Program-made: the position numbers and the translations under genes
Notes under the pieces: model-generated
What the model saw: only the letters and a program-made list of their open reading frames with translations
The model's database searches: none
Told to the model about the DNA's origin: nothing
NCBI GenBank assembly: GCA_036803205.1
Contig: DAIRUS010000001.1
Span: 20,290 to 84,289 of the forward strand
Origin: a bacterium
GTDB lineage: Bacteria > Patescibacteriota > Minisyncoccia > Minisyncoccales > GBS-2
Direction: 5' to 3'
Length of the DNA: 64,000 nucleotides
In this document: in pieces, positions 1-64,000 of the stretch
How positions within the stretch are numbered: the first letter of the stretch is position 1
Layout of the letters: every line of letters begins with the position of its first letter

Positions 1-44
1 AAACTAATGAATTAAGAAAAAAAATCCTTCCAATTAAAGAAAGA

Positions 45-1166
45 ATGGCTAAGCTTTCTTTTGCCTTAAAAATGATGAAAGATTGTCCTTTTGACTCTAT
101 CTTCAGTCGCGATGTTTTCGTTTTTACCACCGATTATCTTCAGAAAAAAGCTCCCGGGGTAAGCTGGCAGGTCTCGCGGGTTCCTTTATTTGAAGGTATT
201 AAGAACCCGAGAAGTAATAGTTTTGTTGATTTCTATTGTCCAAAAACCGGCTTCTACTATCTTTCTCCTTCTCCGGACCAAACAGTTGAGGAAATAGTTA
301 AGTTTTGGGGGGTGTCGGATCTTTCGGAACTTAGTCAGATTATTGGAGGTTGGGAGGAAATATTTACCGAGGCTGAACAGGCAACTTCAGTTTCGCCAGA
401 ATATCAGTTAAATATCAGTTGTCCTTTTTCTATTCCTTTCGGAGAGATGATGGAAAAGTTTTTAGAAATATTAGGAGAAATAATAAAGCAGTTAGAAGGT
501 ATTGTTGATTCTCCCTCAATTCTTCCTCCTAAAATTAACGATTACTATCAACTTACTTTCGAATGCAAGCCAGAGAATTGTTCTCCTTTTTGTCGCTGCG
601 TTTCTGACTGTACTTGCCGGTGTTCTTGTACGGGCAGTTCCTGTCCTCTAATGCTTATAATCCAGTCAGCTCTGATTCACTTTGATTTTTCTGGAATAAA
701 AGATAGAATTAAAAAAATCAATTTTAGCCAGATAGAAAAATGGTTAAATGATTGGGAAAAAATAGAAAAGGAGGTGAGAAAAAGAGAAACACCATTAACA
801 AAACAAGGGATTGAAAACCTTTATCAAAAATTTCCCAATTCGCCAGAAATAGTGGCTTTTGAAATTATGGCTTCAAGAATGCACTATTGTTTAGCTCATG
901 CCATGGAGGTAGAAGCAGGCTGGATGTTATCACCCTGTGATGAATACAAGGAAGGGTGTCTAGCGCCAGATGGGAAAAAAGTTGAAAGTATAGAAGATTG
1001 TAAATGTGAAAAATCGCAAGAATGCAGAAATTCTTATCCAGTCCTCCATTCCTATAAATGTGAATATTTAGCGCCAGCTTTTTGGTTAGCTAAGCTTTTT
1101 AAGTTTGATACTGACAAATGCCATCTCTTCAATTATTTTTGTTGCCGACCATTTGAAAGAAAATGA
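45..1166 (+). CDS. Cys-rich hypothetical protein, first gene of a four-gene co-directional cluster; reading frame is open to the window edge, so the gene may be 5'-partial
   Basis: ORF with no stop between window position 3 and the ATG at 45. Cys-rich segment CSPFCRCVSDCTCRCSCTGSSC. ATGA overlap with the next gene (1163). No recognisable catalytic motif. Confidence 0.5.
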   Translation: MAKLSFALKMMKDCPFDSIFSRDVFVFTTDYLQKKAPGVSWQVSRVPLFEGIKNPRSNSFVDFYCPKTGFYYLSPSPDQTVEEIVKFWGVSDLSELSQIIGGWEEIFTEAEQATSVSPEYQLNISCPFSIPFGEMMEKFLEILGEIIKQLEGIVDSPSILPPKINDYYQLTFECKPENCSPFCRCVSDCTCRCSCTGSSCPLMLIIQSALIHFDFSGIKDRIKKINFSQIEKWLNDWEKIEKEVRKRETPLTKQGIENLYQKFPNSPEIVAFEIMASRMHYCLAHAMEVEAGWMLSPCDEYKEGCLAPDGKKVESIEDCKCEKSQECRNSYPVLHSYKCEYLAPAFWLAKLFKFDTDKCHLFNYFCCRPFERK

Positions 1167-2221
1167 AAAAATATTTTTTTACAATTTTCTTAATCATCCT
1201 CTCACTTTTTCCTCTTTTAATTTTTTCCCGGGATTTAGAAGGGAGATACCCGAGAATTGGCGCTTTAACTCTTACCCCTGATGTTCACCCCATCGTTTAT
1301 GGCCAGTATCTTTTTAACTTTGCTCTGGCAGTGATAGGTATTTTTGCCTTCTTCTCTTTAGTTTGGGCAGGTTTTCAATATCTAACTTCTGCCGGAAATG
1401 TTGAGGTCAAAAGAGCGGCAAAAGAGAGAGTGAAAGCTACTTTTTTGACTTTAGCCATCCTTGCTTTCTCTTATTTAATTTTAACCACTTTTAGAAAAGA
1501 GTGGGAAAGAATGGCCTTAATTAGCCCCACTTTAGTAGGAACACCGCCTACTTATCCCACTTATCAATATACTGCTGACCCTTTACTTCATGTTCGCAAT
1601 ACCGCTAAAACAATGAAGGAAATAATAGAAAGTATTAAAGAAGAAAGTAATGATTTTAAAACCTTGCTTGACAATTGTACCTGTGGAAATCTTATTAACA
1701 TTTGTAGTTTTGCTCCAGGTTGTAAAAATGTTGGTTGTGCCGGCGATCCCTGCCCTAATCGCCAAGACATTGAAGAAGAGCAAATAAAACTCAGGTTAAA
1801 ATTAGAAGAGCTTCTTTTTTATCACCGGCTTTTAGTCGATGCTACTACTAAAAAAAATTTGACGGCTGCTTTATGGGGACGTCAGCCAACTCCTCAAATT
1901 GAAAATCAACTCGAAGCTCTTAGGAATTTGGTAGCCAAATTAGAAAACCCTATAAGTAAACTTCGACCCTTAATTCCAGATTATACAAATCTGGCTAATG
2001 AGTGTGAAATTGAAGATCATTGTGAAGGCCAATGCCATACGTTGGCAACAAACAGTATCACCAAATGTTCCCCCGCAACCGCTAATTGCTACTCAAAAAG
2101 TGGTACACCCCTTTGTCCTATGACAAAAGTAAATAATATAAATAGTAATATCAATAATTTGGCTGGGGAAATTGCCAATATCCTCAACGAAATCGAATCT
2201 TTTTCTCTTGGGTTTCAATAA
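1163..2221 (+). CDS. secreted/membrane Cys-rich protein with a VirB2/TrbC-pilin-like module (signal peptide + TM1-SAGN-loop-TM2) and a Cys-rich C-terminal domain
   Basis: N-terminal signal peptide MKKYFFTIFLIILSLFPLLIFS, then hydrophobic helix ...FQYLTSAGN, amphipathic loop VEVKRAAKERVKA, and second hydrophobic helix TFLTLAILAFSYLILTTF. Paralogous to modules in genes 2223-4202 and 4204-5745. The VirB2/TrbC assignment is inferred from architecture only. Confidence 0.55.
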   Translation: MKKYFFTIFLIILSLFPLLIFSRDLEGRYPRIGALTLTPDVHPIVYGQYLFNFALAVIGIFAFFSLVWAGFQYLTSAGNVEVKRAAKERVKATFLTLAILAFSYLILTTFRKEWERMALISPTLVGTPPTYPTYQYTADPLLHVRNTAKTMKEIIESIKEESNDFKTLLDNCTCGNLINICSFAPGCKNVGCAGDPCPNRQDIEEEQIKLRLKLEELLFYHRLLVDATTKKNLTAALWGRQPTPQIENQLEALRNLVAKLENPISKLRPLIPDYTNLANECEIEDHCEGQCHTLATNSITKCSPATANCYSKSGTPLCPMTKVNNINSNINNLAGEIANILNEIESFSLGFQ

Positions 2222-2222
2222 A

Positions 2223-4202
2223 ATGGGGAAGATAAATAAAAAAAAGCTTTCTTTTTTTCTTCTTTTTTTAGTTCCTTGGATAGCTTTGGCTCAGCCCAGC
2301 TTTGAAATTGACTATCCATTGATAACTGGATTTCCCACCCCAACTTTAGGAGGAAAAGTTTCGGCTCAAGATTTGGCTAATTATATCCAATATATTTTCT
2401 ATTTTGCCATTTTAGCTGGTATTATTTTGGCTCTGGTAATTTTAGTTTTAGGGGGTCTTCGCTATCTCTATTCAGCAGGAAATCCCCAGGTTCAATCCCA
2501 AGCCAGAAGCCAAATAACCAATGCTCTTGTTGGCCTTATTTTACTTTTAGTTTCTTATACCCTTCTCGTTACTATTCGACCCGAATTTGGCAAAGTGGTA
2601 CCGGTTCAACTGCGGGAAGCGAAAATAGTAGTTAATACCTTAAGAAGAGTAAGAAGAACTCTACCTTGGCGGGAAATAGTTGAACAGCTTGAACCATCAT
2701 TCGTTCCCCTGGAAGTAACCTATCCGACAGCCGGCGGATTTAGACCCGAGTTTATTCCTTTTACCACCCCGGCAGCTCCCCACCTTTATCCTTTGGAAAA
2801 ATTAGTTGCCCGCTATGGAAGATACCTTTATGATTTTAGTTTTATGGTTGGAGTTATCTTGGCTCTTCTTTTTATAATTATCGGCGGAATAAAACATTTA
2901 ACTGCTGCTGGAAACATTGCTCAGACTGCTGATGCCAGAGACCAAATTTTTTCTTCTCTTTTGGGCTTACTTTTACTCTTAGGTTCTTATCTCATTCTAA
3001 CTTCCTTTCGACCAGAATTTGCCACCATTGACCCGGCAGAATTAGAAGAAACAGAAATAGAAATAGAACCAGGGGTTTATCTTTGTACTCATCCAATGGA
3101 TAATAATATAAACAATGATTTAATGGCCAGGGTTTGTCGCTGTCGGGACTTAAAAACTTTATCTCAAACTTATGGAGGAGGCGAGTTTATAAATCAGTAT
3201 AATAAAGAATGTTTCTTCACAAAAAGACAAAAAAAAGAACTTTCTACCTTTATTTCCCTCAATTGTTTCTTAATTCAAAGTTCAGAAACCCTACCTCCGG
3301 AGTTAATTGGCGAACCGGTTGATATAAAGAAAGTAGAAGAAGAACTAGAAAAATTAAAAGAAAAAAAATTAATTAGCGATGATGAATACAACGAGATTGT
3401 TAATGGATGGAGAGAGTATAATGCGTCTCGATCAGTAGTAGCCTTTACTGCCCTTTATATTAATGGAAATTATGGAGTTATTTTGCACCAAGAAAAAGAT
3501 TTTAAAGGAAGAGGAGATATAATTATGAAACATGACTTCAAAAACGCGCTTCTTCACTTTTTTCCGGGAAACGAAAGTTTTATTAGATATAGCGATGGGA
3601 TTGTTCACAAGCTGAATACGAATTATTTTTATCGCCATGATCCAAAGACCATTAACCTTTCGTCTTTTAAGTCTGTGACTCTTTTTGAAGATAGGGTGGT
3701 AGATTGCGTCTTAAAAACACCGGCGAAAGATTTCTTTGTCGATATTTCAGATTGTCTTGAAATAAAAAATTTTGACGATGTTACATTTTTTTTCTATAAC
3801 GTTCCTGACTTTGGAACTCTGGAAGAAAAAGAGAAAAATCTTGGATATATTGTAATGCAGTGGGCTGAATTTTTCTCTACTACAGGCGGACGCGCAGCAT
3901 TACATACTCTAGCACGTGGTGGCCATGGAGGAAATGTTAACTTATTAACAGATCTGCTCCGAAACCCAATTTATTCTCTCAAACTGCCGGCAGAAGAAAG
4001 ATGGATTGTCGTGGTTGGAGCACATACGTCAAACCAAACAAATGTGCTGGCTCCTTTTTTCTCAAAACTTTATGTTTTAAATAAAAGTGAAAGAAACTTT
4101 GAGGCAACTTATGTCCGAAGTTTCTGTCAAAAAGGTGATCGGGAATATCCCTGTATTAGCCATTTTTTCGCTTATCCAGGGAAAATGGTTAGACAAAAGT
4201 AA
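2223..4202 (+). CDS. secreted Cys-rich protein carrying two tandem copies of the pilin-like module and a large C-terminal domain
   Basis: Signal peptide MGKINKKKLSFFLLFLVPWIALA|QP. Module 1: EIDYP...LRYLYSAGNPQVQSQARSQITNALVGLILLLVSYTLLVTIRPEF. Module 2: EVTYP...IKHLTAAGNIAQTADARDQIFSSLLGLLLLLGSYLILTSFRPEF. C-terminal GNYGVILHQEKDFKG...YPCISHFFAYPG matches the gene 4204-5745 C-terminus. Start taken at MGK, 1 nt after the upstream stop. Confidence 0.6.
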   Translation: MGKINKKKLSFFLLFLVPWIALAQPSFEIDYPLITGFPTPTLGGKVSAQDLANYIQYIFYFAILAGIILALVILVLGGLRYLYSAGNPQVQSQARSQITNALVGLILLLVSYTLLVTIRPEFGKVVPVQLREAKIVVNTLRRVRRTLPWREIVEQLEPSFVPLEVTYPTAGGFRPEFIPFTTPAAPHLYPLEKLVARYGRYLYDFSFMVGVILALLFIIIGGIKHLTAAGNIAQTADARDQIFSSLLGLLLLLGSYLILTSFRPEFATIDPAELEETEIEIEPGVYLCTHPMDNNINNDLMARVCRCRDLKTLSQTYGGGEFINQYNKECFFTKRQKKELSTFISLNCFLIQSSETLPPELIGEPVDIKKVEEELEKLKEKKLISDDEYNEIVNGWREYNASRSVVAFTALYINGNYGVILHQEKDFKGRGDIIMKHDFKNALLHFFPGNESFIRYSDGIVHKLNTNYFYRHDPKTINLSSFKSVTLFEDRVVDCVLKTPAKDFFVDISDCLEIKNFDDVTFFFYNVPDFGTLEEKEKNLGYIVMQWAEFFSTTGGRAALHTLARGGHGGNVNLLTDLLRNPIYSLKLPAEERWIVVVGAHTSNQTNVLAPFFSKLYVLNKSERNFEATYVRSFCQKGDREYPCISHFFAYPGKMVRQK

Positions 4203-4203
4203 A

Positions 4204-5745
4204 ATGAAAAAAATAATTTTAATTTTGTTTTTGATTTTACCCTGGGAAGTTTTTGCCCAAACTTTTCCTTTTGAGGTTACTTATCCGAGACTTGGACCAG
4301 TTACTCTTCCTTCTCCTCAAGTTGTAGTTGAAGACCCAGGTTATTACATCAGATACCTTTACCAGGCAGGAGTAATTGCTGGTGTTGTTCTTGCTCTTTT
4401 TTCTCTTGCTTTCGGTGGTTTTCTTTTTCTTTTTTCAGCCGGAAATGTTAGTCGACAAATAGAATCCAAAGATCGAATCGCTGGTGCTTTTGTCGGCCTT
4501 TTTCTTTTACTTTCTTCTTTTTTAATTTTGAGGACAATTAACCCTGAATTTACAAGATTCCAATTCAGAAGACCCCCATACCCTTTTACCGAAATTGAAG
4601 AAGGTGTCTGGCTTTGTCAGAAGGAAATTAAGGAAACTTACCAAATGAATAATATAGAACATACTTTGACTTTTGAAGCTTATATCGAATCAAGAAGATC
4701 TATAAGAGAGTATTGGTGGCCAAGCCTTGAGATAGAAGAACAAAAAGCCATTCATAATCTTTATTATAATGTCCATAGCAATTGCCATTTAATTTCTATT
4801 AGTCAAGAATTGCCAGAAAATTTTAGAAGAGCCAGACATGTCTATATTGTTGGAAATTATGGAATAGTTTTTCACCGTTTTCCAAACTTCAAAGGTCCCT
4901 ACAAATTAGTGGCGCTTGAGCGAAAGATGTATCTTGATTTGGATAAGAATATAAATCAAATTGAAAGTGGACCTCGACCTCTGTCTTACTTTGTTTTGCG
5001 TAATGAAGAAATTCCCAATTTTTCCGTGACCTTATTTAAAGACTTTAGATTAGATTATCTGGACTCCTTTGCTGTTGACAAGCGGTTATTACCTTTTCAG
5101 GAATATAGGGGAGAGTTCCCACGGCAAGGAACTATCACCTTTTATACTTTCCGAAACTTTCATGAAGATTTGCCTTCCAAATTCCAGAAGCCTGAGAGCA
5201 CTTGCCCTTCTTTCCGAGACCATCAAGGCTTTCCTCGAGAAACTCAAAAATGTTTTAAAACCTATGAGTTTAAAATCGAAAATTTCTTTGTTACCTTTAA
5301 CCAACAGCCCTTTACTGTTAAGATAGGTAATGATTCATTTATAGAAAATTTTTGGGTAGGCACTGTTTCTCTACATTATATTGGCACTATTGATGGTGGA
5401 AAAATTACCAACGGAGTTGAACTGGACAGCTGTTATTCTCTCAAGATTGATACCCCAGGAAAATACTATGAAGGTAAATCTTGGTGGATAGTAATTGTTA
5501 GAGGATATCCTCGGGAAGACTCTTCATCTCTACCTCTACCACCCGTCGACTTAAACATAGATTTGAGGATCTGGGCAATGCAACAACCTCACTTTTGGGG
5601 TGAAGCTTTTGATAAGAGCGACCGAAACCTTGAAGATAATTATGTTTCCTTTTTTTGCGAGGACAAAGCCAGACAAAAAAGATATCCCTGTGTTCACACA
5701 GCAATTGTTTTCCCTGGAAGAATAATTAAGGAAGTAGAAAGATAG
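4204..5745 (+). CDS. secreted Cys-rich protein with one pilin-like module, paralog of 2223-4202
   Basis: Signal peptide MKKIILILFLILPWEVFA|QT. Module: EVTYP...FLFLFSAGNVSRQIESKDRIAGAFVGLFLLLSSFLILRTINPEF, followed by EIEEGVWLC. C-terminal GNYGIVFHRFPNFKG...YPCVHTAIVFPG is paralogous to the previous gene. Start at MKK, 1 nt after the upstream stop. Confidence 0.6.
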   Translation: MKKIILILFLILPWEVFAQTFPFEVTYPRLGPVTLPSPQVVVEDPGYYIRYLYQAGVIAGVVLALFSLAFGGFLFLFSAGNVSRQIESKDRIAGAFVGLFLLLSSFLILRTINPEFTRFQFRRPPYPFTEIEEGVWLCQKEIKETYQMNNIEHTLTFEAYIESRRSIREYWWPSLEIEEQKAIHNLYYNVHSNCHLISISQELPENFRRARHVYIVGNYGIVFHRFPNFKGPYKLVALERKMYLDLDKNINQIESGPRPLSYFVLRNEEIPNFSVTLFKDFRLDYLDSFAVDKRLLPFQEYRGEFPRQGTITFYTFRNFHEDLPSKFQKPESTCPSFRDHQGFPRETQKCFKTYEFKIENFFVTFNQQPFTVKIGNDSFIENFWVGTVSLHYIGTIDGGKITNGVELDSCYSLKIDTPGKYYEGKSWWIVIVRGYPREDSSSLPLPPVDLNIDLRIWAMQQPHFWGEAFDKSDRNLEDNYVSFFCEDKARQKRYPCVHTAIVFPGRIIKEVER

Positions 5746-5746
5746 T

Positions 5747-6238
5747 TTAAGGATAGGGTCTGATGATGACCTTTCTTTCTGGTTCTTTTCCAGTGCTTTG
5801 GGTGGTAACATCTCCTCTGCCGGCTAATTCCAAATGAATGATTCTTCTTTCATAAGCTGGCATCGGTGGCAAAACTTTTTCTTTTTTGGTTAAAGCTACT
5901 TCGTCGGCTAAACTTTTGGCTAAATCTTTTAAGTATTTAATTTTTTTCTTTTTATAATCATTAATATCCAAATCAATATAAAAAACTTCTTTCTCTCCAA
6001 AAAGAGAAGTTACATTGAAGGACTGACGTCTCCTTTTCAAAATCGCCTTGAGAAGGTGTTGAATTTCCAGCAGCGTTTGTCCACCCTCTCCAATTAAAAG
6101 CTGGGAGTCATCACTGGTCAGATTAATCGGTAAAGTTAAATCTTTAGGAAGACCTATCTCAATTTTTACCTCAAAGCCCATTTTTTGGAAAAATTCGCTA
6201 ACAATTTTTTTTATTTCTTCTAGATTTTGAGTCTTCAT
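5747..6238 (-). CDS. jag: Jag/KhpB RNA-binding protein (KH + R3H domains)
   Basis: KH-like N-terminus and R3H-like ERRIIHLELAGRGDVTTQSTGKEPERKVIIRP. Canonical position downstream of yidC. Confidence 0.75.
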   Translation of the reverse strand: MKTQNLEEIKKIVSEFFQKMGFEVKIEIGLPKDLTLPINLTSDDSQLLIGEGGQTLLEIQHLLKAILKRRRQSFNVTSLFGEKEVFYIDLDINDYKKKKIKYLKDLAKSLADEVALTKKEKVLPPMPAYERRIIHLELAGRGDVTTQSTGKEPERKVIIRPYP

Positions 6239-6981
6239 GTTTTTAAAATAAGTTTTTGCTGAATAATGGAATAAAGCGAGCTAACCGACCAATAAAGGGC
6301 AATGGCTGATGGCAATTGAATTAAGATGAAAAAAGAAAAAAAGATTAAAAAATAAGTCATTTGTTTTTGAAATAACTGGGGAAAATTTTTTGAACCAGCT
6401 TCTTTTTTCATTTTTGGTTGAGCGGTCCGCATTTGGAGAAAAGACAAAACGGTTGCCAAAATTATCAAAGGAAAAACTGGCCAATAATAGGTTATTTGGC
6501 TTTCAACGGTTAGACTAAAGGATTTAGAAAGGTCTAAAATCCCTAAAAAGAAGGGGGAAATAGTGGTTGGTTTTGGAACAAAATGATAAAGATTTTTTAG
6601 TTCTAGCTCGGCCAAGCCATTACCAAAGGCTCTTAAAACCAAAAAAAGGGCAATCATTACCGGTATTTGAATCAGAGGAAATAAAAATCCACCAAAGGGG
6701 TTGACTTTTTTCTCTCGCCAAAGTTTAAGCGTTTCTTGAACTTGTTTTTCTTTGTCGCCATTATATTTCTTTTGAATTTCCTGAAGTTGAGGCTGAATTT
6801 CTTGTATTGCCTTCTGAATCTTTAAAGAACGAGTCACAAAAGGATGTAAAATAAGCCTGATAAGAAGGGTTAAAAAAATAATCGCTATTCCCAAATCATG
6901 GCCGGGTAAAAACTGGACAAATAAAATCAAAAGATTAAAGATGGGCCGATAGAATATTGTATTAAAAATTTCTCCAATCAT
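6235..6981 (-). CDS. yidC: membrane protein insertase YidC (short form)
   Basis: Polytopic protein with YidC/Oxa1-like core (PFGGFLFPLIQIPVMIALFLVLR). Lies within rnpA-yidC-jag synteny. Confidence 0.8.
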   Translation of the reverse strand: MIGEIFNTIFYRPIFNLLILFVQFLPGHDLGIAIIFLTLLIRLILHPFVTRSLKIQKAIQEIQPQLQEIQKKYNGDKEKQVQETLKLWREKKVNPFGGFLFPLIQIPVMIALFLVLRAFGNGLAELELKNLYHFVPKPTTISPFFLGILDLSKSFSLTVESQITYYWPVFPLIILATVLSFLQMRTAQPKMKKEAGSKNFPQLFQKQMTYFLIFFSFFILIQLPSAIALYWSVSSLYSIIQQKLILKT

Positions 6982-7313
6982 AGATTAATTTTTTTAAAGA
7001 AATTACTAATTATCTCTTTTATTTCCAAAAATTTTTGATTTTCAATTCCGGGAAGGGCAATGAAAATAGCGTCTATTCCTTTTTTAAAACCCTTTATTTC
7101 TCCCCTGACTGCTTCCGTCATTCTCCTTTTAATTTTATTGCGCAAAACCGCCTTTTTGGAAATTTTTTGAGAGACGATAAAGCCAAATCGGCTATAACCT
7201 AAATTATTTGATAGAAACTTAATAATTAAAAACTTTTCTTTAAAACTTTTTCCTTCTTTAAAGATCTTTTCAAAATCTTTTTTCTTTTTCAATCGATTCT
7301 TCTTTGCTAACAT
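6978..7313 (-). CDS. rnpA: ribonuclease P protein component
   Basis: Basic 111-aa protein, LAKKNRLKKKKDFEKIF...RNKIKRRMTEAVR. Located downstream of rpmH. Confidence 0.8.
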   Translation of the reverse strand: MLAKKNRLKKKKDFEKIFKEGKSFKEKFLIIKFLSNNLGYSRFGFIVSQKISKKAVLRNKIKRRMTEAVRGEIKGFKKGIDAIFIALPGIENQKFLEIKEIISNFFKKINL

Positions 7314-7323
7314 TTTTAGGAGC

Positions 7324-7458
7324 TCAAACTGTTAACCGCCAACGACCTTTCTTTTTTCGACGCAGTAAAACTTTCCTTCCACCAGAAGTAAGCTTTCTTT
7401 TTCTGAAGCCGTGAGTTTTTTTTCTTTTTCTCTTTTTCGGACGATAAGTAATTGACAT
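7324..7458 (-). CDS. rpmH: 50S ribosomal protein L34 (44 aa), absent from the ORF track because it is under 60 aa
   Basis: Manual minus-strand translation gives [44 protein letters not shown], then TGA. This is the canonical L34 sequence and C-terminus, upstream of rnpA. Confidence 0.9.
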
Positions 7459-7491
7459 ATCATCTATTTTACTCCGTCAAAATATTTAAGT

Positions 7492-7500
7492 CAATCCACA
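7492..7500. promoter_or_regulatory. weak DnaA-box-like 9-mer (CAATCCACA, 7/9 to TTATCCACA) in the AT-rich rpmH/dnaA divergent intergenic region
   Basis: Direct sequence match. The region 7459-7604 is AT-rich and lies between rpmH and dnaA. Confidence 0.3.
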
Positions 7501-7604
7501 ATTTTTACCCAGTTTATTAACAAAATTTAGCTTTTTGGCTGTCTTTACTTCTTCTTGACTTTATAATATGATATATAAAGTATTCTTAATTTGGGCTCAC
7601 TCAT

Positions 7605-8960
7605 ATGACCAAAGAAGAACTCTGGCAAGCAGTTTTAGCCCAGATTCAACTAACTATTTCTCCGGCTAATTTTGCTACCTGGTTTAAAGACACGGCAATT
7701 GTTTCCCTTCAAGACGGAGTGGCTTTTATCTCTGTTCCAAATTCTTTCGTTAAAGAATGGCTTGAACAAAAATATAACAAAACTATTTTCAAAATTCTTC
7801 ACAGTTTAGATGAAGGAATTAAAGAGATAAAATACGATTTGGGTAAACCCCGACCAAAAATAATTAAAAAAAGTTTTCCCGTCTTGCCAGAAGAAGGTCA
7901 GTTAGAATTTCCCGAATTTAAAGTTGACAAAGAAACAAATCTTAACCCAAGATATACTTTCGATAATTTTATTGTTGGACCGTGTAATGAATTAGCTCAG
8001 GCTGCCGCCTGGGCTGTCTCCCAAAATCCTGGCCAGATTTACAATCCTCTTTTTATTTACGGTGGAGTTGGCTTAGGAAAAACTCATTTGCTCCAAGCAA
8101 TTGGCAATGAAATAGTTAAAAAATTAAATCAAAGAAAAGTTAGATATGTCCAAACAGAAAAATTTATTTCCAATGTCATTTCAGCCATCCGCAACCACCA
8201 AATCGAACAACTTAAGGCACTATATCAACCGATTGACGTTCTTATTATTGATGATATTCAATTTTTAGCCGGAAAAGAAAAAACTCAAGAAGAGTTTTTT
8301 TATATCTTTAATTCTCTCTATGAAAAAAACAAACAAATCGTTCTTTCTTCCGACCGTTCTCCAAAAGCCATTCCAGCTTTAACCGAAAGGCTAAGGTCTC
8401 GGTTTGAAGGAGGAATGATTGCCGATATTACTTTTCCCGATTTTGAAACCAGGATGGCTATTTTAAAAGCAAAGTGTCAAGAAAGAAAAGGTGAATTTTC
8501 CGATGAAATATTAAATTATATTGCCTCAAATATTCAAAGGAATATTAGAAAATTAGAAGGGGCTTTAAACATTTTACTTGCCCACCGAAAACTTCAAGGA
8601 GATTCGCCCAACCTAGAAACAGCCAAGTCATTACTGAAAGACCTCGTCTTATCTCCAGTAAGAGTTATTAATCCAAAAGAAGTCGTCAGGGCAGTGGCTG
8701 ATTTCTATGATTTAAAGGAAAAAGATCTATTTTCTTCCTCTCGAAAAAAAGAAATTGTCAAACCAAGGCAAATAGCTATGTATCTATTAAGGGAAGAATT
8801 AAAAAACTCTTTCCCTTTTATTGGAAGAAAGTTCGGTGGAAAAGACCACACTACCGCCATTCATGCCTATGAAAAAATCTCCAAAGAAATAGAAAAAAAC
8901 GAAAACCTTCGCGAGGAAATTGCCTTAATTAAACAAAGATTTATTAGTGGAGAAATTTAA
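7605..8960 (+). CDS. dnaA: chromosomal replication initiator protein DnaA
   Basis: AAA+ Walker A GGVGLGKTHLLQAIGNE, Walker B LIIDDIQFL, C-terminal DNA-binding domain. 451 aa. Confidence 0.95.
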   Translation: MTKEELWQAVLAQIQLTISPANFATWFKDTAIVSLQDGVAFISVPNSFVKEWLEQKYNKTIFKILHSLDEGIKEIKYDLGKPRPKIIKKSFPVLPEEGQLEFPEFKVDKETNLNPRYTFDNFIVGPCNELAQAAAWAVSQNPGQIYNPLFIYGGVGLGKTHLLQAIGNEIVKKLNQRKVRYVQTEKFISNVISAIRNHQIEQLKALYQPIDVLIIDDIQFLAGKEKTQEEFFYIFNSLYEKNKQIVLSSDRSPKAIPALTERLRSRFEGGMIADITFPDFETRMAILKAKCQERKGEFSDEILNYIASNIQRNIRKLEGALNILLAHRKLQGDSPNLETAKSLLKDLVLSPVRVINPKEVVRAVADFYDLKEKDLFSSSRKKEIVKPRQIAMYLLREELKNSFPFIGRKFGGKDHTTAIHAYEKISKEIEKNENLREEIALIKQRFISGEI

Positions 8961-9010
8961 AAAAAACAGTGGAAAAAAAGGGTAAAAATATTGGCCGCAA
9001 ATTTCCTAAC

Positions 9011-9043
9011 TTATCAACACTTAATTTCCTTAATTTATCCACA
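9011..9043. promoter_or_regulatory. two DnaA boxes in the dnaA-dnaN intergenic region, candidate oriC element
   Basis: TTATCAACA at 9011-9019 and perfect consensus TTATCCACA at 9035-9043, in the same orientation, within the AT-rich spacer 8961-9108. Confidence 0.7.
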
Positions 9044-9108
9044 CTTTTGTTGGTGTTAAAACAACGTATTTCTCTTAATTTTGTCAAAAACAACAACAAT
9101 TAAACTAT

Positions 9109-10233
9109 ATGAAATTAACAATTCTAAAAGATGTAATGAAAAAAGGTATAGAGGTTGTCGAAAAAATAACTCAAAAAAATCTTACGCTACCTATTCTTCA
9201 AACAACCATTTTTCAAACAGAAAAAAATTTTTTAACTCTCTCATCTACTAATTTAGAAACAGGAGTTATTTGGTGGGGTTTAGCCAGGATAGAAAAAGAA
9301 GGAAAAATTTGTCTACCAACCAAAGTTTTATCTCAACTTATTAGTTTTGTACCGCAAAAATCTATCTCTTTATTTAAAGAAAACTTATCTCTCTGGGTTG
9401 AATGCGAAAATTATAAAACCGAGATTATCGGATTAGACGCGGAAGAATTTCCAATTATTCCAAAAATTCAAACTGAAAATTCCATTTTGGTTGATACCTC
9501 TCTTTTTTGTCAATCTCTTTCTCAAGTTGTTAAAATTCCTTCTCCTTCTACTGCTCGACCGGAAATTTCCGGAGTTCTTTTGAATTTTCAAGAAAATATA
9601 ATCAAAATTGCCGCCACTGATAGTTTCCGTTTAGCCGAGAAAAAATTGTTTTTACCAAACCCTTTTCCTCAAAAACACTCTTTGATTTTACCCCAGAATT
9701 CAGTTAGAGAAATAATTGGCATTTTTGGAGAGTTGGAAGGAGAAATGCGAATTTATATTTCTCCAAAACAAATATGGTTTGAGTCTCTAATGTCGGAAAT
9801 TTCCCACCCTCAAATTCAGTATACTTCTCGTTTGATTGAAGGGGAATATCCAAATTACGAAGAAATTACTCCTAAAAAATTTGGAACCACTGTTTCTCTC
9901 TCAAAAGAGAAATTATTGAACCAGATTAAAACCGCCAGTCTTTTCAGTGGTAAAAACAATGAAATCATAATGAAAATTGACCCAAAAAATGAAACGATAA
10001 CAATCTTAAGTCAAAGTCCTAATTTAGGAAAATACGAAGGTTCTCTTGCCGGAAAGATTAAAGGAGAAAAAGTAGAAATTGCTTTTAACCACCGTTTTTT
10101 AATAGATGGAATTTTAGAAATAAAAAGTCCGGAATTAACCCTTAATCTAACTAATGAAGAAGGTCCAGCCGTTTTAAGACCAGTTGATCTGGAAGATTAT
10201 TTCTATATTCTAATGCCGATTAAAACTATTTAA
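9109..10233 (+). CDS. dnaN: DNA polymerase III beta sliding clamp
   Basis: 374 aa with three-domain clamp architecture, immediately downstream of dnaA. N-terminus MKLTILKDVMKKGIEVVEKI is typical of DnaN. Confidence 0.85.
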   Translation: MKLTILKDVMKKGIEVVEKITQKNLTLPILQTTIFQTEKNFLTLSSTNLETGVIWWGLARIEKEGKICLPTKVLSQLISFVPQKSISLFKENLSLWVECENYKTEIIGLDAEEFPIIPKIQTENSILVDTSLFCQSLSQVVKIPSPSTARPEISGVLLNFQENIIKIAATDSFRLAEKKLFLPNPFPQKHSLILPQNSVREIIGIFGELEGEMRIYISPKQIWFESLMSEISHPQIQYTSRLIEGEYPNYEEITPKKFGTTVSLSKEKLLNQIKTASLFSGKNNEIIMKIDPKNETITILSQSPNLGKYEGSLAGKIKGEKVEIAFNHRFLIDGILEIKSPELTLNLTNEEGPAVLRPVDLEDYFYILMPIKTI

Positions 10234-10238
10234 TTTAT

Positions 10239-12155
10239 TTATTCTGGTTTTAAGAAACTTTCTTTTGGATACTTTGGTAGGACTTGCACTAAAAAATCGT
10301 GAAAAATTGGACCAGCCACCATCATTCCCGGCTGTTTTTTAATTGGCTCATTGTTATTATTTCCTACCCAAATGCCAACAACGATTGAAGGGGTATAACC
10401 AATTGTCCAGGCGTCACGGTAATCTTGACTTGTTCCGGTTTTTACCGCAACTTGATAACCTTCAAAATAAAGCGGGGAGCGAGGACCAAACATCGCTGCC
10501 CGGGCTTCATTGTCTGAGAGAACGTCATTAAGTAATCTAACAGCATTTTTCCCCAAAATTCTTAGTTCGGTTTTTTTATTTTCTTCAAGAATATTACCTT
10601 GAGAATCTTCAATTTTCAAAATGGCAGTGGTTGGTACCTTTAATCCATCATTAGCAAAAACTCCATAAGCTGAAGTCATTTCCAAAAGCTTTACCTCCCA
10701 ACCACCGAGAACAATTGATGGGCCGAAAGGTGGTTTAAGTGTGGTGATACCACAAGCTTGAGCTGTTTCTACGCTTTCTTTCAACCCCGCTAAATAAAGT
10801 AAAACTTTAACTGAGGGAATGTTCAGAGACTGAGCCAAGGCTTCTCTTAAGGTAACTGGGCCTCGGAACTTCCCATCGTAATTTTGGGGAATATATTCTT
10901 TACCGCCCCAGACTCCAAAGTTGGTTAGTTCATCAACGACTACTTTTTTGTCATCATAGCCTTTTTGAAAGGCGGTCACATAAACAAAAGGTTTGAAAGC
11001 CGATCCTGGTTGACGACCCAAATACCCTTCTACCCCGGTGATAACGTTAAATTTTGGATCAAATAAACAATTAACTCCGGCTTGACAACCTTCAGGATAA
11101 GGTTGGGCATAATAATCTCCCGTTCCTATTGTCATTGCCAAAATTTCTCCGGTTTTGGCTGAAATAGCAACTAAAGCCGCGTTATGAGCATTGGCAACCT
11201 TATTTCTTTCAAGCCCCTTTTTGACCACTTCTTCAGCTATTTTTTGTAGCTCCCAATCTAAAGAGGTATAAACCATTAATCCCTTTCGTTCTAAAAATTC
11301 CCGACCATACTTTTTTTCCAATAACTCTTTAACCCATAAAGTGAAATAAGGAGCTTTAAGCTCAACCCTTTTTTCGACAAACTTTATTTCCTCTTTTTTT
11401 GCCTCATCAGCTTTTTCCGGACTTAAATAACCTTTAACTACCATTCGATCTAAAACATAATCTTTTCGCGCCAAAAGCTCTTTTTTTCCGTTTTCGTCAT
11501 AGGGAGAAAGACGATAAGGTGCTTTAATCAAAGAAGCCAAGGTTGCTGCTTCGGCTAAAGAGATTTCCGATACGGATTTTTTAAAATAGGTTTGACTTGC
11601 CTCTTCTACTCCATAGGCATTTTGACCGAATGGTATTTGATTTAAATACCATTCTAAAATTTGATCTTTTGAGTAGCGACGGTCCAGTTCTAAAGCCAAG
11701 ACAATTTCCCTAGTCTTTCTTTGGGCGGTTTTTTCGGCTGATAAAAAAGTTGACCTCACTAACTGTTGAGGGATGGTGGAGCCTCCATAAATTGGCTTTC
11801 CTATCTTTAAATCTTCTAAAATTGCTCTCGCAATTCCTTTCCAATCAATTCCAAAATGAGAATAGAAATTAGCATCTTCAGCCACTATCACCGCCTGTTT
11901 TAAATATTCAGGGATTTCTTCTAAAAGAACCCAGGTTCTTTTTTCTTCGCCATAAACTTCATATAAAATAACTTTTCCCGTTCGGTCGTAAATTTTAGTT
12001 GATTGAGCTAATTGTCTTTCGCTAAATATTTCCGGCCGGGGAAAATCTTTGACATAATAAAAAAATAAAAAAAGAGGTCCGCAAATAAAAAGGAAAAAGA
12101 GCCCCCCTAAAATTTTAAAAATCAAGCTAATTTTATTCTTTTTTTTCTTTGTCAT
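10239..12155 (-). CDS. class A penicillin-binding protein (glycosyltransferase + transpeptidase), PBP1A-like
   Basis: N-terminal TM anchor. GT51 motifs (EDANFYSHFGID, GGSTIPQQL). Transpeptidase SAFKP (SxxK) and KTGT motifs. Confidence 0.85.
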   Translation of the reverse strand: MTKKKKNKISLIFKILGGLFFLFICGPLFLFFYYVKDFPRPEIFSERQLAQSTKIYDRTGKVILYEVYGEEKRTWVLLEEIPEYLKQAVIVAEDANFYSHFGIDWKGIARAILEDLKIGKPIYGGSTIPQQLVRSTFLSAEKTAQRKTREIVLALELDRRYSKDQILEWYLNQIPFGQNAYGVEEASQTYFKKSVSEISLAEAATLASLIKAPYRLSPYDENGKKELLARKDYVLDRMVVKGYLSPEKADEAKKEEIKFVEKRVELKAPYFTLWVKELLEKKYGREFLERKGLMVYTSLDWELQKIAEEVVKKGLERNKVANAHNAALVAISAKTGEILAMTIGTGDYYAQPYPEGCQAGVNCLFDPKFNVITGVEGYLGRQPGSAFKPFVYVTAFQKGYDDKKVVVDELTNFGVWGGKEYIPQNYDGKFRGPVTLREALAQSLNIPSVKVLLYLAGLKESVETAQACGITTLKPPFGPSIVLGGWEVKLLEMTSAYGVFANDGLKVPTTAILKIEDSQGNILEENKKTELRILGKNAVRLLNDVLSDNEARAAMFGPRSPLYFEGYQVAVKTGTSQDYRDAWTIGYTPSIVVGIWVGNNNNEPIKKQPGMMVAGPIFHDFLVQVLPKYPKESFLKPE

Positions 12156-12184
12156 AATCTCAATTTTATGATATCATTTTTAAT

Positions 12185-13390
12185 ATGCAAGCGAAAACTA
12201 CTCTCCAAAAAATTAAAGAGGTTTTAACCAGAGGGGTAGAGAAAATTATTGAAAAAGAGAGTTTGCTTAAGAAATTAAAATCTGGTAAAAAATTGCGAGT
12301 TAAATTAGGCATTGACCCTACTGCCCCGGATCTTCATCTTGGAAATGCCGTTGTTTTATGGAAATTGAAAGAGTTTCAAGATTTAGGGCACACTATTATT
12401 TTGATTATTGGCGATTTCACCGCTCGGATTGGCGATCCTTCCGGCCGATTCTCGCTTAGAAAGATGCTTTCCGAGAAGGAAATTAAAGAGAATATGAAGG
12501 CTTATGAACTTCAAATTGGAAAAATTTTAAACCTTAAAAAGACAAAAATTATTTATAATAGCCGACATTTATCAAACCTCAGGTTTTCGGAAATGTATCG
12601 CCTTTTGCATTTTTTTAGCGTTAACCAGATATTAGAAAGGGATATATTTCGAAAAAGAAGAGAATTAAAAAAACCAATTTGGCTAAATGAATTTTTCTAT
12701 CCAATTTTTCAAGCTTATGATTCGGTCATTGTTAAGGCCGATATAGAAGTCGGCGGTAGCGACCAACTTTTTAATATGTTGATAGGGCGTCAATTACAAC
12801 CTCATTTTGGTCAACCGCCGCAAGATATTATCACCGTAAGGATTTTAGTTGGCACTGACGGAAAGCAAAAGATGAGCAAGAGTTTTAACAACTACATCGG
12901 TATTAACGAATCAGCAAAAGAGCAATTCGGGAAATTAATGTCTATAAAAGACGAGGCTATTTCAGAATACTTTGAACTTTGTACCCGCCTGCCAATGACT
13001 GAAATAAAAAGAGATATTTCCCTTCTTAAAACCGACAAAATTAATCCTCGTGATCTTAAAGCTAAATTAGCCCGGGAAATTGTTTTTTTGTATCATGGGA
13101 AAGAAGCTGCTTTGATGGCAGAAGAGGAATTTAACAGGATTTTTAAAGAAAAAAAATTACCTTCGGAGATGACTGAAGTTAAAATAAAAGAGAGATTTCT
13201 CAACATCTTGGACTTATTAACAAAAACAAGATTAGTTAACTCCAAAAGCGAAGCTAAAAGATTAATTTCTCAAAAAGCAGTTAGAATTGATGGGGTTTTA
13301 AAAGAGGATTGGCGGGAAATGATTGAGATTGAGAAAGGAACGACGGTTAAAATTGGTAAAAGAAAGTTTGCTAAAATAAATCCCCACTAA
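12185..13390 (+). CDS. tyrS: tyrosine--tRNA ligase
   Basis: HIGH-type motif DPTAPDLHLGN, KMSKS motif, C-terminal S4-like domain. Confidence 0.85.
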   Translation: MQAKTTLQKIKEVLTRGVEKIIEKESLLKKLKSGKKLRVKLGIDPTAPDLHLGNAVVLWKLKEFQDLGHTIILIIGDFTARIGDPSGRFSLRKMLSEKEIKENMKAYELQIGKILNLKKTKIIYNSRHLSNLRFSEMYRLLHFFSVNQILERDIFRKRRELKKPIWLNEFFYPIFQAYDSVIVKADIEVGGSDQLFNMLIGRQLQPHFGQPPQDIITVRILVGTDGKQKMSKSFNNYIGINESAKEQFGKLMSIKDEAISEYFELCTRLPMTEIKRDISLLKTDKINPRDLKAKLAREIVFLYHGKEAALMAEEEFNRIFKEKKLPSEMTEVKIKERFLNILDLLTKTRLVNSKSEAKRLISQKAVRIDGVLKEDWREMIEIEKGTTVKIGKRKFAKINPH

Positions 13391-13435
13391 GTTTTAGCGG
13401 GGATTAAATAATTTTTTATTTTCTTAGAAGAAAGC
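13374..13435. terminator. hairpin plus T-tract at the tyrS 3' end, possibly a bidirectional terminator
   Basis: AATCCCCACTAAGTTTTAGCGGGGATT inverted repeat overlapping the tyrS stop, followed by an AT/T-rich run. Confidence 0.35.
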
Positions 13436-13622
13436 TTTTTCTACTCAATTTCTTCTTCTTCAGCTCCTAATCTTTCTTCTCCTTCTTCTAAGCCTTCCTC
13501 TTCATCTTGATAAATCATAGTTTTTTTTGAATAGTAATTTTTTTTCGACCTTTTTATTTATTACTGAAAATAATTATAAACAGACAAAAGTAATTGTCAA
13601 ACTCAGCCCAGAAAAGGTGTGG

Positions 13623-14120
13623 TTAAGGTTTAAAAAAAATCTTTAAAAAACAGGTTAGAGCAATTGCCAAAGCATCGACAGCGTCATCGGATTTTGGCAT
13701 TTCTTTTAGTTTGAGCAAATTTTTTGTCTTTTTTTGAACAAGCCCCTTTTTTGCCCAACCAAAGCCAGTTATCGCTAGTTTGACTTGAAGTGGAGTAAAT
13801 TCATAAACTGGAATTTTATTTTTGGCAGCAGTCAATAAAATTACTCCTTTGGCTTGACTAACCGGAATAGCAGTTTTTAGATTTTTAAAAAAATAGACAT
13901 TTTCGACGGCTAAAATTTTGGGCTGGTATTTTTTGATTAATTTCGAAAGCTCGTTATTGATTTTTTTTAATCGTTCGGCAGAAGAGAAAGAGGGGTTGGT
14001 TTTAATCAGACCATAACCCAAACACTTTAAACTAGTTTTTATGTTTCCTCCCTTGCTTTTTACCTTTATTAGTCCGAAGCCGGTGCTGGCTGTACCTGGG
14101 TCTATTCCTAAAATAACCAT
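13623..14120 (-). CDS. ruvC: crossover junction endodeoxyribonuclease RuvC
   Basis: N-terminus MVILGIDPGTASTGFGLI, RNase H-like fold signature, 165 aa. Confidence 0.85.
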   Translation of the reverse strand: MVILGIDPGTASTGFGLIKVKSKGGNIKTSLKCLGYGLIKTNPSFSSAERLKKINNELSKLIKKYQPKILAVENVYFFKNLKTAIPVSQAKGVILLTAAKNKIPVYEFTPLQVKLAITGFGWAKKGLVQKKTKNLLKLKEMPKSDDAVDALAIALTCFLKIFFKP

Positions 14121-14123
14121 AGT

Positions 14124-14861
14124 TTAAACTTTTAAATTAGAAAAGATTTCTTGAACGCTATCTAATTCATCCAAGGCCTCAAAAAGCTTTAAACAATCCT
14201 CTTTTTCTTTTTCTCCTATCTCAATCATCTCTTTTGGTTTCCAGTCTAAAGTAACTGATTCAATCGCAATTCCCATATCTTGAAATTTTTTTCTTATTTT
14301 TTCTAAGTCTTCAACTTTTGTATAGACATCAAGGGTTTCGTCTTGCCAGTAAAGGTCTTCTGCTCCCGCCTCAATCGCCATCAACTCCAACTCTTCTTTT
14401 TTCTTGATTGGTAATTTTTCTAGATTGATAACTCGTATGGTGAGACATCCTTTTCTTTCAAACAACCACTTCACCGCTCCATCGCCAACCAATTTTCCAT
14501 TATATTGGCTTAAGACTTGTTTAACTTCAGTTAAAGCCCGATTCTTGTTATCAGTAATTCCTTCAATAATCAGCGCAACTCCGGCCGGACCATATGCTTC
14601 AAAAGTAACCTCCTCCAGTTTTTCTTCGGCAAGCTCACCAGTTGCCTTCTTTATTGCTCGTTCGATATTTTCTTGGGGAACATTATAATCACGGGCCATT
14701 TCAATAGCTAATCTCAATTTGGAATTTGTTTCCGGATTTGCCCCGCCCTTCCTGACAGCAATTGAAATTAACCTAGCCATCTTTGAAAAAATTTGGCCTC
14801 TTTTTTGGGCGCTAGCTTCTTTAATTCTTCTAACTGTTTTTGCGTGGCTGTGACCTGACAT
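14124..14861 (-). CDS. yebC: YebC/PmpR family DNA-binding transcriptional regulator
   Basis: MSGHSHAKTVRRIKEASAQKRGQIFSKMARLISIAV..., the canonical YebC N-terminus. 245 aa. Confidence 0.85.
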   Translation of the reverse strand: MSGHSHAKTVRRIKEASAQKRGQIFSKMARLISIAVRKGGANPETNSKLRLAIEMARDYNVPQENIERAIKKATGELAEEKLEEVTFEAYGPAGVALIIEGITDNKNRALTEVKQVLSQYNGKLVGDGAVKWLFERKGCLTIRVINLEKLPIKKKEELELMAIEAGAEDLYWQDETLDVYTKVEDLEKIRKKFQDMGIAIESVTLDWKPKEMIEIGEKEKEDCLKLFEALDELDSVQEIFSNLKV

Positions 14862-14876
14862 ATTTTCTAATCAATT

Positions 14877-15965
14877 TTAATCTATTTTTCTTCGGTAATC
14901 AAATTTCTTTTTGAGAAGTAGAATTGTTAATCCAGAGAAAGCAGCAGTGGTTAGAGCGGGAAGAAAAACAAAAAGAAATTTTGACATTTTTTCTTTTAAA
15001 TCTTCTTGTCCAAAAGGGGTAATGACTGTTGCCAGCTCTTTTTTGTCCGATTCTATTTTTAGAAAAGCCAACTCAGGGTCAACCCAGGCCAATCCTTGTT
15101 TTTTAATTTCTTCCAGTTTCCTTTCTCCAAGTCCTTTTACTCGGGTTAACTCATCTAAAGAGTGAAATGGTCTGGCGCTGATTATTCTTTGAGCCAATAC
15201 TTTACCGATGCCGACTAGCTTCTGGAGTTCTTTTGCCGAGGCAGTGTTTATATCTATTTTGAGAGGTTCGACTATATTCGGGTTAACGGTTGTTTTCGAG
15301 GGGATGAATTGTTCTTGGGGGCGGGATGTTTCCTCGTTAGGTTGAAGAGGCTCTACCTTAGACTCTGATTGGGATTTTTCTTGGAATGATTGAGAAGGAG
15401 GGGTTAATTCAAAATCATTAGCATTATTATTTGTATCCTGATAAAGTCCGGCTATTTTTTTTCTTTCTAATTTTTGATTAGGGCCAGGATTTTCCGGAAA
15501 AGAGTTTCCTTCAAAAAGAAGGTTGTCGAAATCGCCCCAGCCAACAGCGTCAATAATTCGACCGGTGTTTTCTTGCCCCAATCTTAAAGCCACGCCATTA
15601 TTTGGAGCAATAGTTTGGGAGGTTGAAGTCTCGACATTGGAGAGAGCTGTATAATCTTTATTTGTCCAGAGATAATATCCTTTGGCCGGAATTTTAGCGT
15701 TTGGTTCTTTTGACCAGGATTTGATAGTATAATCTTTAGCGCTAGTTTTTGTCCTTTTGACCAATCTGATATAGCTGCCTTGATAATTCCCAAGATAGAT
15801 ATCAGAGTTAGTAGGATTGTAAATTTTTATAAAATCGTCAGAAGTTTTTTCTCCGGCAATTTGAACTTCAACAATTAAAAGCTCGGTGGCTAAAGCTAAT
15901 TTTAGAGGAATTAAAGAGATAAATCCCACCGTTAAGAAAACGTTTATTCTTGACAAATTTCTCAT
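14877..15965 (-). CDS. ComEA-like helix-hairpin-helix DNA-binding protein fused to an N-terminal lamin-tail (LTD) domain, with a C-terminal TM helix
   Basis: HhH pair INTASAKELQKLVGIGKVLAQRI...LTRVKGLGERKLEEIK. LTD-like LLIVEVQIAGEKTSDDFIKIYNP...GYYLW. N-terminal signal/TM and C-terminal hydrophobic tail. Confidence 0.65.
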   Translation of the reverse strand: MRNLSRINVFLTVGFISLIPLKLALATELLIVEVQIAGEKTSDDFIKIYNPTNSDIYLGNYQGSYIRLVKRTKTSAKDYTIKSWSKEPNAKIPAKGYYLWTNKDYTALSNVETSTSQTIAPNNGVALRLGQENTGRIIDAVGWGDFDNLLFEGNSFPENPGPNQKLERKKIAGLYQDTNNNANDFELTPPSQSFQEKSQSESKVEPLQPNEETSRPQEQFIPSKTTVNPNIVEPLKIDINTASAKELQKLVGIGKVLAQRIISARPFHSLDELTRVKGLGERKLEEIKKQGLAWVDPELAFLKIESDKKELATVITPFGQEDLKEKMSKFLFVFLPALTTAAFSGLTILLLKKKFDYRRKID

Positions 15966-16107
15966 AATCTGTTAATATAAGGATTATCCCGGAACCAAGC
16001 CTGGAATTTCTTTCAATTCGGACAACCTGGAGAAGTTCTGGGTTGCTCCTTGAAGAAATTCTGACTTAAGCAGCAAGCTTTTGGCCCCTTTGGTTCCGGG
16101 ATATTTT

Positions 16108-17406
16108 TTATTCAGCAGTCACCCTTTCTATTTCCTCGAAAGTTGTTTTTCCTTCTAAAACTTTAATATATCCATCGAGATGCATTTCGACCATTCCTTT
16201 TTTTATTGCCAGCTCCTTCAAATCGACAATTGAAGGGTTGGTTAAAATAAACCTTTCCATCTCGTCATCGACAACAAAGACTTCAAAAATACCCATCCTT
16301 CCTTTGTAACCGGTAAAATTACAACTTCGACAACCCTTAGTCACAGGAACTTTCATCCATGACCTTAGCTCTTTGACTTTCACGTTTTTAGGAAGACCCT
16401 TAAATGCCTCTTGTAATTTAGTCAAGCGTTCAGACGAAATTAGCTGGAATTGGACGCATTCTTTGCAGACCTTTCTGACTAACCTTTGACCAATAACTAA
16501 ATTTAAGGCGGGAGCGATATTACTTAGTTTTTCTCCTAAAGATTGTAAGCGAGCGACCGTGCCAGCGGCATCATTGGTATGCACGGTGGTAAGGACCAAA
16601 TGACCGGTTAAGGCTGCTTGGAAAGAGATTTGAGCGGTTTCAGAATCGCGGATTTCTCCGACTAAAATAACATCTGGGTCTTGTCTGACAACCGCTCTTA
16701 GGGCATTAGCGAAAGTGTAGCCTTTTGATTCGTCAACTTGACTCTGAGAAACTCCTTTTAAGTGATATTCGATGGGGTCCTCGATAGTGATGATTTTAAT
16801 TTCTGGAGAAGTTAGTTTTTGAAGAAAAGCATAAAGGGTGGTGGTTTTTCCTGAACCAGTCGGACCAGTACAGATAATCATTCCGGTGGGTTTTTTTAGT
16901 TCCTCATAAAAAACTTTCAGCATATCTTCTCTTAAATCAAGGTCTTCCATGCTCACTACCCACTTTGGGTTTAGAATTCTCATTACTATTGCTTCTCCAT
17001 ATTCAGAGGGGAGAGAGGAGGTTCTGATTTCAATCGAGGTATCTTCAATTAAAAGAGAAAAACGACCATCTTGAGGCCGGTTGGTTATATTGAGTTTTAA
17101 ACCGGAGAGAAGTTTCAAACGGGAAAGCAAAGCTTGATAAACAGCAAGGTCTAACAATAAAACATCATGCAAAACTCCGTCAATTCGGATGCGTAAAAGA
17201 ACATTTTCTTTTTTTGGCTCTAGATGGATATCGGAAGCGTCAAGGTAGAGAGTGCCGATTAGGAGGATTTCAACTAAGCCGGTTATTTCTCCGGAGAGAA
17301 GTCTTTCAATTTCTTTCTTGAAATCTAAGATACATTTTATTTTTTCTTTGGCGACCAAAGTTTTTTCCGGTGAAATTTTGACTTGGCCGGTGAGTTTTTC
17401 TCTCAT
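16108..17406 (-). CDS. type II/IV secretion-family ATPase (PilB/GspE/ComGA-like)
   Basis: Walker A ICTGPTGSGKTTTLYAF. Asp box, His box and C-terminal tetracysteine (CKEC...CRSC) typical of PilB/GspE. Adjacent to ComEA-like. Confidence 0.8.
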   Translation of the reverse strand: MREKLTGQVKISPEKTLVAKEKIKCILDFKKEIERLLSGEITGLVEILLIGTLYLDASDIHLEPKKENVLLRIRIDGVLHDVLLLDLAVYQALLSRLKLLSGLKLNITNRPQDGRFSLLIEDTSIEIRTSSLPSEYGEAIVMRILNPKWVVSMEDLDLREDMLKVFYEELKKPTGMIICTGPTGSGKTTTLYAFLQKLTSPEIKIITIEDPIEYHLKGVSQSQVDESKGYTFANALRAVVRQDPDVILVGEIRDSETAQISFQAALTGHLVLTTVHTNDAAGTVARLQSLGEKLSNIAPALNLVIGQRLVRKVCKECVQFQLISSERLTKLQEAFKGLPKNVKVKELRSWMKVPVTKGCRSCNFTGYKGRMGIFEVFVVDDEMERFILTNPSIVDLKELAIKKGMVEMHLDGYIKVLEGKTTFEEIERVTAE

Positions 17407-17506
17407 AATTTTTAAAATTTACATTTTTCTCAATTTCTCTAAAATAGAAGATGGATTAATTCTTCAACTGATTATTTTTGGTTATCTCATTTTTTTAAAT
17501 TTGTCA

Positions 17507-17956
17507 ATGGAGAAAAACTATCTTACCAAAAATTCCTCTCAAACAAAAAAAATAGGAGAATTACTTGCGAAAAATCTTCTCAATAAAGGAATTAAAAAAA
17601 GAGCCTTAGTCATTGGTTTGGAAGGAGATTTGGGTGGTGGAAAAACTACTTTTTTACAAGGATTTGCTAAAGGTTTGGGGATAAAAGAGAAAATTTTAAG
17701 CCCCACCTTTATTATTATGAGAAAATTTAAAATTCGGGATTCAAAATTTAAAACCTTCTATCATTTTGATTGTTATCGGATTGAAAAACCAAAAGAGATA
17801 TTAAAATTGGGTTTTGTAAAGATTCTTTCTGGCCCAAGAAATATTGTCGCTATTGAGTGGCCAGAAAAGGTAAAAAAATTTTTACCGAGGAAAATAATTT
17901 GGGTTAATTTCCAACTTATTAGTAAAAACAGTCGAAAACTTATAATAAAAGAATAA
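17507..17956 (+). CDS. tsaE: tRNA threonylcarbamoyladenosine biosynthesis protein TsaE
   Basis: P-loop GLEGDLGGGKTTFLQGFAKGLG. Start placed at MEKNY; the longer ORF from 17252 overlaps pilB and is probably not translated. Confidence 0.7.
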   Translation: MEKNYLTKNSSQTKKIGELLAKNLLNKGIKKRALVIGLEGDLGGGKTTFLQGFAKGLGIKEKILSPTFIIMRKFKIRDSKFKTFYHFDCYRIEKPKEILKLGFVKILSGPRNIVAIEWPEKVKKFLPRKIIWVNFQLISKNSRKLIIKE

Positions 17957-17988
17957 AAAGAAAAGGAGTTTTGCTCCTTTAATTTGAA

Positions 17989-18939
17989 ATGGAAAAAAAA
18001 AGATTAATCATCATTGATAGTAATTCTATTATTCACCGCGCCTTTCACGCCTTACCGGTTTTGACTACAAAAAAAGGAGAATTGGTTAATGCTGTTTATG
18101 GTTTTTTATTGGTTTTTTTTAAAGCAATCAGGGAGTTCCAACCAGATTTTATTGTTGCCTGTTTCGATTCACCCGGGCCAACTTTTCGTCACAAAAAATT
18201 TGAAGAATACAAAGCAAAAAGACCTCCCACGCCAAAAGATTTAGTTTCTCAATTTCCGAAAGTAAAAGAAATTTTAAATGCCTTTAACGTTTCCATTTTT
18301 GAGAAAAAGGGCTTTGAAGCCGATGATTTAATTGGCACGATTACTAAAAAGTTTCCAGAAATTGAAAAGATTATTTTAAGTGGTGATTTAGATACTTTAC
18401 AGTTAATTGACCCCCAGACCAAAGTTTATCTCCTCAGAAGAGGGGTGAAAGAAACAATTTTATATAATGAAAGCCGGGTTCAGGAAAAATACCAAGGTTT
18501 AGGTCCAGCTGGGCTTGTTGATTTCAAAGCTTTAAGGGGCGATCCTTCTGATAATATTCCGGGATTGCCCGGCATTGGCGAGAAAACCGCTGTTGAGTTG
18601 ATTTTGAAATTCGGCAGTTTAGAAAATTTATACAAAGAGCTTGAAAAAAACTCTGAAAAAACCAAAACCCTTAAACCTAAACTAAAAGAAAATTTATTGA
18701 AATATAAAAAACAGGCAATCCTTGCGGCAGCATTAGTTAAAATTGAAAGAAATATATTATTAGATGTCGATTTAAAAAAATGTCACTGGCAAGAATATGA
18801 TAAGACGAAAGTCGTTCAGTTCCTAAAAGCCCTTGAATTCGAAAGTTTAATTAATCGTCTGCCAGAGCGGAAAGAGGTTCGGGGACAAGAAAAACCAGTT
18901 TTTAAAAAAGAAATTAAAGAAAATCTAAAATTGTTATAA
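17989..18939 (+). CDS. 5'-3' exonuclease (FEN / Pol I N-terminal domain family)
   Basis: LIIIDSNSIIHRAFHALP, acidic clusters, and helix-3-turn-helix GIPGIGEKTA. Confidence 0.8.
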   Translation: MEKKRLIIIDSNSIIHRAFHALPVLTTKKGELVNAVYGFLLVFFKAIREFQPDFIVACFDSPGPTFRHKKFEEYKAKRPPTPKDLVSQFPKVKEILNAFNVSIFEKKGFEADDLIGTITKKFPEIEKIILSGDLDTLQLIDPQTKVYLLRRGVKETILYNESRVQEKYQGLGPAGLVDFKALRGDPSDNIPGLPGIGEKTAVELILKFGSLENLYKELEKNSEKTKTLKPKLKENLLKYKKQAILAAALVKIERNILLDVDLKKCHWQEYDKTKVVQFLKALEFESLINRLPERKEVRGQEKPVFKKEIKENLKLL

Positions 18940-19046
18940 AATTCTACTCAATAGAAGAAAAATTGGCCAACCGAAAACCATCTAAAATTAACTTGTTGGC
19001 AAAACGACAAAAATGGTAGAATGAAAAAAAGAGAAGTCCGAGGGAG

Positions 19047-19688
19047 ATGAAAAAAATAAATAAGCATAAATTTATGACCAATAACCAAATTAATCAGGAG
19101 GAACTTCAGAGATTGCTTGAGCTTCCGGGCAAAGTCAGGGGACAGGTGTTTATAACTGATTTCAAATATATCAAAGAGAAAGAAGGAAAGAGAGGGCTAG
19201 AGATTTTAAAAAAAAGAATGGAAAAATTGGGAAACCCAATTGATTACGAAAGGATAAAAACATTTGATTGGTATCCAGTCGGCCTGAGGGCCGTTTCTTT
19301 GTTGGTTATTAAAGAAACCTTTGGTTTTAGAGAGAAAGAGATTTCTGTAATGGGGAATTCAGCCCCAAAATATTCTTTCATTGTTAAATTGATAATGAAA
19401 TATTTTTTTTCTCTCCACAAAGTTTTTCAAGAGTCCCCAAAGTATTGGAAAAAGCATTATAACGTCGGTGAGCTAGAGACAGTGGAACTTAACGAAAAAG
19501 AAAAATATCTTATTGTCCGTTTAAAAGATTTTAAAGTCCACCCCATTTTATGTAATTACTTATTTGAAGATGGTTATTTTTTAAGACTCGCTCAATATGT
19601 CTTAGAAAGTCCAAACATTACCTCAAGAGAGACTAAGTGTATGTTTAAGGACGACCCCTATCATGAGTGCTTAATAAAGTGGGAATAA
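19047..19688 (+). CDS. V4R-like (4-vinyl-reductase-type) small-molecule-binding domain protein, paralog A
   Basis: C-terminal pattern ELETVELNEKEKYLIVRLKDF...CNYLFEDGYF...ETKCMFKDDPYHECLIKW fits V4R-like G.LE.VE...V...C.f..GY...ETkC..G...C.F (judged from memory). Paralogous to the next gene. Confidence 0.4.
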   Translation: MKKINKHKFMTNNQINQEELQRLLELPGKVRGQVFITDFKYIKEKEGKRGLEILKKRMEKLGNPIDYERIKTFDWYPVGLRAVSLLVIKETFGFREKEISVMGNSAPKYSFIVKLIMKYFFSLHKVFQESPKYWKKHYNVGELETVELNEKEKYLIVRLKDFKVHPILCNYLFEDGYFLRLAQYVLESPNITSRETKCMFKDDPYHECLIKWE

Positions 19689-19691
19689 ATT

Positions 19692-20297
19692 ATGGTCGAC
19701 CCAAAAGAGGAATTTGGAAAATTAAATTTGGAAGCAATTAAAGGCGAGGTAATTGGTCTGGCCCTAGAAAACCATTTTAAATTTATTCTCGAAAAATACG
19801 GTCCAGAGGAAGTAAAGAGGCTTGAGGAAGGTTTGGCAAAATTGGGATATTCTCTTAAACACCAAGAGATAGAAAATTTTAAGTGGTATCCAAGAAAAAT
19901 AGACGAAGCTATCTATTTTGTGCTGAAAAAGATGCTTAACTGGGAAGACGAGATTTTCAGAGAAAGTGGAAAACTAGGAGCAAAAATTTCTTATATTACC
20001 CGGGTTATGATGCGTTATTTTGTTTCGTTAGAACGGATTTTTCAAGAAGTGGGCAACTATTGGCGAAAATACTACACCGTTGGTCATTTAAAGCCAGTGG
20101 AACTTAGCCTTAAAGAAAGATATTTTATTCTGGAGTTAGAAGATTTTCCAATCGTCTGCTCCGAACACTGTCGGTATTGGGAGGGGTATTTTTGGCAAAT
20201 TACCTCTCATGTTTTACCAAAAGAAAATTTAAAACTATGGGAAACAGGCTGTCCTCTTAAAGGAGCCAAGGTCCATCGTTTTAAAGCTACTTGGTAA
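19692..20297 (+). CDS. V4R-like domain protein, paralog B
   Basis: YWRKYYTVGHLKPVELSLKERYFILELEDFPIVCSEHCRYWEGYF...ETGCPLKGAKVHRFKATW aligns with paralog A. Confidence 0.4.
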   Translation: MVDPKEEFGKLNLEAIKGEVIGLALENHFKFILEKYGPEEVKRLEEGLAKLGYSLKHQEIENFKWYPRKIDEAIYFVLKKMLNWEDEIFRESGKLGAKISYITRVMMRYFVSLERIFQEVGNYWRKYYTVGHLKPVELSLKERYFILELEDFPIVCSEHCRYWEGYFWQITSHVLPKENLKLWETGCPLKGAKVHRFKATW

Positions 20298-20309
20298 TTT
20301 TTTATTGGA

Positions 20310-20891
20310 ATGGAGGAAAAAGATTCTCAAAAAATTATTATTGAACAACTTTCCCAGGATTTAGAAGATTTGGGAGGTTATTTACAGGACCTTTGGCAAT
20401 TTTTGCCCTTACCGATTCTTTATGTCAACCCCCTTTTTATTATTCTGGATGTTAATCAGGCCGTGGAAAGGGTTTTTGGCCTTAAAGCAATGGATTTGAT
20501 TGGAGAAAAGATAGAGAAGCTTTTGAAGAGCGAATTGACCGTCAAGATTCTCGAAGAAATTTCAAAAGAAAAAAAAATTGAAAATAGAGAATTAAAGTTA
20601 GTAACCAAAGAAGAAAAGAAAGTGTTTAGCCTCTCGGCCAGCAGTCGTCGAGACGCTGAAGGCAACATTATTGGTTATTATTTTTCTTTCTTTGACATCA
20701 CTCTTTTAAAGGAACTTCAAGAAAAATTAGAAGAAAAGGTAAAGGAGAGAACAAAAGAATTAGAAGAAAAAATTGTTCAACTTGAGACTTTTCAACGACT
20801 TACAGTCGGCCGGGAATTAAAGATGATAGAATTAAAAAAAGAAATAGAAAAATTAAGAACTCAATTGAAAAAGGTCGAAAAAAGGAAATAG
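20310..20891 (+). CDS. cytoplasmic PAS-domain protein with C-terminal signalling-helix/coiled-coil tail
   Basis: PAS-like ILDVNQAVERVFGLKAMDLIGEKIEKLL. S-helix repeat VKERTKELEEK. C-terminal motif FQRLTVGRELKMIELKKEIEKL shared with the 21713 gene and the HK. Confidence 0.6.
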   Translation: MEEKDSQKIIIEQLSQDLEDLGGYLQDLWQFLPLPILYVNPLFIILDVNQAVERVFGLKAMDLIGEKIEKLLKSELTVKILEEISKEKKIENRELKLVTKEEKKVFSLSASSRRDAEGNIIGYYFSFFDITLLKELQEKLEEKVKERTKELEEKIVQLETFQRLTVGRELKMIELKKEIEKLRTQLKKVEKRK

Positions 20892-20900
20892 ATCGTTTTT

Positions 20901-21704
20901 ATGAAAAACATAAATCTCATCTTTGTTTCAATTCTGTCAATTCTGATTGTTGTATTGGTAGGAGGGTTTGTTTATTATTGGTTTTTGTCTTCTCTTGGTA
21001 AAAAAGAAGTTGTTGACCCTAAAATTAAAGAGATAATTAGTCGGGGTAAAATTTTAGTCGGGACGGAAGCCGCTTATCCTCCTATGGAATATTTTGACGA
21101 GACCGGCAATTTTGTCGGTTTTGACATTGATTTAGCCAAAGAAATCGCTTCCGATCTTGGAGTGGGGGTGGATTTTAAAAATCTTCCTTGGGTAGAAATT
21201 TTTGATTCAGTAATGAAAGGCGAAGTCGATATGATAATTTCTGCCATCGCTATTACTCCAGAAAGACTTGAGGCTTTAAGCTTTTCTGATCCCTACCTTA
21301 ATGTTGGCCAGGTTATTGTTACTAAAAAAGATTTAGTCATTCAAGGAGTAGAAGACCTTCAAGGAAAAATTATAGGCGTTCAAAAAGGAACAATAAGTGA
21401 AGAAGAAGCAAAAAAACGCACCGACCTTTCTCTCGTCAAAAGTTATGCCAATTATTCTTTAGTTAAAGAAGCCCTTTTTCGAGGAGAGATTGAAGTAATT
21501 CTGATTGATTACCCGGCCGGAATAAAAATGGTGGCCCAAGACGAGGAGTTGAAAATTGTTGGAGAGCCTTTCACTCAAGAATTTTATAGCGTAGCAGTTC
21601 AGAAAGGTCAAGAGGTTCTTTTGGCGAGAATTAATCAGACAATCAGGAGACTAAAACAAACAGGAAAATTAAGGGCTTTAGAAGAAAAATGGCTGAGCGA
21701 ATAA
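20901..21704 (+). CDS. periplasmic substrate-binding protein, family 3 (amino-acid-binding type), membrane-anchored
   Basis: N-terminal TM, then KILVGTEAAYPPMEYFDETGNFVGFDIDLAKEIA (SBP_bac_3-like). Confidence 0.7.
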   Translation: MKNINLIFVSILSILIVVLVGGFVYYWFLSSLGKKEVVDPKIKEIISRGKILVGTEAAYPPMEYFDETGNFVGFDIDLAKEIASDLGVGVDFKNLPWVEIFDSVMKGEVDMIISAIAITPERLEALSFSDPYLNVGQVIVTKKDLVIQGVEDLQGKIIGVQKGTISEEEAKKRTDLSLVKSYANYSLVKEALFRGEIEVILIDYPAGIKMVAQDEELKIVGEPFTQEFYSVAVQKGQEVLLARINQTIRRLKQTGKLRALEEKWLSE

Positions 21705-21712
21705 TCATCTAA

Positions 21713-22792
21713 ATGAAAATACGACTTTCTCTCCAAATTAAATTAGTTTTAACGACAGCGGTGGTAGTGATTTTTGCTTTTTCAATTTTGGCTTATTTAA
21801 CCATCGAGAGTCAAAGGAAATTTTTTCAATCTATTTTTCAAAATTTAGCTATCAATGTAGCCCAAACTCTTGAGGCTAATATTACTACCAATAAAGACCT
21901 CGAAGATAGGGCTAAACTTTTATCAAATATATTGAAAATAGTCAGTGGAGAGAGTGGGGTTGGGCCCTGGATAGTTTTGATTAATATAAATCTACCCGAC
22001 AATGGCGTCCTTAAAACAGTAGTTTCCAACAATAGTATTTTGATTGGGACAAAACCATCGCCGGAAAATTTTTACACTTATCGTGATGGAAAAACGCGAC
22101 TAAGTAAAATCAAGGGACCAGACCAAACTGAACTATTAAATGTCATTACCCCTATCAATATTGGAGGTGAAAAAGTGGGCACTTATGAGATAAGATTATC
22201 TCTCCAGGAATTAGAAGAGACAATTTCTAAAACTCAGAGACAATTTCTAATAACGACATTTATTTCGGTTACTTTTATTATTTTTAGCCTTTATTTTTTG
22301 ATGAAACTGACGGTTATTAATCCAGTCAAAGAAATGCAACTTGGCATGAAAGAAGTTGGCGAGGGTCATCTTGATTTTCGGATTAAAACGAAAAGAAAAG
22401 ATGAATTTGGAGATTTAATCCTAGGATTTAATCAAATGGTTGACAGGCTTCAAGAAAGTTATCATAAATTAAAAGAGATTCAAAAGAATCTTGAAAAAAT
22501 GGTTCAAGAGAGAACCCAAAAATTAGAGGAGGCCAAATCGGTCCTTGAAATAAAAGTGAGAGCTAGAACTCGAGAATTAAAAGATTTAACCTCTGTTCTT
22601 GAAGAAAAAGTTAGAGAAAGGACCAAAGAACTTCGAGCCAGCCAAGAAGAACTTCAAAAGAAAATTAAGGAATTGGAGAAATTTCAGAAATTAGCGATTG
22701 GTCGAGAGCTAAAAATGGTAGAAATGAAAAAGAAAATTAAAGAGTTGGAAGAAAAATTAAGACCCCAAAACCAAAACGGTTCTCCAAAATGA
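21713..22792 (+). CDS. membrane sensor with HAMP domain and signalling helix but no kinase domain; paralog of the N-terminal half of the HK at 25074
   Basis: Two TM helices flank a periplasmic region. HAMP KDEFGDLILGFNQMVDRL matches the HK's KDEFEDLAITFNEMVKEL. S-helix repeats VQERTQKLEE / VRARTRELKD / VRERTKELRA. Ends in GRELKMVEMKKKIKELEEKL with no HisKA/HATPase. Confidence 0.65.
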   Translation: MKIRLSLQIKLVLTTAVVVIFAFSILAYLTIESQRKFFQSIFQNLAINVAQTLEANITTNKDLEDRAKLLSNILKIVSGESGVGPWIVLININLPDNGVLKTVVSNNSILIGTKPSPENFYTYRDGKTRLSKIKGPDQTELLNVITPINIGGEKVGTYEIRLSLQELEETISKTQRQFLITTFISVTFIIFSLYFLMKLTVINPVKEMQLGMKEVGEGHLDFRIKTKRKDEFGDLILGFNQMVDRLQESYHKLKEIQKNLEKMVQERTQKLEEAKSVLEIKVRARTRELKDLTSVLEEKVRERTKELRASQEELQKKIKELEKFQKLAIGRELKMVEMKKKIKELEEKLRPQNQNGSPK

Positions 22793-23781
22793 CCATAAAG
22801 ACAATTTTAATTGCCTTACTTATCTTTTTTCTTCTTTTTTACTCTCTTTACTTTTGTTGGTATTCTTTCTTTTTTACTCTTCCGGCGGAAAAACTGGAAG
22901 TTTTCCCGCCGGAACAACCGAAAAGAGGACCTGGTGGGAAAGATTATCTTGCCCAAGGGGTGGAAATCTTTGAACTAAGGAAAAATGGCGAGACTGTTTT
23001 TTTGTTTTTACCAAAAGGAGTTGACTTGAATTCTCAACCAGTTCTTTTAGTTTTTTTTCAATTTACTTTTGACCACTGGCAACGTCTTACTAAAAACGCC
23101 AACCTTCTTCATTTAGCTAAAAAAGGAAATATTGTTGTTGTGCCGGTTTATCAAAGGTCAATTTGGGACCCGTTTGATTCCCAAAAATTGATTAGTAAAA
23201 GTTATGAATTAACCAAAGAGGCTTTTGCTAAAATAAGAGAGCTTGCTCCCCAAAACGATTTTTCCAACTTTGCCATTTTAGGAATTTCTTTAGGCAGTGC
23301 AATTGCTACTCAGATTATTAATACCGACCTGCCTTCAACCCAAGCTTTAATTCTTATTGTTCCTACCGAAGGATTACCTTTAATTTCTCCCCGAATTTAT
23401 GGAGTTCCTTTTGGGGATTTAAAAGTACTTTCTTATAATTCTTTTTTGGTTGGTATTTTAGCCGAAAAAGATCACATCGTTTTTCAGTCTCGGATTGAAA
23501 AATTATTTAAACAAGCCGTTCCAAGAGAAAAACATCTTTTCAAAATTCCCTCTGATAATTACGGAAGTCCGCCAGTTATTAGTAACCATTTAAGCTTTTT
23601 TAATCAGTTTAATGTTCTTAATTTTTATGGCTACCTGAAAATTGTTGACGCGACTTTAAGTTGCCTTTTTTACAACCGGGATTGTGCAATTGCCAAAGGA
23701 GAAAGCGAGGAAGCTTTTTCGATGGGAAAATGGAGCGATGGTCGGCCGATTAATCAAATTATAAAAATTTTTCCCAAATAA
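22789..23781 (+). CDS. membrane-anchored alpha/beta-hydrolase-fold protein (esterase/lipase-like)
   Basis: N-terminal TM. Nucleophile elbow GISLGS (GxSxG). Confidence 0.5.
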   Translation: MTIKTILIALLIFFLLFYSLYFCWYSFFFTLPAEKLEVFPPEQPKRGPGGKDYLAQGVEIFELRKNGETVFLFLPKGVDLNSQPVLLVFFQFTFDHWQRLTKNANLLHLAKKGNIVVVPVYQRSIWDPFDSQKLISKSYELTKEAFAKIRELAPQNDFSNFAILGISLGSAIATQIINTDLPSTQALILIVPTEGLPLISPRIYGVPFGDLKVLSYNSFLVGILAEKDHIVFQSRIEKLFKQAVPREKHLFKIPSDNYGSPPVISNHLSFFNQFNVLNFYGYLKIVDATLSCLFYNRDCAIAKGESEEAFSMGKWSDGRPINQIIKIFPK

Positions 23782-23966
23782 GAATTTACGATTAATACTT
23801 TATTGCTATTAACTGTTAGTCGAGAAATAAAAATGATAGAATTAAAAAAAAGAATTAAAGAATCAGAAGAAAAATTAAAAAACAAATAGAAAAAATCATT
23901 ATTTTATCTTTTTGTCAAATTTTCCAAAAAGGTCGGGCTAAACTTTAAACTTTTTTAAATCAAAAT

Positions 23967-25058
23967 ATGGCTAAAAAAATTTGGTTAATTTTGTTTTTAA
24001 ATTTAATAATCCTAATTATTGGTGGTGCAATTTTTCTCTCAAGAAAACCTTCTCCTCCACTTCCTTCCCCAACTAAGGAAAGAGAACTCAATATTTTTAA
24101 TTGGGAAGATTATCTTTCTGAAGAAGTGATTAAAGATTTCGAGGCTAAATTTGGAATTGAAGTTAATCTCGATACTTTTGGAGAGAGCGAAGAAATGTTT
24201 TCGGTTCTCCAGTCACAGCCAGACAAATACGATTTAGTAGTGACCGATGACCGGATGGTGATTTTAATGAAAAATTTAAAATTACTTTCTCCCCTTGATC
24301 ATTCCCAATTACCTAACTTGAAATATCTCAAACCCCAAATGAAGGAAAACGCTTATGATCCCGGTAATATTTATTGTCTTCCCTATGTTTCAGGTTTCAC
24401 CGGAATTGCTATTAATGAAAAACACGTCAAAGATTTTGACGGAAGGCGAAAAATTCTTTGGGACGAAAAATATAAAGGAAAAATTAGTTTACCCAATATT
24501 TCGGAAGAGGTTCTTTTTAACGCCCTTTTTTATCTTGGTTATTCAATTAATACCCCTAATCAAAATCAGTTAGAAGAAGCAATTAATTTAGTTTTAAAAC
24601 AAAAACCTTTAGTCATCGGCTATGACGATCCAATCAGACAAAGAGAATTGCTGATTAACGAAGAGGCCTGGATTGCCTATATTTACTCGACCGAAATTGA
24701 ACCAATTCAAAGAATCAACCCTGACATTAAATTCTTCGCGCCAAAAGAAGGGGTTTTGCTCTGGACTGATAATTGGTGTATTCCTAAAGATGCTCCTCAT
24801 AAAACTGCTGCCCACCAATTTTTGAATTATCTTTTCGAACCAGAGGTAAATGCCAAAAATTCCCAAGTAATTGGAGTAATGACGGTGAACGAAAAAGCTC
24901 AAGATTTTCTTTCGGCCGAATTTAAAAAAAGAATGGAGGGACTTGATTTTCCTTTAGAGGAAGAAACATTTTCGAAAAGTCAATACTTTACCGAAATTTT
25001 GGATATCAAAATCAGGGAAGCAGTTAATCGATTAGAGGCCGAATTGTTTACTGATTAA
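23967..25058 (+). CDS. periplasmic solute-binding protein, family 1 (PotD/PotF polyamine-binding-like), membrane-anchored
   Basis: N-terminal TM, then LNIFNWEDYLSEEVIKDFEAKFGIEVNLDTFGESEEMFSVLQ, the PotD-like N-terminus. Confidence 0.65.
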   Translation: MAKKIWLILFLNLIILIIGGAIFLSRKPSPPLPSPTKERELNIFNWEDYLSEEVIKDFEAKFGIEVNLDTFGESEEMFSVLQSQPDKYDLVVTDDRMVILMKNLKLLSPLDHSQLPNLKYLKPQMKENAYDPGNIYCLPYVSGFTGIAINEKHVKDFDGRRKILWDEKYKGKISLPNISEEVLFNALFYLGYSINTPNQNQLEEAINLVLKQKPLVIGYDDPIRQRELLINEEAWIAYIYSTEIEPIQRINPDIKFFAPKEGVLLWTDNWCIPKDAPHKTAAHQFLNYLFEPEVNAKNSQVIGVMTVNEKAQDFLSAEFKKRMEGLDFPLEEETFSKSQYFTEILDIKIREAVNRLEAELFTD

Positions 25059-25073
25059 TTTTTAAATGAAAAG

Positions 25074-27383
25074 ATGAAAAGTTTTAAAATATCATTTAGA
25101 ACAAAAACTATTTTTGTTTTACTTTTCTTTGGGATGGCGCCTCTTTTTCTGAACGGTCTTTTTACTCTTTTTAGTTCTGAAAGTTTTCTTAAAGCAAGAA
25201 CCAGCCAAAATTTAGAGGAGATAAATAAATTAGTGGCTGGCCAAATTGAAAATTTTATTACTGAAGCCTTCAAGAGTGTTATTATCTTTTCCCAAAACCC
25301 TATTCTTGCCTCGCTAGAAGTTTCCCTAGAAGAAAAAGCATCTGAGATAGAAAAACAAGCTTTTTATTATCCAATCTTTCAGGATATTACCCTTCTTGAT
25401 AGAAATGGTCGCCTTCTTACTTCTTCTTCATTCAAATTTTATGGTAAATGGACGAGTAATTTTTGGTTTTTGGAGGCGAAAGAAAAGAAAAAAGTTGTGA
25501 TGTCTGACCTTTATGCAACGGTTGATGTTACTCAACCAATTTTGGCTTTTTTTGTTCCCATTGTTAATCAAGAAGGAGAAATTAATTTTTTCATCGTTAC
25601 TCAGATTAACACTGATAGATTTTTAGAGATAATTAGTTCAGTTACTGTCGGCGAAAGAGGACAGGTTTTTTTAATCAATTCAAGAGGAGATATTATTGCC
25701 CACCTTTATCGTTCCATTCTTTTTGAAAAAATTTCTCCAACTTATCCTCTAAAAATGGCCAGCCTTATGAAAAAGGGTGAAGTTAATTTTGATTTCCGCG
25801 GGGAAGAAATGATTGGTAATTTTAGGGTTATTGAAAGCTTTCAGCAATATCCCGGCAAAAACTGGCATTTAATTGTAGCCCAACCCAAACAAGAAGCTCT
25901 TAGTTTAGTGAGAGAGATTAGAAATCAAACTATTCTCTTCTTAATCTTCTCTTCTTTAGCCATTATTTTAATCGCCTCTTTTTTGGGTAAATACATCACC
26001 CAACCTTTGGAAAAACTGGCTTTGGCAGCAAAAAAAGTTTCGGCTGGCGATTTCCAGGTTCAGGTAGATATTCACACTAAAGATGAGTTCGAAGATTTGG
26101 CAATTACTTTTAACGAAATGGTGAAAGAATTAAAAAATTTTTACACCTTTTTAGAAGAAACTAAGAAAAATTTGGAAGCCCAAGTGAAAGCGCGGACGGA
26201 AGAACTAGAAGTTTTAGCTAGCAATCTTGAGAAAGAAGTTAGGAGGCGAACAGAAGAGCTTCAAAGAAGAATTCAAGAATTAGGAAACTCAAGAATTGCT
26301 TTAATGAATATCTTAGAGGATGTCGAAGCAGCTAGAAAAAAAGCTGAAGAGGAAAGAGATAAAACCACAGCTTTATTTGTTAATTTTGCCGACGGCCTCT
26401 TATTTTTTGACCAAAAAAACAATTTTTCAATGATTAATCCTCAGGCAGAAATCTTTTTCAACGTTAAGGGAAAAGAAATAATTGGTCGCAACATTCTAGA
26501 GTTTTCCCATCTTCCAGGGCTATCTTCTTTGGTACAATTTTTAGGAAAAGAACCGAGAAAAATTTTTAGAGAAGAACTATTTCTTAGAGAAGATCTGGTT
26601 TTAGAAGTTTCAACCGTCTCTATAGGAGAAACGGGTATCCTGGTTATTTTGCGTGACGTCACCCGAGAAAAAATGGTTGAAAGAATGAAGACCGAATTTG
26701 TTTCTCTTGCTGCTCATCAATTGAGGACACCGCTTTCAGCGATTAAATGGACCCTCCAAATGTTTTTAGAAGGAGATCTGGGCAAGATAACGGAAGAGCA
26801 AAGGGAGTTTGTTGAAAAAACTTATCAGGCAAATGAAAGAATGATTAGATTAATCAACGACCTTTTGAATGTCGCGCGGATTGAAGAAGGAAGATATCTT
26901 TATAAGCCCATCCTTTCCGATCTTGGATTAATTGTTGAATCTGTGGTAGACTTTTATAAAGAGGAGGCTGAAAGAAAAGGGGTTAAAATTAAATTTGAAA
27001 AGAAGGAAAAATTACCAAAGGTTAAAGTGGATGAAGAAAAGATAAAATTAGCCGCTACCAATTTAATTGACAATGCAATCGAGTATACTCCAAAAGGAGG
27101 GGAAGTGACAATTTGCCTTAAAAGTGATAAAAAAGAAATAGAGTTTTCAGTTCAAGATACAGGAATAGGGATTCCCGAAAATCAAAAAGAAAGAGTTTTT
27201 ACCAAATTTTTCAGAGCGGCTAATGCAATGAGAATACAAACGGAAGGAACAGGGTTAGGGCTTTTCATTACAAAAAATATTATTGAAGCTCATAAAGGTC
27301 GAATTTGGTTTCAATCAAAAGAAGGAGAAGGAACAACTTTTTATTTCACCTTACCTATTGCAGAAGAAGGAGAAAATTTTTGA
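25074..27383 (+). CDS. sensor histidine kinase (periplasmic sensor domain, HAMP, S-helix, PAS, HisKA, HATPase_c)
   Basis: Two TM helices around a periplasmic domain. HAMP KDEFEDLAITFNEMV. HisKA H-box FVSLAAHQLRTPLSAI. N-box LIDNAIEYT. G-boxes DTGIGI / GTGLGL. Confidence 0.85.
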   Translation: MKSFKISFRTKTIFVLLFFGMAPLFLNGLFTLFSSESFLKARTSQNLEEINKLVAGQIENFITEAFKSVIIFSQNPILASLEVSLEEKASEIEKQAFYYPIFQDITLLDRNGRLLTSSSFKFYGKWTSNFWFLEAKEKKKVVMSDLYATVDVTQPILAFFVPIVNQEGEINFFIVTQINTDRFLEIISSVTVGERGQVFLINSRGDIIAHLYRSILFEKISPTYPLKMASLMKKGEVNFDFRGEEMIGNFRVIESFQQYPGKNWHLIVAQPKQEALSLVREIRNQTILFLIFSSLAIILIASFLGKYITQPLEKLALAAKKVSAGDFQVQVDIHTKDEFEDLAITFNEMVKELKNFYTFLEETKKNLEAQVKARTEELEVLASNLEKEVRRRTEELQRRIQELGNSRIALMNILEDVEAARKKAEEERDKTTALFVNFADGLLFFDQKNNFSMINPQAEIFFNVKGKEIIGRNILEFSHLPGLSSLVQFLGKEPRKIFREELFLREDLVLEVSTVSIGETGILVILRDVTREKMVERMKTEFVSLAAHQLRTPLSAIKWTLQMFLEGDLGKITEEQREFVEKTYQANERMIRLINDLLNVARIEEGRYLYKPILSDLGLIVESVVDFYKEEAERKGVKIKFEKKEKLPKVKVDEEKIKLAATNLIDNAIEYTPKGGEVTICLKSDKKEIEFSVQDTGIGIPENQKERVFTKFFRAANAMRIQTEGTGLGLFITKNIIEAHKGRIWFQSKEGEGTTFYFTLPIAEEGENF

Positions 27384-27393
27384 AAACGAAACC

Positions 27394-27765
27394 ATGAAAA
27401 AGAAAATTTTATTAGTGGAGGATGAAGAGATAATAAGAAATCTTCTTAAAAAGAAATTAGAACAAGAAGGTTATGAAGTAAAAATAGCGATAGACGGTGA
27501 AGATGGTCTAAAAGCAATGCGGAACGAAAAACCAAACCTTGTTTTGTTAGATATTATCATGCCAAAATTGAGCGGATTTGAAGTGATGGAAGAAATACAA
27601 AAGAACGAAGAATTAAAGATGATTCCGGTTATCGTAATTTCAAATTCAGGCCAGCCAGTTGAATTAGATAAGGCCAAAAAATTAGGGGCAAAAGATTGGT
27701 TAATAAAAACAGAATTTGACCCCCAAGAGGTAGTTGCCAAAGTAGTAAAACAAATAGGGAGATAG
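27394..27765 (+). CDS. single-domain response regulator (receiver only)
   Basis: KKILLVEDEEIIRNLL...LLDIIMPKLSGFEV...KDWLIK. Conserved acidic pocket, phospho-Asp and Lys. Start placed at MKKKILLVEDE. Confidence 0.8.
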   Translation: MKKKILLVEDEEIIRNLLKKKLEQEGYEVKIAIDGEDGLKAMRNEKPNLVLLDIIMPKLSGFEVMEEIQKNEELKMIPVIVISNSGQPVELDKAKKLGAKDWLIKTEFDPQEVVAKVVKQIGR

Positions 27766-27766
27766 T

Positions 27767-28135
27767 ATGGCAAAGAAAATTCTTATTATAGAAGATGACA
27801 AATTTTTGAGAGAGCTTATTTCCCGAAAACTTGAGAATGAAGGATATTCGATTGTTGAAGCTGTTGATGGAGAAGAAGGAATCAAGAAAATAAGAGATGA
27901 ACCTCCAGATTTAGTTTTACTTGATTTAATTTTACCCGGAATTGATGGTTTTGAATTTTTAACCAGAGTAAAACAAGATCCAACTCTAGCTCCCATTCCG
28001 GTTATTGTTTTATCTAATCTTGGGCAGAGGGAAGAAATTGAAAAAGGATTAAAATTGGGAGCGATCGACTACCTGGTGAAAGCTCATTTTACTCCAGGAG
28101 AGATTGTCGAAAAGATTAAAAACGCTCTTAGATAG
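27767..28135 (+). CDS. single-domain response regulator (receiver only)
   Basis: KKILIIEDDKFLRELI...LLDLILPGIDGFEF...IDYLVK. 122 aa, no output domain. Confidence 0.8.
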   Translation: MAKKILIIEDDKFLRELISRKLENEGYSIVEAVDGEEGIKKIRDEPPDLVLLDLILPGIDGFEFLTRVKQDPTLAPIPVIVLSNLGQREEIEKGLKLGAIDYLVKAHFTPGEIVEKIKNALR

Positions 28136-28218
28136 TCTTGAATAGTTAAAGAAGCTTCATATTAAAGGCGTAAAACAGCGAAAAAGATGAAGTGTTTTAG
28201 GGATACGCCTTGATGACT

Positions 28219-29109
28219 ATGCCAGAATTACCAGAGGTTGAAACTACTGTTTTAGATTTAAAGGCAAAGATCCTGAAGAGGACCTTTGTTGACGTTTGGA
28301 CGGATTCAAAAAATTTAATTAAAAAACCAGAAAGCTTTGAGAAATTTAAAAAAGAAATTAAAGGAAAAAAAATTAAAAACATTTGGCGCCGGGGAAAGAA
28401 TATTATTTTTGAGTTGAGACAAACCGGAGTGAGACCAAAACTTTTTTTATTAATCCACCAAAAAATGACCGGGCATTTGCTTTTGGGAAAATGGAAATTA
28501 GAAAGAGAGAGATGGCAGGCAAAAAATCCCGGCCCCTTGGCTGAAGATCCGATGAATAGATTTTTGCATCTGATATTTTGGTTAAACGATGGTCAAATGC
28601 TAGCTCTTTCTGATTTAAGGAAATTTGCCAAAGCAGAATTATTAGATGAAAAAGATTTAGAAAAGGAACTAAGTGCTTTGGGTCCAGAACCTTTGGAAAA
28701 AGATTTTACTTTTGAAAAATTTAGAAAGTGTTTGGCTAAAAAAAAGAAAGGAAAAATAAAACAAGTTTTAATGGATCAAAAAGTTATTGCTGGAATCGGC
28801 AATATTTATTCTGATGAAATTTTATGGGAGGCAAGGGTGCATCCCTTTAAAGAGATTAGACAATTGGACAAAGAGGAAATGAAGAAAATTTATCAGGCGA
28901 CAAAAAAAATCTTACTAAAAGCAGTTGAGTTAGGTGGCGAATCAATTTCTGATTACCGAAAACCTTCCGGAGAAAAAGGAGGTTTTGATCCTTTAAGAAA
29001 GGTTTATCGTCGAGAAGGTGAAAAATGTTCTCTCTGTGGAGTTATTATTAAAAGAACAAAACTAGCCGGGAGATCAGCTCATTTTTGTCCCCAGTGCCAA
29101 AAACTATGA
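28219..29109 (+). CDS. mutM: formamidopyrimidine-DNA glycosylase (Fpg/MutM)
   Basis: N-terminus MPELPEVETT (catalytic Pro2/Glu3). H2TH domain. C-terminal zinc finger CSLCG...CPQCQK. Start placed at MPELPEV. Confidence 0.85.
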   Translation: MPELPEVETTVLDLKAKILKRTFVDVWTDSKNLIKKPESFEKFKKEIKGKKIKNIWRRGKNIIFELRQTGVRPKLFLLIHQKMTGHLLLGKWKLERERWQAKNPGPLAEDPMNRFLHLIFWLNDGQMLALSDLRKFAKAELLDEKDLEKELSALGPEPLEKDFTFEKFRKCLAKKKKGKIKQVLMDQKVIAGIGNIYSDEILWEARVHPFKEIRQLDKEEMKKIYQATKKILLKAVELGGESISDYRKPSGEKGGFDPLRKVYRREGEKCSLCGVIIKRTKLAGRSAHFCPQCQKL

Positions 29110-30059
29110 TTATATTTTTATATGGAACTGATACCTACAGATCTAGACAGAAGCTAAACGAGATTATCGAACATTACCAAAAACTCCACAAAAGTGGGTT
29201 GAATTTAATTTCTTTTGAAGGAGAAAAATTAGATTTCTCAGATTTCAAAAATACCCTCAATTCTTCTTCAATGTTTAAAGAGAAAAAATTGATAATTTTA
29301 AAAGAGATTTTTTCTAATCCAGTTTTTAAAGAAGAATTTTTAAAAGAAAAAGAGAAACTGGTTAAGGTTAAAGATATAATTTTAATCTATGAAAAAAAAG
29401 AAATTAACCCTAACGATTCTTTCTTTCGATTTCTCAAAAAAAATTCCAAATTTCAAGAATTTAATCCTTTAAGGGCTGAGAAATTAGAGAATTGGGTTAA
29501 AAGAGAGTTTTTAAAATATGGCAGAGAAATTGAAAGAGAGGCTTTAGATAGACTAATTGAATTCGTCGGCAATAACCTTTGGCAGATGGCAAACGAAATT
29601 AAAAAATTGGTTAATTATAAAGGATATAAAGGAAGAGAAAAAATTAAAATTAAAGATGTTCAACTTTTGGTCAGACCAAAGATTGAAACCGATATTTTTA
29701 GAACCATTGGCGCAATATCCGAAAGAAAAAAACCCTTGGCTTTACGCTTTCTTCATCAGCATTTAGAAAAAGGCGAGAACCCCTTATATTTATTGGTAAT
29801 GATTAACTTTCAGTTTCGAAATTTACTCGCCTTGCGGTCTCAATTGATGAATAAGGGTCGAATGTTTCAAATAAATGACTTAAGCAAAAAATTAGGATTA
29901 CCCCCCTTGGTAATCGGAAAGTTAATTCCTCAGGCCAGAAAATTTTCCTTAGAGGAATTAAAAAAAATCTACCAAAAAATATTTGAAGTAGATCTTAGTA
30001 TTAAGACCGGGAAAATAAAACCAGAAATAGCCTTAGATTTACTTATCACTGAGATTTGA
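29106..30059 (+). CDS. holA: DNA polymerase III delta subunit
   Basis: MIIFLYGTDTYRSRQKLNEII... delta-subunit N-terminus. About 318 aa. ATGA overlap with the fpg stop. Confidence 0.65.
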   Translation: MIIFLYGTDTYRSRQKLNEIIEHYQKLHKSGLNLISFEGEKLDFSDFKNTLNSSSMFKEKKLIILKEIFSNPVFKEEFLKEKEKLVKVKDIILIYEKKEINPNDSFFRFLKKNSKFQEFNPLRAEKLENWVKREFLKYGREIEREALDRLIEFVGNNLWQMANEIKKLVNYKGYKGREKIKIKDVQLLVRPKIETDIFRTIGAISERKKPLALRFLHQHLEKGENPLYLLVMINFQFRNLLALRSQLMNKGRMFQINDLSKKLGLPPLVIGKLIPQARKFSLEELKKIYQKIFEVDLSIKTGKIKPEIALDLLITEI

Positions 30060-30309
30060 AGATTAATTTTGTAATCCTTGATTTTTTCCTAGCAGCAGTA
30101 TTTTTCTTGATGAGAGCTTTTTTAGCTGCCTTATCTAAAACTTTATAAACTTGGGGCAACAATTTTTTTGCCTCTTCAATCTTCTTTTGAGAAACCAATC
30201 TCTTTACCTCTTTAATTAGGCTTTTTATTTTTTCTTTTTTTTGGATATTTCTGGCCCTTCTTTTTAAATTTTGACGAAGGGCTTTTTTTGCTGATTTAGT
30301 AATAGGCAT
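30046..30309 (-). CDS. rpsT: 30S ribosomal protein S20
   Basis: MPITKSAKKALRQNLKRRARNIQKKEKIKSLIKEV...; 87 aa, basic. Confidence 0.85.
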   Translation of the reverse strand: MPITKSAKKALRQNLKRRARNIQKKEKIKSLIKEVKRLVSQKKIEEAKKLLPQVYKVLDKAAKKALIKKNTAARKKSRITKLIFKSQ

Positions 30310-30371
30310 TTTTTTAGATTAACATATTTTGAAAGTTTTTTCAATATGTTAAAATAAAAATTGATTTTATT

Positions 30372-30800
30372 ATGGAAAAACCTTCAATCCAAGGAGAACC
30401 CCCACTTGAAAAAGGAATGTCAGCTGAAGAACATCCTGAAATTGAAGAATTAAAAAAGAGAATTGAAAAACTGGAAGCGCGTTTAGAAAGAAAAAAAATA
30501 CCCGAGGAAAGAGAAAAGATTATTAAACAGGAAATTAAGGCTTACCTTCAAAGGATTCAAAAAATGCCTTCTTTTGCCGCTCCTCGGACAGCGAGAGATG
30601 AAGCAAAAGAAATAGCAGTTCTTCCCCCCAGCCAACAAGTTGGAGCCTTAATTTCTCTTGTTTTTGAAAAAAGCTTAAAAGAAGCAATCTCGATTGCTAG
30701 GACCCTTAATAATCCAGCGATTTTAGACGAATTTCATGATATTTTAGTTGACCGTTATTATCAAACTCTTGTTGAAAAAGGAATTTTAAAATCTTTATAA
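30372..30800 (+). CDS. hypothetical coiled-coil protein, translationally coupled to the downstream T4CP gene
   Basis: Charged coiled-coil N-terminus. Stop lies 3 nt before the T4CP start. No recognisable motif. Confidence 0.4.
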   Translation: MEKPSIQGEPPLEKGMSAEEHPEIEELKKRIEKLEARLERKKIPEEREKIIKQEIKAYLQRIQKMPSFAAPRTARDEAKEIAVLPPSQQVGALISLVFEKSLKEAISIARTLNNPAILDEFHDILVDRYYQTLVEKGILKSL

Positions 30801-30802
30801 AA

Positions 30803-33265
30803 ATGCCATTTTTTTTCTTGAATTTGATTTTCTTTTTCTTATTTCTTTTTATACTATTTTTTATCATTTACCTCTTTTTAAGGGGTGGGAAAATAAAAGG
30901 TTTTTTTAATCGGAGTATGAACCTGGCTCTTTTTTTGGTCACTCTTCCTCAACGGATTGAAAAAGAAATTTCTTTGCCAGAACATCTCAAGCTAGCCGAA
31001 CAATTCTATGCTTCTTTAGCTGGTCTTCAAGAAAAAAATAAATTTTTAAAATTTTTAATCGGCAATCCGGTCTTAGTTTTCGAAATTGCTGTCCATCGAA
31101 TTGGAGAGGAAATTTATTTTTATGTCGCTTGCCCCCGATCGATTTCTCAGTTAATGGAGAAGCAAATTCTCGGCTTTTGGCCCAAAGCCCAAGTTCAGCC
31201 GGTTTCTGACTATAATATTTTCAATCCGGTTGGTTTTTCGGTTGGGAGCGAGGCTTTTTTGGCAAAGTCAGCTGTTTTACCATTGAAATCTTCAAAAGAT
31301 TTTGGAACCGATCCCCTTTCAGCTATCACTTCGGTTTTTACCAAATTAGCCCGCGAAGGAGAAGGAGCGGCTATTCAAATTTTATTTCGACCGAGTCAAT
31401 CTCAAATTAAGAAAATTAGTCAGAACGTGATTAATCTATTAAAAGGCGGAATGCAACTTGAAGGAGCTTTAAAAAATGCTCAGGCAGCCACCGGTATTGG
31501 CGGTTTTCTTAAAGTCCCAGGTGAAATCTTCTCAGCTAAACCTATTCAAACAACAAAAACCTCTGAGAAAACTTTTTTTCCGCCACCAATCACCGCCGAA
31601 CAACAAGAGATTATATCTACCCTTGATAAAAAATCAGCCCAACCTCTTTTTGATGTTAATCTAAGAATTTTAACCTCTGCCCTCACCGAAATCAGGGCTC
31701 AAGAAATTCTTAGCCAATTGGAGATTTCTTTTGGACAATTCAACAGCCCGGTTTTAAATCAGATTAAATTTAAAAAACTCTCAGGCCGGAGGTTAAAAGA
31801 GCTTTTTTATAATTTTTCTTTTAGAATTTTTAATGAGTCGGCAACAATGCTTCTTTCTTCAGAAGAATTAGCCAATCTTTATCATTTTCCCTCTTCAAGC
31901 TTGCTCACCCCTTACATCAAATGGTTGAAAGGCAGACAGGCTCCTCCGCCCCCAAATCTTCCCCGAGAAGGCATTATTATTGGCAAAAATGTTTTTCGCT
32001 CTGAAGAAAGGTTGGTTCCAATTTTGAGAGACGACCGACGACGTCACTTTTATATCATCGGCCAGACAGGAACGGGAAAATCAGTTTTACTCCAAGAGAT
32101 GATGAGGCAAGATATGAGGGTTGGCGAAGGCGTAGCCTTGATTGATCCCCACGGCGATTTAGCCGAAAGAGTTTTAGGATTGATTCCTTCTTCTCGGATT
32201 GAAGATGTGATCTATTTTGATCCTGGGGATATTGAAAGACCGCTTGGTTTAAATATGCTTGAATACGATATTAAATTTCCCGAATCAAAAATTTTTGTTG
32301 TCAATGAGCTTTTGGAAATTTTTGAAAAACTCTATAATCTCAAAGCCTTAGGTTTTGGGGGGCCGGTTTTCGAGCAATATATGAGAAATGCCCTTTTATT
32401 GGTAATGGAAGATCCCGAATCGGGAAACACTTTAATTGAAGTCCCAAGAGTTTTAGCTGATAAAGATTTTCGGAAATATAAACTTTCGCGCTGCCAAAAT
32501 ATAGTAGTCAAAAATTTCTGGGAGTTAGAAGCAGAAAAAGTCGGCGGAGAAGCGGCTTTAGCCAATATGGTTCCTTACCTCACCAGTAAAATGAATATTT
32601 TTATTGCCAACGATTTAGTCCGACCGATTATTGCTCAACAATCTTCTTCTTTTAATTTCCGAGAAGTAATGGATCAAGGAAAAATTTTAATTATTAACCT
32701 TTCTAAAGGCAAATTGGGTGATATAAATAGTTATCTTTTAGGAATGATTACTGTGGGTAAAATTTTAATTGCTGCTTTTTCTCGGGCCGATATTCCCGAA
32801 GAAAAGAGGCGGGATTTTTATCTTTATATTGATGAATTTCATAATGTGACCACCAGAACGATTATTTCCGCCCTAGCTGAAGCAAGAAAATATCGGCTCA
32901 ATTTAATTCTTTCCCATCAATTCATCGGGCAACTTGACGAAGAAACGAGGAAGGCTATTTTTGGCAACGTTGGTTCAATGTTAACCTTTAGATTAGGACC
33001 TGACGATGCAAAATATTTGATTACTGAGTATGAACCGGTTTTTGATGAAAATGACTTTGTTAACCTCGACAATTATAATGCCGCCCTACGCCTTCTGATT
33101 AATGGTGAAGCTTCCAAACCTTTTAACATTGTTACTTTTCCGCCGAGCAAAAGTAATCCTGAGGTTGCTAAACTTGTAAAAGAATATTCCCGTGCTAAAT
33201 ATGGTCGTGACCGTACCTTAGTAGAGTCAGATCTCTATCAGCGACTTTCAAAAAGTTATTTTTAA
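30803..33265 (+). CDS. type IV secretion coupling protein (TrwB/TraD/VirD4 family ATPase)
   Basis: N-terminal TM helices. Walker A FYIIGQTGTGKSVLLQEMM, then VALIDPHGDL (compare TrwB ...GATGTGKSVLLREL...VIVDPNGDM, recalled from memory). Walker B YLYIDEFHNV (T4CP-type DEF). LILSHQ. Confidence 0.75.
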   Translation: MPFFFLNLIFFFLFLFILFFIIYLFLRGGKIKGFFNRSMNLALFLVTLPQRIEKEISLPEHLKLAEQFYASLAGLQEKNKFLKFLIGNPVLVFEIAVHRIGEEIYFYVACPRSISQLMEKQILGFWPKAQVQPVSDYNIFNPVGFSVGSEAFLAKSAVLPLKSSKDFGTDPLSAITSVFTKLAREGEGAAIQILFRPSQSQIKKISQNVINLLKGGMQLEGALKNAQAATGIGGFLKVPGEIFSAKPIQTTKTSEKTFFPPPITAEQQEIISTLDKKSAQPLFDVNLRILTSALTEIRAQEILSQLEISFGQFNSPVLNQIKFKKLSGRRLKELFYNFSFRIFNESATMLLSSEELANLYHFPSSSLLTPYIKWLKGRQAPPPPNLPREGIIIGKNVFRSEERLVPILRDDRRRHFYIIGQTGTGKSVLLQEMMRQDMRVGEGVALIDPHGDLAERVLGLIPSSRIEDVIYFDPGDIERPLGLNMLEYDIKFPESKIFVVNELLEIFEKLYNLKALGFGGPVFEQYMRNALLLVMEDPESGNTLIEVPRVLADKDFRKYKLSRCQNIVVKNFWELEAEKVGGEAALANMVPYLTSKMNIFIANDLVRPIIAQQSSSFNFREVMDQGKILIINLSKGKLGDINSYLLGMITVGKILIAAFSRADIPEEKRRDFYLYIDEFHNVTTRTIISALAEARKYRLNLILSHQFIGQLDEETRKAIFGNVGSMLTFRLGPDDAKYLITEYEPVFDENDFVNLDNYNAALRLLINGEASKPFNIVTFPPSKSNPEVAKLVKEYSRAKYGRDRTLVESDLYQRLSKSYF

Positions 33266-33421
33266 TTTACCATTTATTTAATTTATAATTATATATATAA
33301 CCAAATTTTGAATTTAGTAGAAAAAAGAGTAGAAAGAGGCAGGAAAAAGAGATTAAAAGACTTCACAAAAAAAGTCACCAAATAAAAAAAAGGTCGAAAA
33401 TAAATCATAAAAATAAAAAAT

Positions 33422-34102
33422 ATGCCTGAGTTTGGATTTCAATTTGAAGGGAAACCTCAACAACCTAAAACGGAAAGAAGAGAAGACAGAGAAGAAAGGG
33501 AAAGAAGAGAAAAAATAGCCCATGTTCAGGAACTTGTTTCACCCACTAGCAAAAGAGACGACCTTTATGAACTGATAACAAGGGAAGTTTACAAAGGAAG
33601 TGACTTGCAAGAAGAGCGTAAAGCCAGATTAAGGGAAATTGGATACGACCCTAATTACTTAGAACAAGTAGGGAAAGATAATATAAGGCGCTGGGAAGAA
33701 TTGATAAATAAAACAAGCTTTGAAGGAGGATTATCTCCACGAGAACAGGAAGAATCCAAAAGGCTTTTTGGTTTATGTTTTAGAGAACAAGAAGGAAAAG
33801 GATTTCGGCATTCTGAATTAACTATCGGAGCTATGACTGAATTTTCAAGACAAATAGGAAAGCTAATGGCGGCAGGATTAGAAGGAGACCCTAAAAAACG
33901 AGAGGAAACATTTTTTGGATCGTCGTCGGTCGAAATTTCGCCCCAAATGGTAGAAAGATTTGTTAAAGAAAGAAACTCAGAAAAGATGGAAGAAGTTGCC
34001 AAAAAGATGAATTCTATTATTGAAAAAATTGAGAGTCCAGATAAGCAAAAACAATATACGGCGATCAGAGGATTTTTATTTCGAGAATCCAAAGAAAAAT
34101 AA
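33422..34102 (+). CDS. hypothetical charged (K/E/R-rich) protein
   Basis: ORF only. Low-complexity N-terminus. No motif recognised. Confidence 0.4.
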   Translation: MPEFGFQFEGKPQQPKTERREDREERERREKIAHVQELVSPTSKRDDLYELITREVYKGSDLQEERKARLREIGYDPNYLEQVGKDNIRRWEELINKTSFEGGLSPREQEESKRLFGLCFREQEGKGFRHSELTIGAMTEFSRQIGKLMAAGLEGDPKKREETFFGSSSVEISPQMVERFVKERNSEKMEEVAKKMNSIIEKIESPDKQKQYTAIRGFLFRESKEK

Positions 34103-34205
34103 GACGTTAAAGTAGAACGAAAATTTGCCTCGTACGTCTAAAAAATAAAAGTAAAAACATTGGAAAGTTTATCGGCCAGAAATAGAAAAAGAAAATAAAA
34201 TTATT

Positions 34206-35006
34206 ATGCCTTTTGAACAAGAAAAATTTGAAAGACCACCGGAAATAAATCCAAAACAAGAAGGTAAAGAAAAAAAAGAAAAGGAGGAAGAAAAATTCAG
34301 AGAATTTTTAGCTCAACAAATTTCTCGTCCAGAAGGTGAGTGGAGTGAAGAATTTAGAAATTATATTAAAAAAAAGGATCGTGAAAAAACCGATTGTGAA
34401 AAAACCGCCGAGATTCTAGAAAGATCTATAGAAGAAGAACAGCAATTAACATTTGAAAGGTATCTTAAGGGACTGGATTTAAGGGAAGAAGATTTAAGGA
34501 GAAAAAGGATATTGGATTTGGGTTGTGGAAAGGGAGAATTTGTAAAAGAATGTTTGGAAAGAAAATTAACTTCTAAGGCTTATGGTTTAGATTTAAAAGT
34601 AGAACCCTCAGACCATTTTATCCAAGGGAACTTTGAAGATAAAGCCTCTTTTTCAAAAATTCCTCAAGAAGAATTCGACTATATTGTCTCTTTTGGCGCC
34701 ATAGAAGCTCCGGCCTCTGAAGAAGAGGAAGGGGTTTTTAATCCAAGAGCAACATTAAAGAATGCTTTAGGTGTACTTAAAGAAAATGGCGAGATTAGAA
34801 TTTATCCTCTTCGTAGAGCCCCTCCTGAAAGTGGATTAAAAGGAATTGAATTTGCCAGAAAGAAATGGATGGAGACATTAGAAACTTTATTTAAAGAAGA
34901 GAACATTAAATATGAACTGAAACCAATTGATATTGGGGTAGATGGAAAAAAACCCGATGTTTGGTTAAAGGAAGTTTTAATAATTAAAAAAGGAAAATCT
35001 CGTTAA
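34206..35006 (+). CDS. hypothetical protein with class I SAM-methyltransferase-like motif I
   Basis: RILDLGCGKGEFVKE... (motif I) ...LDLK (motif II acidic). Highly charged N-terminal 90 aa. Confidence 0.45.
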   Translation: MPFEQEKFERPPEINPKQEGKEKKEKEEEKFREFLAQQISRPEGEWSEEFRNYIKKKDREKTDCEKTAEILERSIEEEQQLTFERYLKGLDLREEDLRRKRILDLGCGKGEFVKECLERKLTSKAYGLDLKVEPSDHFIQGNFEDKASFSKIPQEEFDYIVSFGAIEAPASEEEEGVFNPRATLKNALGVLKENGEIRIYPLRRAPPESGLKGIEFARKKWMETLETLFKEENIKYELKPIDIGVDGKKPDVWLKEVLIIKKGKSR

Positions 35007-35052
35007 TTTCTACGCTTCAAAAAAAGAAAAGCGTTAATAATCAAAAAAAATA

Positions 35053-35907
35053 ATGAAATTTGAAAAATTTGAAAGTTTTAGCCAAAAGATTGAACAAGTC
35101 GGAAGCAGAGAACAGAAAGAAAGAGACATAGAGAGAAAGAGGGGGATAGAAACGTTAAATAGCAAAATTGAAGAAGACGTCGAAAGATTAAGAGAATTTT
35201 TACCACTGACAGCTGAAGGTCGCATTGATCCTAATAGTTTTGAAGAAGTTTATTCTCGAGAGAAAATAGAAGAGGATAAAAAATGGACACAAGCTAAAGA
35301 AGAAGAATATAAAAGTAGAGGAAATCCCGAGGCGAGAAAAAAGGGAGAATTAAGGGAAAAAGTTACCCTATTAATTTTGAATAAATTTTTCGGGCCATTA
35401 ATAACGGTTAGAACGGCAGAGATAGATGATAAGAAGCGACATAGCGATTTTCTTTTTTTTGACCCGGAAAGTGGAAAGGTGATTTGCGGAGCCGATAGTG
35501 GTTCGCCGGAAGGACCACTGCATCAAGAAAAAAAGAAAACGATTTTTGAAAAAAACATAGGGGTTTTGCCAGGAGAAGGAGGGGTGAAAATAGATTACGG
35601 AGCGATTTTAAGGAAAAGAGGCGACAAGATTGAAACCATTCTTACTTCTCTTTCTCGTCTTCCTCTTTTTGGCGTTTACATTTCAGATAATGAAATGGAA
35701 GAATATTTGCAGACTTTAGGTCGTCAAGATTACTCAGAAACCGAAAAAATAGAAAGAAAAATCGCTCGAAATATCACCCAAAATTTTCAAGAACAAGCTG
35801 CAACATTAAAAAAAGAAAAATTGCACCCGAGGGTAGCTGAAGGAATCGAATCTTTTGAAAAAGTTTTGAACTCTATTTCGAAAAATTTAGAAAATAAAGA
35901 ACAATAA
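35053..35907 (+). CDS. hypothetical protein, paralog A of a two-member family
   Basis: KGELREKVTLLILNKFFGPLITVRTAEIDDKKRHSDFLFFDPESGKVICGAD... aligns with the next gene. Confidence 0.45.
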   Translation: MKFEKFESFSQKIEQVGSREQKERDIERKRGIETLNSKIEEDVERLREFLPLTAEGRIDPNSFEEVYSREKIEEDKKWTQAKEEEYKSRGNPEARKKGELREKVTLLILNKFFGPLITVRTAEIDDKKRHSDFLFFDPESGKVICGADSGSPEGPLHQEKKKTIFEKNIGVLPGEGGVKIDYGAILRKRGDKIETILTSLSRLPLFGVYISDNEMEEYLQTLGRQDYSETEKIERKIARNITQNFQEQAATLKKEKLHPRVAEGIESFEKVLNSISKNLENKEQ

Positions 35908-35911
35908 CACT

Positions 35912-36754
35912 ATGCCATTTGAAAGTCTTGAAAAAAGACCTTCTATTTCAGAGAAAAAAGATGAATCTCGCGAAAAGCTTGAAACTATACTCGGAAAACT
36001 GGCTGAAGGGCTAGGCAAATTAGGTTTTCCGATAGATACAGAATGCCGGATTAAACCCGAAGTTTTTTCAAAAATAATTCCATCGGAAGAAATTAAAAGG
36101 GATTTAAAATATGTTGGAGAAATGGAAGAAAAATTTTCGGCCGAAGATAAAAGTAAAGAAAAAAAGGGTGAATTGTTAGAAATGTATGTTACTCTTTTAT
36201 TGAATAAATATTTAAACAAAGAAAAATTTGCCATTGTGAGAACTTCGAGATATGACGATATTAAAAATGGTGCCGATCATCTTTTCCTTGATATTAAAAC
36301 GGGCGAAGTTGTTGGTATTTTTGATGTCGTTTCGGCTGTGGGAGATGAACGTCACAGAGAAAAAACTCAGAATTTTTTTGAAAATAATTTAGGTAAATTA
36401 CTGGGGGGAACCGAAATCAAATATGGGATAGGGATAAAAAAAGAAGATGGCAAAATTTTATTTGAACCTCGCTCTTATACAAAAACGCCCCTTCCTCTTT
36501 TTTGTCTTGCTCTTAGCCCAGAAGAACTAGAAACGGCTATTAAAAAATTTAATTCTCCAGAAAAAGAGGATAGGGAGTATGAAAGAAAAATGGCGCTTTA
36601 TTTTTTACTTTGCCTTCAATATCAATGCGAACTTTTAGAGAAAAAAGAATTAGTTTTAAAACCAACGCTTTACGAGAAAGTCAAGCATTTAAAAGAGAAC
36701 CTAGATCCTATCGTGAAAAAACATCAAGAAGACCTCAGGTTAAGGAATTTTTAA
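35912..36754 (+). CDS. hypothetical protein, paralog B
   Basis: KGELLEMYVTLLLNKYLNKEKFAIVRTSRYDDIKNGADHLFLDIKTGEVVGIFD... aligns with the previous gene. Only 4 nt separate the two. Confidence 0.45.
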   Translation: MPFESLEKRPSISEKKDESREKLETILGKLAEGLGKLGFPIDTECRIKPEVFSKIIPSEEIKRDLKYVGEMEEKFSAEDKSKEKKGELLEMYVTLLLNKYLNKEKFAIVRTSRYDDIKNGADHLFLDIKTGEVVGIFDVVSAVGDERHREKTQNFFENNLGKLLGGTEIKYGIGIKKEDGKILFEPRSYTKTPLPLFCLALSPEELETAIKKFNSPEKEDREYERKMALYFLLCLQYQCELLEKKELVLKPTLYEKVKHLKENLDPIVKKHQEDLRLRNF

Positions 36755-38678
36755 TTTCTTTAATTAAATCTCTAATTTTAGCTGCTCTTTCAAAGTCTAA
36801 ATTGCGGGCTGCTTCTCTCATCTCTTTTTCTAATAATTTTTTATCTCTAATTATCCAAAATTCCGAAGTCACCGCTTTTTCTTTCTGAACAAATGGCCAG
36901 TCCCTAATTGGCTTAATAATCGGCTGAGGAGTAATTTTCTGTTTTTTATTATATTCCATCTGAATTTTCCGCCTTCTTTTCACCTCCTTAATAGCCGCCT
37001 TCATTGATTTTGTGATTTTGTCAGCATACAAAATGACATGACCCTGAGGATGCCTAGCTGCCCGGCCCATCGTTTGAATTAAAGTTGTCTCTGACCTTAA
37101 AAATCCTTCTTTATCAGCATCTAAAATTGCCACCAAAGCCACTTCCGGCAAATCTAACCCTTCTCTTAATAGATTTATTCCAACCAAAACATCATATTTT
37201 CCCTCTCTTAAATCCCTTAAAATTTGCGGCCTTTCTAAGGTTTTTACTTCTGAATGAAGCCACTGGGTTTTGATTTTGTTTTCGGCAAGATAATCAGAAA
37301 TGGCTTCAGCTAATCTTTTGGTCAAAGTTAAAACTAAAATCCTTTGTTTTTCTTTAATTCTCTTTTTAATTTCCTCAATTAAATCTTTGACCTGATTTTT
37401 AGTTGGTCTAATTTCAATTGAAGGCTCTAATAATCCCGTTGGCCTGATTAATTGTTCAACAATAAACTTCTTGCCAGCTTTTTTTCTTTCCTCTTCAGCC
37501 GGCGTTGCCGAGACATAAATTATTTGACAAGCTCTTTCTTCAAATTCTTTATAGGTTAGAGGCCGATTATCAATTGCTGAAGGTAGCCTAAAGCCATATT
37601 CAATTAAACTTTTTTTTCTTGCCCGGTCTTGATTAGCCATGGCCTGAAGCTGAGGAAGAGTTTGATGGGATTCATCAATAAAAATTAAAAAGTCTTTTGG
37701 GAAATAATCAATTAAGGTAAAAGGTGCTTCAGCTGGTTTTCTGAATTCTAAATGCCTGGAATAATTTTCAATCCCATGACAATAACCCGTCTCTTTTATC
37801 ATTTCTAAATCATAATTGGTTCTTTGTTCTAATCTTTGAGCTTCCAAAAACTTTTTCTCTTTTCTTAATTTTTTTAATTGTTCTTCTAACTCTAATTTTA
37901 TATTTTCTAAAGCGATATTTAATTTTTCCTGGGGGGTAACCCAAAAGTGGGCAGGATACAGCCGGTATTTAGTATTCAGTGTTTTGTATTTAGGCGTCAA
38001 AGAAGGCTGGGCAATCGAAATCTTGTTAATTTCGTCACCAAAAAATTCAACTCTCAAGATTTTCCCTCCAGTAACCAAATAAATATCAATGATATCTCCT
38101 CTGACTCGAAAAGTGCCTGGCTTAAAATTAACATCGTTTCTTTGATATTGCAGGGAGGTAAGGTAAGAAATCAACTCCTTTCTTTTAATTTTTTTGCCCG
38201 ATTTAATTTCCAAAGATACTTTCTGATAGTCTTGAGGAGAGCCAATGTTATAAATACAAGAAACCGAAGCAACAATAATAATATCTTTCCTAGTTAATAA
38301 ATCTTGGACAGCCGCATGTCTTAATCTATCAATTTCTTCATTAATTTTGGCGTCTTTCTCAATATAAGTGTCGGTTTGGGGAATATAGGCTTCTGGCTGA
38401 TAATAGTCATAGTAGCTTACAAAAAAATGAACAGCATTATTGGGAAAAAATTCTTTAAATTCTTGATAAAGTTGAGCGCAGAGTGTTTTATTGGGAGAGA
38501 TAACGAGGGTTGGTTTTTGAATATTTTTAATTACCCATCCCATCGTAACCGTTTTTCCGCTGCCGGTTACACCCAAAAGAATCTGTCTTTTTACTCCTGA
38601 TTTCAAATTCTTAACAAGCATCTTAATCGCTTGAGATTGGTCGCCTCTCGGTTTTAACAAATATTTCTCATCGAACAT
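36735..38678 (-). CDS. uvrB: excinuclease ABC subunit B
   Basis: Walker A GVTGSGKT. Helicase motifs. Beta-hairpin region. C-terminal UvrB/UvrC-interaction helix ...DFERAAKIRD. 647 aa. Confidence 0.9.
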   Translation of the reverse strand: MFDEKYLLKPRGDQSQAIKMLVKNLKSGVKRQILLGVTGSGKTVTMGWVIKNIQKPTLVISPNKTLCAQLYQEFKEFFPNNAVHFFVSYYDYYQPEAYIPQTDTYIEKDAKINEEIDRLRHAAVQDLLTRKDIIIVASVSCIYNIGSPQDYQKVSLEIKSGKKIKRKELISYLTSLQYQRNDVNFKPGTFRVRGDIIDIYLVTGGKILRVEFFGDEINKISIAQPSLTPKYKTLNTKYRLYPAHFWVTPQEKLNIALENIKLELEEQLKKLRKEKKFLEAQRLEQRTNYDLEMIKETGYCHGIENYSRHLEFRKPAEAPFTLIDYFPKDFLIFIDESHQTLPQLQAMANQDRARKKSLIEYGFRLPSAIDNRPLTYKEFEERACQIIYVSATPAEEERKKAGKKFIVEQLIRPTGLLEPSIEIRPTKNQVKDLIEEIKKRIKEKQRILVLTLTKRLAEAISDYLAENKIKTQWLHSEVKTLERPQILRDLREGKYDVLVGINLLREGLDLPEVALVAILDADKEGFLRSETTLIQTMGRAARHPQGHVILYADKITKSMKAAIKEVKRRRKIQMEYNKKQKITPQPIIKPIRDWPFVQKEKAVTSEFWIIRDKKLLEKEMREAARNLDFERAAKIRDLIKEIKNSLT

Positions 38679-39151
38679 ATTTTATTTTATGTTATAATTA
38701 AGTATAACAACAAAATAAATCTTTACGAAAACTATCTTTTGAGATCAACATTTTTAGAGGTAATATTTAAAGAATGGTGACTACGCTATGAACCTGTGAA
38801 ACGACTTTGCTAACAATATAATAATCGTAATATCAATGTTATTTGGAGCTATATATATCTGACTGCTACCTATTTTTTAATCAGTAGAAAAAGAAAAATT
38901 TTATCTTCCGAAAAGTTTCTTTTTTTCTTTTTTGGTTTTGTGTTTTTTAAGTTCTTTATTATACGGAATTAATTCATTTCTGGATATCATCTGGGGTCGT
39001 GTTTCTAATATAAATTACTTGATATTTTCTTTTGTCTATATTATTTATTTTCTTCAACTTATTTCCAACTTTTTATATTTTTAAGATCTAATTTAAAAAA
39101 AACAGTTAAATGAATATAAACTCAACAATAATATAAAAAGTTAAAAAAATT

Positions 39152-40387
39152 ATGGAAAAAATGCCGAGATTTTTTTTAGAAAAATTAATGTCTCTTCCCC
39201 ACAGAGGAAATGCAACCCCTGAAATTGAAAAGGCGGCAGAAATTATTTTAGAAGAATACAAAAAACATAATGTTAAGGGAGAAATTTACGAATTCAAAAG
39301 TGCCGAGCAAAGCCATTATTTAATGAGTTTCATTACCACTCTTTTTATTATTGCTCTTATATTAAAACTTTTTAATAATTTTATTTTATCGCTTATTTTT
39401 TATTTTTTAGGTTGGGTTTTTTATCTTAATTGGCTTCCAATTTGGCAACGCTTTTCTCTTTTATTTCGTTCTTTTTCGGCAAAAGGGATTTTTGCTGAAG
39501 TTCCTTCTAGAGAAAAAGGAAAACATACTCTTGTTGTTAGTGCTCATTATGACACCCCACATGCAACACTTGGATTAAACATTTTACGAGCGATTAATAA
39601 AACAAATTTTGGACGAAAACTTTTTTCGCAAAATGAAAATCTCCTTTTTTTCCTTAGGGGCCCTCTTTTTCTTTTTAATATTGCTATTATATTTTTAGGA
39701 ATCATTATTTTTCTTTCTCTAAAATGGTTTTTACTTCTTTTTTTTATCCCCCTTATTTTATTTTTATTAGCCCTTTTTTTGCATTTACATATGGCTTTTT
39801 CCTCACCGGTTCCGGGAGCCTTTGATAATGGTTCCGGGACGGCCGTTGTTATGGCTTTGGCAGTTTACTTTGCTCAAAATCCTTTAAAAAATATTCGTTT
39901 AATATTTTTAACCAATCCATGCGAAGAAGGATACATTGATGGTTTTAAAGAATTTTTTAAAAAGGCAAAAATAAATAAAGAAAACACCTATTTTATAGTT
40001 CTAGACGGTGTGGGTGCAAAAAACTTAAAGATAGTTTATAAAGAGTTATCTCAGGCAATAGGAAAAACTGTTCGTTGTGACCCAATATTAAAACCATTGA
40101 TTGCTGAATTAATTGCCAGCGAAGAAAAATTTAATCAAATAAAAGAATTTTTTCTTCCGGTTCAATCTGATGCTACCAATATTTTAAAAAGAGGGGGAAA
40201 GACAGCTTTTATTTTAACTTCTATTAACGATGATGGCTTTGTTGATTTTTACCATCAACCAGAAGATACTATTGATAAAATTAATTTTAATACTCTTAAT
40301 TTATCTTATCAGTTTATGATTAAACTCCTTCAAAGGGTAAATGATTTTTTAAACTCAAAAAGCGAAAATGAAAAAAATAATTCCTAA
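39152..40387 (+). CDS. polytopic membrane protein with embedded M28-family zinc peptidase motifs
   Basis: TLVVSAHYDTPH and PGAFDNGSGTAVVMALA (M28 HxD / D-N-G-S-G signatures), interleaved with multiple hydrophobic helices. Confidence 0.55.
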   Translation: MEKMPRFFLEKLMSLPHRGNATPEIEKAAEIILEEYKKHNVKGEIYEFKSAEQSHYLMSFITTLFIIALILKLFNNFILSLIFYFLGWVFYLNWLPIWQRFSLLFRSFSAKGIFAEVPSREKGKHTLVVSAHYDTPHATLGLNILRAINKTNFGRKLFSQNENLLFFLRGPLFLFNIAIIFLGIIIFLSLKWFLLLFFIPLILFLLALFLHLHMAFSSPVPGAFDNGSGTAVVMALAVYFAQNPLKNIRLIFLTNPCEEGYIDGFKEFFKKAKINKENTYFIVLDGVGAKNLKIVYKELSQAIGKTVRCDPILKPLIAELIASEEKFNQIKEFFLPVQSDATNILKRGGKTAFILTSINDDGFVDFYHQPEDTIDKINFNTLNLSYQFMIKLLQRVNDFLNSKSENEKNNS

Positions 40388-41573
40388 TTTTTTCTTAAGT
40401 TTTTATCATTTTTCCTTAGCCTTTTTGGGAACTCTTTTTTATGGACTTCCCTCGAAAAAAATAAAGGTGATTGGAATTACTGGTACTAACGGCAAAACTA
40501 CGGTTTCTGAAATGGTAAACCAAATTTTTGAAAAAGCCGGTTTTAAAGTTGCTTTATCAAATTCTATTCGCTTTAAAATTGACAAAAGCGAATCTTTAAA
40601 CAAACTAAGAATGACAATGCCTGGTAGAGCTTTTTTACAAAAATTTTTGAGGAGGGCAATAAAAGAAAATTGTCAATACGCAATCTTAGAAGTTACCTCA
40701 GAGGGAATTAAACAATATCGGCATAAATTTATTAATTTTGAAATAGCTGTTTTTACCAATTTAAGCCCAGAACACATTGAAGCTCACGGTTCTTACGAAA
40801 AATATAGAGAAGCCAAAGGAAAACTTTTTCAAGAAACAAAAAACATTCATATTATAAACACCGACGATAAAGAAGCCAATTTTTTCCTTAAATTTCCAGC
40901 TAAAAGAAAAATTACTTTTGGCTTAGAACAAGGAGAAATCAATAATCGAGAGCTAAATTTAAAATTGAAAATCCCCGGTCAGTTTAATATTTATAATGCT
41001 TTGGCGGCAATTTCTATTGCTTACTCTCAGGGAGTAGATAAAAATTTTGCCAAAGAGGTAGTCGAAAATTTTGAAGGGGCACCCGGAAGGATGGAATTAG
41101 TTATTGCAAAACCCTTTAAGGTTTTTGTTGATTATGCTTTTACACCGGCGGCTTTAGAAAAAGTTTATCAAACTCTTATTAAACTAAATAATGAAACTCA
41201 CAAATCTCCCTCTAATTTAATTTGCGTTTTGGGTTCTTGTGGAGGGGGAAGAGATAGGTGGAAAAGGCCGGTTTTAGGGGCTTTGGCAAAAAATTATTGT
41301 CAAGAAGTAATTATTACTAACGAAGATCCTTATAATGAAGACCCAATGGAAATTATAAATCAAGTTGCTAAAGGAGTAGGCGAAAAAGCAAAAAAAATAT
41401 TAGACCGCAGGGAAGCGATTAGAGAAGCCTTAAAAATAGCAAAAGAAAATGATATTGTAATTATTACCGGTAAAGGTTGCGAGCCCTCAATTTGTATTAA
41501 AGGCAAAAAAATTCCTTGGGATGACAGAGATGTGGTAAGAGAAGAATTCAACCGATTATTTAATCAACAATAA
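40368..41573 (+). CDS. Mur ligase family protein (MurE/MurF/MurT-like)
   Basis: Central-domain P-loop IGITGTNGKTTVSEM plus Mur ligase middle and C-terminal domains. Too short (401 aa) to assign specificity. Confidence 0.65.
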   Translation: MKKIIPNFFLSFYHFSLAFLGTLFYGLPSKKIKVIGITGTNGKTTVSEMVNQIFEKAGFKVALSNSIRFKIDKSESLNKLRMTMPGRAFLQKFLRRAIKENCQYAILEVTSEGIKQYRHKFINFEIAVFTNLSPEHIEAHGSYEKYREAKGKLFQETKNIHIINTDDKEANFFLKFPAKRKITFGLEQGEINNRELNLKLKIPGQFNIYNALAAISIAYSQGVDKNFAKEVVENFEGAPGRMELVIAKPFKVFVDYAFTPAALEKVYQTLIKLNNETHKSPSNLICVLGSCGGGRDRWKRPVLGALAKNYCQEVIITNEDPYNEDPMEIINQVAKGVGEKAKKILDRREAIREALKIAKENDIVIITGKGCEPSICIKGKKIPWDDRDVVREEFNRLFNQQ

Positions 41574-41631
41574 CCTCCTGTAATATCATTGCCATGGCTT
41601 TCTTATTACAGGAGATTAGAGGAATTAAGAT

Positions 41632-42063
41632 ATGGAGAAATATGAAATTTTAGAACATAGGGCAGATCTAAAAATCAGGATTTTTGGTAAAACCAAAAAA
41701 GAATTATTTCAGAATGCCCTTTTAGGAATGAGTGAAAGTATGAAGGCCGAAATTGAAAGCCCGGCAGAAAAAGTAAAAAGAAAAGTTAGAATAGAATCGT
41801 TTGATTTGCCTTCTTTATTGGTTGATTTTTTAAGCGAGATTCTTTATTTGAGTCAGGTTAATAAAGAGGTCTATTTTGAGGTGAAGTTTAAAAAATTTTT
41901 TGTTCCGTTAACAAGCTCAAGACAGGCTGAAATAGAGTGTGAACTAATCGGTCAAAAAGTAGAGAGATTCGGCAAAGACATAAAGGCGGTGACTTATCAC
42001 GATTTGGACATTCGTCAGAGAAAAAATAAAACCTGGCAGGCAACAGTGCTTTTTGATATATAA
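41632..42063 (+). CDS. archease (RtcB activator)
   Basis: YEILEHRADLKIRIFGKTKKELFQNALLGM matches the archease N-terminus (consensus recalled: [30 protein letters not shown]). 143 aa, upstream of rtcB. Confidence 0.75.
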   Translation: MEKYEILEHRADLKIRIFGKTKKELFQNALLGMSESMKAEIESPAEKVKRKVRIESFDLPSLLVDFLSEILYLSQVNKEVYFEVKFKKFFVPLTSSRQAEIECELIGQKVERFGKDIKAVTYHDLDIRQRKNKTWQATVLFDI

Positions 42064-42192
42064 GTTGGTTTTTAGGTTTAATTTTTTCAATCTCTATTGA
42101 TTTGACTTTCCCACAGGAATACCACAAGATTTTTTAATTGGGCTAGATAAGAAAGCCTTTTCTTTTTAGAAAACTTAAGCTAAAATGGGAAT

Positions 42193-43641
42193 ATGATTTC
42201 AAAAAAAGATTTTAGAAAAATTTCAGAGTTTCTTTGGGAAATTCCAAAAACTTTTAGGGCAAATATGCGAGTTCCGGCAAGAATTTATGTTTCTGAAAAG
42301 ATGTTAGAAGAAGTATTTCGAGATCAATCGATTCCTCAATTAATCAATGGCACCACCCTTCCGGGAATAGTAAAATATGGCATTGCCATGCCTGACTGCC
42401 ATGAAGGATATAGTGTGCCTATCGGATTTGTTGGGGCATTAAGAGTTTCTGACGGAATTATTTCTCCTGGAGCAGCAGGGTTTGATTTGAATTGTGGAAT
42501 GAAACTTTTAAAATCGGAATTATCAGAAAAAGATATAAAGCCATATTTAGAGAAGCTGGCAACAGAAATTCAGAAAGAAGTACCTTCGGGACTTGGCCGA
42601 GGAGGACAAATAAAACTTTCTTTTGAGGAGATTAATAAAATTTTAGAGGGCGGAGCTCAAAAGATGGTCCAACAAGGTTTTGGCGAGAAAGAAGATATAG
42701 AAAATTGTGAATCTCATGGAAGATTAAACTGGGCCGACGCCTCAACTGTTTCTTCGCGAGCTAAAAATCGAGGAAGGGACCAGTTGGGAACCTTGGGAAG
42801 CGGAAATCATTTCCTCGAAATTCAAAAGGTGGCTGAGGTTTTTGATGAGAAAACAGCCGAAGCTTTTGGATTGTTTAAAGACCAAATTGTAACGATGATT
42901 CATACCGGTTCGCGCGGGCTCGGACATCAGGTTTGTACTGATTATTTAAGGGAATTTATTCCGGTAATGGAAAAAAAGTATAAAATCAATGTTCCTGATA
43001 GAGAATTTGCCTGTGTACCATTCAATTCGCCAGAGGGTCGAAGGTATTTTTCAGCTATGGCCTCGGCCGCCAATTATGCCTGGGCTAATCGCCAAATGAT
43101 CGCCCACTTTATTAGAAAAGCCTGGAAGTCAGTTTTGGGTGAGAAAGACAGTTATTTGGTGGCTCTTTATGATGTTGCTCACAATATTATTAAAAAGGAA
43201 AAATATATTATTGATGGTAAAGAAATTGAAGTGATTGTTCATCGTAAAGGATCCACCCGGGCTTTTCCTCCGGGCCACCCGGAAATCCCTGAAAGATATC
43301 GAAATGTCGGTCAACCAGTTTTAATTCCCGGCTCAATGGGAACTGCCTCTTACGTTCTAGTTGGAACCAGAGAAGGAGAGGAAGCTTTTTTCTCGACTTG
43401 TCATGGCGGAGGTCGGACAATGTCTCGACACGAAGCCATGAGACGAGTTTCTGGAAAAGAAGTAGTAAAAAGTTTAGAATCAAAAGGAATTATTGTTAAG
43501 TGCCGGTCTTTGAGGGGTATTGCCGAAGAGGCGCCCCTAGCATATAAAAACATTGATGAGGTAGTAGAGATAGTCCATAATGCTGGTCTATCAAAAAAAG
43601 TAGCAAAATTGATGCCATTGGCAGTAATTAAGGGAGAATAA
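42193..43641 (+). CDS. rtcB: RNA-splicing ligase RtcB
   Basis: RtcB motifs DLNCGM, GSGNHF, HRKGSTRA, plus C-terminal His/Cys metal ligands. 482 aa. Confidence 0.85.
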   Translation: MISKKDFRKISEFLWEIPKTFRANMRVPARIYVSEKMLEEVFRDQSIPQLINGTTLPGIVKYGIAMPDCHEGYSVPIGFVGALRVSDGIISPGAAGFDLNCGMKLLKSELSEKDIKPYLEKLATEIQKEVPSGLGRGGQIKLSFEEINKILEGGAQKMVQQGFGEKEDIENCESHGRLNWADASTVSSRAKNRGRDQLGTLGSGNHFLEIQKVAEVFDEKTAEAFGLFKDQIVTMIHTGSRGLGHQVCTDYLREFIPVMEKKYKINVPDREFACVPFNSPEGRRYFSAMASAANYAWANRQMIAHFIRKAWKSVLGEKDSYLVALYDVAHNIIKKEKYIIDGKEIEVIVHRKGSTRAFPPGHPEIPERYRNVGQPVLIPGSMGTASYVLVGTREGEEAFFSTCHGGGRTMSRHEAMRRVSGKEVVKSLESKGIIVKCRSLRGIAEEAPLAYKNIDEVVEIVHNAGLSKKVAKLMPLAVIKGE

Positions 43642-43860
43642 ATGGACTAAAAATTAAGGTCCAAAATGGAAAATTATAGTTTAAAATTTAAAAACTTTGA
43701 AAACCTAACAACCCCTTTTTTTCTATGGAAAGACATCGTTTGCCAAGGTCAATCAGAAAGTTTATTCGAGAGGAAAAGGCGAGAATTCGGCGAGAAGTTT
43801 TAGATTTGCAACAACAAGAAAAATTAATCACTCAGCTTTATCAAAAATTTTTCAATCAAT

Positions 43861-44808
43861 ATGCGAATAAGAGAAATATTCAATCTGGCGATTCAAAAGG
43901 GGATTGAGGCCGATTTTCGGGGGAAAAAGACCATTGAAGAGATTTTGGTCAGAAAAAGAGAAAAATATCAAAAACTTTCTGAAAAAGAAAAAGATTATTT
44001 TGACAAAGAGGCATTAAAAAATCCCTATTTAGATTCAAGGATTTTAAACATCGCTCAAGAGAAAGAAGTTAAAAAAGTTTTGGTTGGCATTGATATTGAA
44101 CCAGCCGAAATTTTAATGGCAAAAGAAATTGGCGGAATTGATTTAGTTATTTCTCATCACCCCTTAGGAAAAGGTTTAGCTAATTTACATGAAGTAATGG
44201 AGCTGCAGTGCGATATTTTGAATTTATATGGCCTGCCAATTAATGTAGCGGAAAAATTGATGAAAGAAAAAATTTCTGAAGTGGCAAGAGGAATAAACAG
44301 AGTGAACCATCAGAGAACAGTTGATGCGGCAAAAATTTTAGGATTAAATTTAATGTGTCTCCACACTGTCACCGACAATTTAGCCGCCAAATTTTTAAAA
44401 GCAAAAGTAGAGAAGGAAAATAGTTTAATGAGATTAGAAGATTTATTGGATCTTTTGAAAGAAATCCCGGAATACAAAGAAGCGGCAAAAATTGGAGCTG
44501 GCCCAAAAATTTTCGTTGGCGACAAAGAAGCAAGATGTGGCAAAATTGCGGTTACTGAAATTACTGGTGGAACCGAGGGCTCACCAAAGATTTATGAAAA
44601 AATGGCCATTGCTGGAATTGGAACCGTCATTGGAATGCATATGGAAGAAGAGCATAAAAAAGAAGCCGAAATAGCTAACATTAACGTTGTCATTGCTGGT
44701 CACATGAGTTCGGATTCTTTGGGAATGAATCTTTTTTTGGATGAATTAGAAAAGAGGGGAATTGAAATTATACCCTGCTCGGGATTAATTAGAGTCCAAC
44801 GGTTTTGA
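43861..44808 (+). CDS. Nif3/YqfO-family dinuclear-metal-centre protein
   Basis: VLVGIDIEPAEILMAKEIGGIDLVISHHPL (NIF3 HHP motif) and C-terminal IAGHMSSDSLG (GHY.SE-like). Confidence 0.55.
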   Translation: MRIREIFNLAIQKGIEADFRGKKTIEEILVRKREKYQKLSEKEKDYFDKEALKNPYLDSRILNIAQEKEVKKVLVGIDIEPAEILMAKEIGGIDLVISHHPLGKGLANLHEVMELQCDILNLYGLPINVAEKLMKEKISEVARGINRVNHQRTVDAAKILGLNLMCLHTVTDNLAAKFLKAKVEKENSLMRLEDLLDLLKEIPEYKEAAKIGAGPKIFVGDKEARCGKIAVTEITGGTEGSPKIYEKMAIAGIGTVIGMHMEEEHKKEAEIANINVVIAGHMSSDSLGMNLFLDELEKRGIEIIPCSGLIRVQRF

Positions 44809-44896
44809 TTTTCCTTAATTTTTCTGGCAAAGCAATAAATTGAGATTTTTACAAAATTAATTGGCCCAAAAGCCAGTTTTTTGATAAAATTAAAGT

Positions 44897-46039
44897 ATGC
44901 GCACAGGGATTGCCACGATTCCGTTAGATTATGGCCGTTGTCCGCGATGGCTTTTTGAGAGAATGAAGAGATTGAGTCGAAGTATTGTCATAGCTATTGT
45001 TGAAGAATTTGGGGTTGAAGAATTTTTAAAGCGTCTTTCCGATCCCATATGGTTTCAGAGTTTTGGATGCGTCCTTGGTTTTGACTGGAATAGCAGCGGT
45101 CTGGGGGTTACTACCCTAGGTGCCCTAAAAGTGGGGCTTTTTGATCTCCAAGACCGGTTGGGAATTTATGTTTGCGGTGGCAAAAGAGAATCGAGAAAGA
45201 CGCCGGAAGAGATTATTGCTTACGGAATATCGCGGGGTTTTGATTTTGCCAACAATTTAGTTTATGCCTCAAAAATGGCAGCGAAGGTTGATTCAGCTTT
45301 AATTCAGGATAATTATTCTCTTTATCATCATAATTTTATTTTTACCAAAGATGGCAAGTGGATTGTAATTCAGCAGGGAATGAATTTGGAGAACCAAACT
45401 GCCCGACGTTACCATTGGCTTTCTTCAAGTTTAAGGAGTTTTACTGAAGAACCTCACTCTGGGATTATTTCTGGCTCAAAATTAAGATTAAAACCTTTAA
45501 ATTTGGTTGCCAAAGAAAGCAAGGAAAATAAAGAAATTTCGACCGAATTAGTTAGAGAGGAGCCAAAAACATTTTTACGCGATATTAAATTAATTTCAGA
45601 AAAATCAAATACCTTAATTAAACAAAGAAGATTTGAAAATTTTGCCGAAATAGAATTAAAAAATGTTGAATTTCGTCACCATCCAGTTGAAAAAGAGAAA
45701 TTTGATTTAAGAAGATTAGAAAAAACCATTTTTGTTGCCCACGGAGAAAAACCAGAAAACTTTGAGAAGCTTTTATCTTTAAAAGGAGTAGGACCAAAAA
45801 CCATTCGAGCCCTTTCTTTAGTTAGCGAATTAATCTATGGTGCTCCACCATCTTATGAGGACCCAGCTCGTTATTCTTTCGCCGTGGGTGGGAAAGACCA
45901 TACGCCAATGCCAATTCAACGAGATGTTTATGACCAACTATTATCTATAATGGAAAAAGGAATTAAAAAAGCAAAAATTTTTCACCGAGAAAAAATAGAA
46001 GCCCAAAGGAGATTATATGGTTTGGTTAAAAATAACTAA
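44897..46039 (+). CDS. uncharacterised conserved protein (DUF763-like), with an HhH-like segment
   Basis: N-terminus ...CPRWLFERMKRLSRSIV... recalled as DUF763-like (from memory). KGVGPKTIRAL HhH. Assignment uncertain. Confidence 0.3.
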   Translation: MRTGIATIPLDYGRCPRWLFERMKRLSRSIVIAIVEEFGVEEFLKRLSDPIWFQSFGCVLGFDWNSSGLGVTTLGALKVGLFDLQDRLGIYVCGGKRESRKTPEEIIAYGISRGFDFANNLVYASKMAAKVDSALIQDNYSLYHHNFIFTKDGKWIVIQQGMNLENQTARRYHWLSSSLRSFTEEPHSGIISGSKLRLKPLNLVAKESKENKEISTELVREEPKTFLRDIKLISEKSNTLIKQRRFENFAEIELKNVEFRHHPVEKEKFDLRRLEKTIFVAHGEKPENFEKLLSLKGVGPKTIRALSLVSELIYGAPPSYEDPARYSFAVGGKDHTPMPIQRDVYDQLLSIMEKGIKKAKIFHREKIEAQRRLYGLVKNN

Positions 46040-46108
46040 TTAAAAGGTTGCAAAAATTGTTCCATTGAGTGAAAAGCCAGAAAAAATATTTTAAAGACAG
46101 AAAAAAAT

Positions 46109-46309
46109 ATGAGCAAAGAAACTCCTAAAAGAAGTCAGATTGAAATACGGAAAAAAAGAAAGAGGAAAGAAAAAATCAAAAAATTGAAGGAAAAATATTT
46201 AGTAGCTCAAACCCAAGAGGAAAAACAAAAAATAATTGAAAAAATTCTAAAAATCGCGCCTCATTATCCAATTGCGGAAATTTTGAAGTTTAATGAATCT
46301 AAAAAGTAA
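46109..46309 (+). CDS. small lysine-rich hypothetical protein (66 aa)
   Basis: ORF only. Overlaps the downstream gene start by 17 nt. Low-complexity basic sequence. Confidence 0.25.
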   Translation: MSKETPKRSQIEIRKKRKRKEKIKKLKEKYLVAQTQEEKQKIIEKILKIAPHYPIAEILKFNESKK

Positions 46310-47141
46310 GGAATTTTTGAATTTTTTTTTCATCGAAGCATTTTTATTTTCCTTAACCTTAATTGCGGGGGTTTTTTCAGCAAAAAGAATTCAAAAATTT
46401 TCTTCTTCACAAGAAATTGAGATACCTCCCGTTTCTCTTTTGTATTTTATTTTAAGCTTTGCTATTGCCACTCTCTTTATTTTTTTGCTTGTTAAATTTT
46501 TAAAGAGAAAATTACTAAAAGGAAAAATTTATAAAACCCTTTTTCTTTTCACTGTTTTTTTGAGCGGATTAACTTTTTTTGAAATTTGGTTTGGCGAACC
46601 TTTAGCTCTCTTTTTAATTTCTCTTTTAATTTTTTGGTGGGTTAAAAAACCAAATGTTTTGAATCAAGACCTTTTGATGGTTTTCGGAATAGCCGGCATT
46701 TCAAGCATTTTAGGATTGGGACTAAAACCAGAGCCAATAGTCTTTATTTTAATTTTATTTTCAATTTATGATTTTGTTGCTGTTTATAAAACGAAACATA
46801 TGGTAGAAATGGCAAAGGAAATGATAGAACAAAAAACAATTTTTGGGTTTGTCATTCCTCAAGATATTTTTTCTTTTAGAGAAAGCTTATTAAATGTTCA
46901 ACCTGGAGGTAAATTTCTTGTTCTAGGAGGAGGAGACGTTGCCCTTCCTCTTTTATTTTCGGTTTCCCTTTTGCCGAGCGGATTCTTAAATTCAATCATT
47001 GTTGCCGCCTTTTCTCTCCTCGGCCTTTTTATCAGTTTCTACATTTTTACCCATCAAAAAGTTCGCCGACCTATCCCCGCTCTTCCCCCAATTGCCTTTT
47101 TTTCAATTATTGGTTTTTTGCTCATAAGAATTTTGTGGTAA
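46293..47141 (+). CDS. presenilin / signal-peptide-peptidase-like GxGD intramembrane aspartyl protease
   Basis: Polytopic protein with motifs in order YD (FSIYDFVAVY), GxGD (LVLGGGDVALPLL), PAL (RPIPALPPIAFF), at spacings matching archaeal presenilin homologs. Confidence 0.6.
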   Translation: MNLKSKEFLNFFFIEAFLFSLTLIAGVFSAKRIQKFSSSQEIEIPPVSLLYFILSFAIATLFIFLLVKFLKRKLLKGKIYKTLFLFTVFLSGLTFFEIWFGEPLALFLISLLIFWWVKKPNVLNQDLLMVFGIAGISSILGLGLKPEPIVFILILFSIYDFVAVYKTKHMVEMAKEMIEQKTIFGFVIPQDIFSFRESLLNVQPGGKFLVLGGGDVALPLLFSVSLLPSGFLNSIIVAAFSLLGLFISFYIFTHQKVRRPIPALPPIAFFSIIGFLLIRILW

Positions 47142-47156
47142 ACTGAAATAATTTCA

Positions 47157-47516
47157 ATGTTGGATAAAAATAAAAAATATCTCCAGATTGCCTTAAATAG
47201 CACTCTTGAGGAGGTAAGAGCAGTTATTAATCAAATTCCCTTAGATGAAAGAATTATTATTGAAACAGGTCTCCCCTGATTAAAGCTCACGGCTCGATGG
47301 AAATTAGGCAAAGAATCAGAAATTCCTTTTCACGAGATTGCCAGGATTAAAAATGAATGCGATATTATGGTAGCTATTGCCGGTGGAGATACCATTCAAG
47401 AAGTTCAACAGGCAACTTTTAATGATACCGACATCGTCGTTTCCTGGAAATCTTTTTACCAAAGGACAACTGAAACCATCCAATTAACCGAGGAGTTTTT
47501 GAAAGAAATTAGATAA
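47157..47516 (+). pseudogene. 3-hexulose-6-phosphate synthase / OMP-decarboxylase-family pseudogene (in-frame TGA plus large internal deletion)
   Basis: N-terminus YLQIALNSTLEEVRAVINQIPLDERIIIETGLP*LK matches HPS LQLALD...VDIVEIGTPVIK. In-frame TGA at 47277-47279. C-terminus IARIKNECDIMVAIAGGDTIQEV...TDIVV matches the HPS C-terminal barrel strands. About 110 aa of the middle is missing. Confidence 0.6.
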
Positions 47517-47559
47517 GAGTAAATTGGAACCTTTTAATAATTCTTTTTTCTTTCAACAA

Positions 47560-48260
47560 TTAAAGATTTTATCCCCTCCAAGATTTCTACCGGCAAAGCA
47601 AAAACTATGGTCTTTGATGGGTCAGTTGAAGTTTGTCAATTGTCTGTAAAGTTCTCAAAGATAATCCACCAGGAATTACTCCTAAAATTTCAGCTGCTTT
47701 TTAAAGATTTTCAGATGCTTTCAGTTCTCCTTCTCATTTAATAATTAAGACCCTTCTTTCTCTTTCAGTTTCTGCCTGAGCAGCCATTGTTCTTTTCATT
47801 GCTGCTGGTAACTTAATGTCTTGCATTTTTATTGCCGTAACATCAATTCCCCAGGGATCAGTTTCTGTATCTACCACTTTTTTGATTTCGCTGGCAATTC
47901 TTTCTCTTTCCGTAAGCAAAGTATCAAGCTCTACTCCACCGACAATGTCTCGCATTGCTGCCAAAGCATATTGCGAGGTGGCATAAGAATAATTCTCAAT
48001 TTTTAAAATAGCATCCTCTGCCCTTATTACTCGAAAATAAACGACTGCATTTATTCCTAATGGAATATTGTCTTTTGTAATGGCCTCTTGGCGAGGAATG
48101 TCAACCGTAGTGATTCTCATGTCAACTTTTATCATTCTTTGAATGCCGGGAAAAATCTAACGGAGTCCGGAAGAACAGTTCTGCTATATTTGCCTAAAGT
48201 TAAAACCACTCCTCTTTCCTATTCATTCACTATCCGTAATCCTCGTAACCAAAAAACTAC
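47560..48260 (-). pseudogene. SPFH/band-7 (stomatin/HflK-like) pseudogene with nonsense codons and frameshifts
   Basis: The ORF at 47734-48135 encodes only the band-7 core (VDMRITTVDIPRQEAITKDNIPLGINAVVYFRV...). Homology continues upstream in another frame (ERGVVLTLGKYSRTVLPDSVRFFPAFKE, across a TAG). Downstream it continues through TGA and TAA (LIIK*EGELKASENL*KAAEILGVIPGGLSLRTLQT), then in a shifted frame (SKTIVFALPVEIL). No TM anchor is present. Confidence 0.7.
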
Positions 48261-48325
48261 CAAAAAAACTAAAAAATATACAAGAATCTTCCCCATTAAT
48301 TTATTAAATTTAAACCAATTTTAGA

Positions 48326-48353
48326 TTGCCAACCTTTTGATCATTTGTATAAT
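48326..48353 (+). promoter_or_regulatory. sigma70-like promoter upstream of the UDG gene
   Basis: -35 TTGCCA (48326-48331), 16-nt spacer, -10 TATAAT (48348-48353), 11 nt before the ATG at 48365. Confidence 0.4.
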
Positions 48354-48364
48354 ACTAACAAAAT

Positions 48365-48919
48365 ATGCTAAAAAAAGAAGCGTTAGAAAAATTAAATCAA
48401 AAAATTAGAAGTTGCCGAAAATGTCTTTTATGGAGAAAAAGAAAAAATGTTGTCCCGGGAGAAGGATCTGTTGATGGGAAATTAATGTTGATAGCTCAGG
48501 CGCCAGGTATTGAGGAAGATAAATTAGGCGGTCCCTTTGTGGGGCGAGCCGGCAAACTTTTAAATCATTTGTTAAAATTAACCGGCATTAAAAGAGAAAA
48601 AGTTTTTATTACTTCTTGTTTAAAATGTCTTCCCCAACCACCGATAAATAGAAAGCCCAAAAAAGAAGAAATTGAAAACTGCTTGCCTTATTTAAAAAAA
48701 CAAATTGAAATCATCAATCCCAAAAGATTTATTTTATTAGGCGAGGTTGCTTTTTCGGTATTTTTCCCAAATAAAAAGTTAAAAGATTTTCGAGGAAGAT
48801 GGATTAAAAAAGAGGACAAAGAATTTTTTGTTACCTACCATCCGGCGGCTGGTCTTCGCTTTCCGAAAATCAAAAAAATTTTGGAAAAAGATTTTAGAAA
48901 ATTTGTTTCTGGCCATTAA
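48365..48919 (+). CDS. uracil-DNA glycosylase, family 4
   Basis: SCRKCLLWRKRKNVVPGEGSVDGKLMLIAQAPGIEEDKLGGPFVGRAGKLL, the family-4 UDG signature (GEGP/GE.PG..ED..G.PF.G.AG). Confidence 0.8.
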   Translation: MLKKEALEKLNQKIRSCRKCLLWRKRKNVVPGEGSVDGKLMLIAQAPGIEEDKLGGPFVGRAGKLLNHLLKLTGIKREKVFITSCLKCLPQPPINRKPKKEEIENCLPYLKKQIEIINPKRFILLGEVAFSVFFPNKKLKDFRGRWIKKEDKEFFVTYHPAAGLRFPKIKKILEKDFRKFVSGH

Positions 48920-48989
48920 AATTCATTCATTTCTAAAAAAAGACCATCAACACAAGTTCTCAATCCTCTTTTTGTCGTCCAAGAACCAC

Positions 48990-49790
48990 AAAGCCCTATT
49001 CCGCCTTTAGTTAAAAAACTTAAGGCAAAATAAACTCTTTCTTTTGGCAAAAAAATTTTTTCAATTCCAATTGTTTTTTTCAATCATTTCTTTCGGCCCA
49101 CAATTTAAAATAAAATCACCTTCTTTTTTATTTCCTTTCCCAAAAATTTTAGCCCCAAAACTTTATTTATTTTTTCGTCGGCCCCTCTCTTTCTTTTTTT
49201 AAAATAGGCAAAATCCAAATTTCCTAAAAGTTTAGCCAAAGCCCCTCCTTTAGCTAAAGAACCTTTATCAGGAGCTATTACCTGCCAATCTTTTTTATTT
49301 TTAATGATTTTTTTATTGCCATTGAAAAAGGAAAATAAGCCTCAACCTCTATAAGCTTTATTCCGACTTTTTTGTAAAAATTTTTGATGTCTTTGCTATG
49401 GAGGTCGCAGGTAGTTACTTTTTTTGGTGTCAACTGCGGCCAATAATTTTACCAAAAGTTTTTCCGAGATTGGCTCTTTTTTTTCTGGAGTTGTTTTTTT
49501 ATTTTGTCTTGAGGAGGGTAAAGAAGGAAAAATTAAAATAATTTCTTTTACCCCATTTTCTCTAATGGCTTCGATAATTAAAAGAGTTTCTAAAATTGTT
49601 TTATTGGGATTTGGAGTGGTAGTTTGATAAACAAAAATTTTTTCTGGCTAACATTTTCCAAAAGTTGAACGTAAATTTTCCCACAGGCAAATTTTTTGAT
49701 GATAATTTTGCCAAATTTTAAATTTGCCAATTTAGCTAATTTTTCAGCACTCTTTTTATCAGCGCTCCCAGAAAATAAAATTTTTTCCAT
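48990..49790 (-). pseudogene. prs: ribose-phosphate pyrophosphokinase (prs) pseudogene, multiple frameshifts
   Basis: Minus-strand translations in three different frames match Prs in order. N-terminus: KILFSGSADKKSAEKLAKLANLKFGKIIIKKFACGKIYVQLLENVSQKKFLFI (residual ORF 49590-49790). Then ETLLIIEAIRENGVKEIILIFPSLPSSRQNKK, then VTTCDLHSKDIKNFY, then IAPDKGSLAKGGALAKLLGNLDFAYFKKRKRGADEKINKVLG. Low-coordinate boundary is approximate. Confidence 0.7.
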
Positions 49791-49793
49791 TTT

Positions 49794-50174
49794 CTAAACT
49801 GCTTTATTTTTGTTAACTAAATTTTCTATTGCCATTATGGCAACCTCACAATCGGTAATTAAAGGAACCCCTTTTTCTACTGCTTTTTGCCGAATTAATT
49901 TGCCATCGTTTATTTCCTTAAGGCTTTCTTTTTTTCTGCTTGGAATGTTAATAATTAAATCAAACACTCTCTTTTTTAAAAGATCAGCAATACCCAATCC
50001 TTTTTTCTTTTCTTTTTCAGACATTTTGTAGACCCGAAGGGCACGAATTCCATGTCTTTTTAAAAATTTATGAGTACCTCTTGTGGCATAGAGGACATAG
50101 TTTTGGTTTTGGGCTAATTTTTTAATTGACGGAAGCAAGAGTTTCTTATTTTCAATTCTTCCAACGGAAAGCAA
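49794..50174 (-). CDS. stand-alone MGS-like domain protein (CarB C-terminal / PurH N-terminal type fold)
   Basis: NYVLYATRGTHKFLKRHGIRALRVYK...DLIINIPSRKK...IRQKAVEKGVPLITD resembles the methylglyoxal-synthase-like domain (from memory). 126 aa, no fused catalytic domain. Confidence 0.4.
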   Translation of the reverse strand: MLSVGRIENKKLLLPSIKKLAQNQNYVLYATRGTHKFLKRHGIRALRVYKMSEKEKKKGLGIADLLKKRVFDLIINIPSRKKESLKEINDGKLIRQKAVEKGVPLITDCEVAIMAIENLVNKNKAV

Positions 50175-50177
50175 AAT

Positions 50178-51329
50178 TTATTTTGGAAAAAGAGAAAATA
50201 TAGCTGCCTTTCCATATCTTTTTTCATCCCAATCTCCAGTTTGTCTATTTAAGAGTGAAAAAATTGCCACCTTTCTTATGTCTTTTTCACCAAAAAGATA
50301 TTGAAGAAAGCGTTCATTACCAATACCATAACCAGCATGAGGGTTGGTTAGTTTGTTTTTGATGACATTGAGATACCATTCAAAATCACTGTATTCTCCA
50401 CCACGCTCCAAATGTAATTTAAACATCGTAGAGGTTAACAACCTTTCCCTAAGCTTTTCAAAGTTACACTCTCTAACTGCTGAACCTACTCCTTCTCCGG
50501 CATAAGGAAAGATTACATCAGCAGACAAAACCACTCGCGGATCTTTTGTCCAAACCTTCATATTAAAGAATTTAATTTCTTTTGGGTACTTCATAATAAA
50601 AACAGGAGACTCTTTTTTAAGAGAAGAGATTTTTTTCCTAATTGAGCCGTTATTTAAGTATTGAACAATCAGTGCCTCATGTTCAGCCTTTAAATCGTCA
50701 CCAAATTTAATCTTTGGATAACCATTTTTGTTTAATATTTTGATTGCCTCTTCGTAAGTGATTCTTAAAAATGGTCTTTCAACAGCTTCTTTTAATTTTT
50801 GAGTATTACGCCTATAAACCTTTTCTAGTATTTCTTCATAGTTTTTTAAGATATTTTTTATTGCTGATTTGATAGTAGATTCGATGTGATTTAATAAGGT
50901 TTCATACATTTTGTCTTCATCATATTTTTCCCTATTCATTCCAGCCAAGGTGCAATCAAATTCTTCTTCTGTTAGAAGAAATTGTTTTAAATGACGCTTG
51001 TCCTCTTTTTCTTCGTCTCTGCCAGAATGAATGACCGTCCAAACGCCGGGGAAAGATTGAAGCGCTTGTTCAAGATATAGTTGACCAGTTTGGGCAAAAA
51101 AAAGAGGTAAAGAAAGGCGATTATAAATTCTAAATAAAGTATCGATGTTCTCGCAGGCTCCTGTTATACCAACAATAACTGGTACATCAACGTAGGTTAA
51201 GCTTCTTTTTTGAAATTCAAAAAAACAGCCTTCTTTGAAGGCTTGGCTAATTTTTACTAAGTTGGCGAAATGTTTTTTAAACTCGATGTTAATTTCTTTA
51301 TTTTCGACGTTAAGATTAACTTGTGACAT
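50178..51329 (-). CDS. class IIb aminoacyl-tRNA-synthetase-like catalytic core without an anticodon-binding domain (archaeal-type AsnA asparagine-synthetase-like)
   Basis: Motif-2 region FAQTGQLYLEQALQSFPGVWTVIHSGRDEEKEDKRHLKQFLLTEEEF (compare SPQLYKQ...ERVFEI..FRNE...RHL.EF.MLE). Motif 3 HAGYGIGNERFLQYLFG. No N-terminal OB-fold domain. Confidence 0.45.
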   Translation of the reverse strand: MSQVNLNVENKEINIEFKKHFANLVKISQAFKEGCFFEFQKRSLTYVDVPVIVGITGACENIDTLFRIYNRLSLPLFFAQTGQLYLEQALQSFPGVWTVIHSGRDEEKEDKRHLKQFLLTEEEFDCTLAGMNREKYDEDKMYETLLNHIESTIKSAIKNILKNYEEILEKVYRRNTQKLKEAVERPFLRITYEEAIKILNKNGYPKIKFGDDLKAEHEALIVQYLNNGSIRKKISSLKKESPVFIMKYPKEIKFFNMKVWTKDPRVVLSADVIFPYAGEGVGSAVRECNFEKLRERLLTSTMFKLHLERGGEYSDFEWYLNVIKNKLTNPHAGYGIGNERFLQYLFGEKDIRKVAIFSLLNRQTGDWDEKRYGKAAIFSLFPK

Positions 51330-51508
51330 AGGAGCTAAAAATTTCTCCCCTTTGGGAGTAACAGACCTTTAATATAAGTTTTAGATTTTTCCAGCATAAA
51401 AAAAACTGCCCCTTGGGCAATTTTCTGACTTTCGGGTGCGACTTTTTCTTTTTTTGACACATTTTTAAAAATTTTACTCATCCAAGAATTTTTGTCAAGA
51501 GAAGTAAT

Positions 51509-53128
51509 TCACAGTCTTTTTGTCATGTAAGTATTTTTAAGTTTGTATCCCAATTTTCTAAAATATTCTCTTGCCCCGGTACTAGAAATTGCTACCATTT
51601 TTTTTAAGCCAAATTCTTTTTTAGTGATTTTTTCTGCTTCTTTGATTAATTTTTTTCCCAGACCCTGATGTTGGGGAGCGATTTTTTTGACTCCGATTGG
51701 CACTGACTGGCCAAAAGTTTTAATTTCTCGGATTATTGCCGACTCTTTTAATATCGGCAGAACCGATAAAAGCCGGGTTTCTCTTGAAACAAAAGAGGGG
51801 AGGCGAAGACGGATGAGGCTATAAAGCTTTGTTCTATTTTTATTTTCAAAACTGAGAAAAATTTCCTTTCCGCCAGAAGCCTCATAATCCAGGCGGAAAA
51901 AAGACAGCCTTTCTTTTGGGTCATAATTTTCTTTTACTTCTCGACACCTGATGCATTTACATTGCCATTTTTCTTTTTTTATCTCTTTAGCCAAAATTTG
52001 TCGGATGTTAGAAATTTTTGCTCCACCAGCAATGATTTTTTGAGATGGGATATCTCTAGCAATTCTTTGGATTCTGACATAATAAGGAATTTTCTTTTTG
52101 ATTTTTTTTATAAGCTTGAATAAAGTTTTTTTAGAATAAGGCTTATATTTCCCAGTTTGCCACCACTGATAGAGCGGCGCTTCTTTTAATAAAGCGCAGG
52201 GATAGATTTTTAAATAATCTGGCTGAAAATCAGGATTTTGAAATAATTCCTCAAACATTTTTTCATCTTTTTTTACATTGGAGCCCGGCAAATTCGGCAT
52301 TATTTGATACAAAACCTTAAAACCGGCATCTTTTAAAAATTTGGTTGCCAAAATTGTTTCTTTTACGCCGTGTCCTCGTAAATTTAATTTTAAAACATCA
52401 TCATAAATCGACTGAACCCCCAATTCAACCATAGTTATTCCTAATTTCCTCAACCATAAAATTTCTTTTTCGTTTATAAAATCAGGCCTAGTTTCAATAG
52501 ATAATCCAACAATTCTATGCCTTGCCTTTTCATTTAATTTTTGCGCCCTCTCTAATTCCTGTAAAACAAATGCCATGGCATTTATTTTACAGTTGGATGG
52601 ATTTTTGTTGTTGCAGGCTTGGAAACACCTTTTAATAAACCAGGCTTGATATTTTTTGGGATAATAACTCCAGGTTCCACCGACTATTCTCAATTCAATT
52701 TTATCAGTGGGATGTCCTTCATTTTCTAGCGTTTCAATTCTTTTTTTCACTTGTAGATAAGGGTCGTAATTTAATCTTTTTGCCCTTTCGACGGCTGGCT
52801 CTCCAGAAAGATAGCTTTTGGGAATACCTTTTTCAATTGGACAATAAAGACATTTGCCAGGACAGAGATAGGGCTTGGTTAAAACCGAGACATTAACAAT
52901 TCCAGAAAGAGAACGAATTGGTCGCGTTTTAAGTAACCTTTCAATTCTTTCAGATTTTTTAATTCTTTTCTTTCTGAGTAATTTCTGATAAACTCTTAAT
53001 AGCTCGATATTGCTTGGGCAAGAGATTTTATATTTTTTTGTTACTTCTCTCTTTAAAAAATCCAAATCAACCTCATTTTTTATTCGGCTTTTAATTAATT
53101 CGCTGATTACAAGTTCATTAACATTCAT
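51509..53128 (-). CDS. elp3: Elp3-type radical-SAM/GNAT protein (tRNA wobble-uridine carboxymethyl modification enzyme homolog)
   Basis: Radical-SAM cysteine cluster LCPGKCLYCP. Elp3-like core. C-terminal GNAT motif QHQGLGKKLIKEAEKI. 539 aa. Confidence 0.75.
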   Translation of the reverse strand: MNVNELVISELIKSRIKNEVDLDFLKREVTKKYKISCPSNIELLRVYQKLLRKKRIKKSERIERLLKTRPIRSLSGIVNVSVLTKPYLCPGKCLYCPIEKGIPKSYLSGEPAVERAKRLNYDPYLQVKKRIETLENEGHPTDKIELRIVGGTWSYYPKKYQAWFIKRCFQACNNKNPSNCKINAMAFVLQELERAQKLNEKARHRIVGLSIETRPDFINEKEILWLRKLGITMVELGVQSIYDDVLKLNLRGHGVKETILATKFLKDAGFKVLYQIMPNLPGSNVKKDEKMFEELFQNPDFQPDYLKIYPCALLKEAPLYQWWQTGKYKPYSKKTLFKLIKKIKKKIPYYVRIQRIARDIPSQKIIAGGAKISNIRQILAKEIKKEKWQCKCIRCREVKENYDPKERLSFFRLDYEASGGKEIFLSFENKNRTKLYSLIRLRLPSFVSRETRLLSVLPILKESAIIREIKTFGQSVPIGVKKIAPQHQGLGKKLIKEAEKITKKEFGLKKMVAISSTGAREYFRKLGYKLKNTYMTKRL

Positions 53129-53819
53129 GGAGATTGAATATGCAAAATTCTTATTAGAAAAGACTCGCCGAGATTATAACCTAATTGCCGAAGAGTTTTC
53201 AAGAACAAGAGAAAAGCCATGGGAAGAAATAAGATTTTTATTCGATAATTATCTAAATCCTAAAGAGAAGGTTTTAGATTTAGGTTGCGGTAACGGTCGT
53301 TATTTTGAATTTTTTAAAGAAAAAAATGTTGATTATTTAGGAGTGGATAATTCGGAAAAATTAATAGAAATTGCTAAAAATAAATATCCTTCAGGAAGAT
53401 TTCAAACAGAAGATGCTTTAAGTTTATCATTTCCAAACGAGTTTTTTGATAAGGTTTATAGCATTGCCGTTTTACATCACATTCCCTCAAAAAAATTGCG
53501 ACTCAGGTTTTTAAAGGAGGCAAGAAGAGTTCTTAAACTAAAAGGACAATTGATTTTAACCGTTTGGAAATGCCATCGGCCAAAAGAATTGTATCTATTA
53601 TTTAAATATACAATTTTAAAAATATTTAGAAAATCTAAATTAGATTGGAAAGATATTTTTAAACCGTGGGGAAAAAAAATTGCAAGATATTATCATTGTT
53701 TTTCGGAAAAAGAGTTAAGAGATTTAATTGAAAAATCGGGATTTAATCTAAAAAAAATTGGGATAGTAAAAAATAAAAAAGGAAACAGAAAGAATCTTTA
53801 TTTAGTTGCCGAAAAATAA
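53127..53819 (+). CDS. class I SAM-dependent methyltransferase
   Basis: Motif I VLDLGCGNGRYF. Motif II VDYLGVDNS. Post I/II VYSIAVLHH. Start at MEIEYAKF; its ATG overlaps the divergent elp3 start codon by 2 nt. Confidence 0.65.
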   Translation: MEIEYAKFLLEKTRRDYNLIAEEFSRTREKPWEEIRFLFDNYLNPKEKVLDLGCGNGRYFEFFKEKNVDYLGVDNSEKLIEIAKNKYPSGRFQTEDALSLSFPNEFFDKVYSIAVLHHIPSKKLRLRFLKEARRVLKLKGQLILTVWKCHRPKELYLLFKYTILKIFRKSKLDWKDIFKPWGKKIARYYHCFSEKELRDLIEKSGFNLKKIGIVKNKKGNRKNLYLVAEK

Positions 53820-53822
53820 ATT

Positions 53823-53894
53823 GTCCCTATAGCTTAATGGATAAAGCACAACCCTCCGGAGGTTGGGATCTCCGTTCGAGTCGGAGTAGGGACA
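53823..53894 (+). tRNA. tRNA-Arg (anticodon CCG)
   Basis: Cloverleaf: acceptor GTCCCTA/TAGGGAC. D-arm GCTT-AATGGATA-AAGC. Anticodon stem CAACC/GGTTG with loop CTCCGGA (CCG). T-arm CTCCG-TTCGAGT-CGGAG. Discriminator A. CCA not encoded. Confidence 0.85.
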
Positions 53895-53997
53895 CAAACA
53901 TATAAAATTGAAACTCCAAAAAGATGGTTTTGCCTAATTAAATTTTAGCATTCCTCAGTTAAAGGCTTGACAGGCAATTTTGAAAAATTAAAATAAT

Positions 53998-54126
53998 GAT
54001 GAGGGGGGAAACGAGTTTTTCTCGTTGGGCAACAATTCCCGTTGTTGGAGACAAAAGGATATCCCCAGCGACGCCCAATCTGGGTTCGAACTGAAGTCAA
54101 AAACAACAGGAATTGTATCCTCCCTC
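53998..54126 (+). ncRNA. candidate structured small RNA (unknown class) closed by a long-range stem and followed by an intrinsic terminator
   Basis: GAGGGGGGA (54002) pairs with TCCTCCCTC (54119). Internal hairpins AACGAG-TTTTT-CTCGTT, CAACAA-ttcccg-TTGTTG, GGATATCC, CCCA-atc-TGGG, GTTCGAAC. Not a tRNA cloverleaf. Confidence 0.3.
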
Positions 54127-54175
54127 ACCAAAACCGTTAGAGCAGACCCTCTGACGGTTTTTGGTTCTTTATTTT
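54127..54175 (+). terminator. rho-independent terminator
   Basis: CCAAAACCGTTAGAG-CAGACC-CTCTGACGGTTTTTGG perfect extended hairpin, followed by TTCTTTATTTTCATTTTC. Confidence 0.65.
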
Positions 54176-54203
54176 CATTTTCTAGTGTGCTAAATTAAAA
54201 TAT

Positions 54204-54785
54204 ATGAAATACAAAATAGCTGTTTCTGGAGCAGCTCAAATTAACCATTGCTGCAAAGAAATAATAGAAATTTCTAAGGAAGTTGGCAGAGAAATCGCCA
54301 GACAAAATTGTGTTTTAATTACTGGGGCAACAACCGGCGTTCCTTATTTTGCGGCTTTAGGCTGTCAAGAGGTTGGGGGTTTTTCGGTTGGTTTTTCTCC
54401 TGCCGCTTCTGAAGCCGCTCATTTAAAGACCTATAAATTGCCAGTTGATGCTTTTAATGTGATGATTTATACTGGCGCTGATTATGTGGGCAGAAATGTT
54501 ATTATGACTAAATCGGCTGATGGAGTAATTATTATCTGTGGACGAATAGGAACCCTACACGAATTTGCTACCGCTTTTGAGATCCAAAAACCAATCGGTG
54601 TTTTAGAAGGAAGTGGAGGAACAGCAGATAAAATAAAACAAATTGCTACCGGTCCTTACCGCGGGGTAAAAAAGATTATTTATGAAAAAGATCCAAAAAG
54701 GTTAGTTGAAAGGCTGATTAGAGAGATTAAAAAAGAAAAGCAACTAAACTCAAAAATTCAAAGGTCGAAAAAGTTATTTAAATAA
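54204..54785 (+). CDS. Rossmann-fold nucleotide-binding protein of the LOG/DprA-like (SLOG, TIGR00725-like) family
   Basis: KIAVSGAAQ...VLITGATTGVPYFAALG...IICGRIGTLHEFATAFEIQKPIGVLEGSGGTADKI pattern (from memory). Confidence 0.4.
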   Translation: MKYKIAVSGAAQINHCCKEIIEISKEVGREIARQNCVLITGATTGVPYFAALGCQEVGGFSVGFSPAASEAAHLKTYKLPVDAFNVMIYTGADYVGRNVIMTKSADGVIIICGRIGTLHEFATAFEIQKPIGVLEGSGGTADKIKQIATGPYRGVKKIIYEKDPKRLVERLIREIKKEKQLNSKIQRSKKLFK

Positions 54786-54791
54786 ATCATT

Positions 54792-55046
54792 ATGAATGAG
54801 GAAGGAAAATTAATTGGTAGGGTCGCTCACTATTTTGGTAAAATTGGAGTGGCGGTGGTTGAATTATCTGATAAACTAAAAGTTGGTGAGACTATTCGGA
54901 TCGTTGGCGGAGAAACCGATTTTAATCAAACGGTTGAATCGATGGAAATTGAACATGAGAAAGTTCAAGAGGCAAAAGCCGGAGATTCAGTAGGGCTAAA
55001 AGTTAGTCAAAAAGTTAAGGAAGGCTACAAAGTTTATAAGCTATAA
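54792..55046 (+). CDS. small beta-barrel protein resembling EF-Tu domain 2 (stand-alone)
   Basis: IGRVAHYFGKIGVAVVELSDKLKVGETIRIVGGETDFNQTVESMEIEHEKVQEAKAGDSVGLKV resembles translation-factor domain-2 barrels (from memory). Confidence 0.35.
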   Translation: MNEEGKLIGRVAHYFGKIGVAVVELSDKLKVGETIRIVGGETDFNQTVESMEIEHEKVQEAKAGDSVGLKVSQKVKEGYKVYKL

Positions 55047-55138
55047 TTTAAACAATCCGAATTTATATCGGATACTCAGAAGAAAAATTAAAGATATTCT
55101 TATAATTCGGGCACTATTCCTAAATTCGGATTGATTTT

Positions 55139-55570
55139 ATGGAATTTTTTTTCCAGTTAATTTTGGCTATTTTTTTGGGAGCTTTTATTGGTTTGGAAAG
55201 AGAAATTAAAAGAAAAGAGGCCGGACTGAGGACTTATAGTTTAGTGACCTTAGGAACTTGTCTTTTTACTATCATCGCCTTTGAGTTATTTAACTTTTAT
55301 GAAGGGAAAGTTGGTATTGTCCTTGATCCTTCGCGAATCATTCAGGCAATCGCTACCGGAATTGGTTTTATTGGAGCGGGAGTAATTTTCCGGCAAGGCG
55401 AAGGGATTATTGGTTTAACTACCGCTGCCGGGCTTTGGGTGGCAGCAGCTATCGGAGTCGCTATTGCCGTAAAATTTTATTCTTTAGCTATTTTCACTGC
55501 TTTTTTAACAGTTTTTGTCCTCTCTATCTTTGGACTTTTAGAAGAGAAGGTTTTGAAAACGAAAGGATAA
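55139..55570 (+). CDS. MgtC/SapB family membrane protein (transmembrane domain only)
   Basis: LILAIFLGAFIGLEREIKRKEAGLRTYSLVTLGTCLF...IATGIGFIGAGVIFRQGEGIIGLTTAAGLWVAAAIGVAIA. Confidence 0.75.
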   Translation: MEFFFQLILAIFLGAFIGLEREIKRKEAGLRTYSLVTLGTCLFTIIAFELFNFYEGKVGIVLDPSRIIQAIATGIGFIGAGVIFRQGEGIIGLTTAAGLWVAAAIGVAIAVKFYSLAIFTAFLTVFVLSIFGLLEEKVLKTKG

Positions 55571-55597
55571 ACTACCAGCTTAGAAATAACAATAGTT

Positions 55598-56860
55598 ATG
55601 GTTTTTATTACTGATTTTCATATCCACTCGAAATATTCTAGAGCTACTAGTAAAGATATGAACCTGGAGAATCTTGATAAGTGGGCAAGAATCAAAGGCA
55701 TTAAGGTTTTAGGGACAGGAGATTTTACTCATCCTCAATGGCTAAAAGAATTAAAAGAAAAATTGGAACCGGCCGAAGTCGGACTTCTTAAGTTAAAATT
55801 CAATCAGCAATCAGTGCGTTTTATTCTAACCACTGAAGTTAGCTGTGTTTATTCCAAAAAAGGAAAAGTTAGAAAAATTCATATTGTAATTTTCGCCCCT
55901 TCTTTTGAAAGCGTTGACAAAATTAACGCCCATTTGAGTTGGATTGGCAATCTCAAAGCTGATGGCCGACCAATTTTAGGATTAGATGTCAAAGAATTAG
56001 CTAAAGTTGTTTTAAACATCTCTCCAGACTGTTTTATTGTTCCAGCTCATATTTGGACCCCTCACTTTAGTTTATTTGGCTCGCGTTCCGGTTTTGATTC
56101 AATAGAAGAGAGTTTTGAAGAGTATTCGAAATATGTTTTTGCTGGCGAAACCGGCTTAAGCTCAAATCCGGCCATGAATTGGCGGTGGTCAGCCTTAGAT
56201 AAAATTACTTTAATCTCAAATAGCGATAGCCATTCGCCATCGCGTATTGGCCGAGAAGCTAATGTTTTTGAGGGCGAAGAAATAAACTACAATTCTATTA
56301 TTGGAGCGATAAAACACAGAGGTTCAACCTTTGCCAATTTAAAATTGATTTATACGATTGAATTTTTTCCCGAAGAAGGAAAATATCATTATGACGGTCA
56401 CCGGCTTTGCGGAATTTCTTTATCTCCAAAAGAAACCAAAAAGTATAATGAAATCTGCCCGGTTTGTGGTCGACCTTTAACAATCGGAGTTTTAAATCGG
56501 ATTGAACAATTAGCTGATCGACCGGAAGGTTTTAAACCAGAAGGCGCCATTCCTTTCAAAAGTTTAATCCCTCTCGAAGAAATCATTGCCGATGCCATAT
56601 CGCAGAGCCGGGGGACAGTTGAAGTAGAAAAAGAATACAAAAGTTTAATAGAAAAATTTGGCTCGGAATTTGAGGTTTTAATTAATACTAAAAGAGAAGA
56701 TTTAGAAAAAGCTACCTTGCCAGAGATCGCCGAAGGAATAATCAGGGTCAGAGAAGGGAGAGTGAAGATTGAACCTGGCTATGATGGGGTTTATGGAAAA
56801 GTTAACCTTTTTTCTCAGAGAGAGCAAAAATTAACTTCTCGCCAAAAGACCTTGTTTTAA
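55598..56860 (+). CDS. endonuclease Q-like protein (PHP domain + C-terminal zinc finger)
   Basis: MVFITDFHIHSKYSRATSKDM (compare archaeal EndoQ DLHIHSRYSRATS, from memory). PHP-type His/Asp ligands. CPVCGRPLTIGVLNRIEQLADR zinc-finger region. 420 aa. Confidence 0.6.
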   Translation: MVFITDFHIHSKYSRATSKDMNLENLDKWARIKGIKVLGTGDFTHPQWLKELKEKLEPAEVGLLKLKFNQQSVRFILTTEVSCVYSKKGKVRKIHIVIFAPSFESVDKINAHLSWIGNLKADGRPILGLDVKELAKVVLNISPDCFIVPAHIWTPHFSLFGSRSGFDSIEESFEEYSKYVFAGETGLSSNPAMNWRWSALDKITLISNSDSHSPSRIGREANVFEGEEINYNSIIGAIKHRGSTFANLKLIYTIEFFPEEGKYHYDGHRLCGISLSPKETKKYNEICPVCGRPLTIGVLNRIEQLADRPEGFKPEGAIPFKSLIPLEEIIADAISQSRGTVEVEKEYKSLIEKFGSEFEVLINTKREDLEKATLPEIAEGIIRVREGRVKIEPGYDGVYGKVNLFSQREQKLTSRQKTLF

Positions 56861-56863
56861 TTT

Positions 56864-57742
56864 ATGAAAGTGGGTATACCAAGAGCTTTAATTTATTGGA
56901 AAAGACCCTATTTCTGGGAGAATTTTTTTGAAAATTTAGGACTTGAGGTCTTACTTTCGCCAATGACAAATAAAGAAATTATTGAGACGGGAGTGAAGAC
57001 TTCTGACCCGGAAAATTGTTTTTCCAATAAGGTTTATTGGGGACATTTGTTGTGGCTTGAGGGAAAATGTAATTTTATTTTTGTTCCGAGATTAAAGACA
57101 AACGAAGAGAAGTTAGAATACTGTCCGAAATTTTTTGGGATTCCAGACTTGGCAAAAATTTTGGTTAAAACCCCAATTTTAACCGAAATTTTTGACGAAA
57201 GAAAAGAAAAATTTGAGAAAACCCTTGAAAAATTAGGGCAGAAATTAAAGAAAACCAAAAAGGAGGTAAAAGAAGCGTTAGAAAAAACTCTTTTGAGAGA
57301 AAAAGAAGCGAAAGAAAAAGAGCGCAAAAAATTTTTTGAAAAAATTAGTTCCAAAAAGAAAAAAATTATTTTGATTTCCCACCCCTATAATTTATATGAT
57401 GAATATATTAATCTAAAAATGGGAGAAAGGTTGCAAAAATTGGGATCTGAGGTAATATTTATAGACGAAATTCCCGCTAATAAATTACAAGCTGAATGGC
57501 CAAAGTTTCACTGGGAATTTGGTAAAGAAATAATGGAGAAAATTGATGAGATTTTGAAGCACGAAATTTCTGGGGCAATCCAAATTTCTTCTTTTGCCTG
57601 TGGTTGCGATGCTGTCCTGAAAGAATTTGTTGAAAAAAGAGTCAAAGAAGCCAAAGTCCCATTCTTATACCTAATCATTGATGAACACACCGGCGAAGCC
57701 GGTTTTCAGACAAGGTTAGAAGCCTTTGTTGATACAATATGA
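56864..57742 (+). CDS. CoA-substrate-specific-enzyme-activase-associated domain protein (DUF2229 / 2-hydroxyacyl-CoA-dehydratase-like), part 1
   Basis: Ends ...SSFACGCDAVLKEF...HTGEAGFQTRLEAFVDTI, paralogous to the next gene's C-terminus (EQVAEAGINTRLEAFVD). Family assignment from memory. Confidence 0.45.
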   Translation: MKVGIPRALIYWKRPYFWENFFENLGLEVLLSPMTNKEIIETGVKTSDPENCFSNKVYWGHLLWLEGKCNFIFVPRLKTNEEKLEYCPKFFGIPDLAKILVKTPILTEIFDERKEKFEKTLEKLGQKLKKTKKEVKEALEKTLLREKEAKEKERKKFFEKISSKKKKIILISHPYNLYDEYINLKMGERLQKLGSEVIFIDEIPANKLQAEWPKFHWEFGKEIMEKIDEILKHEISGAIQISSFACGCDAVLKEFVEKRVKEAKVPFLYLIIDEHTGEAGFQTRLEAFVDTI

Positions 57743-58809
57743 TACCAATTGTTACTTTTGCTAGATGGGGCAATTATACAATTGCTTTTAAAACCCTATT
57801 TGAACAACTAGGGGTAAAAGTTATTTCTCCAGAAAAGACAACTTCTCAAACGATTACTGAAGGAGCAAAAATTGCACCGGAGATGTATTGCTTTCCTTTG
57901 AAAGTTAATTTAGGGAATTATTTAGAGGCAATCAGGAAAGGAGCCAACACTATTTTTATGGCTACCGCCTTGAGTGGTTCTTGTCGTTTGAGGTATTATG
58001 GTATAGTTCAGGATAAGGTTTTGAGAGAGGCTGGTTATCAACCAAACTTTATCATTTTCGATCAAAACCTCAAAGACATCTACTTTAAACTAAAAAAAAT
58101 TTCTAAAGCTTCCTTCTGGCAAATTTTAAAGGCGGCAAAATTTTGTCTTAGAAAGCTAAGGCTTGTTGAGAAATTAGAAAAAAAGGCTCAATATATAAGA
58201 CCGAGAGAGATTGAAAAAGGAGCAATTGATAGATTGCTGAATGAAGCTTTTTTAAAGCTCGAGAAGATAAATAAAGAAAAAGATTTTTCAAATTTTCAAA
58301 AAGAGATTTTCAAAAAAGTTTCAGAAATTAGAATAGATAAAGATAGGGACGTGCCGAAAGTAGGTTTGATTGGAGAAATTTATACAGTTTGTGATCCGAT
58401 AGTAAATTTTGAGGTTGAAAAGAAATTAGGCCAAAAAGGCTTTGAGGTTCATCGTGAAATGGACTTAACTTATCACCTAAAGAAAAAAATTTTTCTCTGG
58501 AAAGATTGGATAATCCAAAAAGAAATAAATCCCTATTTACGTTCCACGGTTGGTGGTCATGGTCGAGATGCCATTTACGAAATGCTAAAATATACGAAAG
58601 AAGGTTTTGATGGAATAATTCATCTATTGCCGGCTATGTGTATGCCAGAGGTAACCGTTAGGCCAATTTTAGAAAAAATTCACCAAGAATCGGGCATCCC
58701 ATTTTTGTCGCTTTCATTAGATGAACAAGTGGCTGAGGCCGGAATTAATACCCGGCTTGAAGCTTTTGTTGATGTCGTTGAAAATTACTATGCAAGAAAA
58801 AAAGCTTAA
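57739..58809 (+). CDS. CoA-substrate-specific-enzyme-activase-associated domain protein (DUF2229/HGD-D-like), part 2
   Basis: Cys-containing SGSCRLRYYG, LLPAMCMPEV. C-terminal AEAGINTRLEAFVD. ATGA overlap with the previous gene. Confidence 0.45.
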   Translation: MIPIVTFARWGNYTIAFKTLFEQLGVKVISPEKTTSQTITEGAKIAPEMYCFPLKVNLGNYLEAIRKGANTIFMATALSGSCRLRYYGIVQDKVLREAGYQPNFIIFDQNLKDIYFKLKKISKASFWQILKAAKFCLRKLRLVEKLEKKAQYIRPREIEKGAIDRLLNEAFLKLEKINKEKDFSNFQKEIFKKVSEIRIDKDRDVPKVGLIGEIYTVCDPIVNFEVEKKLGQKGFEVHREMDLTYHLKKKIFLWKDWIIQKEINPYLRSTVGGHGRDAIYEMLKYTKEGFDGIIHLLPAMCMPEVTVRPILEKIHQESGIPFLSLSLDEQVAEAGINTRLEAFVDVVENYYARKKA

Positions 58810-59770
58810 AACTTATTTGGGAATTGATGTGGGCTCCTTGACCATAAAGATTGTTCTGATTAACAAAGAAAATCAGGTTTTATATTCAACTTATGAAAGG
58901 ACGGGCGGAAGACCGATTGAAGCTATTCAAAATGGCTTGAAAGCTTTAAAAAATTGGATTTTAAACCACAATCCAGAAATTGAAATTTGTGGAGTGGGAA
59001 CTACTGGTTCGGCCAGATATTTGGCGGGAGTAATTATTGGCGCTGACTTAATCAAAAACGAAATTACTGCCCATGCTAGAGGAGTAACCAGTTTTCTTCC
59101 TGCTGTCAAAACAGTGATTGAAATTGGTGGCCAGGATTCAAAAATTATCATTTTGGAAAATGGCACAGTTGTAGATTTTGCTTTAAATTTAGTTTGTGCC
59201 GCTGGTTGCGGCTCTTTTCTTGATGCACAGGCGTTTCGACTAGGAATTCCAGTGAAGATGTTTGGCGAATTGGCTTTGAAATCAAAAAATCCCACCACCC
59301 TAGGTAGTCGTTGTACAGTATTTTGCGAATCAGACATGATTCACAAACAACAAATTGGCCATAAAACCGAAGATATTATAGCTGGACTTTGTCAGGGATT
59401 GGCAAGGAACTTTTTATCTAATGTTGCTAGAGGTAAAAAGATTTTGCCACCAATTGTTTTTTTGGGAGGAGTTTCAGAAAATGTGGGAATGAGAAAAGCG
59501 TTTGAAGAAGCTTTAGGCCAAAAAATTATTGTCCCCTCCTATAATACGGTGATGGGGGCATTCGGAGTAGCTTTGTTGGTTAAGGAAAATCCTCCTCAAG
59601 AAACAAAATTTTTAGGTTTTGAAATTTCTGACAAAGATATAAGATGTACTTCCTTTCAATGCCAGGGATGTCCCAATCGCTGCGAAGTAATTGAAGCCAG
59701 AATTGAAGAAAAAATTATTGCCCGTTGGGGAGATCGTTGCGGAAAGTGGTCGAATCTAACTTCCACTTAA
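58790..59770 (+). CDS. BadF/BadG/BcrA/BcrD-type ATPase (CoA-substrate-specific enzyme activase, HgdC-like)
   Basis: LGIDVGSLTIKIVL (ASKHA phosphate-1). GVGTTGSAR. IGGQDSK. Cluster-bridging cysteines CAAGCGSFLD. C-terminal CxxC..C. Start placed at MQEKKLKTY. Confidence 0.7.
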   Translation: MQEKKLKTYLGIDVGSLTIKIVLINKENQVLYSTYERTGGRPIEAIQNGLKALKNWILNHNPEIEICGVGTTGSARYLAGVIIGADLIKNEITAHARGVTSFLPAVKTVIEIGGQDSKIIILENGTVVDFALNLVCAAGCGSFLDAQAFRLGIPVKMFGELALKSKNPTTLGSRCTVFCESDMIHKQQIGHKTEDIIAGLCQGLARNFLSNVARGKKILPPIVFLGGVSENVGMRKAFEEALGQKIIVPSYNTVMGAFGVALLVKENPPQETKFLGFEISDKDIRCTSFQCQGCPNRCEVIEARIEEKIIARWGDRCGKWSNLTST

Positions 59771-59852
59771 CCACCCAACACTGCCTATTTATTATTGCGA
59801 TCGCAATAATTGTGAGGCAGTAAAAATCTTATTAAGGCTTTATAAGGTTTAT

Positions 59853-60368
59853 ATGGAGGTTTTAGAAGTTATTAAAAATCGCCGGAGTATTCGGAAATTT
59901 GAAAAAAAAGAAATCCCAATAGAGGTTTTTGATAAATTAGCTGAATCTTTAATTTGGGCACCGAGCGCGGGTAATCTCCAATCGAGGAAATTTTATTTTA
60001 TTTTTAATCAGGAAATTAAAGAAAAATTAGCTGAGGCTGCTTTGAACCAAGATTTTATTGCTCAAGCCCCTTTAGTGATTGTTGGTTGCGCTGACGATAA
60101 AATCGTTTTTAGATATGGAGAGCGGGGGAAAAATCTTTATTCAATTTGTGACGTTTCGGCTTCAATTGAGAATATGATGATTTTGGCTACCGAATTTGGT
60201 TTGGGCAGTTGTTGGGTTGGTGCTTTTGATGAAAAAGAAGTGGCGAAAATTTTAAATTTACCAGAAAATTTAAGACCGGTGGTCATCTGTCCTATTGGCT
60301 ACCCCGCCGAGAAACCTTCGGCTCCTCCGCGGGTCTCAAAAAAAGAGGCAGTAAATCTCATTAAATAA
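59853..60368 (+). CDS. nitroreductase family protein
   Basis: VIKNRRSIRKFEKKEIPIEV...APSAGNLQ nitroreductase signature. 171 aa. Confidence 0.8.
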   Translation: MEVLEVIKNRRSIRKFEKKEIPIEVFDKLAESLIWAPSAGNLQSRKFYFIFNQEIKEKLAEAALNQDFIAQAPLVIVGCADDKIVFRYGERGKNLYSICDVSASIENMMILATEFGLGSCWVGAFDEKEVAKILNLPENLRPVVICPIGYPAEKPSAPPRVSKKEAVNLIK

Positions 60369-60379
60369 AATCTTTTTCT

Positions 60380-60742
60380 ATGATTGAAGAGTATTATTTT
60401 GGTTTAATTACTATTGATGGGAAAACTTACAATCACGATATTGAGGTCCGTTGGACGGGGGAAGTTTTGAAATGGCAGAGAGCTGAAAGTCATGTGATTG
60501 ATGTTGAAGATGTAAAACGAGCAGTTGAGCAGAATCCAGAAACGATTATTATTGGAACCGGTGAAGGAGGGGTGGCCAAGGTGACTGAAGGGGCTCAAAA
60601 ATTTATCAAGGAAAAAGGGATTGAGTTAATTATTGATTTGACCGAGCAGGCAATCAAAACCTTCAACATTAGAAAAGAAGAATCAAAAGAAGGGGAAGGC
60701 AGAGAAGAAAGGGTAATCGGTCTCTTTCATTTGACATGTTAA
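60380..60742 (+). CDS. Mth938-like domain protein (DUF498)
   Basis: GLITIDGKTYNHDIEV...TIIIGTGEGGVAKVTEGAQKFIKEKGIELIIDLTEQAIKTFN matches the Mth938 pattern (from memory). Confidence 0.55.
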   Translation: MIEEYYFGLITIDGKTYNHDIEVRWTGEVLKWQRAESHVIDVEDVKRAVEQNPETIIIGTGEGGVAKVTEGAQKFIKEKGIELIIDLTEQAIKTFNIRKEESKEGEGREERVIGLFHLTC

Positions 60743-60897
60743 TTTAATTTGTTAAAATAAGGTAGACGGATAAGTCGAAGTATCTTAAATTAAGTCTTCA
60801 ATAATTTTTTTTAAAAATTAGAGAAGGCCAAATAAGTAGAGCGACTTAGAGTCAACAAAGGTCGCTTTTAATTTTATTTGCTAATTAAAGCGAATTT

Positions 60898-61083
60898 ATG
60901 GCCTTCAAAAAATTTGAACCAAGAGGGGATTTTACTCCCCGCCAGATGGTTAAAGGAAATTGGAAATGTACTGATTGTGGAGTAGAAATAACCGAGCTAC
61001 CATTTGAACCAGCCCCCGATAGACCAATTTACTGTCGAGATTGTTGGGCGAAAAGAAGAAAAGAAAGACCAAGGCGCTTCTAG
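60898..61083 (+). CDS. small zinc-ribbon protein (CxxC...CxxC)
   Basis: NWKCTDCGVEITELPFEPAPDRPIYCRDCW. 61 aa, basic C-terminus. Confidence 0.45.
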   Translation: MAFKKFEPRGDFTPRQMVKGNWKCTDCGVEITELPFEPAPDRPIYCRDCWAKRRKERPRRF

Positions 61084-61092
61084 TCTCCAGCA

Positions 61093-61125
61093 AAAGCTCC
61101 GCTAATAGCGGGGCTTTTTGTTATA
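61093..61125 (+). terminator. rho-independent terminator after the zinc-ribbon gene
   Basis: GCTCCGCTAATAGCGGGGC hairpin followed by TTTTTGTT. Confidence 0.6.
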
Positions 61126-61223
61126 ATAAAAACCTTTTTTAAAAACAACTAAAAAGTTGTTATAATAAACTAATTAATCCCCAATCAAACAAAGGTTGAA
61201 TAATTAAAAAAAGAAGGCTAAAT

Positions 61224-62804
61224 ATGCCAGAAGAAAAGAGAGAACAATTTTTAAGCTTTCAACCTCAGGAAATTTCCTTCCGGGAGAAAAAACCTAAACC
61301 GAAAGTCTTCACCTCGATTTTGATTTTGGTCCTAATTCTTTTTGCCGGATTGATCGGAATTTTAGCTTCTAGAATGTGGGATCCGCTTTGGAATCCTTTT
61401 CGACCAGCACCAGAAAGAGTAATTGAAAAAATGTTTTTAGAAATGAAAAAAATCAAAACTTCCCAGAGGAAAGCCGGGTTTTCAATAAAAGGAGAGAACG
61501 GAGAAAAATTAGAACTGACTATCAAAACAGAAGGAAAAATAGACAAGATTAACCCCGAAAATCCAAAAATTGAAGAACGTTTTGACCTCCTTTTCCAAAG
61601 TGATTTTGAAGAAACGCCCCTGGGCATAAAATTTGCTTTTAGTGGAGAGTCGAAGGTAATAGATAATGTTTTTTATATAAAATTTACTAAATTGCCCTCA
61701 ATCCCTGGCTTAGAAATAATTGGGGTAATTTTTCCTTCAATTAGAGACCAATGGATTAAAATCGATAAAGAGTCATTGATTGAATATATGAAAAAAGTCT
61801 TTCCCGAGAAATGGACGCCAGAAACGGAAAGGATGATAAAGGAAAGTTTCGAAAGGCAAAAAACTTTCGAAAAGGAGGCTGGAGAAAGACTAGAAGAGAT
61901 TTTGAGGAACAAAAAGCTTTTTATCGTAAAAAAAGAATTGCCTGATGAAAAAATTGAGGGAGTAAAAGTTTATCACTATGTCATTAGTCTGAACCATGAA
62001 GAAATTATCCGAACCATTCCTGAAATTTTAAAGGTAGTCGAAGAAACAGTATTAAAAGAATATGGAGCCTCACCAACAATAGAGATGGATGAAGAGTTTG
62101 AGAAAAAAATGAGAGCAATTTTTGATAAGATTGGAGAAATAGAAGGAGAGCTTTGGATCGGGAAAAAAGACTATCTTCTTTATCGGGTTAAAGGGAAAAA
62201 AGTTTTTGACTTGAGCAAATTAACTGAAAATAAAGAAAAAGGTTATTTCACAATTAAGATAGAGATTGAAAATTCTCGATTTAATCAGCCAGTGGAAATT
62301 AGTCTTCCTGCTGAATTTAAAACCATCGAAGAAGCTTTAGATCCACTCTTCCAGGGAATAAAAAAAAGAGGACAAGCGGCAGCAGACCTCCAGCTCAAAA
62401 TGTCTCTTAACTATTTGTATTTTTTAGCCAAAGAAATATATTCGAAAGAAAAGTCGTACAAGAATCTTTGTCTTAATTTTACCCTTAATGAAAATGAGAA
62501 AAATTATGGAAAAGATTTGTTCCAGCTAGAAAATGATATTAAAGAAATTCAAGGAGGGCGATTAAAACTTTCTTGCTATAGCCTAACTGACTCTTATTGT
62601 GTGACCGCTGATTTAGTTTCGAGAGTGGGTAAATTCTGCCTAGATTCTTCAGGTAAAGTTTGGGAAATTAGTGCCACTTCTAGCTGCATAGGAGGTACTT
62701 CAAAAGACCCTTATCGTTGTCCCGAAGCCAAAACAGAGGAGATTCAACCTTACGAATTGGAATTTCCCCTAGAAGAGTTATTTCTCCCTCAAACTTCACC
62801 CTAG
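61224..62804 (+). CDS. membrane-anchored hypothetical protein with C-terminal Cys-rich domain
   Basis: N-terminal TM (VFTSILILVLILFAGLIGILA). C-terminal cysteines C..C...C..C.....C. No motif recognised. Confidence 0.45.
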   Translation: MPEEKREQFLSFQPQEISFREKKPKPKVFTSILILVLILFAGLIGILASRMWDPLWNPFRPAPERVIEKMFLEMKKIKTSQRKAGFSIKGENGEKLELTIKTEGKIDKINPENPKIEERFDLLFQSDFEETPLGIKFAFSGESKVIDNVFYIKFTKLPSIPGLEIIGVIFPSIRDQWIKIDKESLIEYMKKVFPEKWTPETERMIKESFERQKTFEKEAGERLEEILRNKKLFIVKKELPDEKIEGVKVYHYVISLNHEEIIRTIPEILKVVEETVLKEYGASPTIEMDEEFEKKMRAIFDKIGEIEGELWIGKKDYLLYRVKGKKVFDLSKLTENKEKGYFTIKIEIENSRFNQPVEISLPAEFKTIEEALDPLFQGIKKRGQAAADLQLKMSLNYLYFLAKEIYSKEKSYKNLCLNFTLNENEKNYGKDLFQLENDIKEIQGGRLKLSCYSLTDSYCVTADLVSRVGKFCLDSSGKVWEISATSSCIGGTSKDPYRCPEAKTEEIQPYELEFPLEELFLPQTSP

Positions 62805-62851
62805 GCAGGCTTGTTAAAGCTCTTCAAGAAGTAAAATTTATATTTTCCTAA

Positions 62852-63751
62852 ATGTTGCCCAATTATTTAATTCTTTCTAAAGAAGAAATAGATTTTAGAA
62901 TTAAAAAACTTTTTAAAAAGTTAGAAAAGTGCGAAATTTGTCCAAGAAAATGCCGCAAAAATAGATTAAAGGAAGAAAGGGGATATTGTAATTTAGGTTT
63001 TTTGCCAATGGTTTCAGCTTATCATCCTCATTTTGGCGAAGAAAGCGTTTTGGTGGGAAAATATGGCTCAGGAACAATTTTTTTCACCTCTTGTAATCTT
63101 ACCTGTCTCTATTGCCAAAATTATGAAATTTCTCAATTAAGAATTGGCAAAGAAATTTCTTTTGAGGAATTGACGGAAATGATGATTAGTTTACAAAATC
63201 GAGGTTGTCACAATATCAATTTAGTCACTCCCACCTCTCAAGTCCCCCAAATTGTCAAAGCTCTCTCAATTGCCATTGAAAAAGGTTTGAAAATTCCTAT
63301 AGTTTACAACACCAATGCCTATGATTCGGTTGAGACCTTACAATTATTAGACGGCATTATAGATATTTATATGCCTGATGCTAAATATTCAGATGATAAA
63401 ATTGCTCTGAGATATTCTAATGCCCAAAATTATTTTGAAATAATGAAGTTGGCGATAAAAGAAATGTACCATCAGGTAGGCGATTTAATTTTGAATGAGG
63501 ATGGGATAGCTGTTAAAGGTTTATTAGTAAGACACTTGGTTTTGCCAAATGGATTGGCTGGTTCTGAAAAAATTTTTCAATTTTTAGCTAAAGAAATTTC
63601 AAAAAATGTATTTTTAAACATCATGGATCAGTACTGGCCTGCCTGGGAGGCTTTTGAATGCCCTGAGCTTTCAAGGAAAATTTCTGAACAAGAATATCAA
63701 AGAACAATTGACTTAGCCAAAAAAGCCGGCTTAAAAAGACTTTACCGATGA
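62852..63751 (+). CDS. radical SAM protein resembling the AmmeMemoRadiSam-system radical SAM enzyme / PflX-like activase
   Basis: N-terminal auxiliary cluster CEICPRKCRK...GYC. Radical-SAM CNLTCLYCQNYEIS. Family assignment from memory. Confidence 0.5.
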   Translation: MLPNYLILSKEEIDFRIKKLFKKLEKCEICPRKCRKNRLKEERGYCNLGFLPMVSAYHPHFGEESVLVGKYGSGTIFFTSCNLTCLYCQNYEISQLRIGKEISFEELTEMMISLQNRGCHNINLVTPTSQVPQIVKALSIAIEKGLKIPIVYNTNAYDSVETLQLLDGIIDIYMPDAKYSDDKIALRYSNAQNYFEIMKLAIKEMYHQVGDLILNEDGIAVKGLLVRHLVLPNGLAGSEKIFQFLAKEISKNVFLNIMDQYWPAWEAFECPELSRKISEQEYQRTIDLAKKAGLKRLYR

Positions 63752-64000
63752 AAAAATTTTTTCTTTTTTGGACAATTTTTCTTTTTGTCGCTATTTTTTT
63801 TGATTTTTTCTTTTAGTTGAAATCGGAAAATTTGAAAGGGAAATTTCTGAGATTTTTTAACTCAGATACCTGCCCCCTTTTTAAAGTGTCGGTTTCAGCC
63901 AATTACTCTTTTTTTGGGGGTGATATTATGTTGGCAAGGGGAGTTAAGGAAATGGTTGAAAAATATGGCCAAGGTGATTATAAATTCCCTTTTTAAAAAA

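Follow-up and report, generated by a model that had tools for sequence, protein, structure and literature searches.

The gene pair at positions 30,372–33,265 of the 64,000-nucleotide stretch of DNA analysed here (the window) encodes an ATPase that joins a head with the predicted fold of the VirB4 N-terminal domain to a motor of the type IV coupling protein (T4CP) class, together with a small obligate partner protein. We regard this identity and architecture as well supported. [quoted passage not shown] Patescibacteria account for a large share of bacterial diversity and are host-dependent, and their T4SS is essential in the one genetically tractable species. For this T4SS, neither a coupling protein nor a relaxase has been recognised and no substrate is known, and the gene pair, which is among the most conserved genes of these genomes, is the obvious candidate for its missing ATPase.

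A two-gene locus among core genes

Two open reading frames on the forward strand make up the locus: one for a 142-residue protein (30,372–30,800) and one for an 820-residue ATPase (30,803–33,265) composed of a transmembrane (TM) anchor, a DUF8128 domain resembling the VirB4 N-terminal domain, and a T4CP-type motor. Both reading frames, the ATPase motifs given below and the core-gene setting had been described in the original prediction, and all were found where it had placed them. The TAA stop codon of the small gene (30,798–30,800) and the ATG of the ATPase gene (30,803) are 2 nt apart, a spacing from which the translational coupling claimed earlier may be read; in relatives, the gap between the two genes ranges from −4 to 183 nt. 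A promoter and terminator scan found no terminator between the two reading frames and 12 promoter-like sites where 8.8 ± 3.2 would be expected. Upstream of the pair lie fpg, holA and rpsT, and downstream lies uvrB, separated from the ATPase gene by four open reading frames that vary between relatives. The 820-residue frame is no chance reading frame, because more than 6,000 homologues exist in databases, in addition to an identical protein (P0001), and because its Walker A and Walker B residues are invariant.

A motor resembling coupling proteins

Matches to Pfam, NCBIfam and PDB sequences place a T4CP-type P-loop ATPase domain at residues ~404–800 (32,012–33,202, forward strand). The motif IIGQTGTGKSVLLQE occupies residues 418–432 (32,054–32,098), with Walker A at 32,060–32,083, and is followed by VALIDPHGD (residues 444–452; 32,132–32,158) and by YIDEFHN (residues 675–681; 32,825–32,845), which contains Walker B. 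Among 38 diverse members of the family, only ~40 % identical overall, G420, G423, G425 and K426 of Walker A and D677 and E678 of Walker B are invariant. The TrwB_AAD_bind profile (PF10412) matched the 820-residue protein at 42.1 bits against a cut-off of 20.5; it was found in all 38 members, with TraG-D_C (PF12696) in 35 and T4SS-DNA_transf (PF02534) in 23, the latter at E-values down to 3e-12. In a profile search of the PDB, the best match was TrwB (E = 5e-10), and neither FtsK nor VirB4 was matched, while Foldseek aligned the ATPase with TrwB over ~360–390 columns (E = 3e-7). Between Walker A and Walker B, predicted helices form an insertion (residues ~477–611; 32,231–32,635, forward strand) that, by sequence alignment with TrwB, would occupy the place of the all-alpha domain in T4CPs, in a region modelled at pLDDT <50. 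Judged by its profile matches, the C-terminal ATPase groups with the VirD4/TrwB/TraD coupling proteins and not with FtsK, HerA or VirB4. The earlier assignment to the TrwB/VirD4 type holds for the motor; it fails for the architecture, which has one TM helix and a 340-residue DUF8128 domain between anchor and motor.

It is very unlikely that the protein is a mislabelled FtsK/HerA-type, or VirB4-type, ATPase whose T4CP call rests on a few P-loop motifs. The Pfam T4CP matches in the 820-residue protein are indeed short, covering the Walker A and Walker B segments, a DUF87/HerA profile passes its cut-off (27.2 versus 23.2 bits), and the structure as a whole is best matched by VirB4, with TrwK/VirB4 ranked first by Foldseek for the full-length model over ~840–936 aligned columns. 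T4CP profiles nevertheless dominate across the 38 members, in which the competing profiles are marginal (best E-values: FtsK_SpoIIIE 8e-4, HerA_C 7e-4, P-loop_TraG 0.015, AAA_10 0.001), weak P-loop_TraG and AAA_10 matches occurring in only 8 and 6 members, respectively. On the 820-residue protein itself, HerA_C (E = 0.006) and FtsK_SpoIIIE (E = 0.05) stayed under their cut-offs, and the VirB4-type profiles (PF19044 P-loop_TraG, PF12846 AAA_10) gave E = 0.09; the true VirB4 of the genome scores 8e-32 on P-loop_TraG. HerA reached 2e-3 in the PDB profile search, and the HAS-barrel and the FtsK gamma domain are absent from the ATPase. Reclassification as FtsK or HerA, which would have overturned the T4CP call, thus fails.

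A predicted VirB4-like head behind a single membrane helix

Sequence and hydropathy indicate a single N-terminal TM helix at residues ~3–26 (30,809–30,880, forward strand), followed by the basic stretch RGGKIK. The best 19-residue hydropathy window covers residues 8–26 (Kyte-Doolittle 3.26), and the N-terminal helix of the structure model spans residues 2–39. The ATPase would adopt an N-out, C-in topology, and everything past the TM helix would therefore be cytoplasmic.

The anchor is followed by an alpha/beta domain, DUF8128 (PF26449; residues ~36–368; 30,908–31,906, forward strand), an assignment taken from the precomputed annotation of the identical protein P0001 and of all 120 top homologues. 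The DUF8128 family comprises 1,548 clusters at 50 % identity, and a literature search found no mention of it. An AF2 model of this N-domain (~340 residues) reached a pLDDT of 81.8 and a pTM of 0.82, and in a Foldseek search of the isolated model against the PDB the only significant matches were 14 TrwK/VirB4 chains (E 4.8e-6 to 1.2e-3, TMq 0.42–0.48). As modelled, the head carries the fold of the VirB4 N-terminal domain, by a link that is structural only (TM ~0.45). With hhalign, DUF8128 aligned with single VirB4 sequences or a 120-sequence VirB4 profile (Neff ~2, low diversity) without significance (E = 0.13), the alignment being limited to one 15-residue motif. In the R388 structures, the VirB4 N-terminal domain contacts VirB3 and VirB8, and both domain types seen here, the VirB4-like head and the T4CP motor, are otherwise known from T4SS-type machines.

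A small partner protein, fused or separate

In the 142-residue protein, which lacks a TM segment and belongs to no Pfam family, a linker joins a charged N-terminal helix to a conserved helical module at the C-terminus. Its C-terminal module (residues 94–137, motif NNPxxLDEFHDxLV; 30,651–30,782, forward strand) is 48 % identical by BLASTP to the N-terminus of a fused-type homologue, P0247 (E = 1e-11), and in fused relatives it is invariably this module that borders DUF8128. A profile of the small protein matched residues ~10–130 in 27 of 150 DUF8128 representatives, and the small-protein family as a whole gave 303 matches, located on contigs that also carry the ATPase homologues. In loci L001–L005, the small gene immediately precedes that of the ATPase. 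Among 80 loci, the small protein is fused to the ATPase in 32 and encoded by a separate upstream gene in 26 (58 of 80 together), and 11 more have an alternative small partner; in ABY1-type lineages, a different small protein, bearing the motif WLKIIPGVNKFFLEQEAKIKTD, is encoded upstream. The small upstream protein is the obligate partner of the DUF8128 ATPase, in line with the association proposed originally, and the two form one functional unit because they are fused, with the small protein ahead of DUF8128, in many lineages. All 32 fused relatives lack the TM helix, and the split between TM-bearing and fused forms is almost complete.

A vertically inherited module

At least 598 species genomes contain the gene pair, and in every case it is surrounded by core genes. 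The order fpg–holA–pair–uvrB–mur ligase–archease–rtcB is common to the window and a related locus (L004), and in this relative the ATPase is 69.5 % identical, compared with 73 % for UvrB, 64 % for RtcB and 46 % for HolA; across genera, identity of the ATPase is ~70 %, with conserved synteny. VirB4 and the DUF8128 ATPase are conserved to a similar degree. Recurrent neighbours of the ATPase gene are holA, dnaX, uvrB, recO, rmuC, ndk and adk. Within the window, the locus shows no GC anomaly, integrase, relaxase or flanking repeat; the only tRNA lies ~20 kb from the pair, and the only repeats around it are AT-rich chance matches. On these features, with the retained synteny, we reject a mobile element or a remnant of an integrative and conjugative element (ICE): the gene pair is a chromosomal, vertically inherited core module and no conjugative remnant. 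Where the original prediction had left a choice between a conserved position and integration scars, the former was found.

We give almost no credence to the possibility that the ATPase is an orphan ICE remnant or a part of an anti-phage defence island, of the MADS or HerA type, stranded among core genes; conservation and synteny effectively refute it. PADLOC returned a mad8 match on the ATPase (E = 1.3e-15) and a weak mad2 match on a methyltransferase 1 kb downstream, and the variable reading frames ahead of uvrB could be read in the same way. The mad8 profile, however, acts as a generic TrwB/HerA-like ATPase profile, since PDB homologues went into building the MADS profiles. A MADS call moreover demands MAD6, MAD7 and MAD8 within 10 genes, all three being mandatory. 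Neither MAD6 nor MAD7 is matched by any neighbouring gene, and the MADS assignment was accordingly rejected. The distribution over at least 598 species, the identity held across genera and the absence of an integrase, a relaxase, repeats on either side, a neighbouring tRNA or a change in GC content also speak against any such origin.

A T4SS cluster just beyond the window

Pfam scans of all larger reading frames in the window found no VirB4, VirB6, VirB11 or relaxase, in agreement with the original prediction, and no second T4CP-like gene was found in the window. A contig 99.83 % identical to the window (L006) continues to the left of position 1, and directly upstream of it carries genes for PrgI/VirB3-like, TraC-like/TrsD, 589-residue VirB4 and VirB2-like pilin proteins. 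The reading frames at 45–5,745 (forward strand), which encode VirB2-like proteins with a T4SS_pilin domain (PF18895 matches) and a protein with two TM helices, form the tail of this cluster, the frame at 45–1,166 being the 3′ part of a 649-residue gene cut by the window edge. The cluster lies beside dnaA, ~32 kb from the ATPase gene, and its tail ~25–32 kb upstream. The ATPase gene is no true orphan, as it had been called, because the T4SS cluster of the lineage is encoded at this distance. The pilin-like proteins, suggested earlier as its partners, did prove to belong to a T4SS; together with the upstream cluster, they are a candidate partner apparatus of the ATPase.

A 2025 census of Patescibacteria reported T4CP homologues away from virB4 in 96 % of these bacteria, with VirD4-type matches in 2,918 of 3,035 genomes, VirB4 in 2,417, and only 148 of 5,713 T4CP homologues near virB4 (PMC12102498). 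It also found relaxases to be nearly absent and the T4SS cluster often to adjoin dnaA (PMC12102498), an adjacency that this contig matches exactly. The census used CONJScan profiles, and the DUF8128 family may be its one-per-genome, high-coverage t4cp1 match; for GCA_000991405.1, the t4cp1 row with 87 % coverage probably corresponds to the L071 protein of our set. The published census and the T4SS cluster just beyond the window largely explain the orphan-T4CP framing. T4CPs far from virB4 were already published; new here are the confidently modelled VirB4-like DUF8128 head and the small partner, fused or separate.

Several observations run against a T4SS link. VirB4, PrgI or TraC-like genes were found within 10 kb of the ATPase gene in none of the 80 loci; the recurrent neighbours are replication, repair and nucleotide genes, and fused forms have no TM helix. 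More genomes bear T4CPs than VirB4 (PMC12102498), and t4cp1 matches persist in VirB4-negative draft genomes. In Ca. Southlakia epibionticum, the T4CP homologue, which may or may not be a DUF8128 protein, is reported to be dispensable for epibiotic growth, whereas T4SS genes are essential (PMC12102498).

Discussion

The patescibacterial T4SS cluster itself has no recognisable coupling protein (PMC10633639), and a role is therefore vacant. Acting as the coupling or energising ATPase of this relaxase-less T4SS is the most likely role of the gene pair. Like its relatives, the ATPase would form a membrane-associated hexamer, tethered by the TM helix in split forms and by the fused partner in fused forms. 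The VirB4-like head and the partner may dock it to the T4SS encoded beside dnaA, ~32 kb away, either at inner-membrane parts (PrgI/VirB3-like, VirB6/8-like) or at the VirB4 ring. There it could recruit a substrate or energise the machine; the substrate, protein or nucleic acid, would be one that no relaxase pilots and that passes between the bacterium and its host cell.

Rather less probable, in our judgement, but to be taken seriously, is a housekeeping translocase that acts without a T4SS channel, in which a hexameric motor derived from VirB4/VirD4 was exapted in Patescibacteria for a core task on nucleic acids in the cytoplasm or at the membrane, for example the import and processing of DNA or RNA, the handling of chromosomes, or repair. 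Consistent with this, the gene is always found among core genes and never beside virB4, with the recurrent neighbours named above, the ATPase is as conserved as UvrB, fused forms lack a membrane anchor, and T4CP homologues occur more widely than VirB4 and are kept in VirB4-negative drafts. Patescibacteria also take up host RNA and DNA, and exaptation is allowed for by the authors of the census (PMC12102498). Neighbourhood is, however, weak evidence in mostly housekeeping genomes of ~700 genes, missing VirB4 in draft metagenome-assembled genomes may reflect incompleteness, and the Southlakia homologue may lie outside the DUF8128 family. Both domains of the ATPase are otherwise hallmarks of T4SS machines, and an FtsK-type role is probably already filled, since t4cp2 (TcpA/FtsK-like) matches occur separately in the same genomes. 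A more specific version, which we consider unlikely, would make the pair a near-universal, T4SS-independent patescibacterial translocase for host-derived or chromosomal nucleic acid, with a VirB4 head and a VirD4 motor, in architecture a surviving intermediate between VirB4 and T4CPs.

Work with the lineage T4SS remains our preferred reading. Two features offer handles for experiments: the head that resembles VirB4, and the partner that accompanies the ATPase in either arrangement. If the pair acts independently of the T4SS, it would represent a new core function assembled from conjugation parts; if it is an intermediate, it would bear on the origin of T4CPs and on how reduced cells acquire and process macromolecules.

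Relation to known systems

The T4CP homologues of the census resemble the DUF8128 ATPase in being of VirD4 type, rarely near virB4 and in genomes nearly devoid of relaxases; the VirB4-like DUF8128 head, the small partner and the split between fusion and TM helix go beyond its description (PMC12102498).

With VirD4, TrwB and TraD (PF10412, PF02534, PF12696), the ATPase shares the motor by sequence profile, TraG-D_C in most relatives, intact Walker A and B motifs and an N-terminal membrane anchor; its predicted helical insertion may correspond to their all-alpha domain. T4CPs can also have small partners, as TraM pairs with TraD, and small helical ones such as CagZ with Cag-beta (PDB 8dol, a Foldseek match) are a further likeness. 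In contrast to the two-helix TM domain directly before the nucleotide-binding domain of these proteins, the DUF8128 ATPase has one TM helix or none, and a ~340-residue domain modelled as VirB4-like is inserted between anchor and motor. VirD4-type T4CPs are carried on plasmids or ICEs, whereas the DUF8128 ATPase gene is chromosomal, core and vertically inherited, with no linkage to relaxase/Dtr or mating-channel genes.

The VirB4/TrwK/TraC family shares the two-domain layout of a ~400-residue N-terminal domain and a ~400-residue ATPase, and a short motif, LNTEELASIFHFP compared with MNTxPLSSxFPF, in the same place ahead of Walker A; VirB4 N-terminal domains are also the only PDB matches of the DUF8128 model. 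VirB3–VirB4 fusions, with a TM helix followed by a VirB4-like head, resemble the DUF8128 ATPase as well. Unlike VirB4, its ATPase domain falls outside VirB4-type profiles, its N-domain shows no significant profile similarity and its gene lies away from VirB3/PrgI, and the same genome holds a separate bona fide VirB4, split into the TraC-like/TrsD protein and the 589-residue protein.

In the Gram-positive plasmid pIP501, the TM-less T4CP TraJ is recruited by a small partner, TraI. The patescibacterial pair is alike in combining a soluble T4CP-like motor with a small separate protein and in the variable anchor on the motor; it differs in that its small partner lacks a TM segment, whereas the ATPase carries the anchor in split forms and fused forms have none.

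A conserved gene pair in a core-gene neighbourhood

The pair consists of a 142-aa small partner ORF (30372–30800) and an 820-aa ATPase ORF (30803–33265), both on the plus strand, with 2 nt between the partner stop codon TAA and the ATPase ATG. Both were found exactly as the original prediction had described them, quoted motifs included, with the ATPase Walker A region at residues 418–432 and 444–452 and Walker B at residues 675–681. A single strong transmembrane (TM) helix at the ATPase N-terminus is followed by a basic stretch, implying that the remainder of the protein is cytoplasmic. The pair lies between the genes fpg, holA and rpsT and the gene uvrB, bearing out the predicted core-gene setting, and G+C content is uniform across the window at ~34%. 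A Pfam scan of every larger ORF returned housekeeping or metabolic genes throughout and, as had been noted, no VirB4, VirB6, VirB11 or relaxase in the window.

The order fpg-holA-[pair]-uvrB-mur ligase-archease-rtcB-nif3 is common to the window and a syntenic relative (L004), whose ATPase is 69.5% identical, a value exceeded only by UvrB (73%) and NIF3 (72%) and above those of RtcB, PilB, PBP1, S20, HolA and Fpg; the pair thus keeps its position in a relative, which the prediction had singled out for checking. The alternative raised there, a mobile gene marked by integration scars, was tested as a mobile-remnant reading and rejected, since flanking repeats, an integrase, an adjacent tRNA and a GC shift were all absent at the pair. 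A reading of the locus as the anti-phage defence system MADS was likewise tested and rejected.

The ATPase family yielded more than 6,000 close matches, DUF8128 (PF26449), its N-terminal domain, alone comprises 1,548 clusters at 50% identity, and the ATPase is encoded in at least 598 species-level genomes of Paceibacteria and ABY1-type groups. Across 80 loci surveyed in GTDB species genomes, the small partner is the sole consistent adjacent gene, with SecY-Adk-Map, Ndk, DnaX, an RNase J-like protein, RmuC and ribosomal proteins as other recurrent neighbours. We conclude that the pair is neither mobile nor orphan.

Elsewhere in the window, four ORFs between the ATPase gene and uvrB (33422–36754) are missing from L004 and form a small variable islet: a 226-aa charged protein, a 266-aa SAM methyltransferase and paralogous 284- and 280-aa proteins (32% identity to each other, E = 1e-27) with no match in Pfam, NCBIfam or PADLOC. 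The archease-RtcB RNA ligase pair, followed by NIF3 and a DUF763 protein (41632–46039), comprises RNA repair or splicing genes whose synteny with the pair locus is kept in L004. A ComEA-like protein (lamin-tail domain plus helix-hairpin-helix) adjoins a PilB/T2SSE-type ATPase on the minus strand (14877–17406), a pairing also kept in L004; this is the competence or type IV pilus apparatus to which the prediction alluded. Two DUF2229/HGD-D-like proteins and a BcrAD/BadFG-type activator ATPase (56864–59770) form a 2-hydroxyacyl-CoA-dehydratase-like module, unexpected for a metabolically reduced genome.

The small partner is either separate from or fused to the ATPase

The partner's family is conserved, lacks a Pfam domain and shares its contigs with the ATPase homologues; in all relatives inspected at first, the partner gene immediately precedes that of the ATPase. 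The partner profile also matches the N-terminus of 27 of 150 DUF8128 representatives, and in one fused relative protein (P0247) only the C-terminal helical module of the partner is present (48% identity, E = 1e-11). In the arrangement survey, the partner is fused ahead of DUF8128 at 32 of the 80 loci, all with no TM helix in the ATPase (hydropathy <0.7), and is a separate upstream gene of type 1 at 26 (gap −4 to 183 nt), almost all with the helix; another conserved small upstream protein accompanies a TM-bearing ATPase at 11 loci of ABY1-type lineages, while seven loci lie at a contig edge with the upstream DNA absent and four are unclear in arrangement. The predicted link to the upstream ORF therefore holds, and this fused-or-separate (Rosetta-stone) pattern in the sequences shows that the partner and ATPase act together, on the cytoplasmic side. 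The membrane anchor of the ATPase is lineage-specific.

The alternative upstream protein, found in place of the type-1 partner in Komeili-, Falkow- and Uhrbacteria (L025, L026, L030, L032, L034, L036, L038, L052, L056, L065 and L078), is conserved, 150–182 aa long and ends in the motif WLKIIPGVNKFFLEQEAKIKTD; it may serve as an analogous partner whose helix is amphipathic or seeks the membrane. In the fused clade (for example L045, L064, L066, L073 and L074), the ATPase gene closes the L15-SecY-Adk-Map block; Ndk comes directly after it at nine loci, and DnaX is at most four genes away at 13. The gene thus sits within an operon region that ranks among the most conserved in bacterial genomes.

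A T4CP-type motor behind a VirB4-like head

The ATPase passes the Pfam TrwB_AAD_bind cut-off (42.1 bits against 20.5) and, weakly, that of DUF87; T4SS-DNA_transf is borderline, FtsK and HerA_C fall under their cut-offs, and NCBIfam matches are weak and TraD-type. TrwB is its closest PDB sequence relative (1e-9 with the single protein, 5e-10 with the family profile), HerA (2e-3) and DotL (7e-3) being marginal and VirB4 and FtsK giving no match in this search. Among 38 members sharing only ~40% identity, TrwB_AAD_bind is matched by all, TraG-D_C by 35 (best 3e-8) and T4SS-DNA_transf by 23 (best 3e-12), while FtsK_SpoIIIE, HerA_C, P-loop_TraG and AAA_10 are marginal; the bona fide VirB4 of the same genome matches P-loop_TraG at 8e-32. 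Since type IV coupling protein (T4CP) profiles dominate, the C-terminal motor is, as judged from sequence, T4CP-type, as originally proposed, and not of the FtsK/HerA type that would have displaced this assignment. The Walker A and B residues are invariant, so the enzyme is presumably active.

Residues ~30–400 match nothing in the local Pfam copy; PF26449 is present on all homologues, and no mention of DUF8128 was found in the literature searched. In a full-length AF2 model, the DUF8128 domain is confident and an insertion at residues 477–605 is poor. Foldseek with this model placed R388 TrwK/VirB4 first, aligned along the entire chain (E ~1e-11), and TrwB next, over the ATPase half only (E ~3e-7). 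Residues 27–372 modelled alone (pLDDT 81.8, pTM 0.82) gave 14 TrwK/VirB4 chains as their only significant PDB matches (E 4.8e-6 to 1.2e-3, TMq 0.42–0.48), the best match thereafter being unrelated (E = 0.02). When DUF8128 was compared, profile against profile, with the N-domain in an alignment of 120 patescibacterial VirB4 sequences, no significant similarity emerged (E = 0.13), and only a short motif before Walker A aligned. The resemblance of the DUF8128 model to the VirB4 N-terminal domain is thus structural and of moderate strength, and the modelled order is a TM helix, a VirB4-like head and a VirD4-like motor. We hold this identity and architecture with high confidence.

A T4SS in the same genome

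A near-identical ENA contig, k141_94755 (L006; 99.83% identity over 12.2 kb), runs on upstream of position 1 and places the window's left edge inside a patescibacterial T4SS cluster (45–5745; L006 1–14592). Upstream of position 1, it encodes a 776-aa protein with ~7 TM helices, PrgI/VirB3-like and TraC-like/TrsD proteins, a 589-aa VirB4, a 109-aa protein and T4SS_pilin-domain proteins that extend into the window at 45–5745, followed by jag, yidC, rnpA, dnaA and dnaN. The ATPase gene is thus ~32 kb from virB4, and its predicted orphan status does not survive.

Within the cluster, three consecutive large proteins (649, 352 and 662/676 aa) each begin with a T4SS_pilin (VirB2-like) domain at the N-terminus and continue in long extensions, and next to them comes a protein of 506/552 aa with 2 TM helices; the 776-aa protein, with no Pfam match, is a VirB6-like candidate, succeeded by PrgI, the TraC-like protein and a split VirB4. 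Comparison of window ~2221–7605 with L006 gave 12 substitutions and one 9-nt indel over the 12.2 kb; coordinate offsets place the indel between the pilin genes and dnaA, probably inside the 662/676-aa gene, which would point to a surface protein whose length varies between strains.

In Patescibacteria, VirB4 was reported in 2,417 of 3,035 genomes and 5,713 VirD4-type T4CP homologues in 2,918, only 148 of them close to virB4; relaxases were confined to 103 genomes, and the T4SS was often located near dnaA (Quinonero-Coronel et al. 2025, PMC12102498). Epibiotic growth of Ca. Southlakia epibionticum requires other T4SS genes but not t4cp, a dispensability that makes exaptation possible (PMC12102498); the T4SS cluster of this species has no recognisable coupling or relaxase proteins (Wang et al. 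2023, PMC10633639). The entries of Table S3 (PMC12102498), which are not tied by accession to DUF8128, include several T4CP calls per Paceibacteria genome, among them one high-coverage t4cp1 far from virB4, and t4cp1-type matches in VirB4-negative drafts. According to a 2026 preprint, a cultivated patescibacterium takes up RNA from its host and shows T4SS-pilus-like tubes, the transport route being unresolved.

The ATPase could be a membrane-associated hexameric motor that its VirB4-like head and partner would dock onto inner-membrane parts of the T4SS, filling the vacant role of coupling or energising ATPase for a substrate with no relaxase pilot. The T4SS in the same genome is consistent with such a functional link, which we put forward tentatively, at slightly below even chances. 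The main rival, a housekeeping translocase independent of the T4SS, draws support from a gene always apart from virB4, its neighbours in replication, repair and nucleotide metabolism, the fused forms with no TM helix and a distribution wider than that of VirB4; we consider it less likely than the T4SS link.

Comparison with known coupling proteins

The ATPase belongs to the already reported lineage-wide class of T4CP homologues, which, together with the T4SS just outside the window, largely explains its apparent orphan character. What is new is its conservation level, its obligate partner, either fused or separate, and the putative combination of a VirB4-like head and a VirD4-like motor in one hybrid protein: canonical T4CPs carry a two-helix TM domain directly before the nucleotide-binding domain, a layout from which this ATPase departs.

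Follow-up and report, generated by a model that had tools for sequence, protein, structure and literature searches.

A short N-terminal leader on unrelated neighbors of an orphan T4CP-like ATPase as a candidate recruitment signal in Patescibacteria

In the uncultured patescibacterial (CPR) genome analyzed here, the gene sm142 and a T4CP-like ATPase gene form a conserved core, while the flanking genes differ among genomes. The four genes downstream of this core in the window (the whole 64 kb stretch of DNA that was analyzed), and many unrelated T4CP neighbors in related genomes, encode proteins that begin with a common leader, approximately M-P-F-E-x-P-K-F-E-x-P-P (two Phe, acidic, proline-flanked), followed by an E/K-rich linker. 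Gene architecture, the protein family FAM to which ORFs 3 and 4 belong, the leader, and the statistical link between leader and ATPase are established here. Since the leader is common to unrelated T4CP neighbors, it shows the pattern expected of a set of substrates or partners, and it suggests a cargo- or partner-recognition signal, undescribed in the literature searched. The leading interpretation, given a little under an even chance, is that this peptide draws varying cargo or partners to the orphan ATPase, presumably for export. The features of the region are as follows.

sm142: 30372..30800, + strand, 142-aa coiled-coil protein; 2-nt gap to the T4CP-like gene
T4CP-like ATPase: 30803..33265, + strand, 820 aa; N-terminal TM, DUF8128 region, TrwB/VirD4-like P-loop NTPase
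ORF 1: 33422..34102, + strand, 226 aa, orphan, acidic; leader variant at 33422-33466, then an R/E-rich linker
ORF 2 (methyltransferase, MT): 34206..35006, + strand, 266 aa; leader at 34206-34244, methyltransferase domain at about 34476-34802
ORF 3 (FAM paralog A): 35053..35907, + strand, 284 aa; leader at 35053-35079, core at about 35326-35682
ORF 4 (FAM paralog B): 35912..36754, + strand, 280 aa; leader at 35912-35941, core at about 36149-36511

A conserved core with variable flanks

ORFs 1-4 had originally been predicted as four genes co-directional with the T4CP-like gene, and they were confirmed at these coordinates on the + strand; the public gene calls for four further assemblies of this strain contain the same genes. 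The consecutive gaps from the T4CP-like gene to ORF 4 are 156, 103, 46 and 4 nt, with no terminator-like site on the + strand between these genes. With 38-42% K/R/E/D and a pI of 5.4-6.5, ORFs 1-4 are highly charged, as predicted, and acidic, unlike the neighbors fpg, holA, uvrB and Mur (pI 9-10). Since their maximum 19-residue hydropathy does not exceed 1.3, they have neither a signal peptide, in agreement with the prediction, nor a TM segment.

The original designation of the ATPase as a T4CP holds in part. Its translation contains a Walker A motif (GQTGTGKS) and a Walker B-like motif (YLYIDEFH), and it matched the Pfam families TrwB_AAD_bind (42.1 bits; cut-off 20.5) and DUF87 (27.2 bits), with T4SS-DNA_transf (20.0) marginally below its cut-off of 20.1. 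The closest relative in the PDB was TrwB (E=9.5e-10). The N-terminus is hydrophobic (maximum 19-residue hydropathy of 3.26; mean over the N-terminal 30 residues of 2.06), so that the protein combines an N-terminal membrane anchor with a TrwB-like P-loop NTPase, as do VirD4/TrwB-type proteins. A full-length match to a T4CP model combined with T4SS/relaxase association was not found. The NCBIfam TraD/VirD4 models scored 18-34 bits against cut-offs of 250-650, and residues 40-400 correspond to PF26449 DUF8128 in the precomputed annotation. A T4SS cluster (PrgI, TraC-like, VirB4-like, pilin-like) is located on the same contig at a distance of about 25 kb, and no relaxase was found. The ATPase is an orphan of the DUF8128 type.

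End to end, the ATPase matched phrog_5156 (E=4e-75), and distant full-length homologs are carried by Bacillus phages in uninformative contexts. Because of these phage homologs, the ATPase family need not serve T4SS-type secretion. A mobile-element or viral origin of the locus was rejected, as IMG/VR contained neither a close T4CP relative nor a match to the FAM pattern, and the phage collection contained no FAM. The literature search on DUF8128 yielded nothing relevant. According to PMC12102498, most T4CP homologs of Patescibacteria are orphans with no assigned role (5,713 genes, 148 of them near virB4), and in Ca. S. epibionticum a t4cp homolog is non-essential for epibiotic growth, whereas other T4SS genes are essential. 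The ATPase of the window resembles these orphan VirD4-like homologs in that its gene is distant from virB4 and its genome carries a T4SS of the MPF-FATA-like type; for the orphans, the passages of PMC12102498 consulted give no partner genes, neighboring family or signal.

The second component of the core, sm142, matched no Pfam family. It immediately precedes the T4CP-like gene in nearly all related loci and adjoins it in 14/14 related MAG loci, and many of its orthologs have a leader-like N-terminus (MPEKxFQPEK). The surroundings are conserved and belong to DNA metabolism, with fpg-holA-rpsT upstream and uvrB, recO, and XerC-like integrase or PDDEXK_1 genes downstream. Gene content varies in the stretch from T4CP to uvrB, which holds ORF 1, MT and two FAM genes in this window; FAM and genes for 230 and 282 aa in locus L007; genes for 428, 501, 708 and 118 aa and FAM in L104; 254 aa in L013; and 574 and 70 aa in L014. 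Flanks are hypervariable and orphan-rich among genomes with T4CP that are 60-72% identical.

FAM genes, located in other genomes with a hand-made degenerate DNA pattern, are linked to the T4CP-like gene far above chance. FAM was found directly downstream of T4CP in 5/89 sampled family genes and directly upstream of the sm142-T4CP pair in 8/76, where 79 of 97 FAM clusters were uninformative for T4CP adjacency owing to mostly short metagenomic flanks. T4CP-adjacent FAM genes invariably share the strand of T4CP, in many cases with a gap of 3-20 nt, and they represent 8 of 27 divergent subclusters (<=40% identity) in two gene orders.

The four downstream proteins

Profile searches with the Pfam, NCBIfam, PHROGs and PADLOC libraries recognized only the methyltransferase among ORFs 1-4; ORFs 1, 3 and 4 matched no Pfam or NCBIfam family. 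None of these libraries assigned a relaxase family, consistent with the earlier statement that no relaxase motif is present.

ORF 1 begins with the leader variant MPEFGFQFEGKPQQP, including MPEFGFQFE. A search of 5.8 billion clusters returned no homolog but itself, and no relative occurs among the T4CP neighbors of related genomes. Homology to the N-terminus of MT or to other T4CP neighbors was rejected, with no similarity detected.

ORF 2 carries the leader MPFEQEKFERPPE, followed by a K/E linker, a conserved pre-domain and the class I SAM methyltransferase domain that had been proposed from its motif I. Methyltransf_23 (39.6 bits) and Methyltransf_31 (39.7 bits) exceeded the Pfam gathering cut-off of 27 each; Methyltransf_11 (26.4 bits; cut-off 21.2) and FtsJ (28.4 bits; cut-off 24.1) were matched as well. 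In the translation, motif I LDLGCGKGEF occupies residues 103-112, and AYGLDL at 125-130 provides the acidic residue ending strand 2, as in class I SAM methyltransferases. Since the Pfam match begins near residue 91-100, the predicted charged N-terminus of 90 aa is real; this leader-bearing extension distinguishes ORF 2 from that class. No equivalog-level family was found, every NCBIfam score being far under its cut-off. The DNA-MTase catalytic motif (D/N/S)PP(Y/F/W) is absent from the 266-aa translation, and no DNA-MTase family is among its Pfam/NCBIfam matches. A homolog with 38% identity is encoded 3 kb upstream of T4CP in L015 and has its own leader, MDLERPNFNTEP.

ORFs 3 and 4 are paralogs, as initially noted (32% identity over 262 aa, E=1e-27), and the proposed duplication of such genes recurs as tandem copies in L017, L025 (three copies) and L131. 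Word-indexed homolog searches returned almost nothing beyond the query proteins; exhaustive HMMER search revealed a family of at least 785 clusters at 50% identity, the named members of which are patescibacterial hypotheticals. Low complexity, originally attributed to these proteins as a whole, is restricted to the first 20-35 residues, while beyond these the paralogs form a well-folded domain in the AF2 model (pLDDT 94.2, pTM 0.90). The leader region (residues 1-20, pLDDT 50-69) is the sole low-confidence portion of this model. ORF 3 consists of the leader MKFEKFESF, a helical N-region and a conserved alpha/beta core with E102, D125, D126 and D148; ORF 4 has the leader MPFESLEKRP and a conserved core with E90, R110, D115, D116, D122, D138 and K151.

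An invariant E/DD/D constellation characterizes FAM, and E102, D132 and D148/E149 show little or no variation. The predicted model may resemble the PD-(D/E)xK superfamily: its secondary-structure order alpha-beta-(alpha)-beta-beta-alpha-beta fits, and the Glu in the first helix (E102), the Asp opening the second core strand (D132) and the acidic pair in the third (D148-E149) would correspond to catalytic residues. It differs in that the canonical (D/E)xK Lys at +2 is missing (D-E-V), with a conserved K160 in the next helix, and in having D125-D126 as additional invariant residues and extensive helical regions at both termini. None of the matches to this superfamily was significant. The best PD-(D/E)xK profile reached E of about 0.008, in 2/125 members, and sub-threshold hints came from Foldseek (BstEII, 3ijm, EcoRI, BpuSI), Pfam (HamA, DUF6602) and PADLOC profiles (PD_DExK, Cas4, NucC). 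FAM gave no significant sequence or Foldseek match (best Foldseek E=0.2), and searches of PDB sequences and profiles with single proteins, a 125-sequence alignment and a core-only alignment gave coiled-coil or designed-protein noise only. Kinase-like and ADP-ribosyltransferase-like assignments were dropped by eye, as the helical N-terminal half and the motif spacings appeared not to fit. FAM is probably a metal-dependent enzyme, possibly PD-(D/E)xK-like; with a confident model and no detectable structural relative, it may represent a new enzyme family confined to the Patescibacteria radiation.

Association of the leader with the ATPase gene

All four ORFs carry the leader. Among ORFs of at least 100 aa in the 64 kb, M-x-F-E from the first start codon was found in MT and the two FAM paralogs only. 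The leader proteins of related genomes show no homology to one another and contain no Pfam domain. For counting, simple leader regexes were used, which were set after viewing sequences and later applied to other loci.

In loci picked by T4CP similarity alone, 'FE' within the first 14 aa was present in 10/45 same-strand genes at most four genes from T4CP versus 2/79 others (p=7e-4), a count that, like those below, is drawn from related, hence non-independent, genomes. Over all loci, 12/76 non-family genes near T4CP had it, compared to 28/832 elsewhere (p=4e-5). Many of the 28 distant genes encode leader proteins that are themselves clustered (L104, L100). Within FAM, presence of the leader tracked T4CP adjacency (13/18 versus 11/118, p=3e-8; counted per locus, 10/36 versus 2/66).

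In a small prospective test, four FAM representatives were chosen solely by a strong leader. A T4CP-like gene adjoined both that had informative flanks (L154, L152/L153), and 4/4 had a non-homologous leader protein as neighbor. Two leader-less FAM members with long flanks showed no T4CP.

A common leader DNA or RBS as the cause was rejected. Different codons and unrelated upstream DNA place the similarity of the leaders at the protein and not at the DNA level.

The original prediction that these proteins are T4SS substrates or partners of the coupling protein gains from the linkage of FAM to T4CP, the MT homolog near T4CP in L015 and the shared leader, and loses from the location of most FAM genes elsewhere. 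The C-terminal positive charge that had been envisaged as a translocation signal was not distinctive: the last 25 residues of ORFs 1-4 have net charges of +3, +3, -1 and +3, and those of fpg, T4CP and uvrB +5, +3 and +2. Pfam and NCBIfam revealed no BID, XVIPCD, relaxase TS or other recruiting domain in ORFs 1-4.

Proposed recruitment and alternative explanations

Recruitment through a T4CP is known from Legionella, where DotL-DotM recognizes Glu-rich 'E-block' signals, and from Xanthomonas, where XVIPCD effectors bind VirD4. The locus resembles such VirD4/TrwB systems in its membrane-anchored TrwB-like P-loop ATPase, in unrelated soluble proteins with a common short element containing an acidic Glu-rich tract, in a small accessory protein whose gene accompanies that of the ATPase, and in a T4SS in the genome. 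It differs by the position of the element at the extreme N-terminus instead of a C-terminal or internal one, the DUF8128 region, the distant T4SS, the lack of a relaxase and the homologs in Bacillus phages; moreover, translocation is presumed here.

The region is read here as the variable portion of a conserved module of sm142 and a membrane-anchored, hexameric-type T4CP-like ATPase. Patescibacteria genomes surround this core with a changing set of soluble acidic proteins, which in the window comprises the orphan ORF 1, the SAM methyltransferase and the two FAM paralogs as probable metal-dependent enzymes. The leader would serve as a recognition peptide that delivers proteins with nothing else in common to the ATPase or sm142, presumably by binding. 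The ATPase may hand them on for translocation, most plausibly via the T4SS 25 kb away, and the target could be the host cell that sustains such epibionts. That this 'FE-box' is a new secretion/recruitment signal, setting which substrates are served by the orphan DUF8128 T4CP-like ATPases widespread in Patescibacteria, is a bolder and rather doubtful claim. Known T4SS signals (VirB/D4, Dot/Icm) are mostly C-terminal or internal. This difference in position, the distance between ATPase and T4SS, the non-essential t4cp homolog of Ca. S. epibionticum, the ATPase homologs in Bacillus phages, and DNA-metabolism neighbors that would fit a cytoplasmic, DNA-related role count against the recruitment proposal.

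Much of bacterial diversity falls within the Patescibacteria, whose members attach to host cells; on an effector signal of theirs, the literature searched contained nothing relevant. A leader tag on variable ATPase neighbors is a concrete, testable handle that predicts client proteins among the dark matter, and a simple leader profile would allow this genome-wide. If the proposal is true, the FE-box would mark a previously unrecognized effector-delivery pathway of episymbiotic CPR bacteria, whose cargo would include FAM, an enzyme of new fold.

The best-surviving alternative, unlikely but serious, is that nothing is exported and the ATPase is a DNA translocase in uptake, repair or segregation, on which FAM, the methyltransferase and other proteins dock by their leader as cytoplasmic DNA-processing partners. 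T4CPs are FtsK/HerA-related DNA motors, and this relationship, together with TrwB as best PDB relative, the DNA-metabolism genes around the core and the repeated PD-(D/E)xK hints for FAM, fits such a role. According to PMC12102498, the T4SS of Patescibacteria may be repurposed, DNA acquisition included. However, hypervariable, orphan-rich flanks next to T4CP that are 60-72% identical would be unusual for a dedicated DNA-processing complex, ORF 2 lacks the DNA-MTase catalytic motif and matches only generic small-molecule, RNA or protein methyltransferase families, and no nuclease assignment was significant.

It is improbable that no functional link exists, i.e., that lineage-specific genes are kept by inherited order and the N-terminus is a habit of the lineage, e.g., for expression or stability of acidic proteins. 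About 85% of the sampled FAM loci are in unrelated housekeeping contexts (IleRS, thioredoxin, HisRS, RecO), mostly without leader, two leader-like FAM cases have no T4CP within 4 kb on either side, ORF 1 has no relatives, and the related genomes are not independent samples. On the other hand, enrichment persisted in loci chosen independently of FAM, the adjacency spans two gene orders over 8 divergent subclusters, few other genes in these genomes, those for charged proteins included, carry the leader, its similarity is absent at the nucleotide level, and the prospective test succeeded.

Polymorphic-toxin systems (LXG/T7SS, Rhs, CDI) join constant N-terminal to variable C-terminal parts. The locus shares with them a constant N-terminal element, variable C-terminal domains, an adjacent FtsK/HerA-superfamily ATPase, and rapid gene turnover with tandem duplication; it differs in a leader of about 12 residues plus a disordered linker, compared to a folded domain of about 200 aa, and in the lack of a T7SS. 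That the leader proteins are toxins with interchangeable C-terminal domains against competitors or host, with 70-118 aa genes as immunity and the ATPase as export coupling, is very improbable, since no known toxin or immunity domain was found in the profile libraries, no small gene lies 3' of any of ORFs 1-4 in the window, and FAM is widespread as a single-copy, leader-less gene among housekeeping genes, an uncommon situation for a toxin, although small conserved genes do recur right after leader proteins elsewhere (L009/L012; L104/L100/L149). This toxin/immunity explanation is a sub-variant of recruitment by the leader, to which it adds a specific claim of toxicity.

Setting and composition of the four ORFs

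The window is a chromosomal segment of an uncultured Patescibacteria (CPR) bacterium; the MAGs nearest to it carry the labels Nealsonbacteria, Paceibacterota or Patescibacteria. The four ORFs predicted downstream of the T4CP-like ATPase gene were confirmed on the + strand, with the same public gene calls on four further same-strain assemblies:

30372–30800, +, sm142, 142-aa gene before the T4CP-like gene
30803–33265, +, T4CP-like ATPase gene, 820 aa
33422–34102, +, ORF 1
34206–35006, +, ORF 2, methyltransferase (MT)
35053–35907, +, ORF 3, member of the family termed FAM
35912–36754, +, ORF 4, FAM

The intergenic gaps from the T4CP-like gene onward are 156, 103, 46 and 4 nt, no terminator-like site was found on the + strand between this gene and ORFs 1–4, and the 3′ end of ORF 4 shares 20 nt with the convergent uvrB. 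As predicted, the four proteins are highly charged (38–42% K/R/E/D); their pI is 5.4–6.5, compared with 9–10 for neighbouring proteins, and a hydropathy scan revealed no hydrophobic segment. The low complexity likewise predicted applies to the first 20–35 residues, but not to the remainder. Two antisense ORFs, 33655–34092 (−; 145 aa) and 35887–36234 (−; 115 aa), overlap ORF 1 and ORF 4, respectively; with Phe/Ser/Leu-rich translations, they look like shadow ORFs from GAA/AAA-rich coding sequence, not genes. An archease gene paired with one for RtcB RNA ligase, with NIF3-like and DUF763 genes after them (41632–43641), has no relation to ORFs 1–4.

ORF 1 has no relative in Pfam, NCBIfam or PDB, matched only itself in a 5.8-billion-cluster collection and showed no detectable similarity to T4CP neighbours of related genomes; at the sequence level it is an orphan. 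The SAM-methyltransferase assignment of ORF 2 held, with gathering thresholds of generic class I families passed and the domain starting at about residue 91–100. Judged by its sequence, it is a class I methyltransferase. The (D/N)PP(Y/F) motif that marks DNA amino-methyltransferases is absent from it, and NCBIfam equivalogs were matched only far below cut-off. In the related locus L015, a homolog with 38% identity sits 3 kb upstream of the T4CP-like gene; conservation between the two takes in pre-domain residues 35–95 and leaves out the first 34 residues. The MT gene is called with 253 aa in assembly ERZ27245459 (L001 9155–9916) and with 266 aa in the window (34206–35006), with one mismatch and one gap between the two across a 6.5-kb region.

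ORFs 3 and 4 are indeed paralogs, 32% identical across 262 aa (E = 1e-27). An exhaustive HMMER search with both as queries reached 785 representative sequences of 50%-identity clusters at E ≤ 1e-3; 556 of these passed E ≤ 1e-10, and almost all hits measure 250–300 aa. The few members with source names, from which the taxonomic restriction of FAM was judged, are Patescibacteria 'hypothetical proteins'. Tandem arrays were seen in L025 (326–4331, three copies in a row), L131 and L017 (12362–14376); one L025 copy (P0077) has 636 aa, including a 370-aa N-terminal extension. In a 125-sequence alignment (ORF 3 numbering), E102, D125, D126 and D148 are invariant; at least 90% of the sequences share R57, D75, R120, D132, G141, K160, G177, Y182, P204, F206 and Q248, and 82–90% share G98, E99, K111, S122, C145, N168 and K181 (consensus GExLExLKTAIFxKFL..FIVVRxSxYDDxxNxVDNxIxDKxTGxxVCAFDEV). 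The AlphaFold2 model from this alignment was confident (pLDDT 94.2, pTM 0.90), with an alpha-beta-(alpha)-beta-beta-alpha-beta-beta-beta core amid long N- and C-terminal helices. No member had a convincing Pfam match, sequence and profile searches of PDB gave no match, and Foldseek with the model found nothing in PDB or BFVD at E ≤ 0.001. Below threshold, a PD-(D/E)xK theme recurred in Foldseek (BstEII, 3ijm, EcoRI, BpuSI), Pfam (HamA, DUF6602) and PADLOC (PD_DExK, Cas4, NucC). The secondary-structure order and E102 ... D132 ... D148-E149 fit this superfamily loosely, although its canonical Lys is absent from the expected position.

A conserved gene pair with changing flanks

In 14 of 14 related MAG loci, found via the ATPase in related genomes that are not independent samples here or in the leader counts, sm142 and the ATPase occur together, usually after fpg-holA-rpsT, and the genes that follow vary from genome to genome. 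Among these loci, FAM directly follows the ATPase in L007, L012 and L017, and in L016 it directly precedes sm142; MT occurs once (L015) and ORF 1 never. The normally tight sm142/T4CP junction takes insertions: a 231-aa protein plus small genes of 89 and 94 aa in L011 (8678–9932), a 397-aa leader protein in L145 (6636–7829), a 223-aa gene in L013 (9317–9988) and an 89-aa gene in L016 (4359–4628). By eye only, the two small L011 genes resemble a HicA/HicB-type toxin-antitoxin pair.

An independent FAM sample came from metagenome contigs, scanned with a degenerate DNA pattern that represents the FAM core; this gave 120 loci, essentially all true members. The ATPase lies immediately upstream in 5 of the 89 genes with enough flank, and sm142 plus ATPase immediately downstream in 8/76; metagenomic flanks are mostly short, leaving 79 of 97 FAM clusters uninformative for adjacency. 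FAM/ATPase pairs always share a strand, often with gaps of 3–20 nt. The commonest FAM neighbours are the ATPase, sm142 and IleRS, the others being assorted housekeeping genes. ATPase-adjacent members span 8 of 27 subclusters (≤40% identity); no ATPase was found near the distant members P0133 and P0153, which have long flanks. With both gene orders and this subcluster spread, the counts therefore indicate that the FAM–ATPase linkage is real. The predicted T4CP linkage stands in that adjacency is far above chance, but it concerns a minority of FAM.

The shared N-terminal leader

All four ORFs begin with a short leader, MPEFGFQFEGKP in ORF 1, MPFEQEKFERPP in ORF 2, MKFEKFESF in ORF 3 and MPFESLEKRP in ORF 4, each followed by a K/E/R-rich stretch. 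Among ORFs of at least 100 aa in the 64-kb window, only ORFs 2, 3 and 4 read M-x-F-E from the first start codon. The same kind of N-terminus occurs on many same-strand genes flanking sm142/ATPase in other genomes, for example in L145 (positions −1, +1, +3, +4), L127 and L007 (each +1, +2, +3), L067 (−2, +1), L009, L010, L016 and L104. These genes show no homology to one another or to the window ORFs and contain no Pfam domain. The 41 distinct M-x-F-E N-termini give the consensus M-[PS]-F-E-[QKSG]-[PF]-[EK]-F-E-x-P-P, then an E/K-rich segment with a median of 46% charged residues (32% for all N-termini) and a net charge of −2 (versus +1). Same-genome leaders are more alike than ortholog leaders across genomes (L145 +3/+4; L104; L100). 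What leaders share in general lies in the protein sequence; their codons differ, and the DNA upstream of them is unrelated. The leader is also the sole low-confidence region of the FAM model.

Simple regexes, set after inspection, were then applied to other loci. 'FE' within the first 14 residues was found in 10/45 same-strand genes no more than four genes from the ATPase, at loci selected only through the ATPase, compared with 2/79 other genes (p = 7e-4); L011 adds two further positives just upstream of sm142. When all loci are taken together, 12/76 non-family genes near the ATPase are positive versus 28/832 elsewhere (p = 4e-5), many of the 28 being clustered leader proteins beside FAM on contigs that end before a possible ATPase (L104, L100). 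Within FAM, the leader occurs in 13/18 ATPase-adjacent and 11/118 other members (p = 3e-8; by locus 10/36 versus 2/66). Thus, the leader in FAM goes with ATPase adjacency, not with family membership.

In a prospective test, four FAM representatives (P0109, P0048, P0051, P0032) were chosen solely for a strong leader and their contigs looked up afterwards. The 10.8-kb P0032 contig carries a 137-aa gene, then a DUF8128 ATPase with 41% identity to that of the window, and after it five further genes, three of which bear the leader: MPKNPESFEPTEKE, MTQNPKEFEPKVRE and, in FAM itself, MPFESFERSPID. For P0051, 9 nt separate the end of an ATPase C-terminus (76% identical) from FAM, and the gene after FAM starts with MPEQFKFEDPEE. 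P0109 and P0048 each adjoin a non-homologous leader protein on contigs too short to show an ATPase.

The ATPase and its possible clients

The T4CP-like protein combines an N-terminal TM segment, a DUF8128-annotated region of ~360 aa and a P-loop domain whose nearest solved relative is TrwB. It passed Pfam TrwB_AAD_bind, narrowly missed the T4SS-DNA_transf cut-off, fell far short of every NCBIfam TraD/VirD4 cut-off and matched phrog_5156 end to end. Full-length homologs (20–25% identity, 80–90% coverage) occur in 54 phage records, mostly of Bacillus phages, including phage G gp156, CP-51 gp91 and Shanette; two of the records are JN638751.1 (90955–93180) and KF554508.2 (67376–70111). Their annotations read hypothetical or 'DNA helicase or translocase', and the CP-51 neighbours are all hypothetical. 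No mention of DUF8128 was found in the searchable literature. The genome carries a Patescibacteria-type T4SS (PrgI, TraC-like, VirB4-like and pilin-like proteins) ~25 kb from the ATPase, adjoining the rnpA/yidC/dnaA origin region:

Window 1–5745, +, tail of the T4SS cluster, with two T4SS_pilin-like proteins (352 and 662 aa) and a 506-aa protein
Contig k141_94755 (L148 4875–14592), upstream part of the T4SS cluster just before the window, PrgI, TraC-like, VirB4-like
Window 7605–8960, dnaA, and 9109–10233, dnaN, origin region genes abutting the T4SS cluster with rnpA/yidC

A recent survey reports that 2,918 Patescibacteria genomes hold 5,713 VirD4-like homologs, of which just 148 lie near virB4; there, their function is left open, and one homolog was non-essential for epibiotic growth (PMC12102498). 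The distance of the window ATPase from the T4SS cluster matches that part of the survey (PMC12102498).

On the best-supported, still tentative reading, sm142 and the T4CP-like ATPase are the conserved core of a module, flanked by fast-changing clients marked by a modular N-terminal leader. These clients may be exported, most plausibly via the T4SS toward the host. In its proposed way of working, the module is closest to T4CP-mediated substrate recruitment: beside the TrwB-like ATPase there are an accessory protein and heterogeneous clients that share an acidic signal; polymorphic effector systems share the layout of a constant N-terminal trafficking element. The module is no demonstrated member of either, and its signal is N-terminal and very short. 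The ATPase fails full-length T4CP models, carries DUF8128 and is encoded apart from the T4SS; there is no relaxase, nor any known effector, toxin or immunity domain. No description of FAM, the leader or the leader–ATPase association was found in the searchable literature.

As the main rival, rather unlikely in our view, the leader may dock cytoplasmic DNA-processing factors, including a nuclease-like enzyme, onto a DNA translocase. Such docking is supported by the DNA-repair setting (fpg, holA, uvrB, recO, an integrase and PDDEXK_1 genes), but the hypervariable flank content, rich in orphans, and a methyltransferase that is not of the DNA type speak against it. That the four genes have no functional link to the ATPase is improbable in view of the statistical enrichment, the occurrence of two gene orders, the scatter over divergent FAM subclusters and the outcome of the prospective test. 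A toxin/immunity sub-variant appears very improbable; small genes that recur downstream of leader proteins suggest it, but nothing in the window itself supports it.

The window's island contains no small gene after a leader ORF. In several genomes, small conserved genes (96–118 aa, two groups) directly follow leader proteins, and a 70-aa gene in L014 and an 87-aa gene in L067 occupy the same position; such genes could be chaperones, adaptors or immunity proteins:

L009 13208–13498 and L012 11318–11629, group 1
L104 7094–7450, L100 1569–1925 and L149 3243–3581, group 2

Follow-up and report, generated by a model that had tools for sequence, protein, structure and literature searches.

The window, that is, the whole 64-kb stretch of DNA that was analysed, has a GC content of about 34%. 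Roughly in its third quarter lies a gene for a polytopic membrane protein with the motifs of presenilin-type proteases. This gene and its direct surroundings are organized as follows:

43861-44808, plus strand: Nif3/DUF34-like gene, which directly abuts or overlaps the protease gene in many relatives.
44897-46039, plus strand: DUF763 gene, upstream of the protease gene and part of a conserved block (profile match, synteny).
46109-46309, plus strand: DUF6800 gene, encoding a Lys-rich protein of 66 aa with no TM helix; it overlaps the start of the protease gene by 17 nt.
46293-47141, plus strand: intact gene of a PF06550 presenilin/PSH-type intramembrane aspartyl protease of 282 aa with nine TM helices (profiles, PDB match, model).
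47157-47516, plus strand: decayed gene on the downstream side of the protease, of whose 218 aa only the N- and C-terminal pieces are left.
47543-48287, minus strand: stomatin-like pseudogene (SPFH/Band_7), disrupted by frameshifts and in-frame stops.

The protease ORF (46293-47141, plus strand) begins with an ATG, and this start codon is backed by homologues that share the initial MNLK(S/N)KE. The hydropathy of its product is that of a polytopic protein.

The host is a CPR-like bacterium, as had been supposed in the first-pass annotation. The contig carries bacterial genes and the relatives of the protease are found in Patescibacteria. Profile searches of the window matched DnaA (539 bits), UvrB (969 bits), a PBP1A-family protein and a bacterial TyrS, and a PilB/GspE ATPase, a histidine kinase, MurE, RuvC, YebC and TsaE are encoded as well. 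The chromosomal origin can also be located:

5747-10233: chromosomal origin region, with dnaA (7605-8960) confirmed by profile search.

Ahead of dnaA come three minus-strand ORFs, of which the first is small and the second codes for a YidC-like membrane protein; their layout resembles rnpA-yidC-jag. A DnaN-sized ORF (9109-10233) comes after dnaA; the YidC-like and DnaN names are given from position and sequence pattern only. At 1163-4202 and 30803-33265, two large T4SS_pilin-domain membrane proteins and an 820-aa VirD4/TraD-like coupling protein are encoded, which suggests a type IV secretion or conjugation-like apparatus. On the minus strand, at 50178-51329, lies the gene for a class II aaRS-like protein of 383 aa. 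Its match to AsnRS is restricted to the catalytic core (profile positions 132-448), asparagine synthetase A models match it weakly, and the N-terminal anticodon-binding domain is apparently absent.

The family assignment of the protease is carried by profile and sequence searches. Pfam PF06550 ("Signal-peptide peptidase, presenilin aspartyl protease", cutoff 23.9 bits) aligns with it over profile positions 29-276 of 283 at a score of 83.3 bits (E 2.8e-23), and the same profile is matched by all 17 relatives tested. In a phmmer search of all PDB sequences, PSH, the presenilin homologue of the archaeon Methanoculleus, was the sole protein matched (4hyc, 4hyd, 4hyg, 4y6k; E 1.3e-14). The initial assignment to the presenilin/SPP-type GxGD proteases is therefore borne out by the Pfam score and the PDB match, and also by a fold search that returned presenilin-family structures only. 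A match to an A22 profile had been proposed as a check, and this was obtained with PF06550 but not with Peptidase_A22B (PF04258), one of the two profile names that had been given. Neither PF04258 (SPP) nor PF01080 (presenilin) matched the protease at E<=1; among the 17 relatives, PF01080 was marginal in three (E 0.042 at best) and PF04258 matched none. Against NF041679, the NCBIfam equivalog model of archaeal PSH, the protein scores 88 bits (E 7.4e-25) and so falls short of the 125 bits set for equivalogs; functional equivalence with PSH does not follow from this score. Judged by these scores, family membership is far beyond a chance pattern, and the protein is best filed in PF06550/MEROPS A22 as a related but separate subfamily, not as an archaeal PSH equivalog.

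The elements expected of such a protease are all present in the gene:

46767-46772, plus strand: YD motif (Y159-D160) in TM6; D160, which is invariant in 81/81 members, corresponds to PSH D162.
46788-46832, plus strand: amphipathic helix TM6a, KTKHMVEMAKEMIEQ, residues 166-180; the most conserved stretch of the family, with TKHM common to PSH.
46926-46937, plus strand: GxGD motif where TM7 starts (G212-G-G-D215); its D215 is the counterpart of PSH D220.
47076-47084, plus strand: PAL motif directly ahead of TM9 (P262-A263-L264, then P265), placed by residue positions and the alignment of relatives.

The first reading of the sequence had placed YD at about residue 158 and PAL at about 262, which is right, but its position for GGGD (about 205) was off by seven residues, the motif being found at 212-215. 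The phmmer alignment and a BLASTP comparison to full-length PSH agree that the PSH catalytic pair, D162 in TM6 and D220 in TM7, corresponds to D160 and D215. In all 81 family members, Y159, D160, V164, K166, T167, H169, M170, G212, G214, D215, P219, L264 and P265 are invariant; the loci were retrieved through one of two peptide patterns, so part of this invariance is ascertainment, while the PAL region played no role in the retrieval. Y159, D160, G212, G214, D215, L264 and P265 are also invariant across the CPR and Methanomicrobiales sequences taken together. The other two PAL residues are slightly more variable (P262 kept in 73/81, A263 in 76/81). Two features distinguish the groups. The x of GxGD is Gly in 59/81 members of the CPR clade and Ser, Thr or Ala in the rest, versus Met or Leu in the Methanomicrobiales, and the motif before TM9 reads PALP in the former and AGLP in the latter. 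That the catalytic Asp residues, the GxGD glycines and the PAL leucine-proline stay invariant over 26-83% identity is the pattern expected from selection on catalysis.

The structure was modelled with AlphaFold. The model built from 50 sequences, archaeal PSHs included, is confident (pLDDT 93.7, pTM 0.91) and has nine TM helices, whereas an earlier one from 17 close relatives reached a pLDDT of 72, with values below 50 around the YD motif. After TM6 the model contains a short helix (169-179), which would be the counterpart of TMD6a in PSH, and two short strands are formed by residues 185-188 and 209-212, the latter immediately ahead of GGGD. A Foldseek search of the PDB gave 16 matches at E<=1e-3, all of them presenilin-family structures (PSH, human SPPL2a and the PS1 of gamma-secretase) and none a prepilin peptidase. 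The best TM-score was 0.72, to PSH, and the lowest RMSD 3.9 A, to Notch-bound PS1 (6idf_B).

TM6 ends on the cytoplasmic side seven residues after D160, and TM7 has D215 as its third residue. Both aspartates are thus near the same, cytoplasmic face and in adjacent helices, not on opposite faces, in line with the arrangement that the first-pass annotation had singled out as its topology check. The orientation itself can be predicted from the charges of the loops. Lys and Arg add up to 21.1 on the face that holds the N-terminus and the TM6-7 loop, versus 2.8 on the opposite one, and this N-in bias recurs in 81/81 family members. The Methanomicrobiales PSH rows have the same N-in orientation (15/15). 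By the positive-inside rule only, the topology is predicted to be N-in/C-out with a cytoplasmic TM6-7 loop, as in presenilin.

The family had been introduced as a mainly archaeal and eukaryotic one, and the implied rarity of a bacterial member does not hold. Among the 600 pattern matches listed for one-genome-per-species GTDB contigs, at least 567 species-representative genomes carry a relative. The best 80 of these relatives are all from Patescibacteria, under the names of Nealson-, Staskawicz-, Yanofsky-, Azam-, Falkow-, Uhr- and Buchananbacteria, Paceibacterales, Parcubacteria and placeholders. Three loci (L065, L074 and L078) are labelled "uncultured Gammaproteobacteria bacterium". They are syntenic with the loci of Uhr-, Falkow- and Buchananbacteria, and their neighbour proteins are 60-87% identical to the counterparts there, so these labels look wrong or like placeholders as far as the sequences tell. 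Many of the "uncultured Candidatus Saccharibacteria" labels in the same MAG series are probably generic too. In a database clustered at 90% identity at least 1159 relatives were found, the best 120 of which have 52-65% identity and all match PF06550. A profile search of 1.84 billion representatives at 50% identity yielded 1464 matches at E<=1e-3, 890 at E<=1e-10 and 251 at E<=1e-30. No protease homologue was detected in a scan of viral contigs. Such proteins are already named "presenilin family intramembrane aspartyl protease" by NCBI, and some relatives bear the JGI label "presenilin-like A22 family membrane protease". The gene is routinely annotated and belongs, as an ordinary member, to a bacterial branch that has been studied little; it is no one-off oddity.

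Within the CPR set, pairwise identity ranges from 26 to 83% (mean 42%), and between the CPR proteins and the PSHs of the Methanomicrobiales from 18 to 30% (mean 24%). The two groups fall cleanly apart in a midpoint-rooted NJ tree, which, as the best 120 matches of the search with PSH as query were all from Methanomicrobiales, compares the CPR with one archaeal order and is silent on the direction of any transfer. From the spread of identities and the clean split, the CPR branch appears to be old and diverse. In one locus, that of Candidatus Staskawiczbacteria RIFOXYC1_FULL_38_18 (L038, 3950-4834), the homologue is divided between two ORFs (3950-4399 and 4418-4834), either by a frameshift or stop codon or through an error in sequencing.

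The surroundings of the gene are conserved as well. A block of MurE - (archease) - RtcB - Nif3/DUF34-like - (DUF763) - protease - variable slot - Elp3, the last on the opposite strand, is recurrent in the 80 genome loci, and its core of MurE, RtcB, Nif3, PSH and Elp3 is found in dozens of Patescibacteria genomes. The variable slot after the protease is taken by a family 4 UDG, by a paralogous pair of genes for about 220-260 aa, or by SPFH. In Uhrbacteria-like loci the order is changed to protease - archease - RtcB. The protease gene often abuts its upstream neighbour or overlaps it by 0-4 nt. Across the 80 genome loci, no conserved adjacent partner or candidate substrate protein was found, and the immediate neighbours vary. 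Since no plausible membrane-protein substrate or cofactor stands among these varying neighbours, the arrangement is read as inherited synteny in streamlined genomes and not as a functional module. A scan for promoters and terminators gave a result no better than that for shuffled sequence.

Several genes around the protease have archaeal affinity. In the window (40368-53128) and in loci L002-L069 these are archease, RtcB, the Nif3/DUF34-like gene, DUF763, family 4 UDG (with "Arch_udg" as its best NCBIfam match) and Elp3, and they are flanked by the bacterial murE. The block could be an old archaeal-derived island. The RtcB of the window (482 aa) scores highest with an "intein-containing RtcB" model, and in the complete Nealsonbacteria genome CP179887.1 (L005, 37-2472) the RtcB ORF extends to about 811 aa, where it probably carries an intein.

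DUF6800, the direct upstream neighbour in the window, is a small soluble protein (63-69 aa, Lys-rich) with 58-71% identity among L001, L003, L005, L014, L063, L084, L086 and L087. It stands beside the protease in 5/80 genome loci, all of them among the closest relatives, and in three of five metagenome loci; in the closest relatives the two genes abut or overlap. In the other two metagenome loci, one contig ends before the position of the protease and the other (L083) has DUF6800 beside UDG. In L087 the DUF6800 gene is found downstream of the protease gene. DUF6800 is a possible lineage-specific partner of the protease.

Downstream of the protease, gene decay prevails. The two small ORFs at 47157-47516 correspond to the N-terminal 47 aa or so and the C-terminal 70 aa or so of a gene from which the middle has been deleted. 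This 218-aa gene is intact and duplicated in the related locus L001 (2283-3074 and 3071-3727), and its N-terminus presumably resembles the hexulose-phosphate synthase/OMP decarboxylase family. The SPFH pseudogene still has 70% identity with its intact orthologue of 260 aa in L001, but its coding sequence is scattered across three frames and contains several in-frame stops besides at least two frameshifts. In the independent assemblies L081 and L082, SPFH is truncated in the same way. The protease has thus remained intact while both genes immediately downstream have decayed, which is counted as evidence of selection on the protease.

Taken together, the protein is probably (at roughly 80%) a presenilin/PSH-type aspartyl protease that is catalytically competent, acts on its own and cleaves within the membrane, as judged from sequence, model and analogy with its characterized relatives. 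In the proposed mechanism, D160 and D215 would face each other a few residues inside the cytoplasmic surface. The two aspartates would activate a water molecule, by which a peptide bond within the TM helix of the substrate is hydrolysed. Docking of the substrate may involve PAL(P), TM6a and the strands 185-188 and 209-212, as it does in PSH and presenilin-1. For PSH, it was shown that its activity requires TMD6a and that it cleaves APP C99 without partner proteins (PMC9282858). By analogy with PSH, the CPR enzyme may also act without partners.

The choice of substrates would follow from the orientation in the membrane. Eukaryotic presenilin, which is N-in, cuts N-out/C-in substrates, and SPP, which is inverted, cuts N-in/C-out substrates. 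When this rule, which was derived from eukaryotic presenilin versus SPP, is applied to the prokaryotic protein, its N-in orientation favours N-out/C-in substrates over prepilins, which are N-in/C-out. The preferred substrates would then be N-out/C-in single-pass TM stubs, for example the anchors left behind by ectodomain removal; stubs that remain after shedding or sortase-type processing are one speculative possibility. Cleavage of signal peptides or prepilins would be less likely. Type IV-pilin-like proteins, which had been suggested as substrates at the outset, therefore find no support, given the lack of an A24 match and the N-in orientation in 81/81 members, while the accompanying suggestion of other single-pass substrates is plausible.

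The alternative that survives best, although it is unlikely, is that of a signal-peptide peptidase, which would clear N-in/C-out signal peptides after secretion and replace SppA or RseP in a reduced genome. PF06550 bears the name of such an enzyme, some archaeal members are annotated accordingly and match PF04258 too, and a housekeeping role would suit the wide and syntenic distribution in streamlined genomes. Eukaryotic SPPs, however, are oriented opposite to presenilin, which matches their N-in substrates, whereas all 81 members of the family are predicted to be N-in, and the CPR proteins give no PF04258 match.

A role as prepilin-type peptidase, processing type IV pilin-like proteins, is very improbable. 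The window does encode a PilB/GspE-type ATPase, no A24/PilD gene was found within its 64 kb (the rest of the genome could carry one), and we take the GGGDV of the protease to resemble the local motif of prepilin peptidases. Yet the A24 profile does not match the protease or 16 relatives at E<=1, the fold matches are confined to presenilin-family structures, and YD and PAL are features of family A22. An N-in active site would also be wrongly directed for N-in/C-out prepilins by the presenilin-versus-SPP rule.

It is hardly to be expected that the protein is non-proteolytic in vivo and serves as a cation-leak channel, a scaffold or a pseudoenzyme. Ion-channel activity was reported for presenilins and PSH, and this speaks for such a role; against it stands the invariance of both Asp residues, the GxGD glycines and the PAL leucine-proline in 81/81 members across 26-83% identity. 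That the gene is archaeal DNA misassembled or misbinned into a bacterial genome has next to no probability, and in spite of the family being best known from archaea and of the archaeal-flavoured neighbours (RtcB, archease, Elp3, DUF763, family 4 UDG) it is refuted by the contig shared with dnaA, tyrS, PBP1A, uvrB, murE, ruvC and tsaE, by the independent assembly of the locus in other datasets and by the conserved synteny with murE in many genomes.

The reading as a presenilin/PSH-type protease bears on how the family is seen. Its history is usually told as that of a eukaryotic family with archaeal ancestors, whereas here it is common, conserved and apparently under selection in a large bacterial radiation. 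Ancestral precursors of presenilin were described in several archaea (PMC9282858), and current reviews mention archaeal ancestors only. A literature search returned no paper that links presenilin to Patescibacteria, CPR or Parcubacteria, nor PF06550 in that context; the dedicated phylogeny (Raut, Glass and Lieberman 2021, Proteins 89:232) was outside its scope. As annotation pipelines already name the gene, its presence is not in itself a discovery. The CPR members do add small, presumably cofactor-free homologues of presenilin to those available for studies of structure and mechanism, and they raise a concrete question, namely which bacterial membrane proteins are cut by an aspartyl protease inside the bilayer.

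The family also lends itself to testing whether genes have moved between archaea and CPR. In several papers, Paceibacteria and Nealsonbacteria were described as ectosymbionts of methanogens, which makes a transfer from archaea to CPR plausible. A broader scenario can be drawn from all of this, and it is offered tentatively, as the less probable side of the matter. The Patescibacteria (at least Parcubacteria/Paceibacteria and ABY1-like members) would own an old presenilin branch, marked by a small residue in GxGD and by PALP and embedded in an archaeal-flavoured block. Either it would stem from an ancient archaeal transfer into methanogen-attached bacteria, or the family would be older than the account of its "archaeal roots" allows. 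Its members would clear N-out/C-in stubs in a cofactor-free, gamma-secretase-like manner. If an old CPR branch with cofactor-free clearing of stubs is indeed at hand, it would be the first presenilin system from bacteria and would offer a new minimal model.

Among known systems, the closest protein is PSH/MCMJR1 from Methanoculleus marisnigri (4hyg, 4hyc, 4hyd, 4y6k; PF06550; A22). Both have nine TM helices and a similar length (282 aa here, 301 aa in PSH), with YD in TM6 and GxGD in TM7 aligned. They also have in common the TKHM/TM6a segment, the predicted N-in orientation and the lack of a conserved partner gene. Unlike PSH, the protein described here has a bacterial host and scores under the NF041679 cutoff, and the identity between the two is only about 24-26%. 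They further differ in the x of GxGD (G/S/T/A here, M/L in PSH) and in the motif before TM9 (PALP here, AGLP in PSH).

The same fold is seen in presenilin-1 of human gamma-secretase (TM-score up to 0.71, RMSD of 3.9 A to the substrate-bound 6idf_B), which is likewise N-in and has the three motifs YD, GxGD and PALP. In contrast to presenilin-1, to which the identity is 14-16%, the TM6-7 loop is short, partners such as nicastrin, APH-1 and PEN-2 are absent, and autoproteolytic activation would not be expected. SPP and SPPL2a (PF04258) resemble the protease in fold (9k92, TM-score 0.63-0.65), in the catalytic motifs and in being stand-alone enzymes, but the CPR proteins do not match PF04258 and their predicted orientation is opposite. 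PilD and FlaK (A24) are, like the protease, prokaryotic GxGD-type di-aspartyl membrane proteases. They belong to another family with another fold, however, and the A24 enzymes have neither YD nor PAL.
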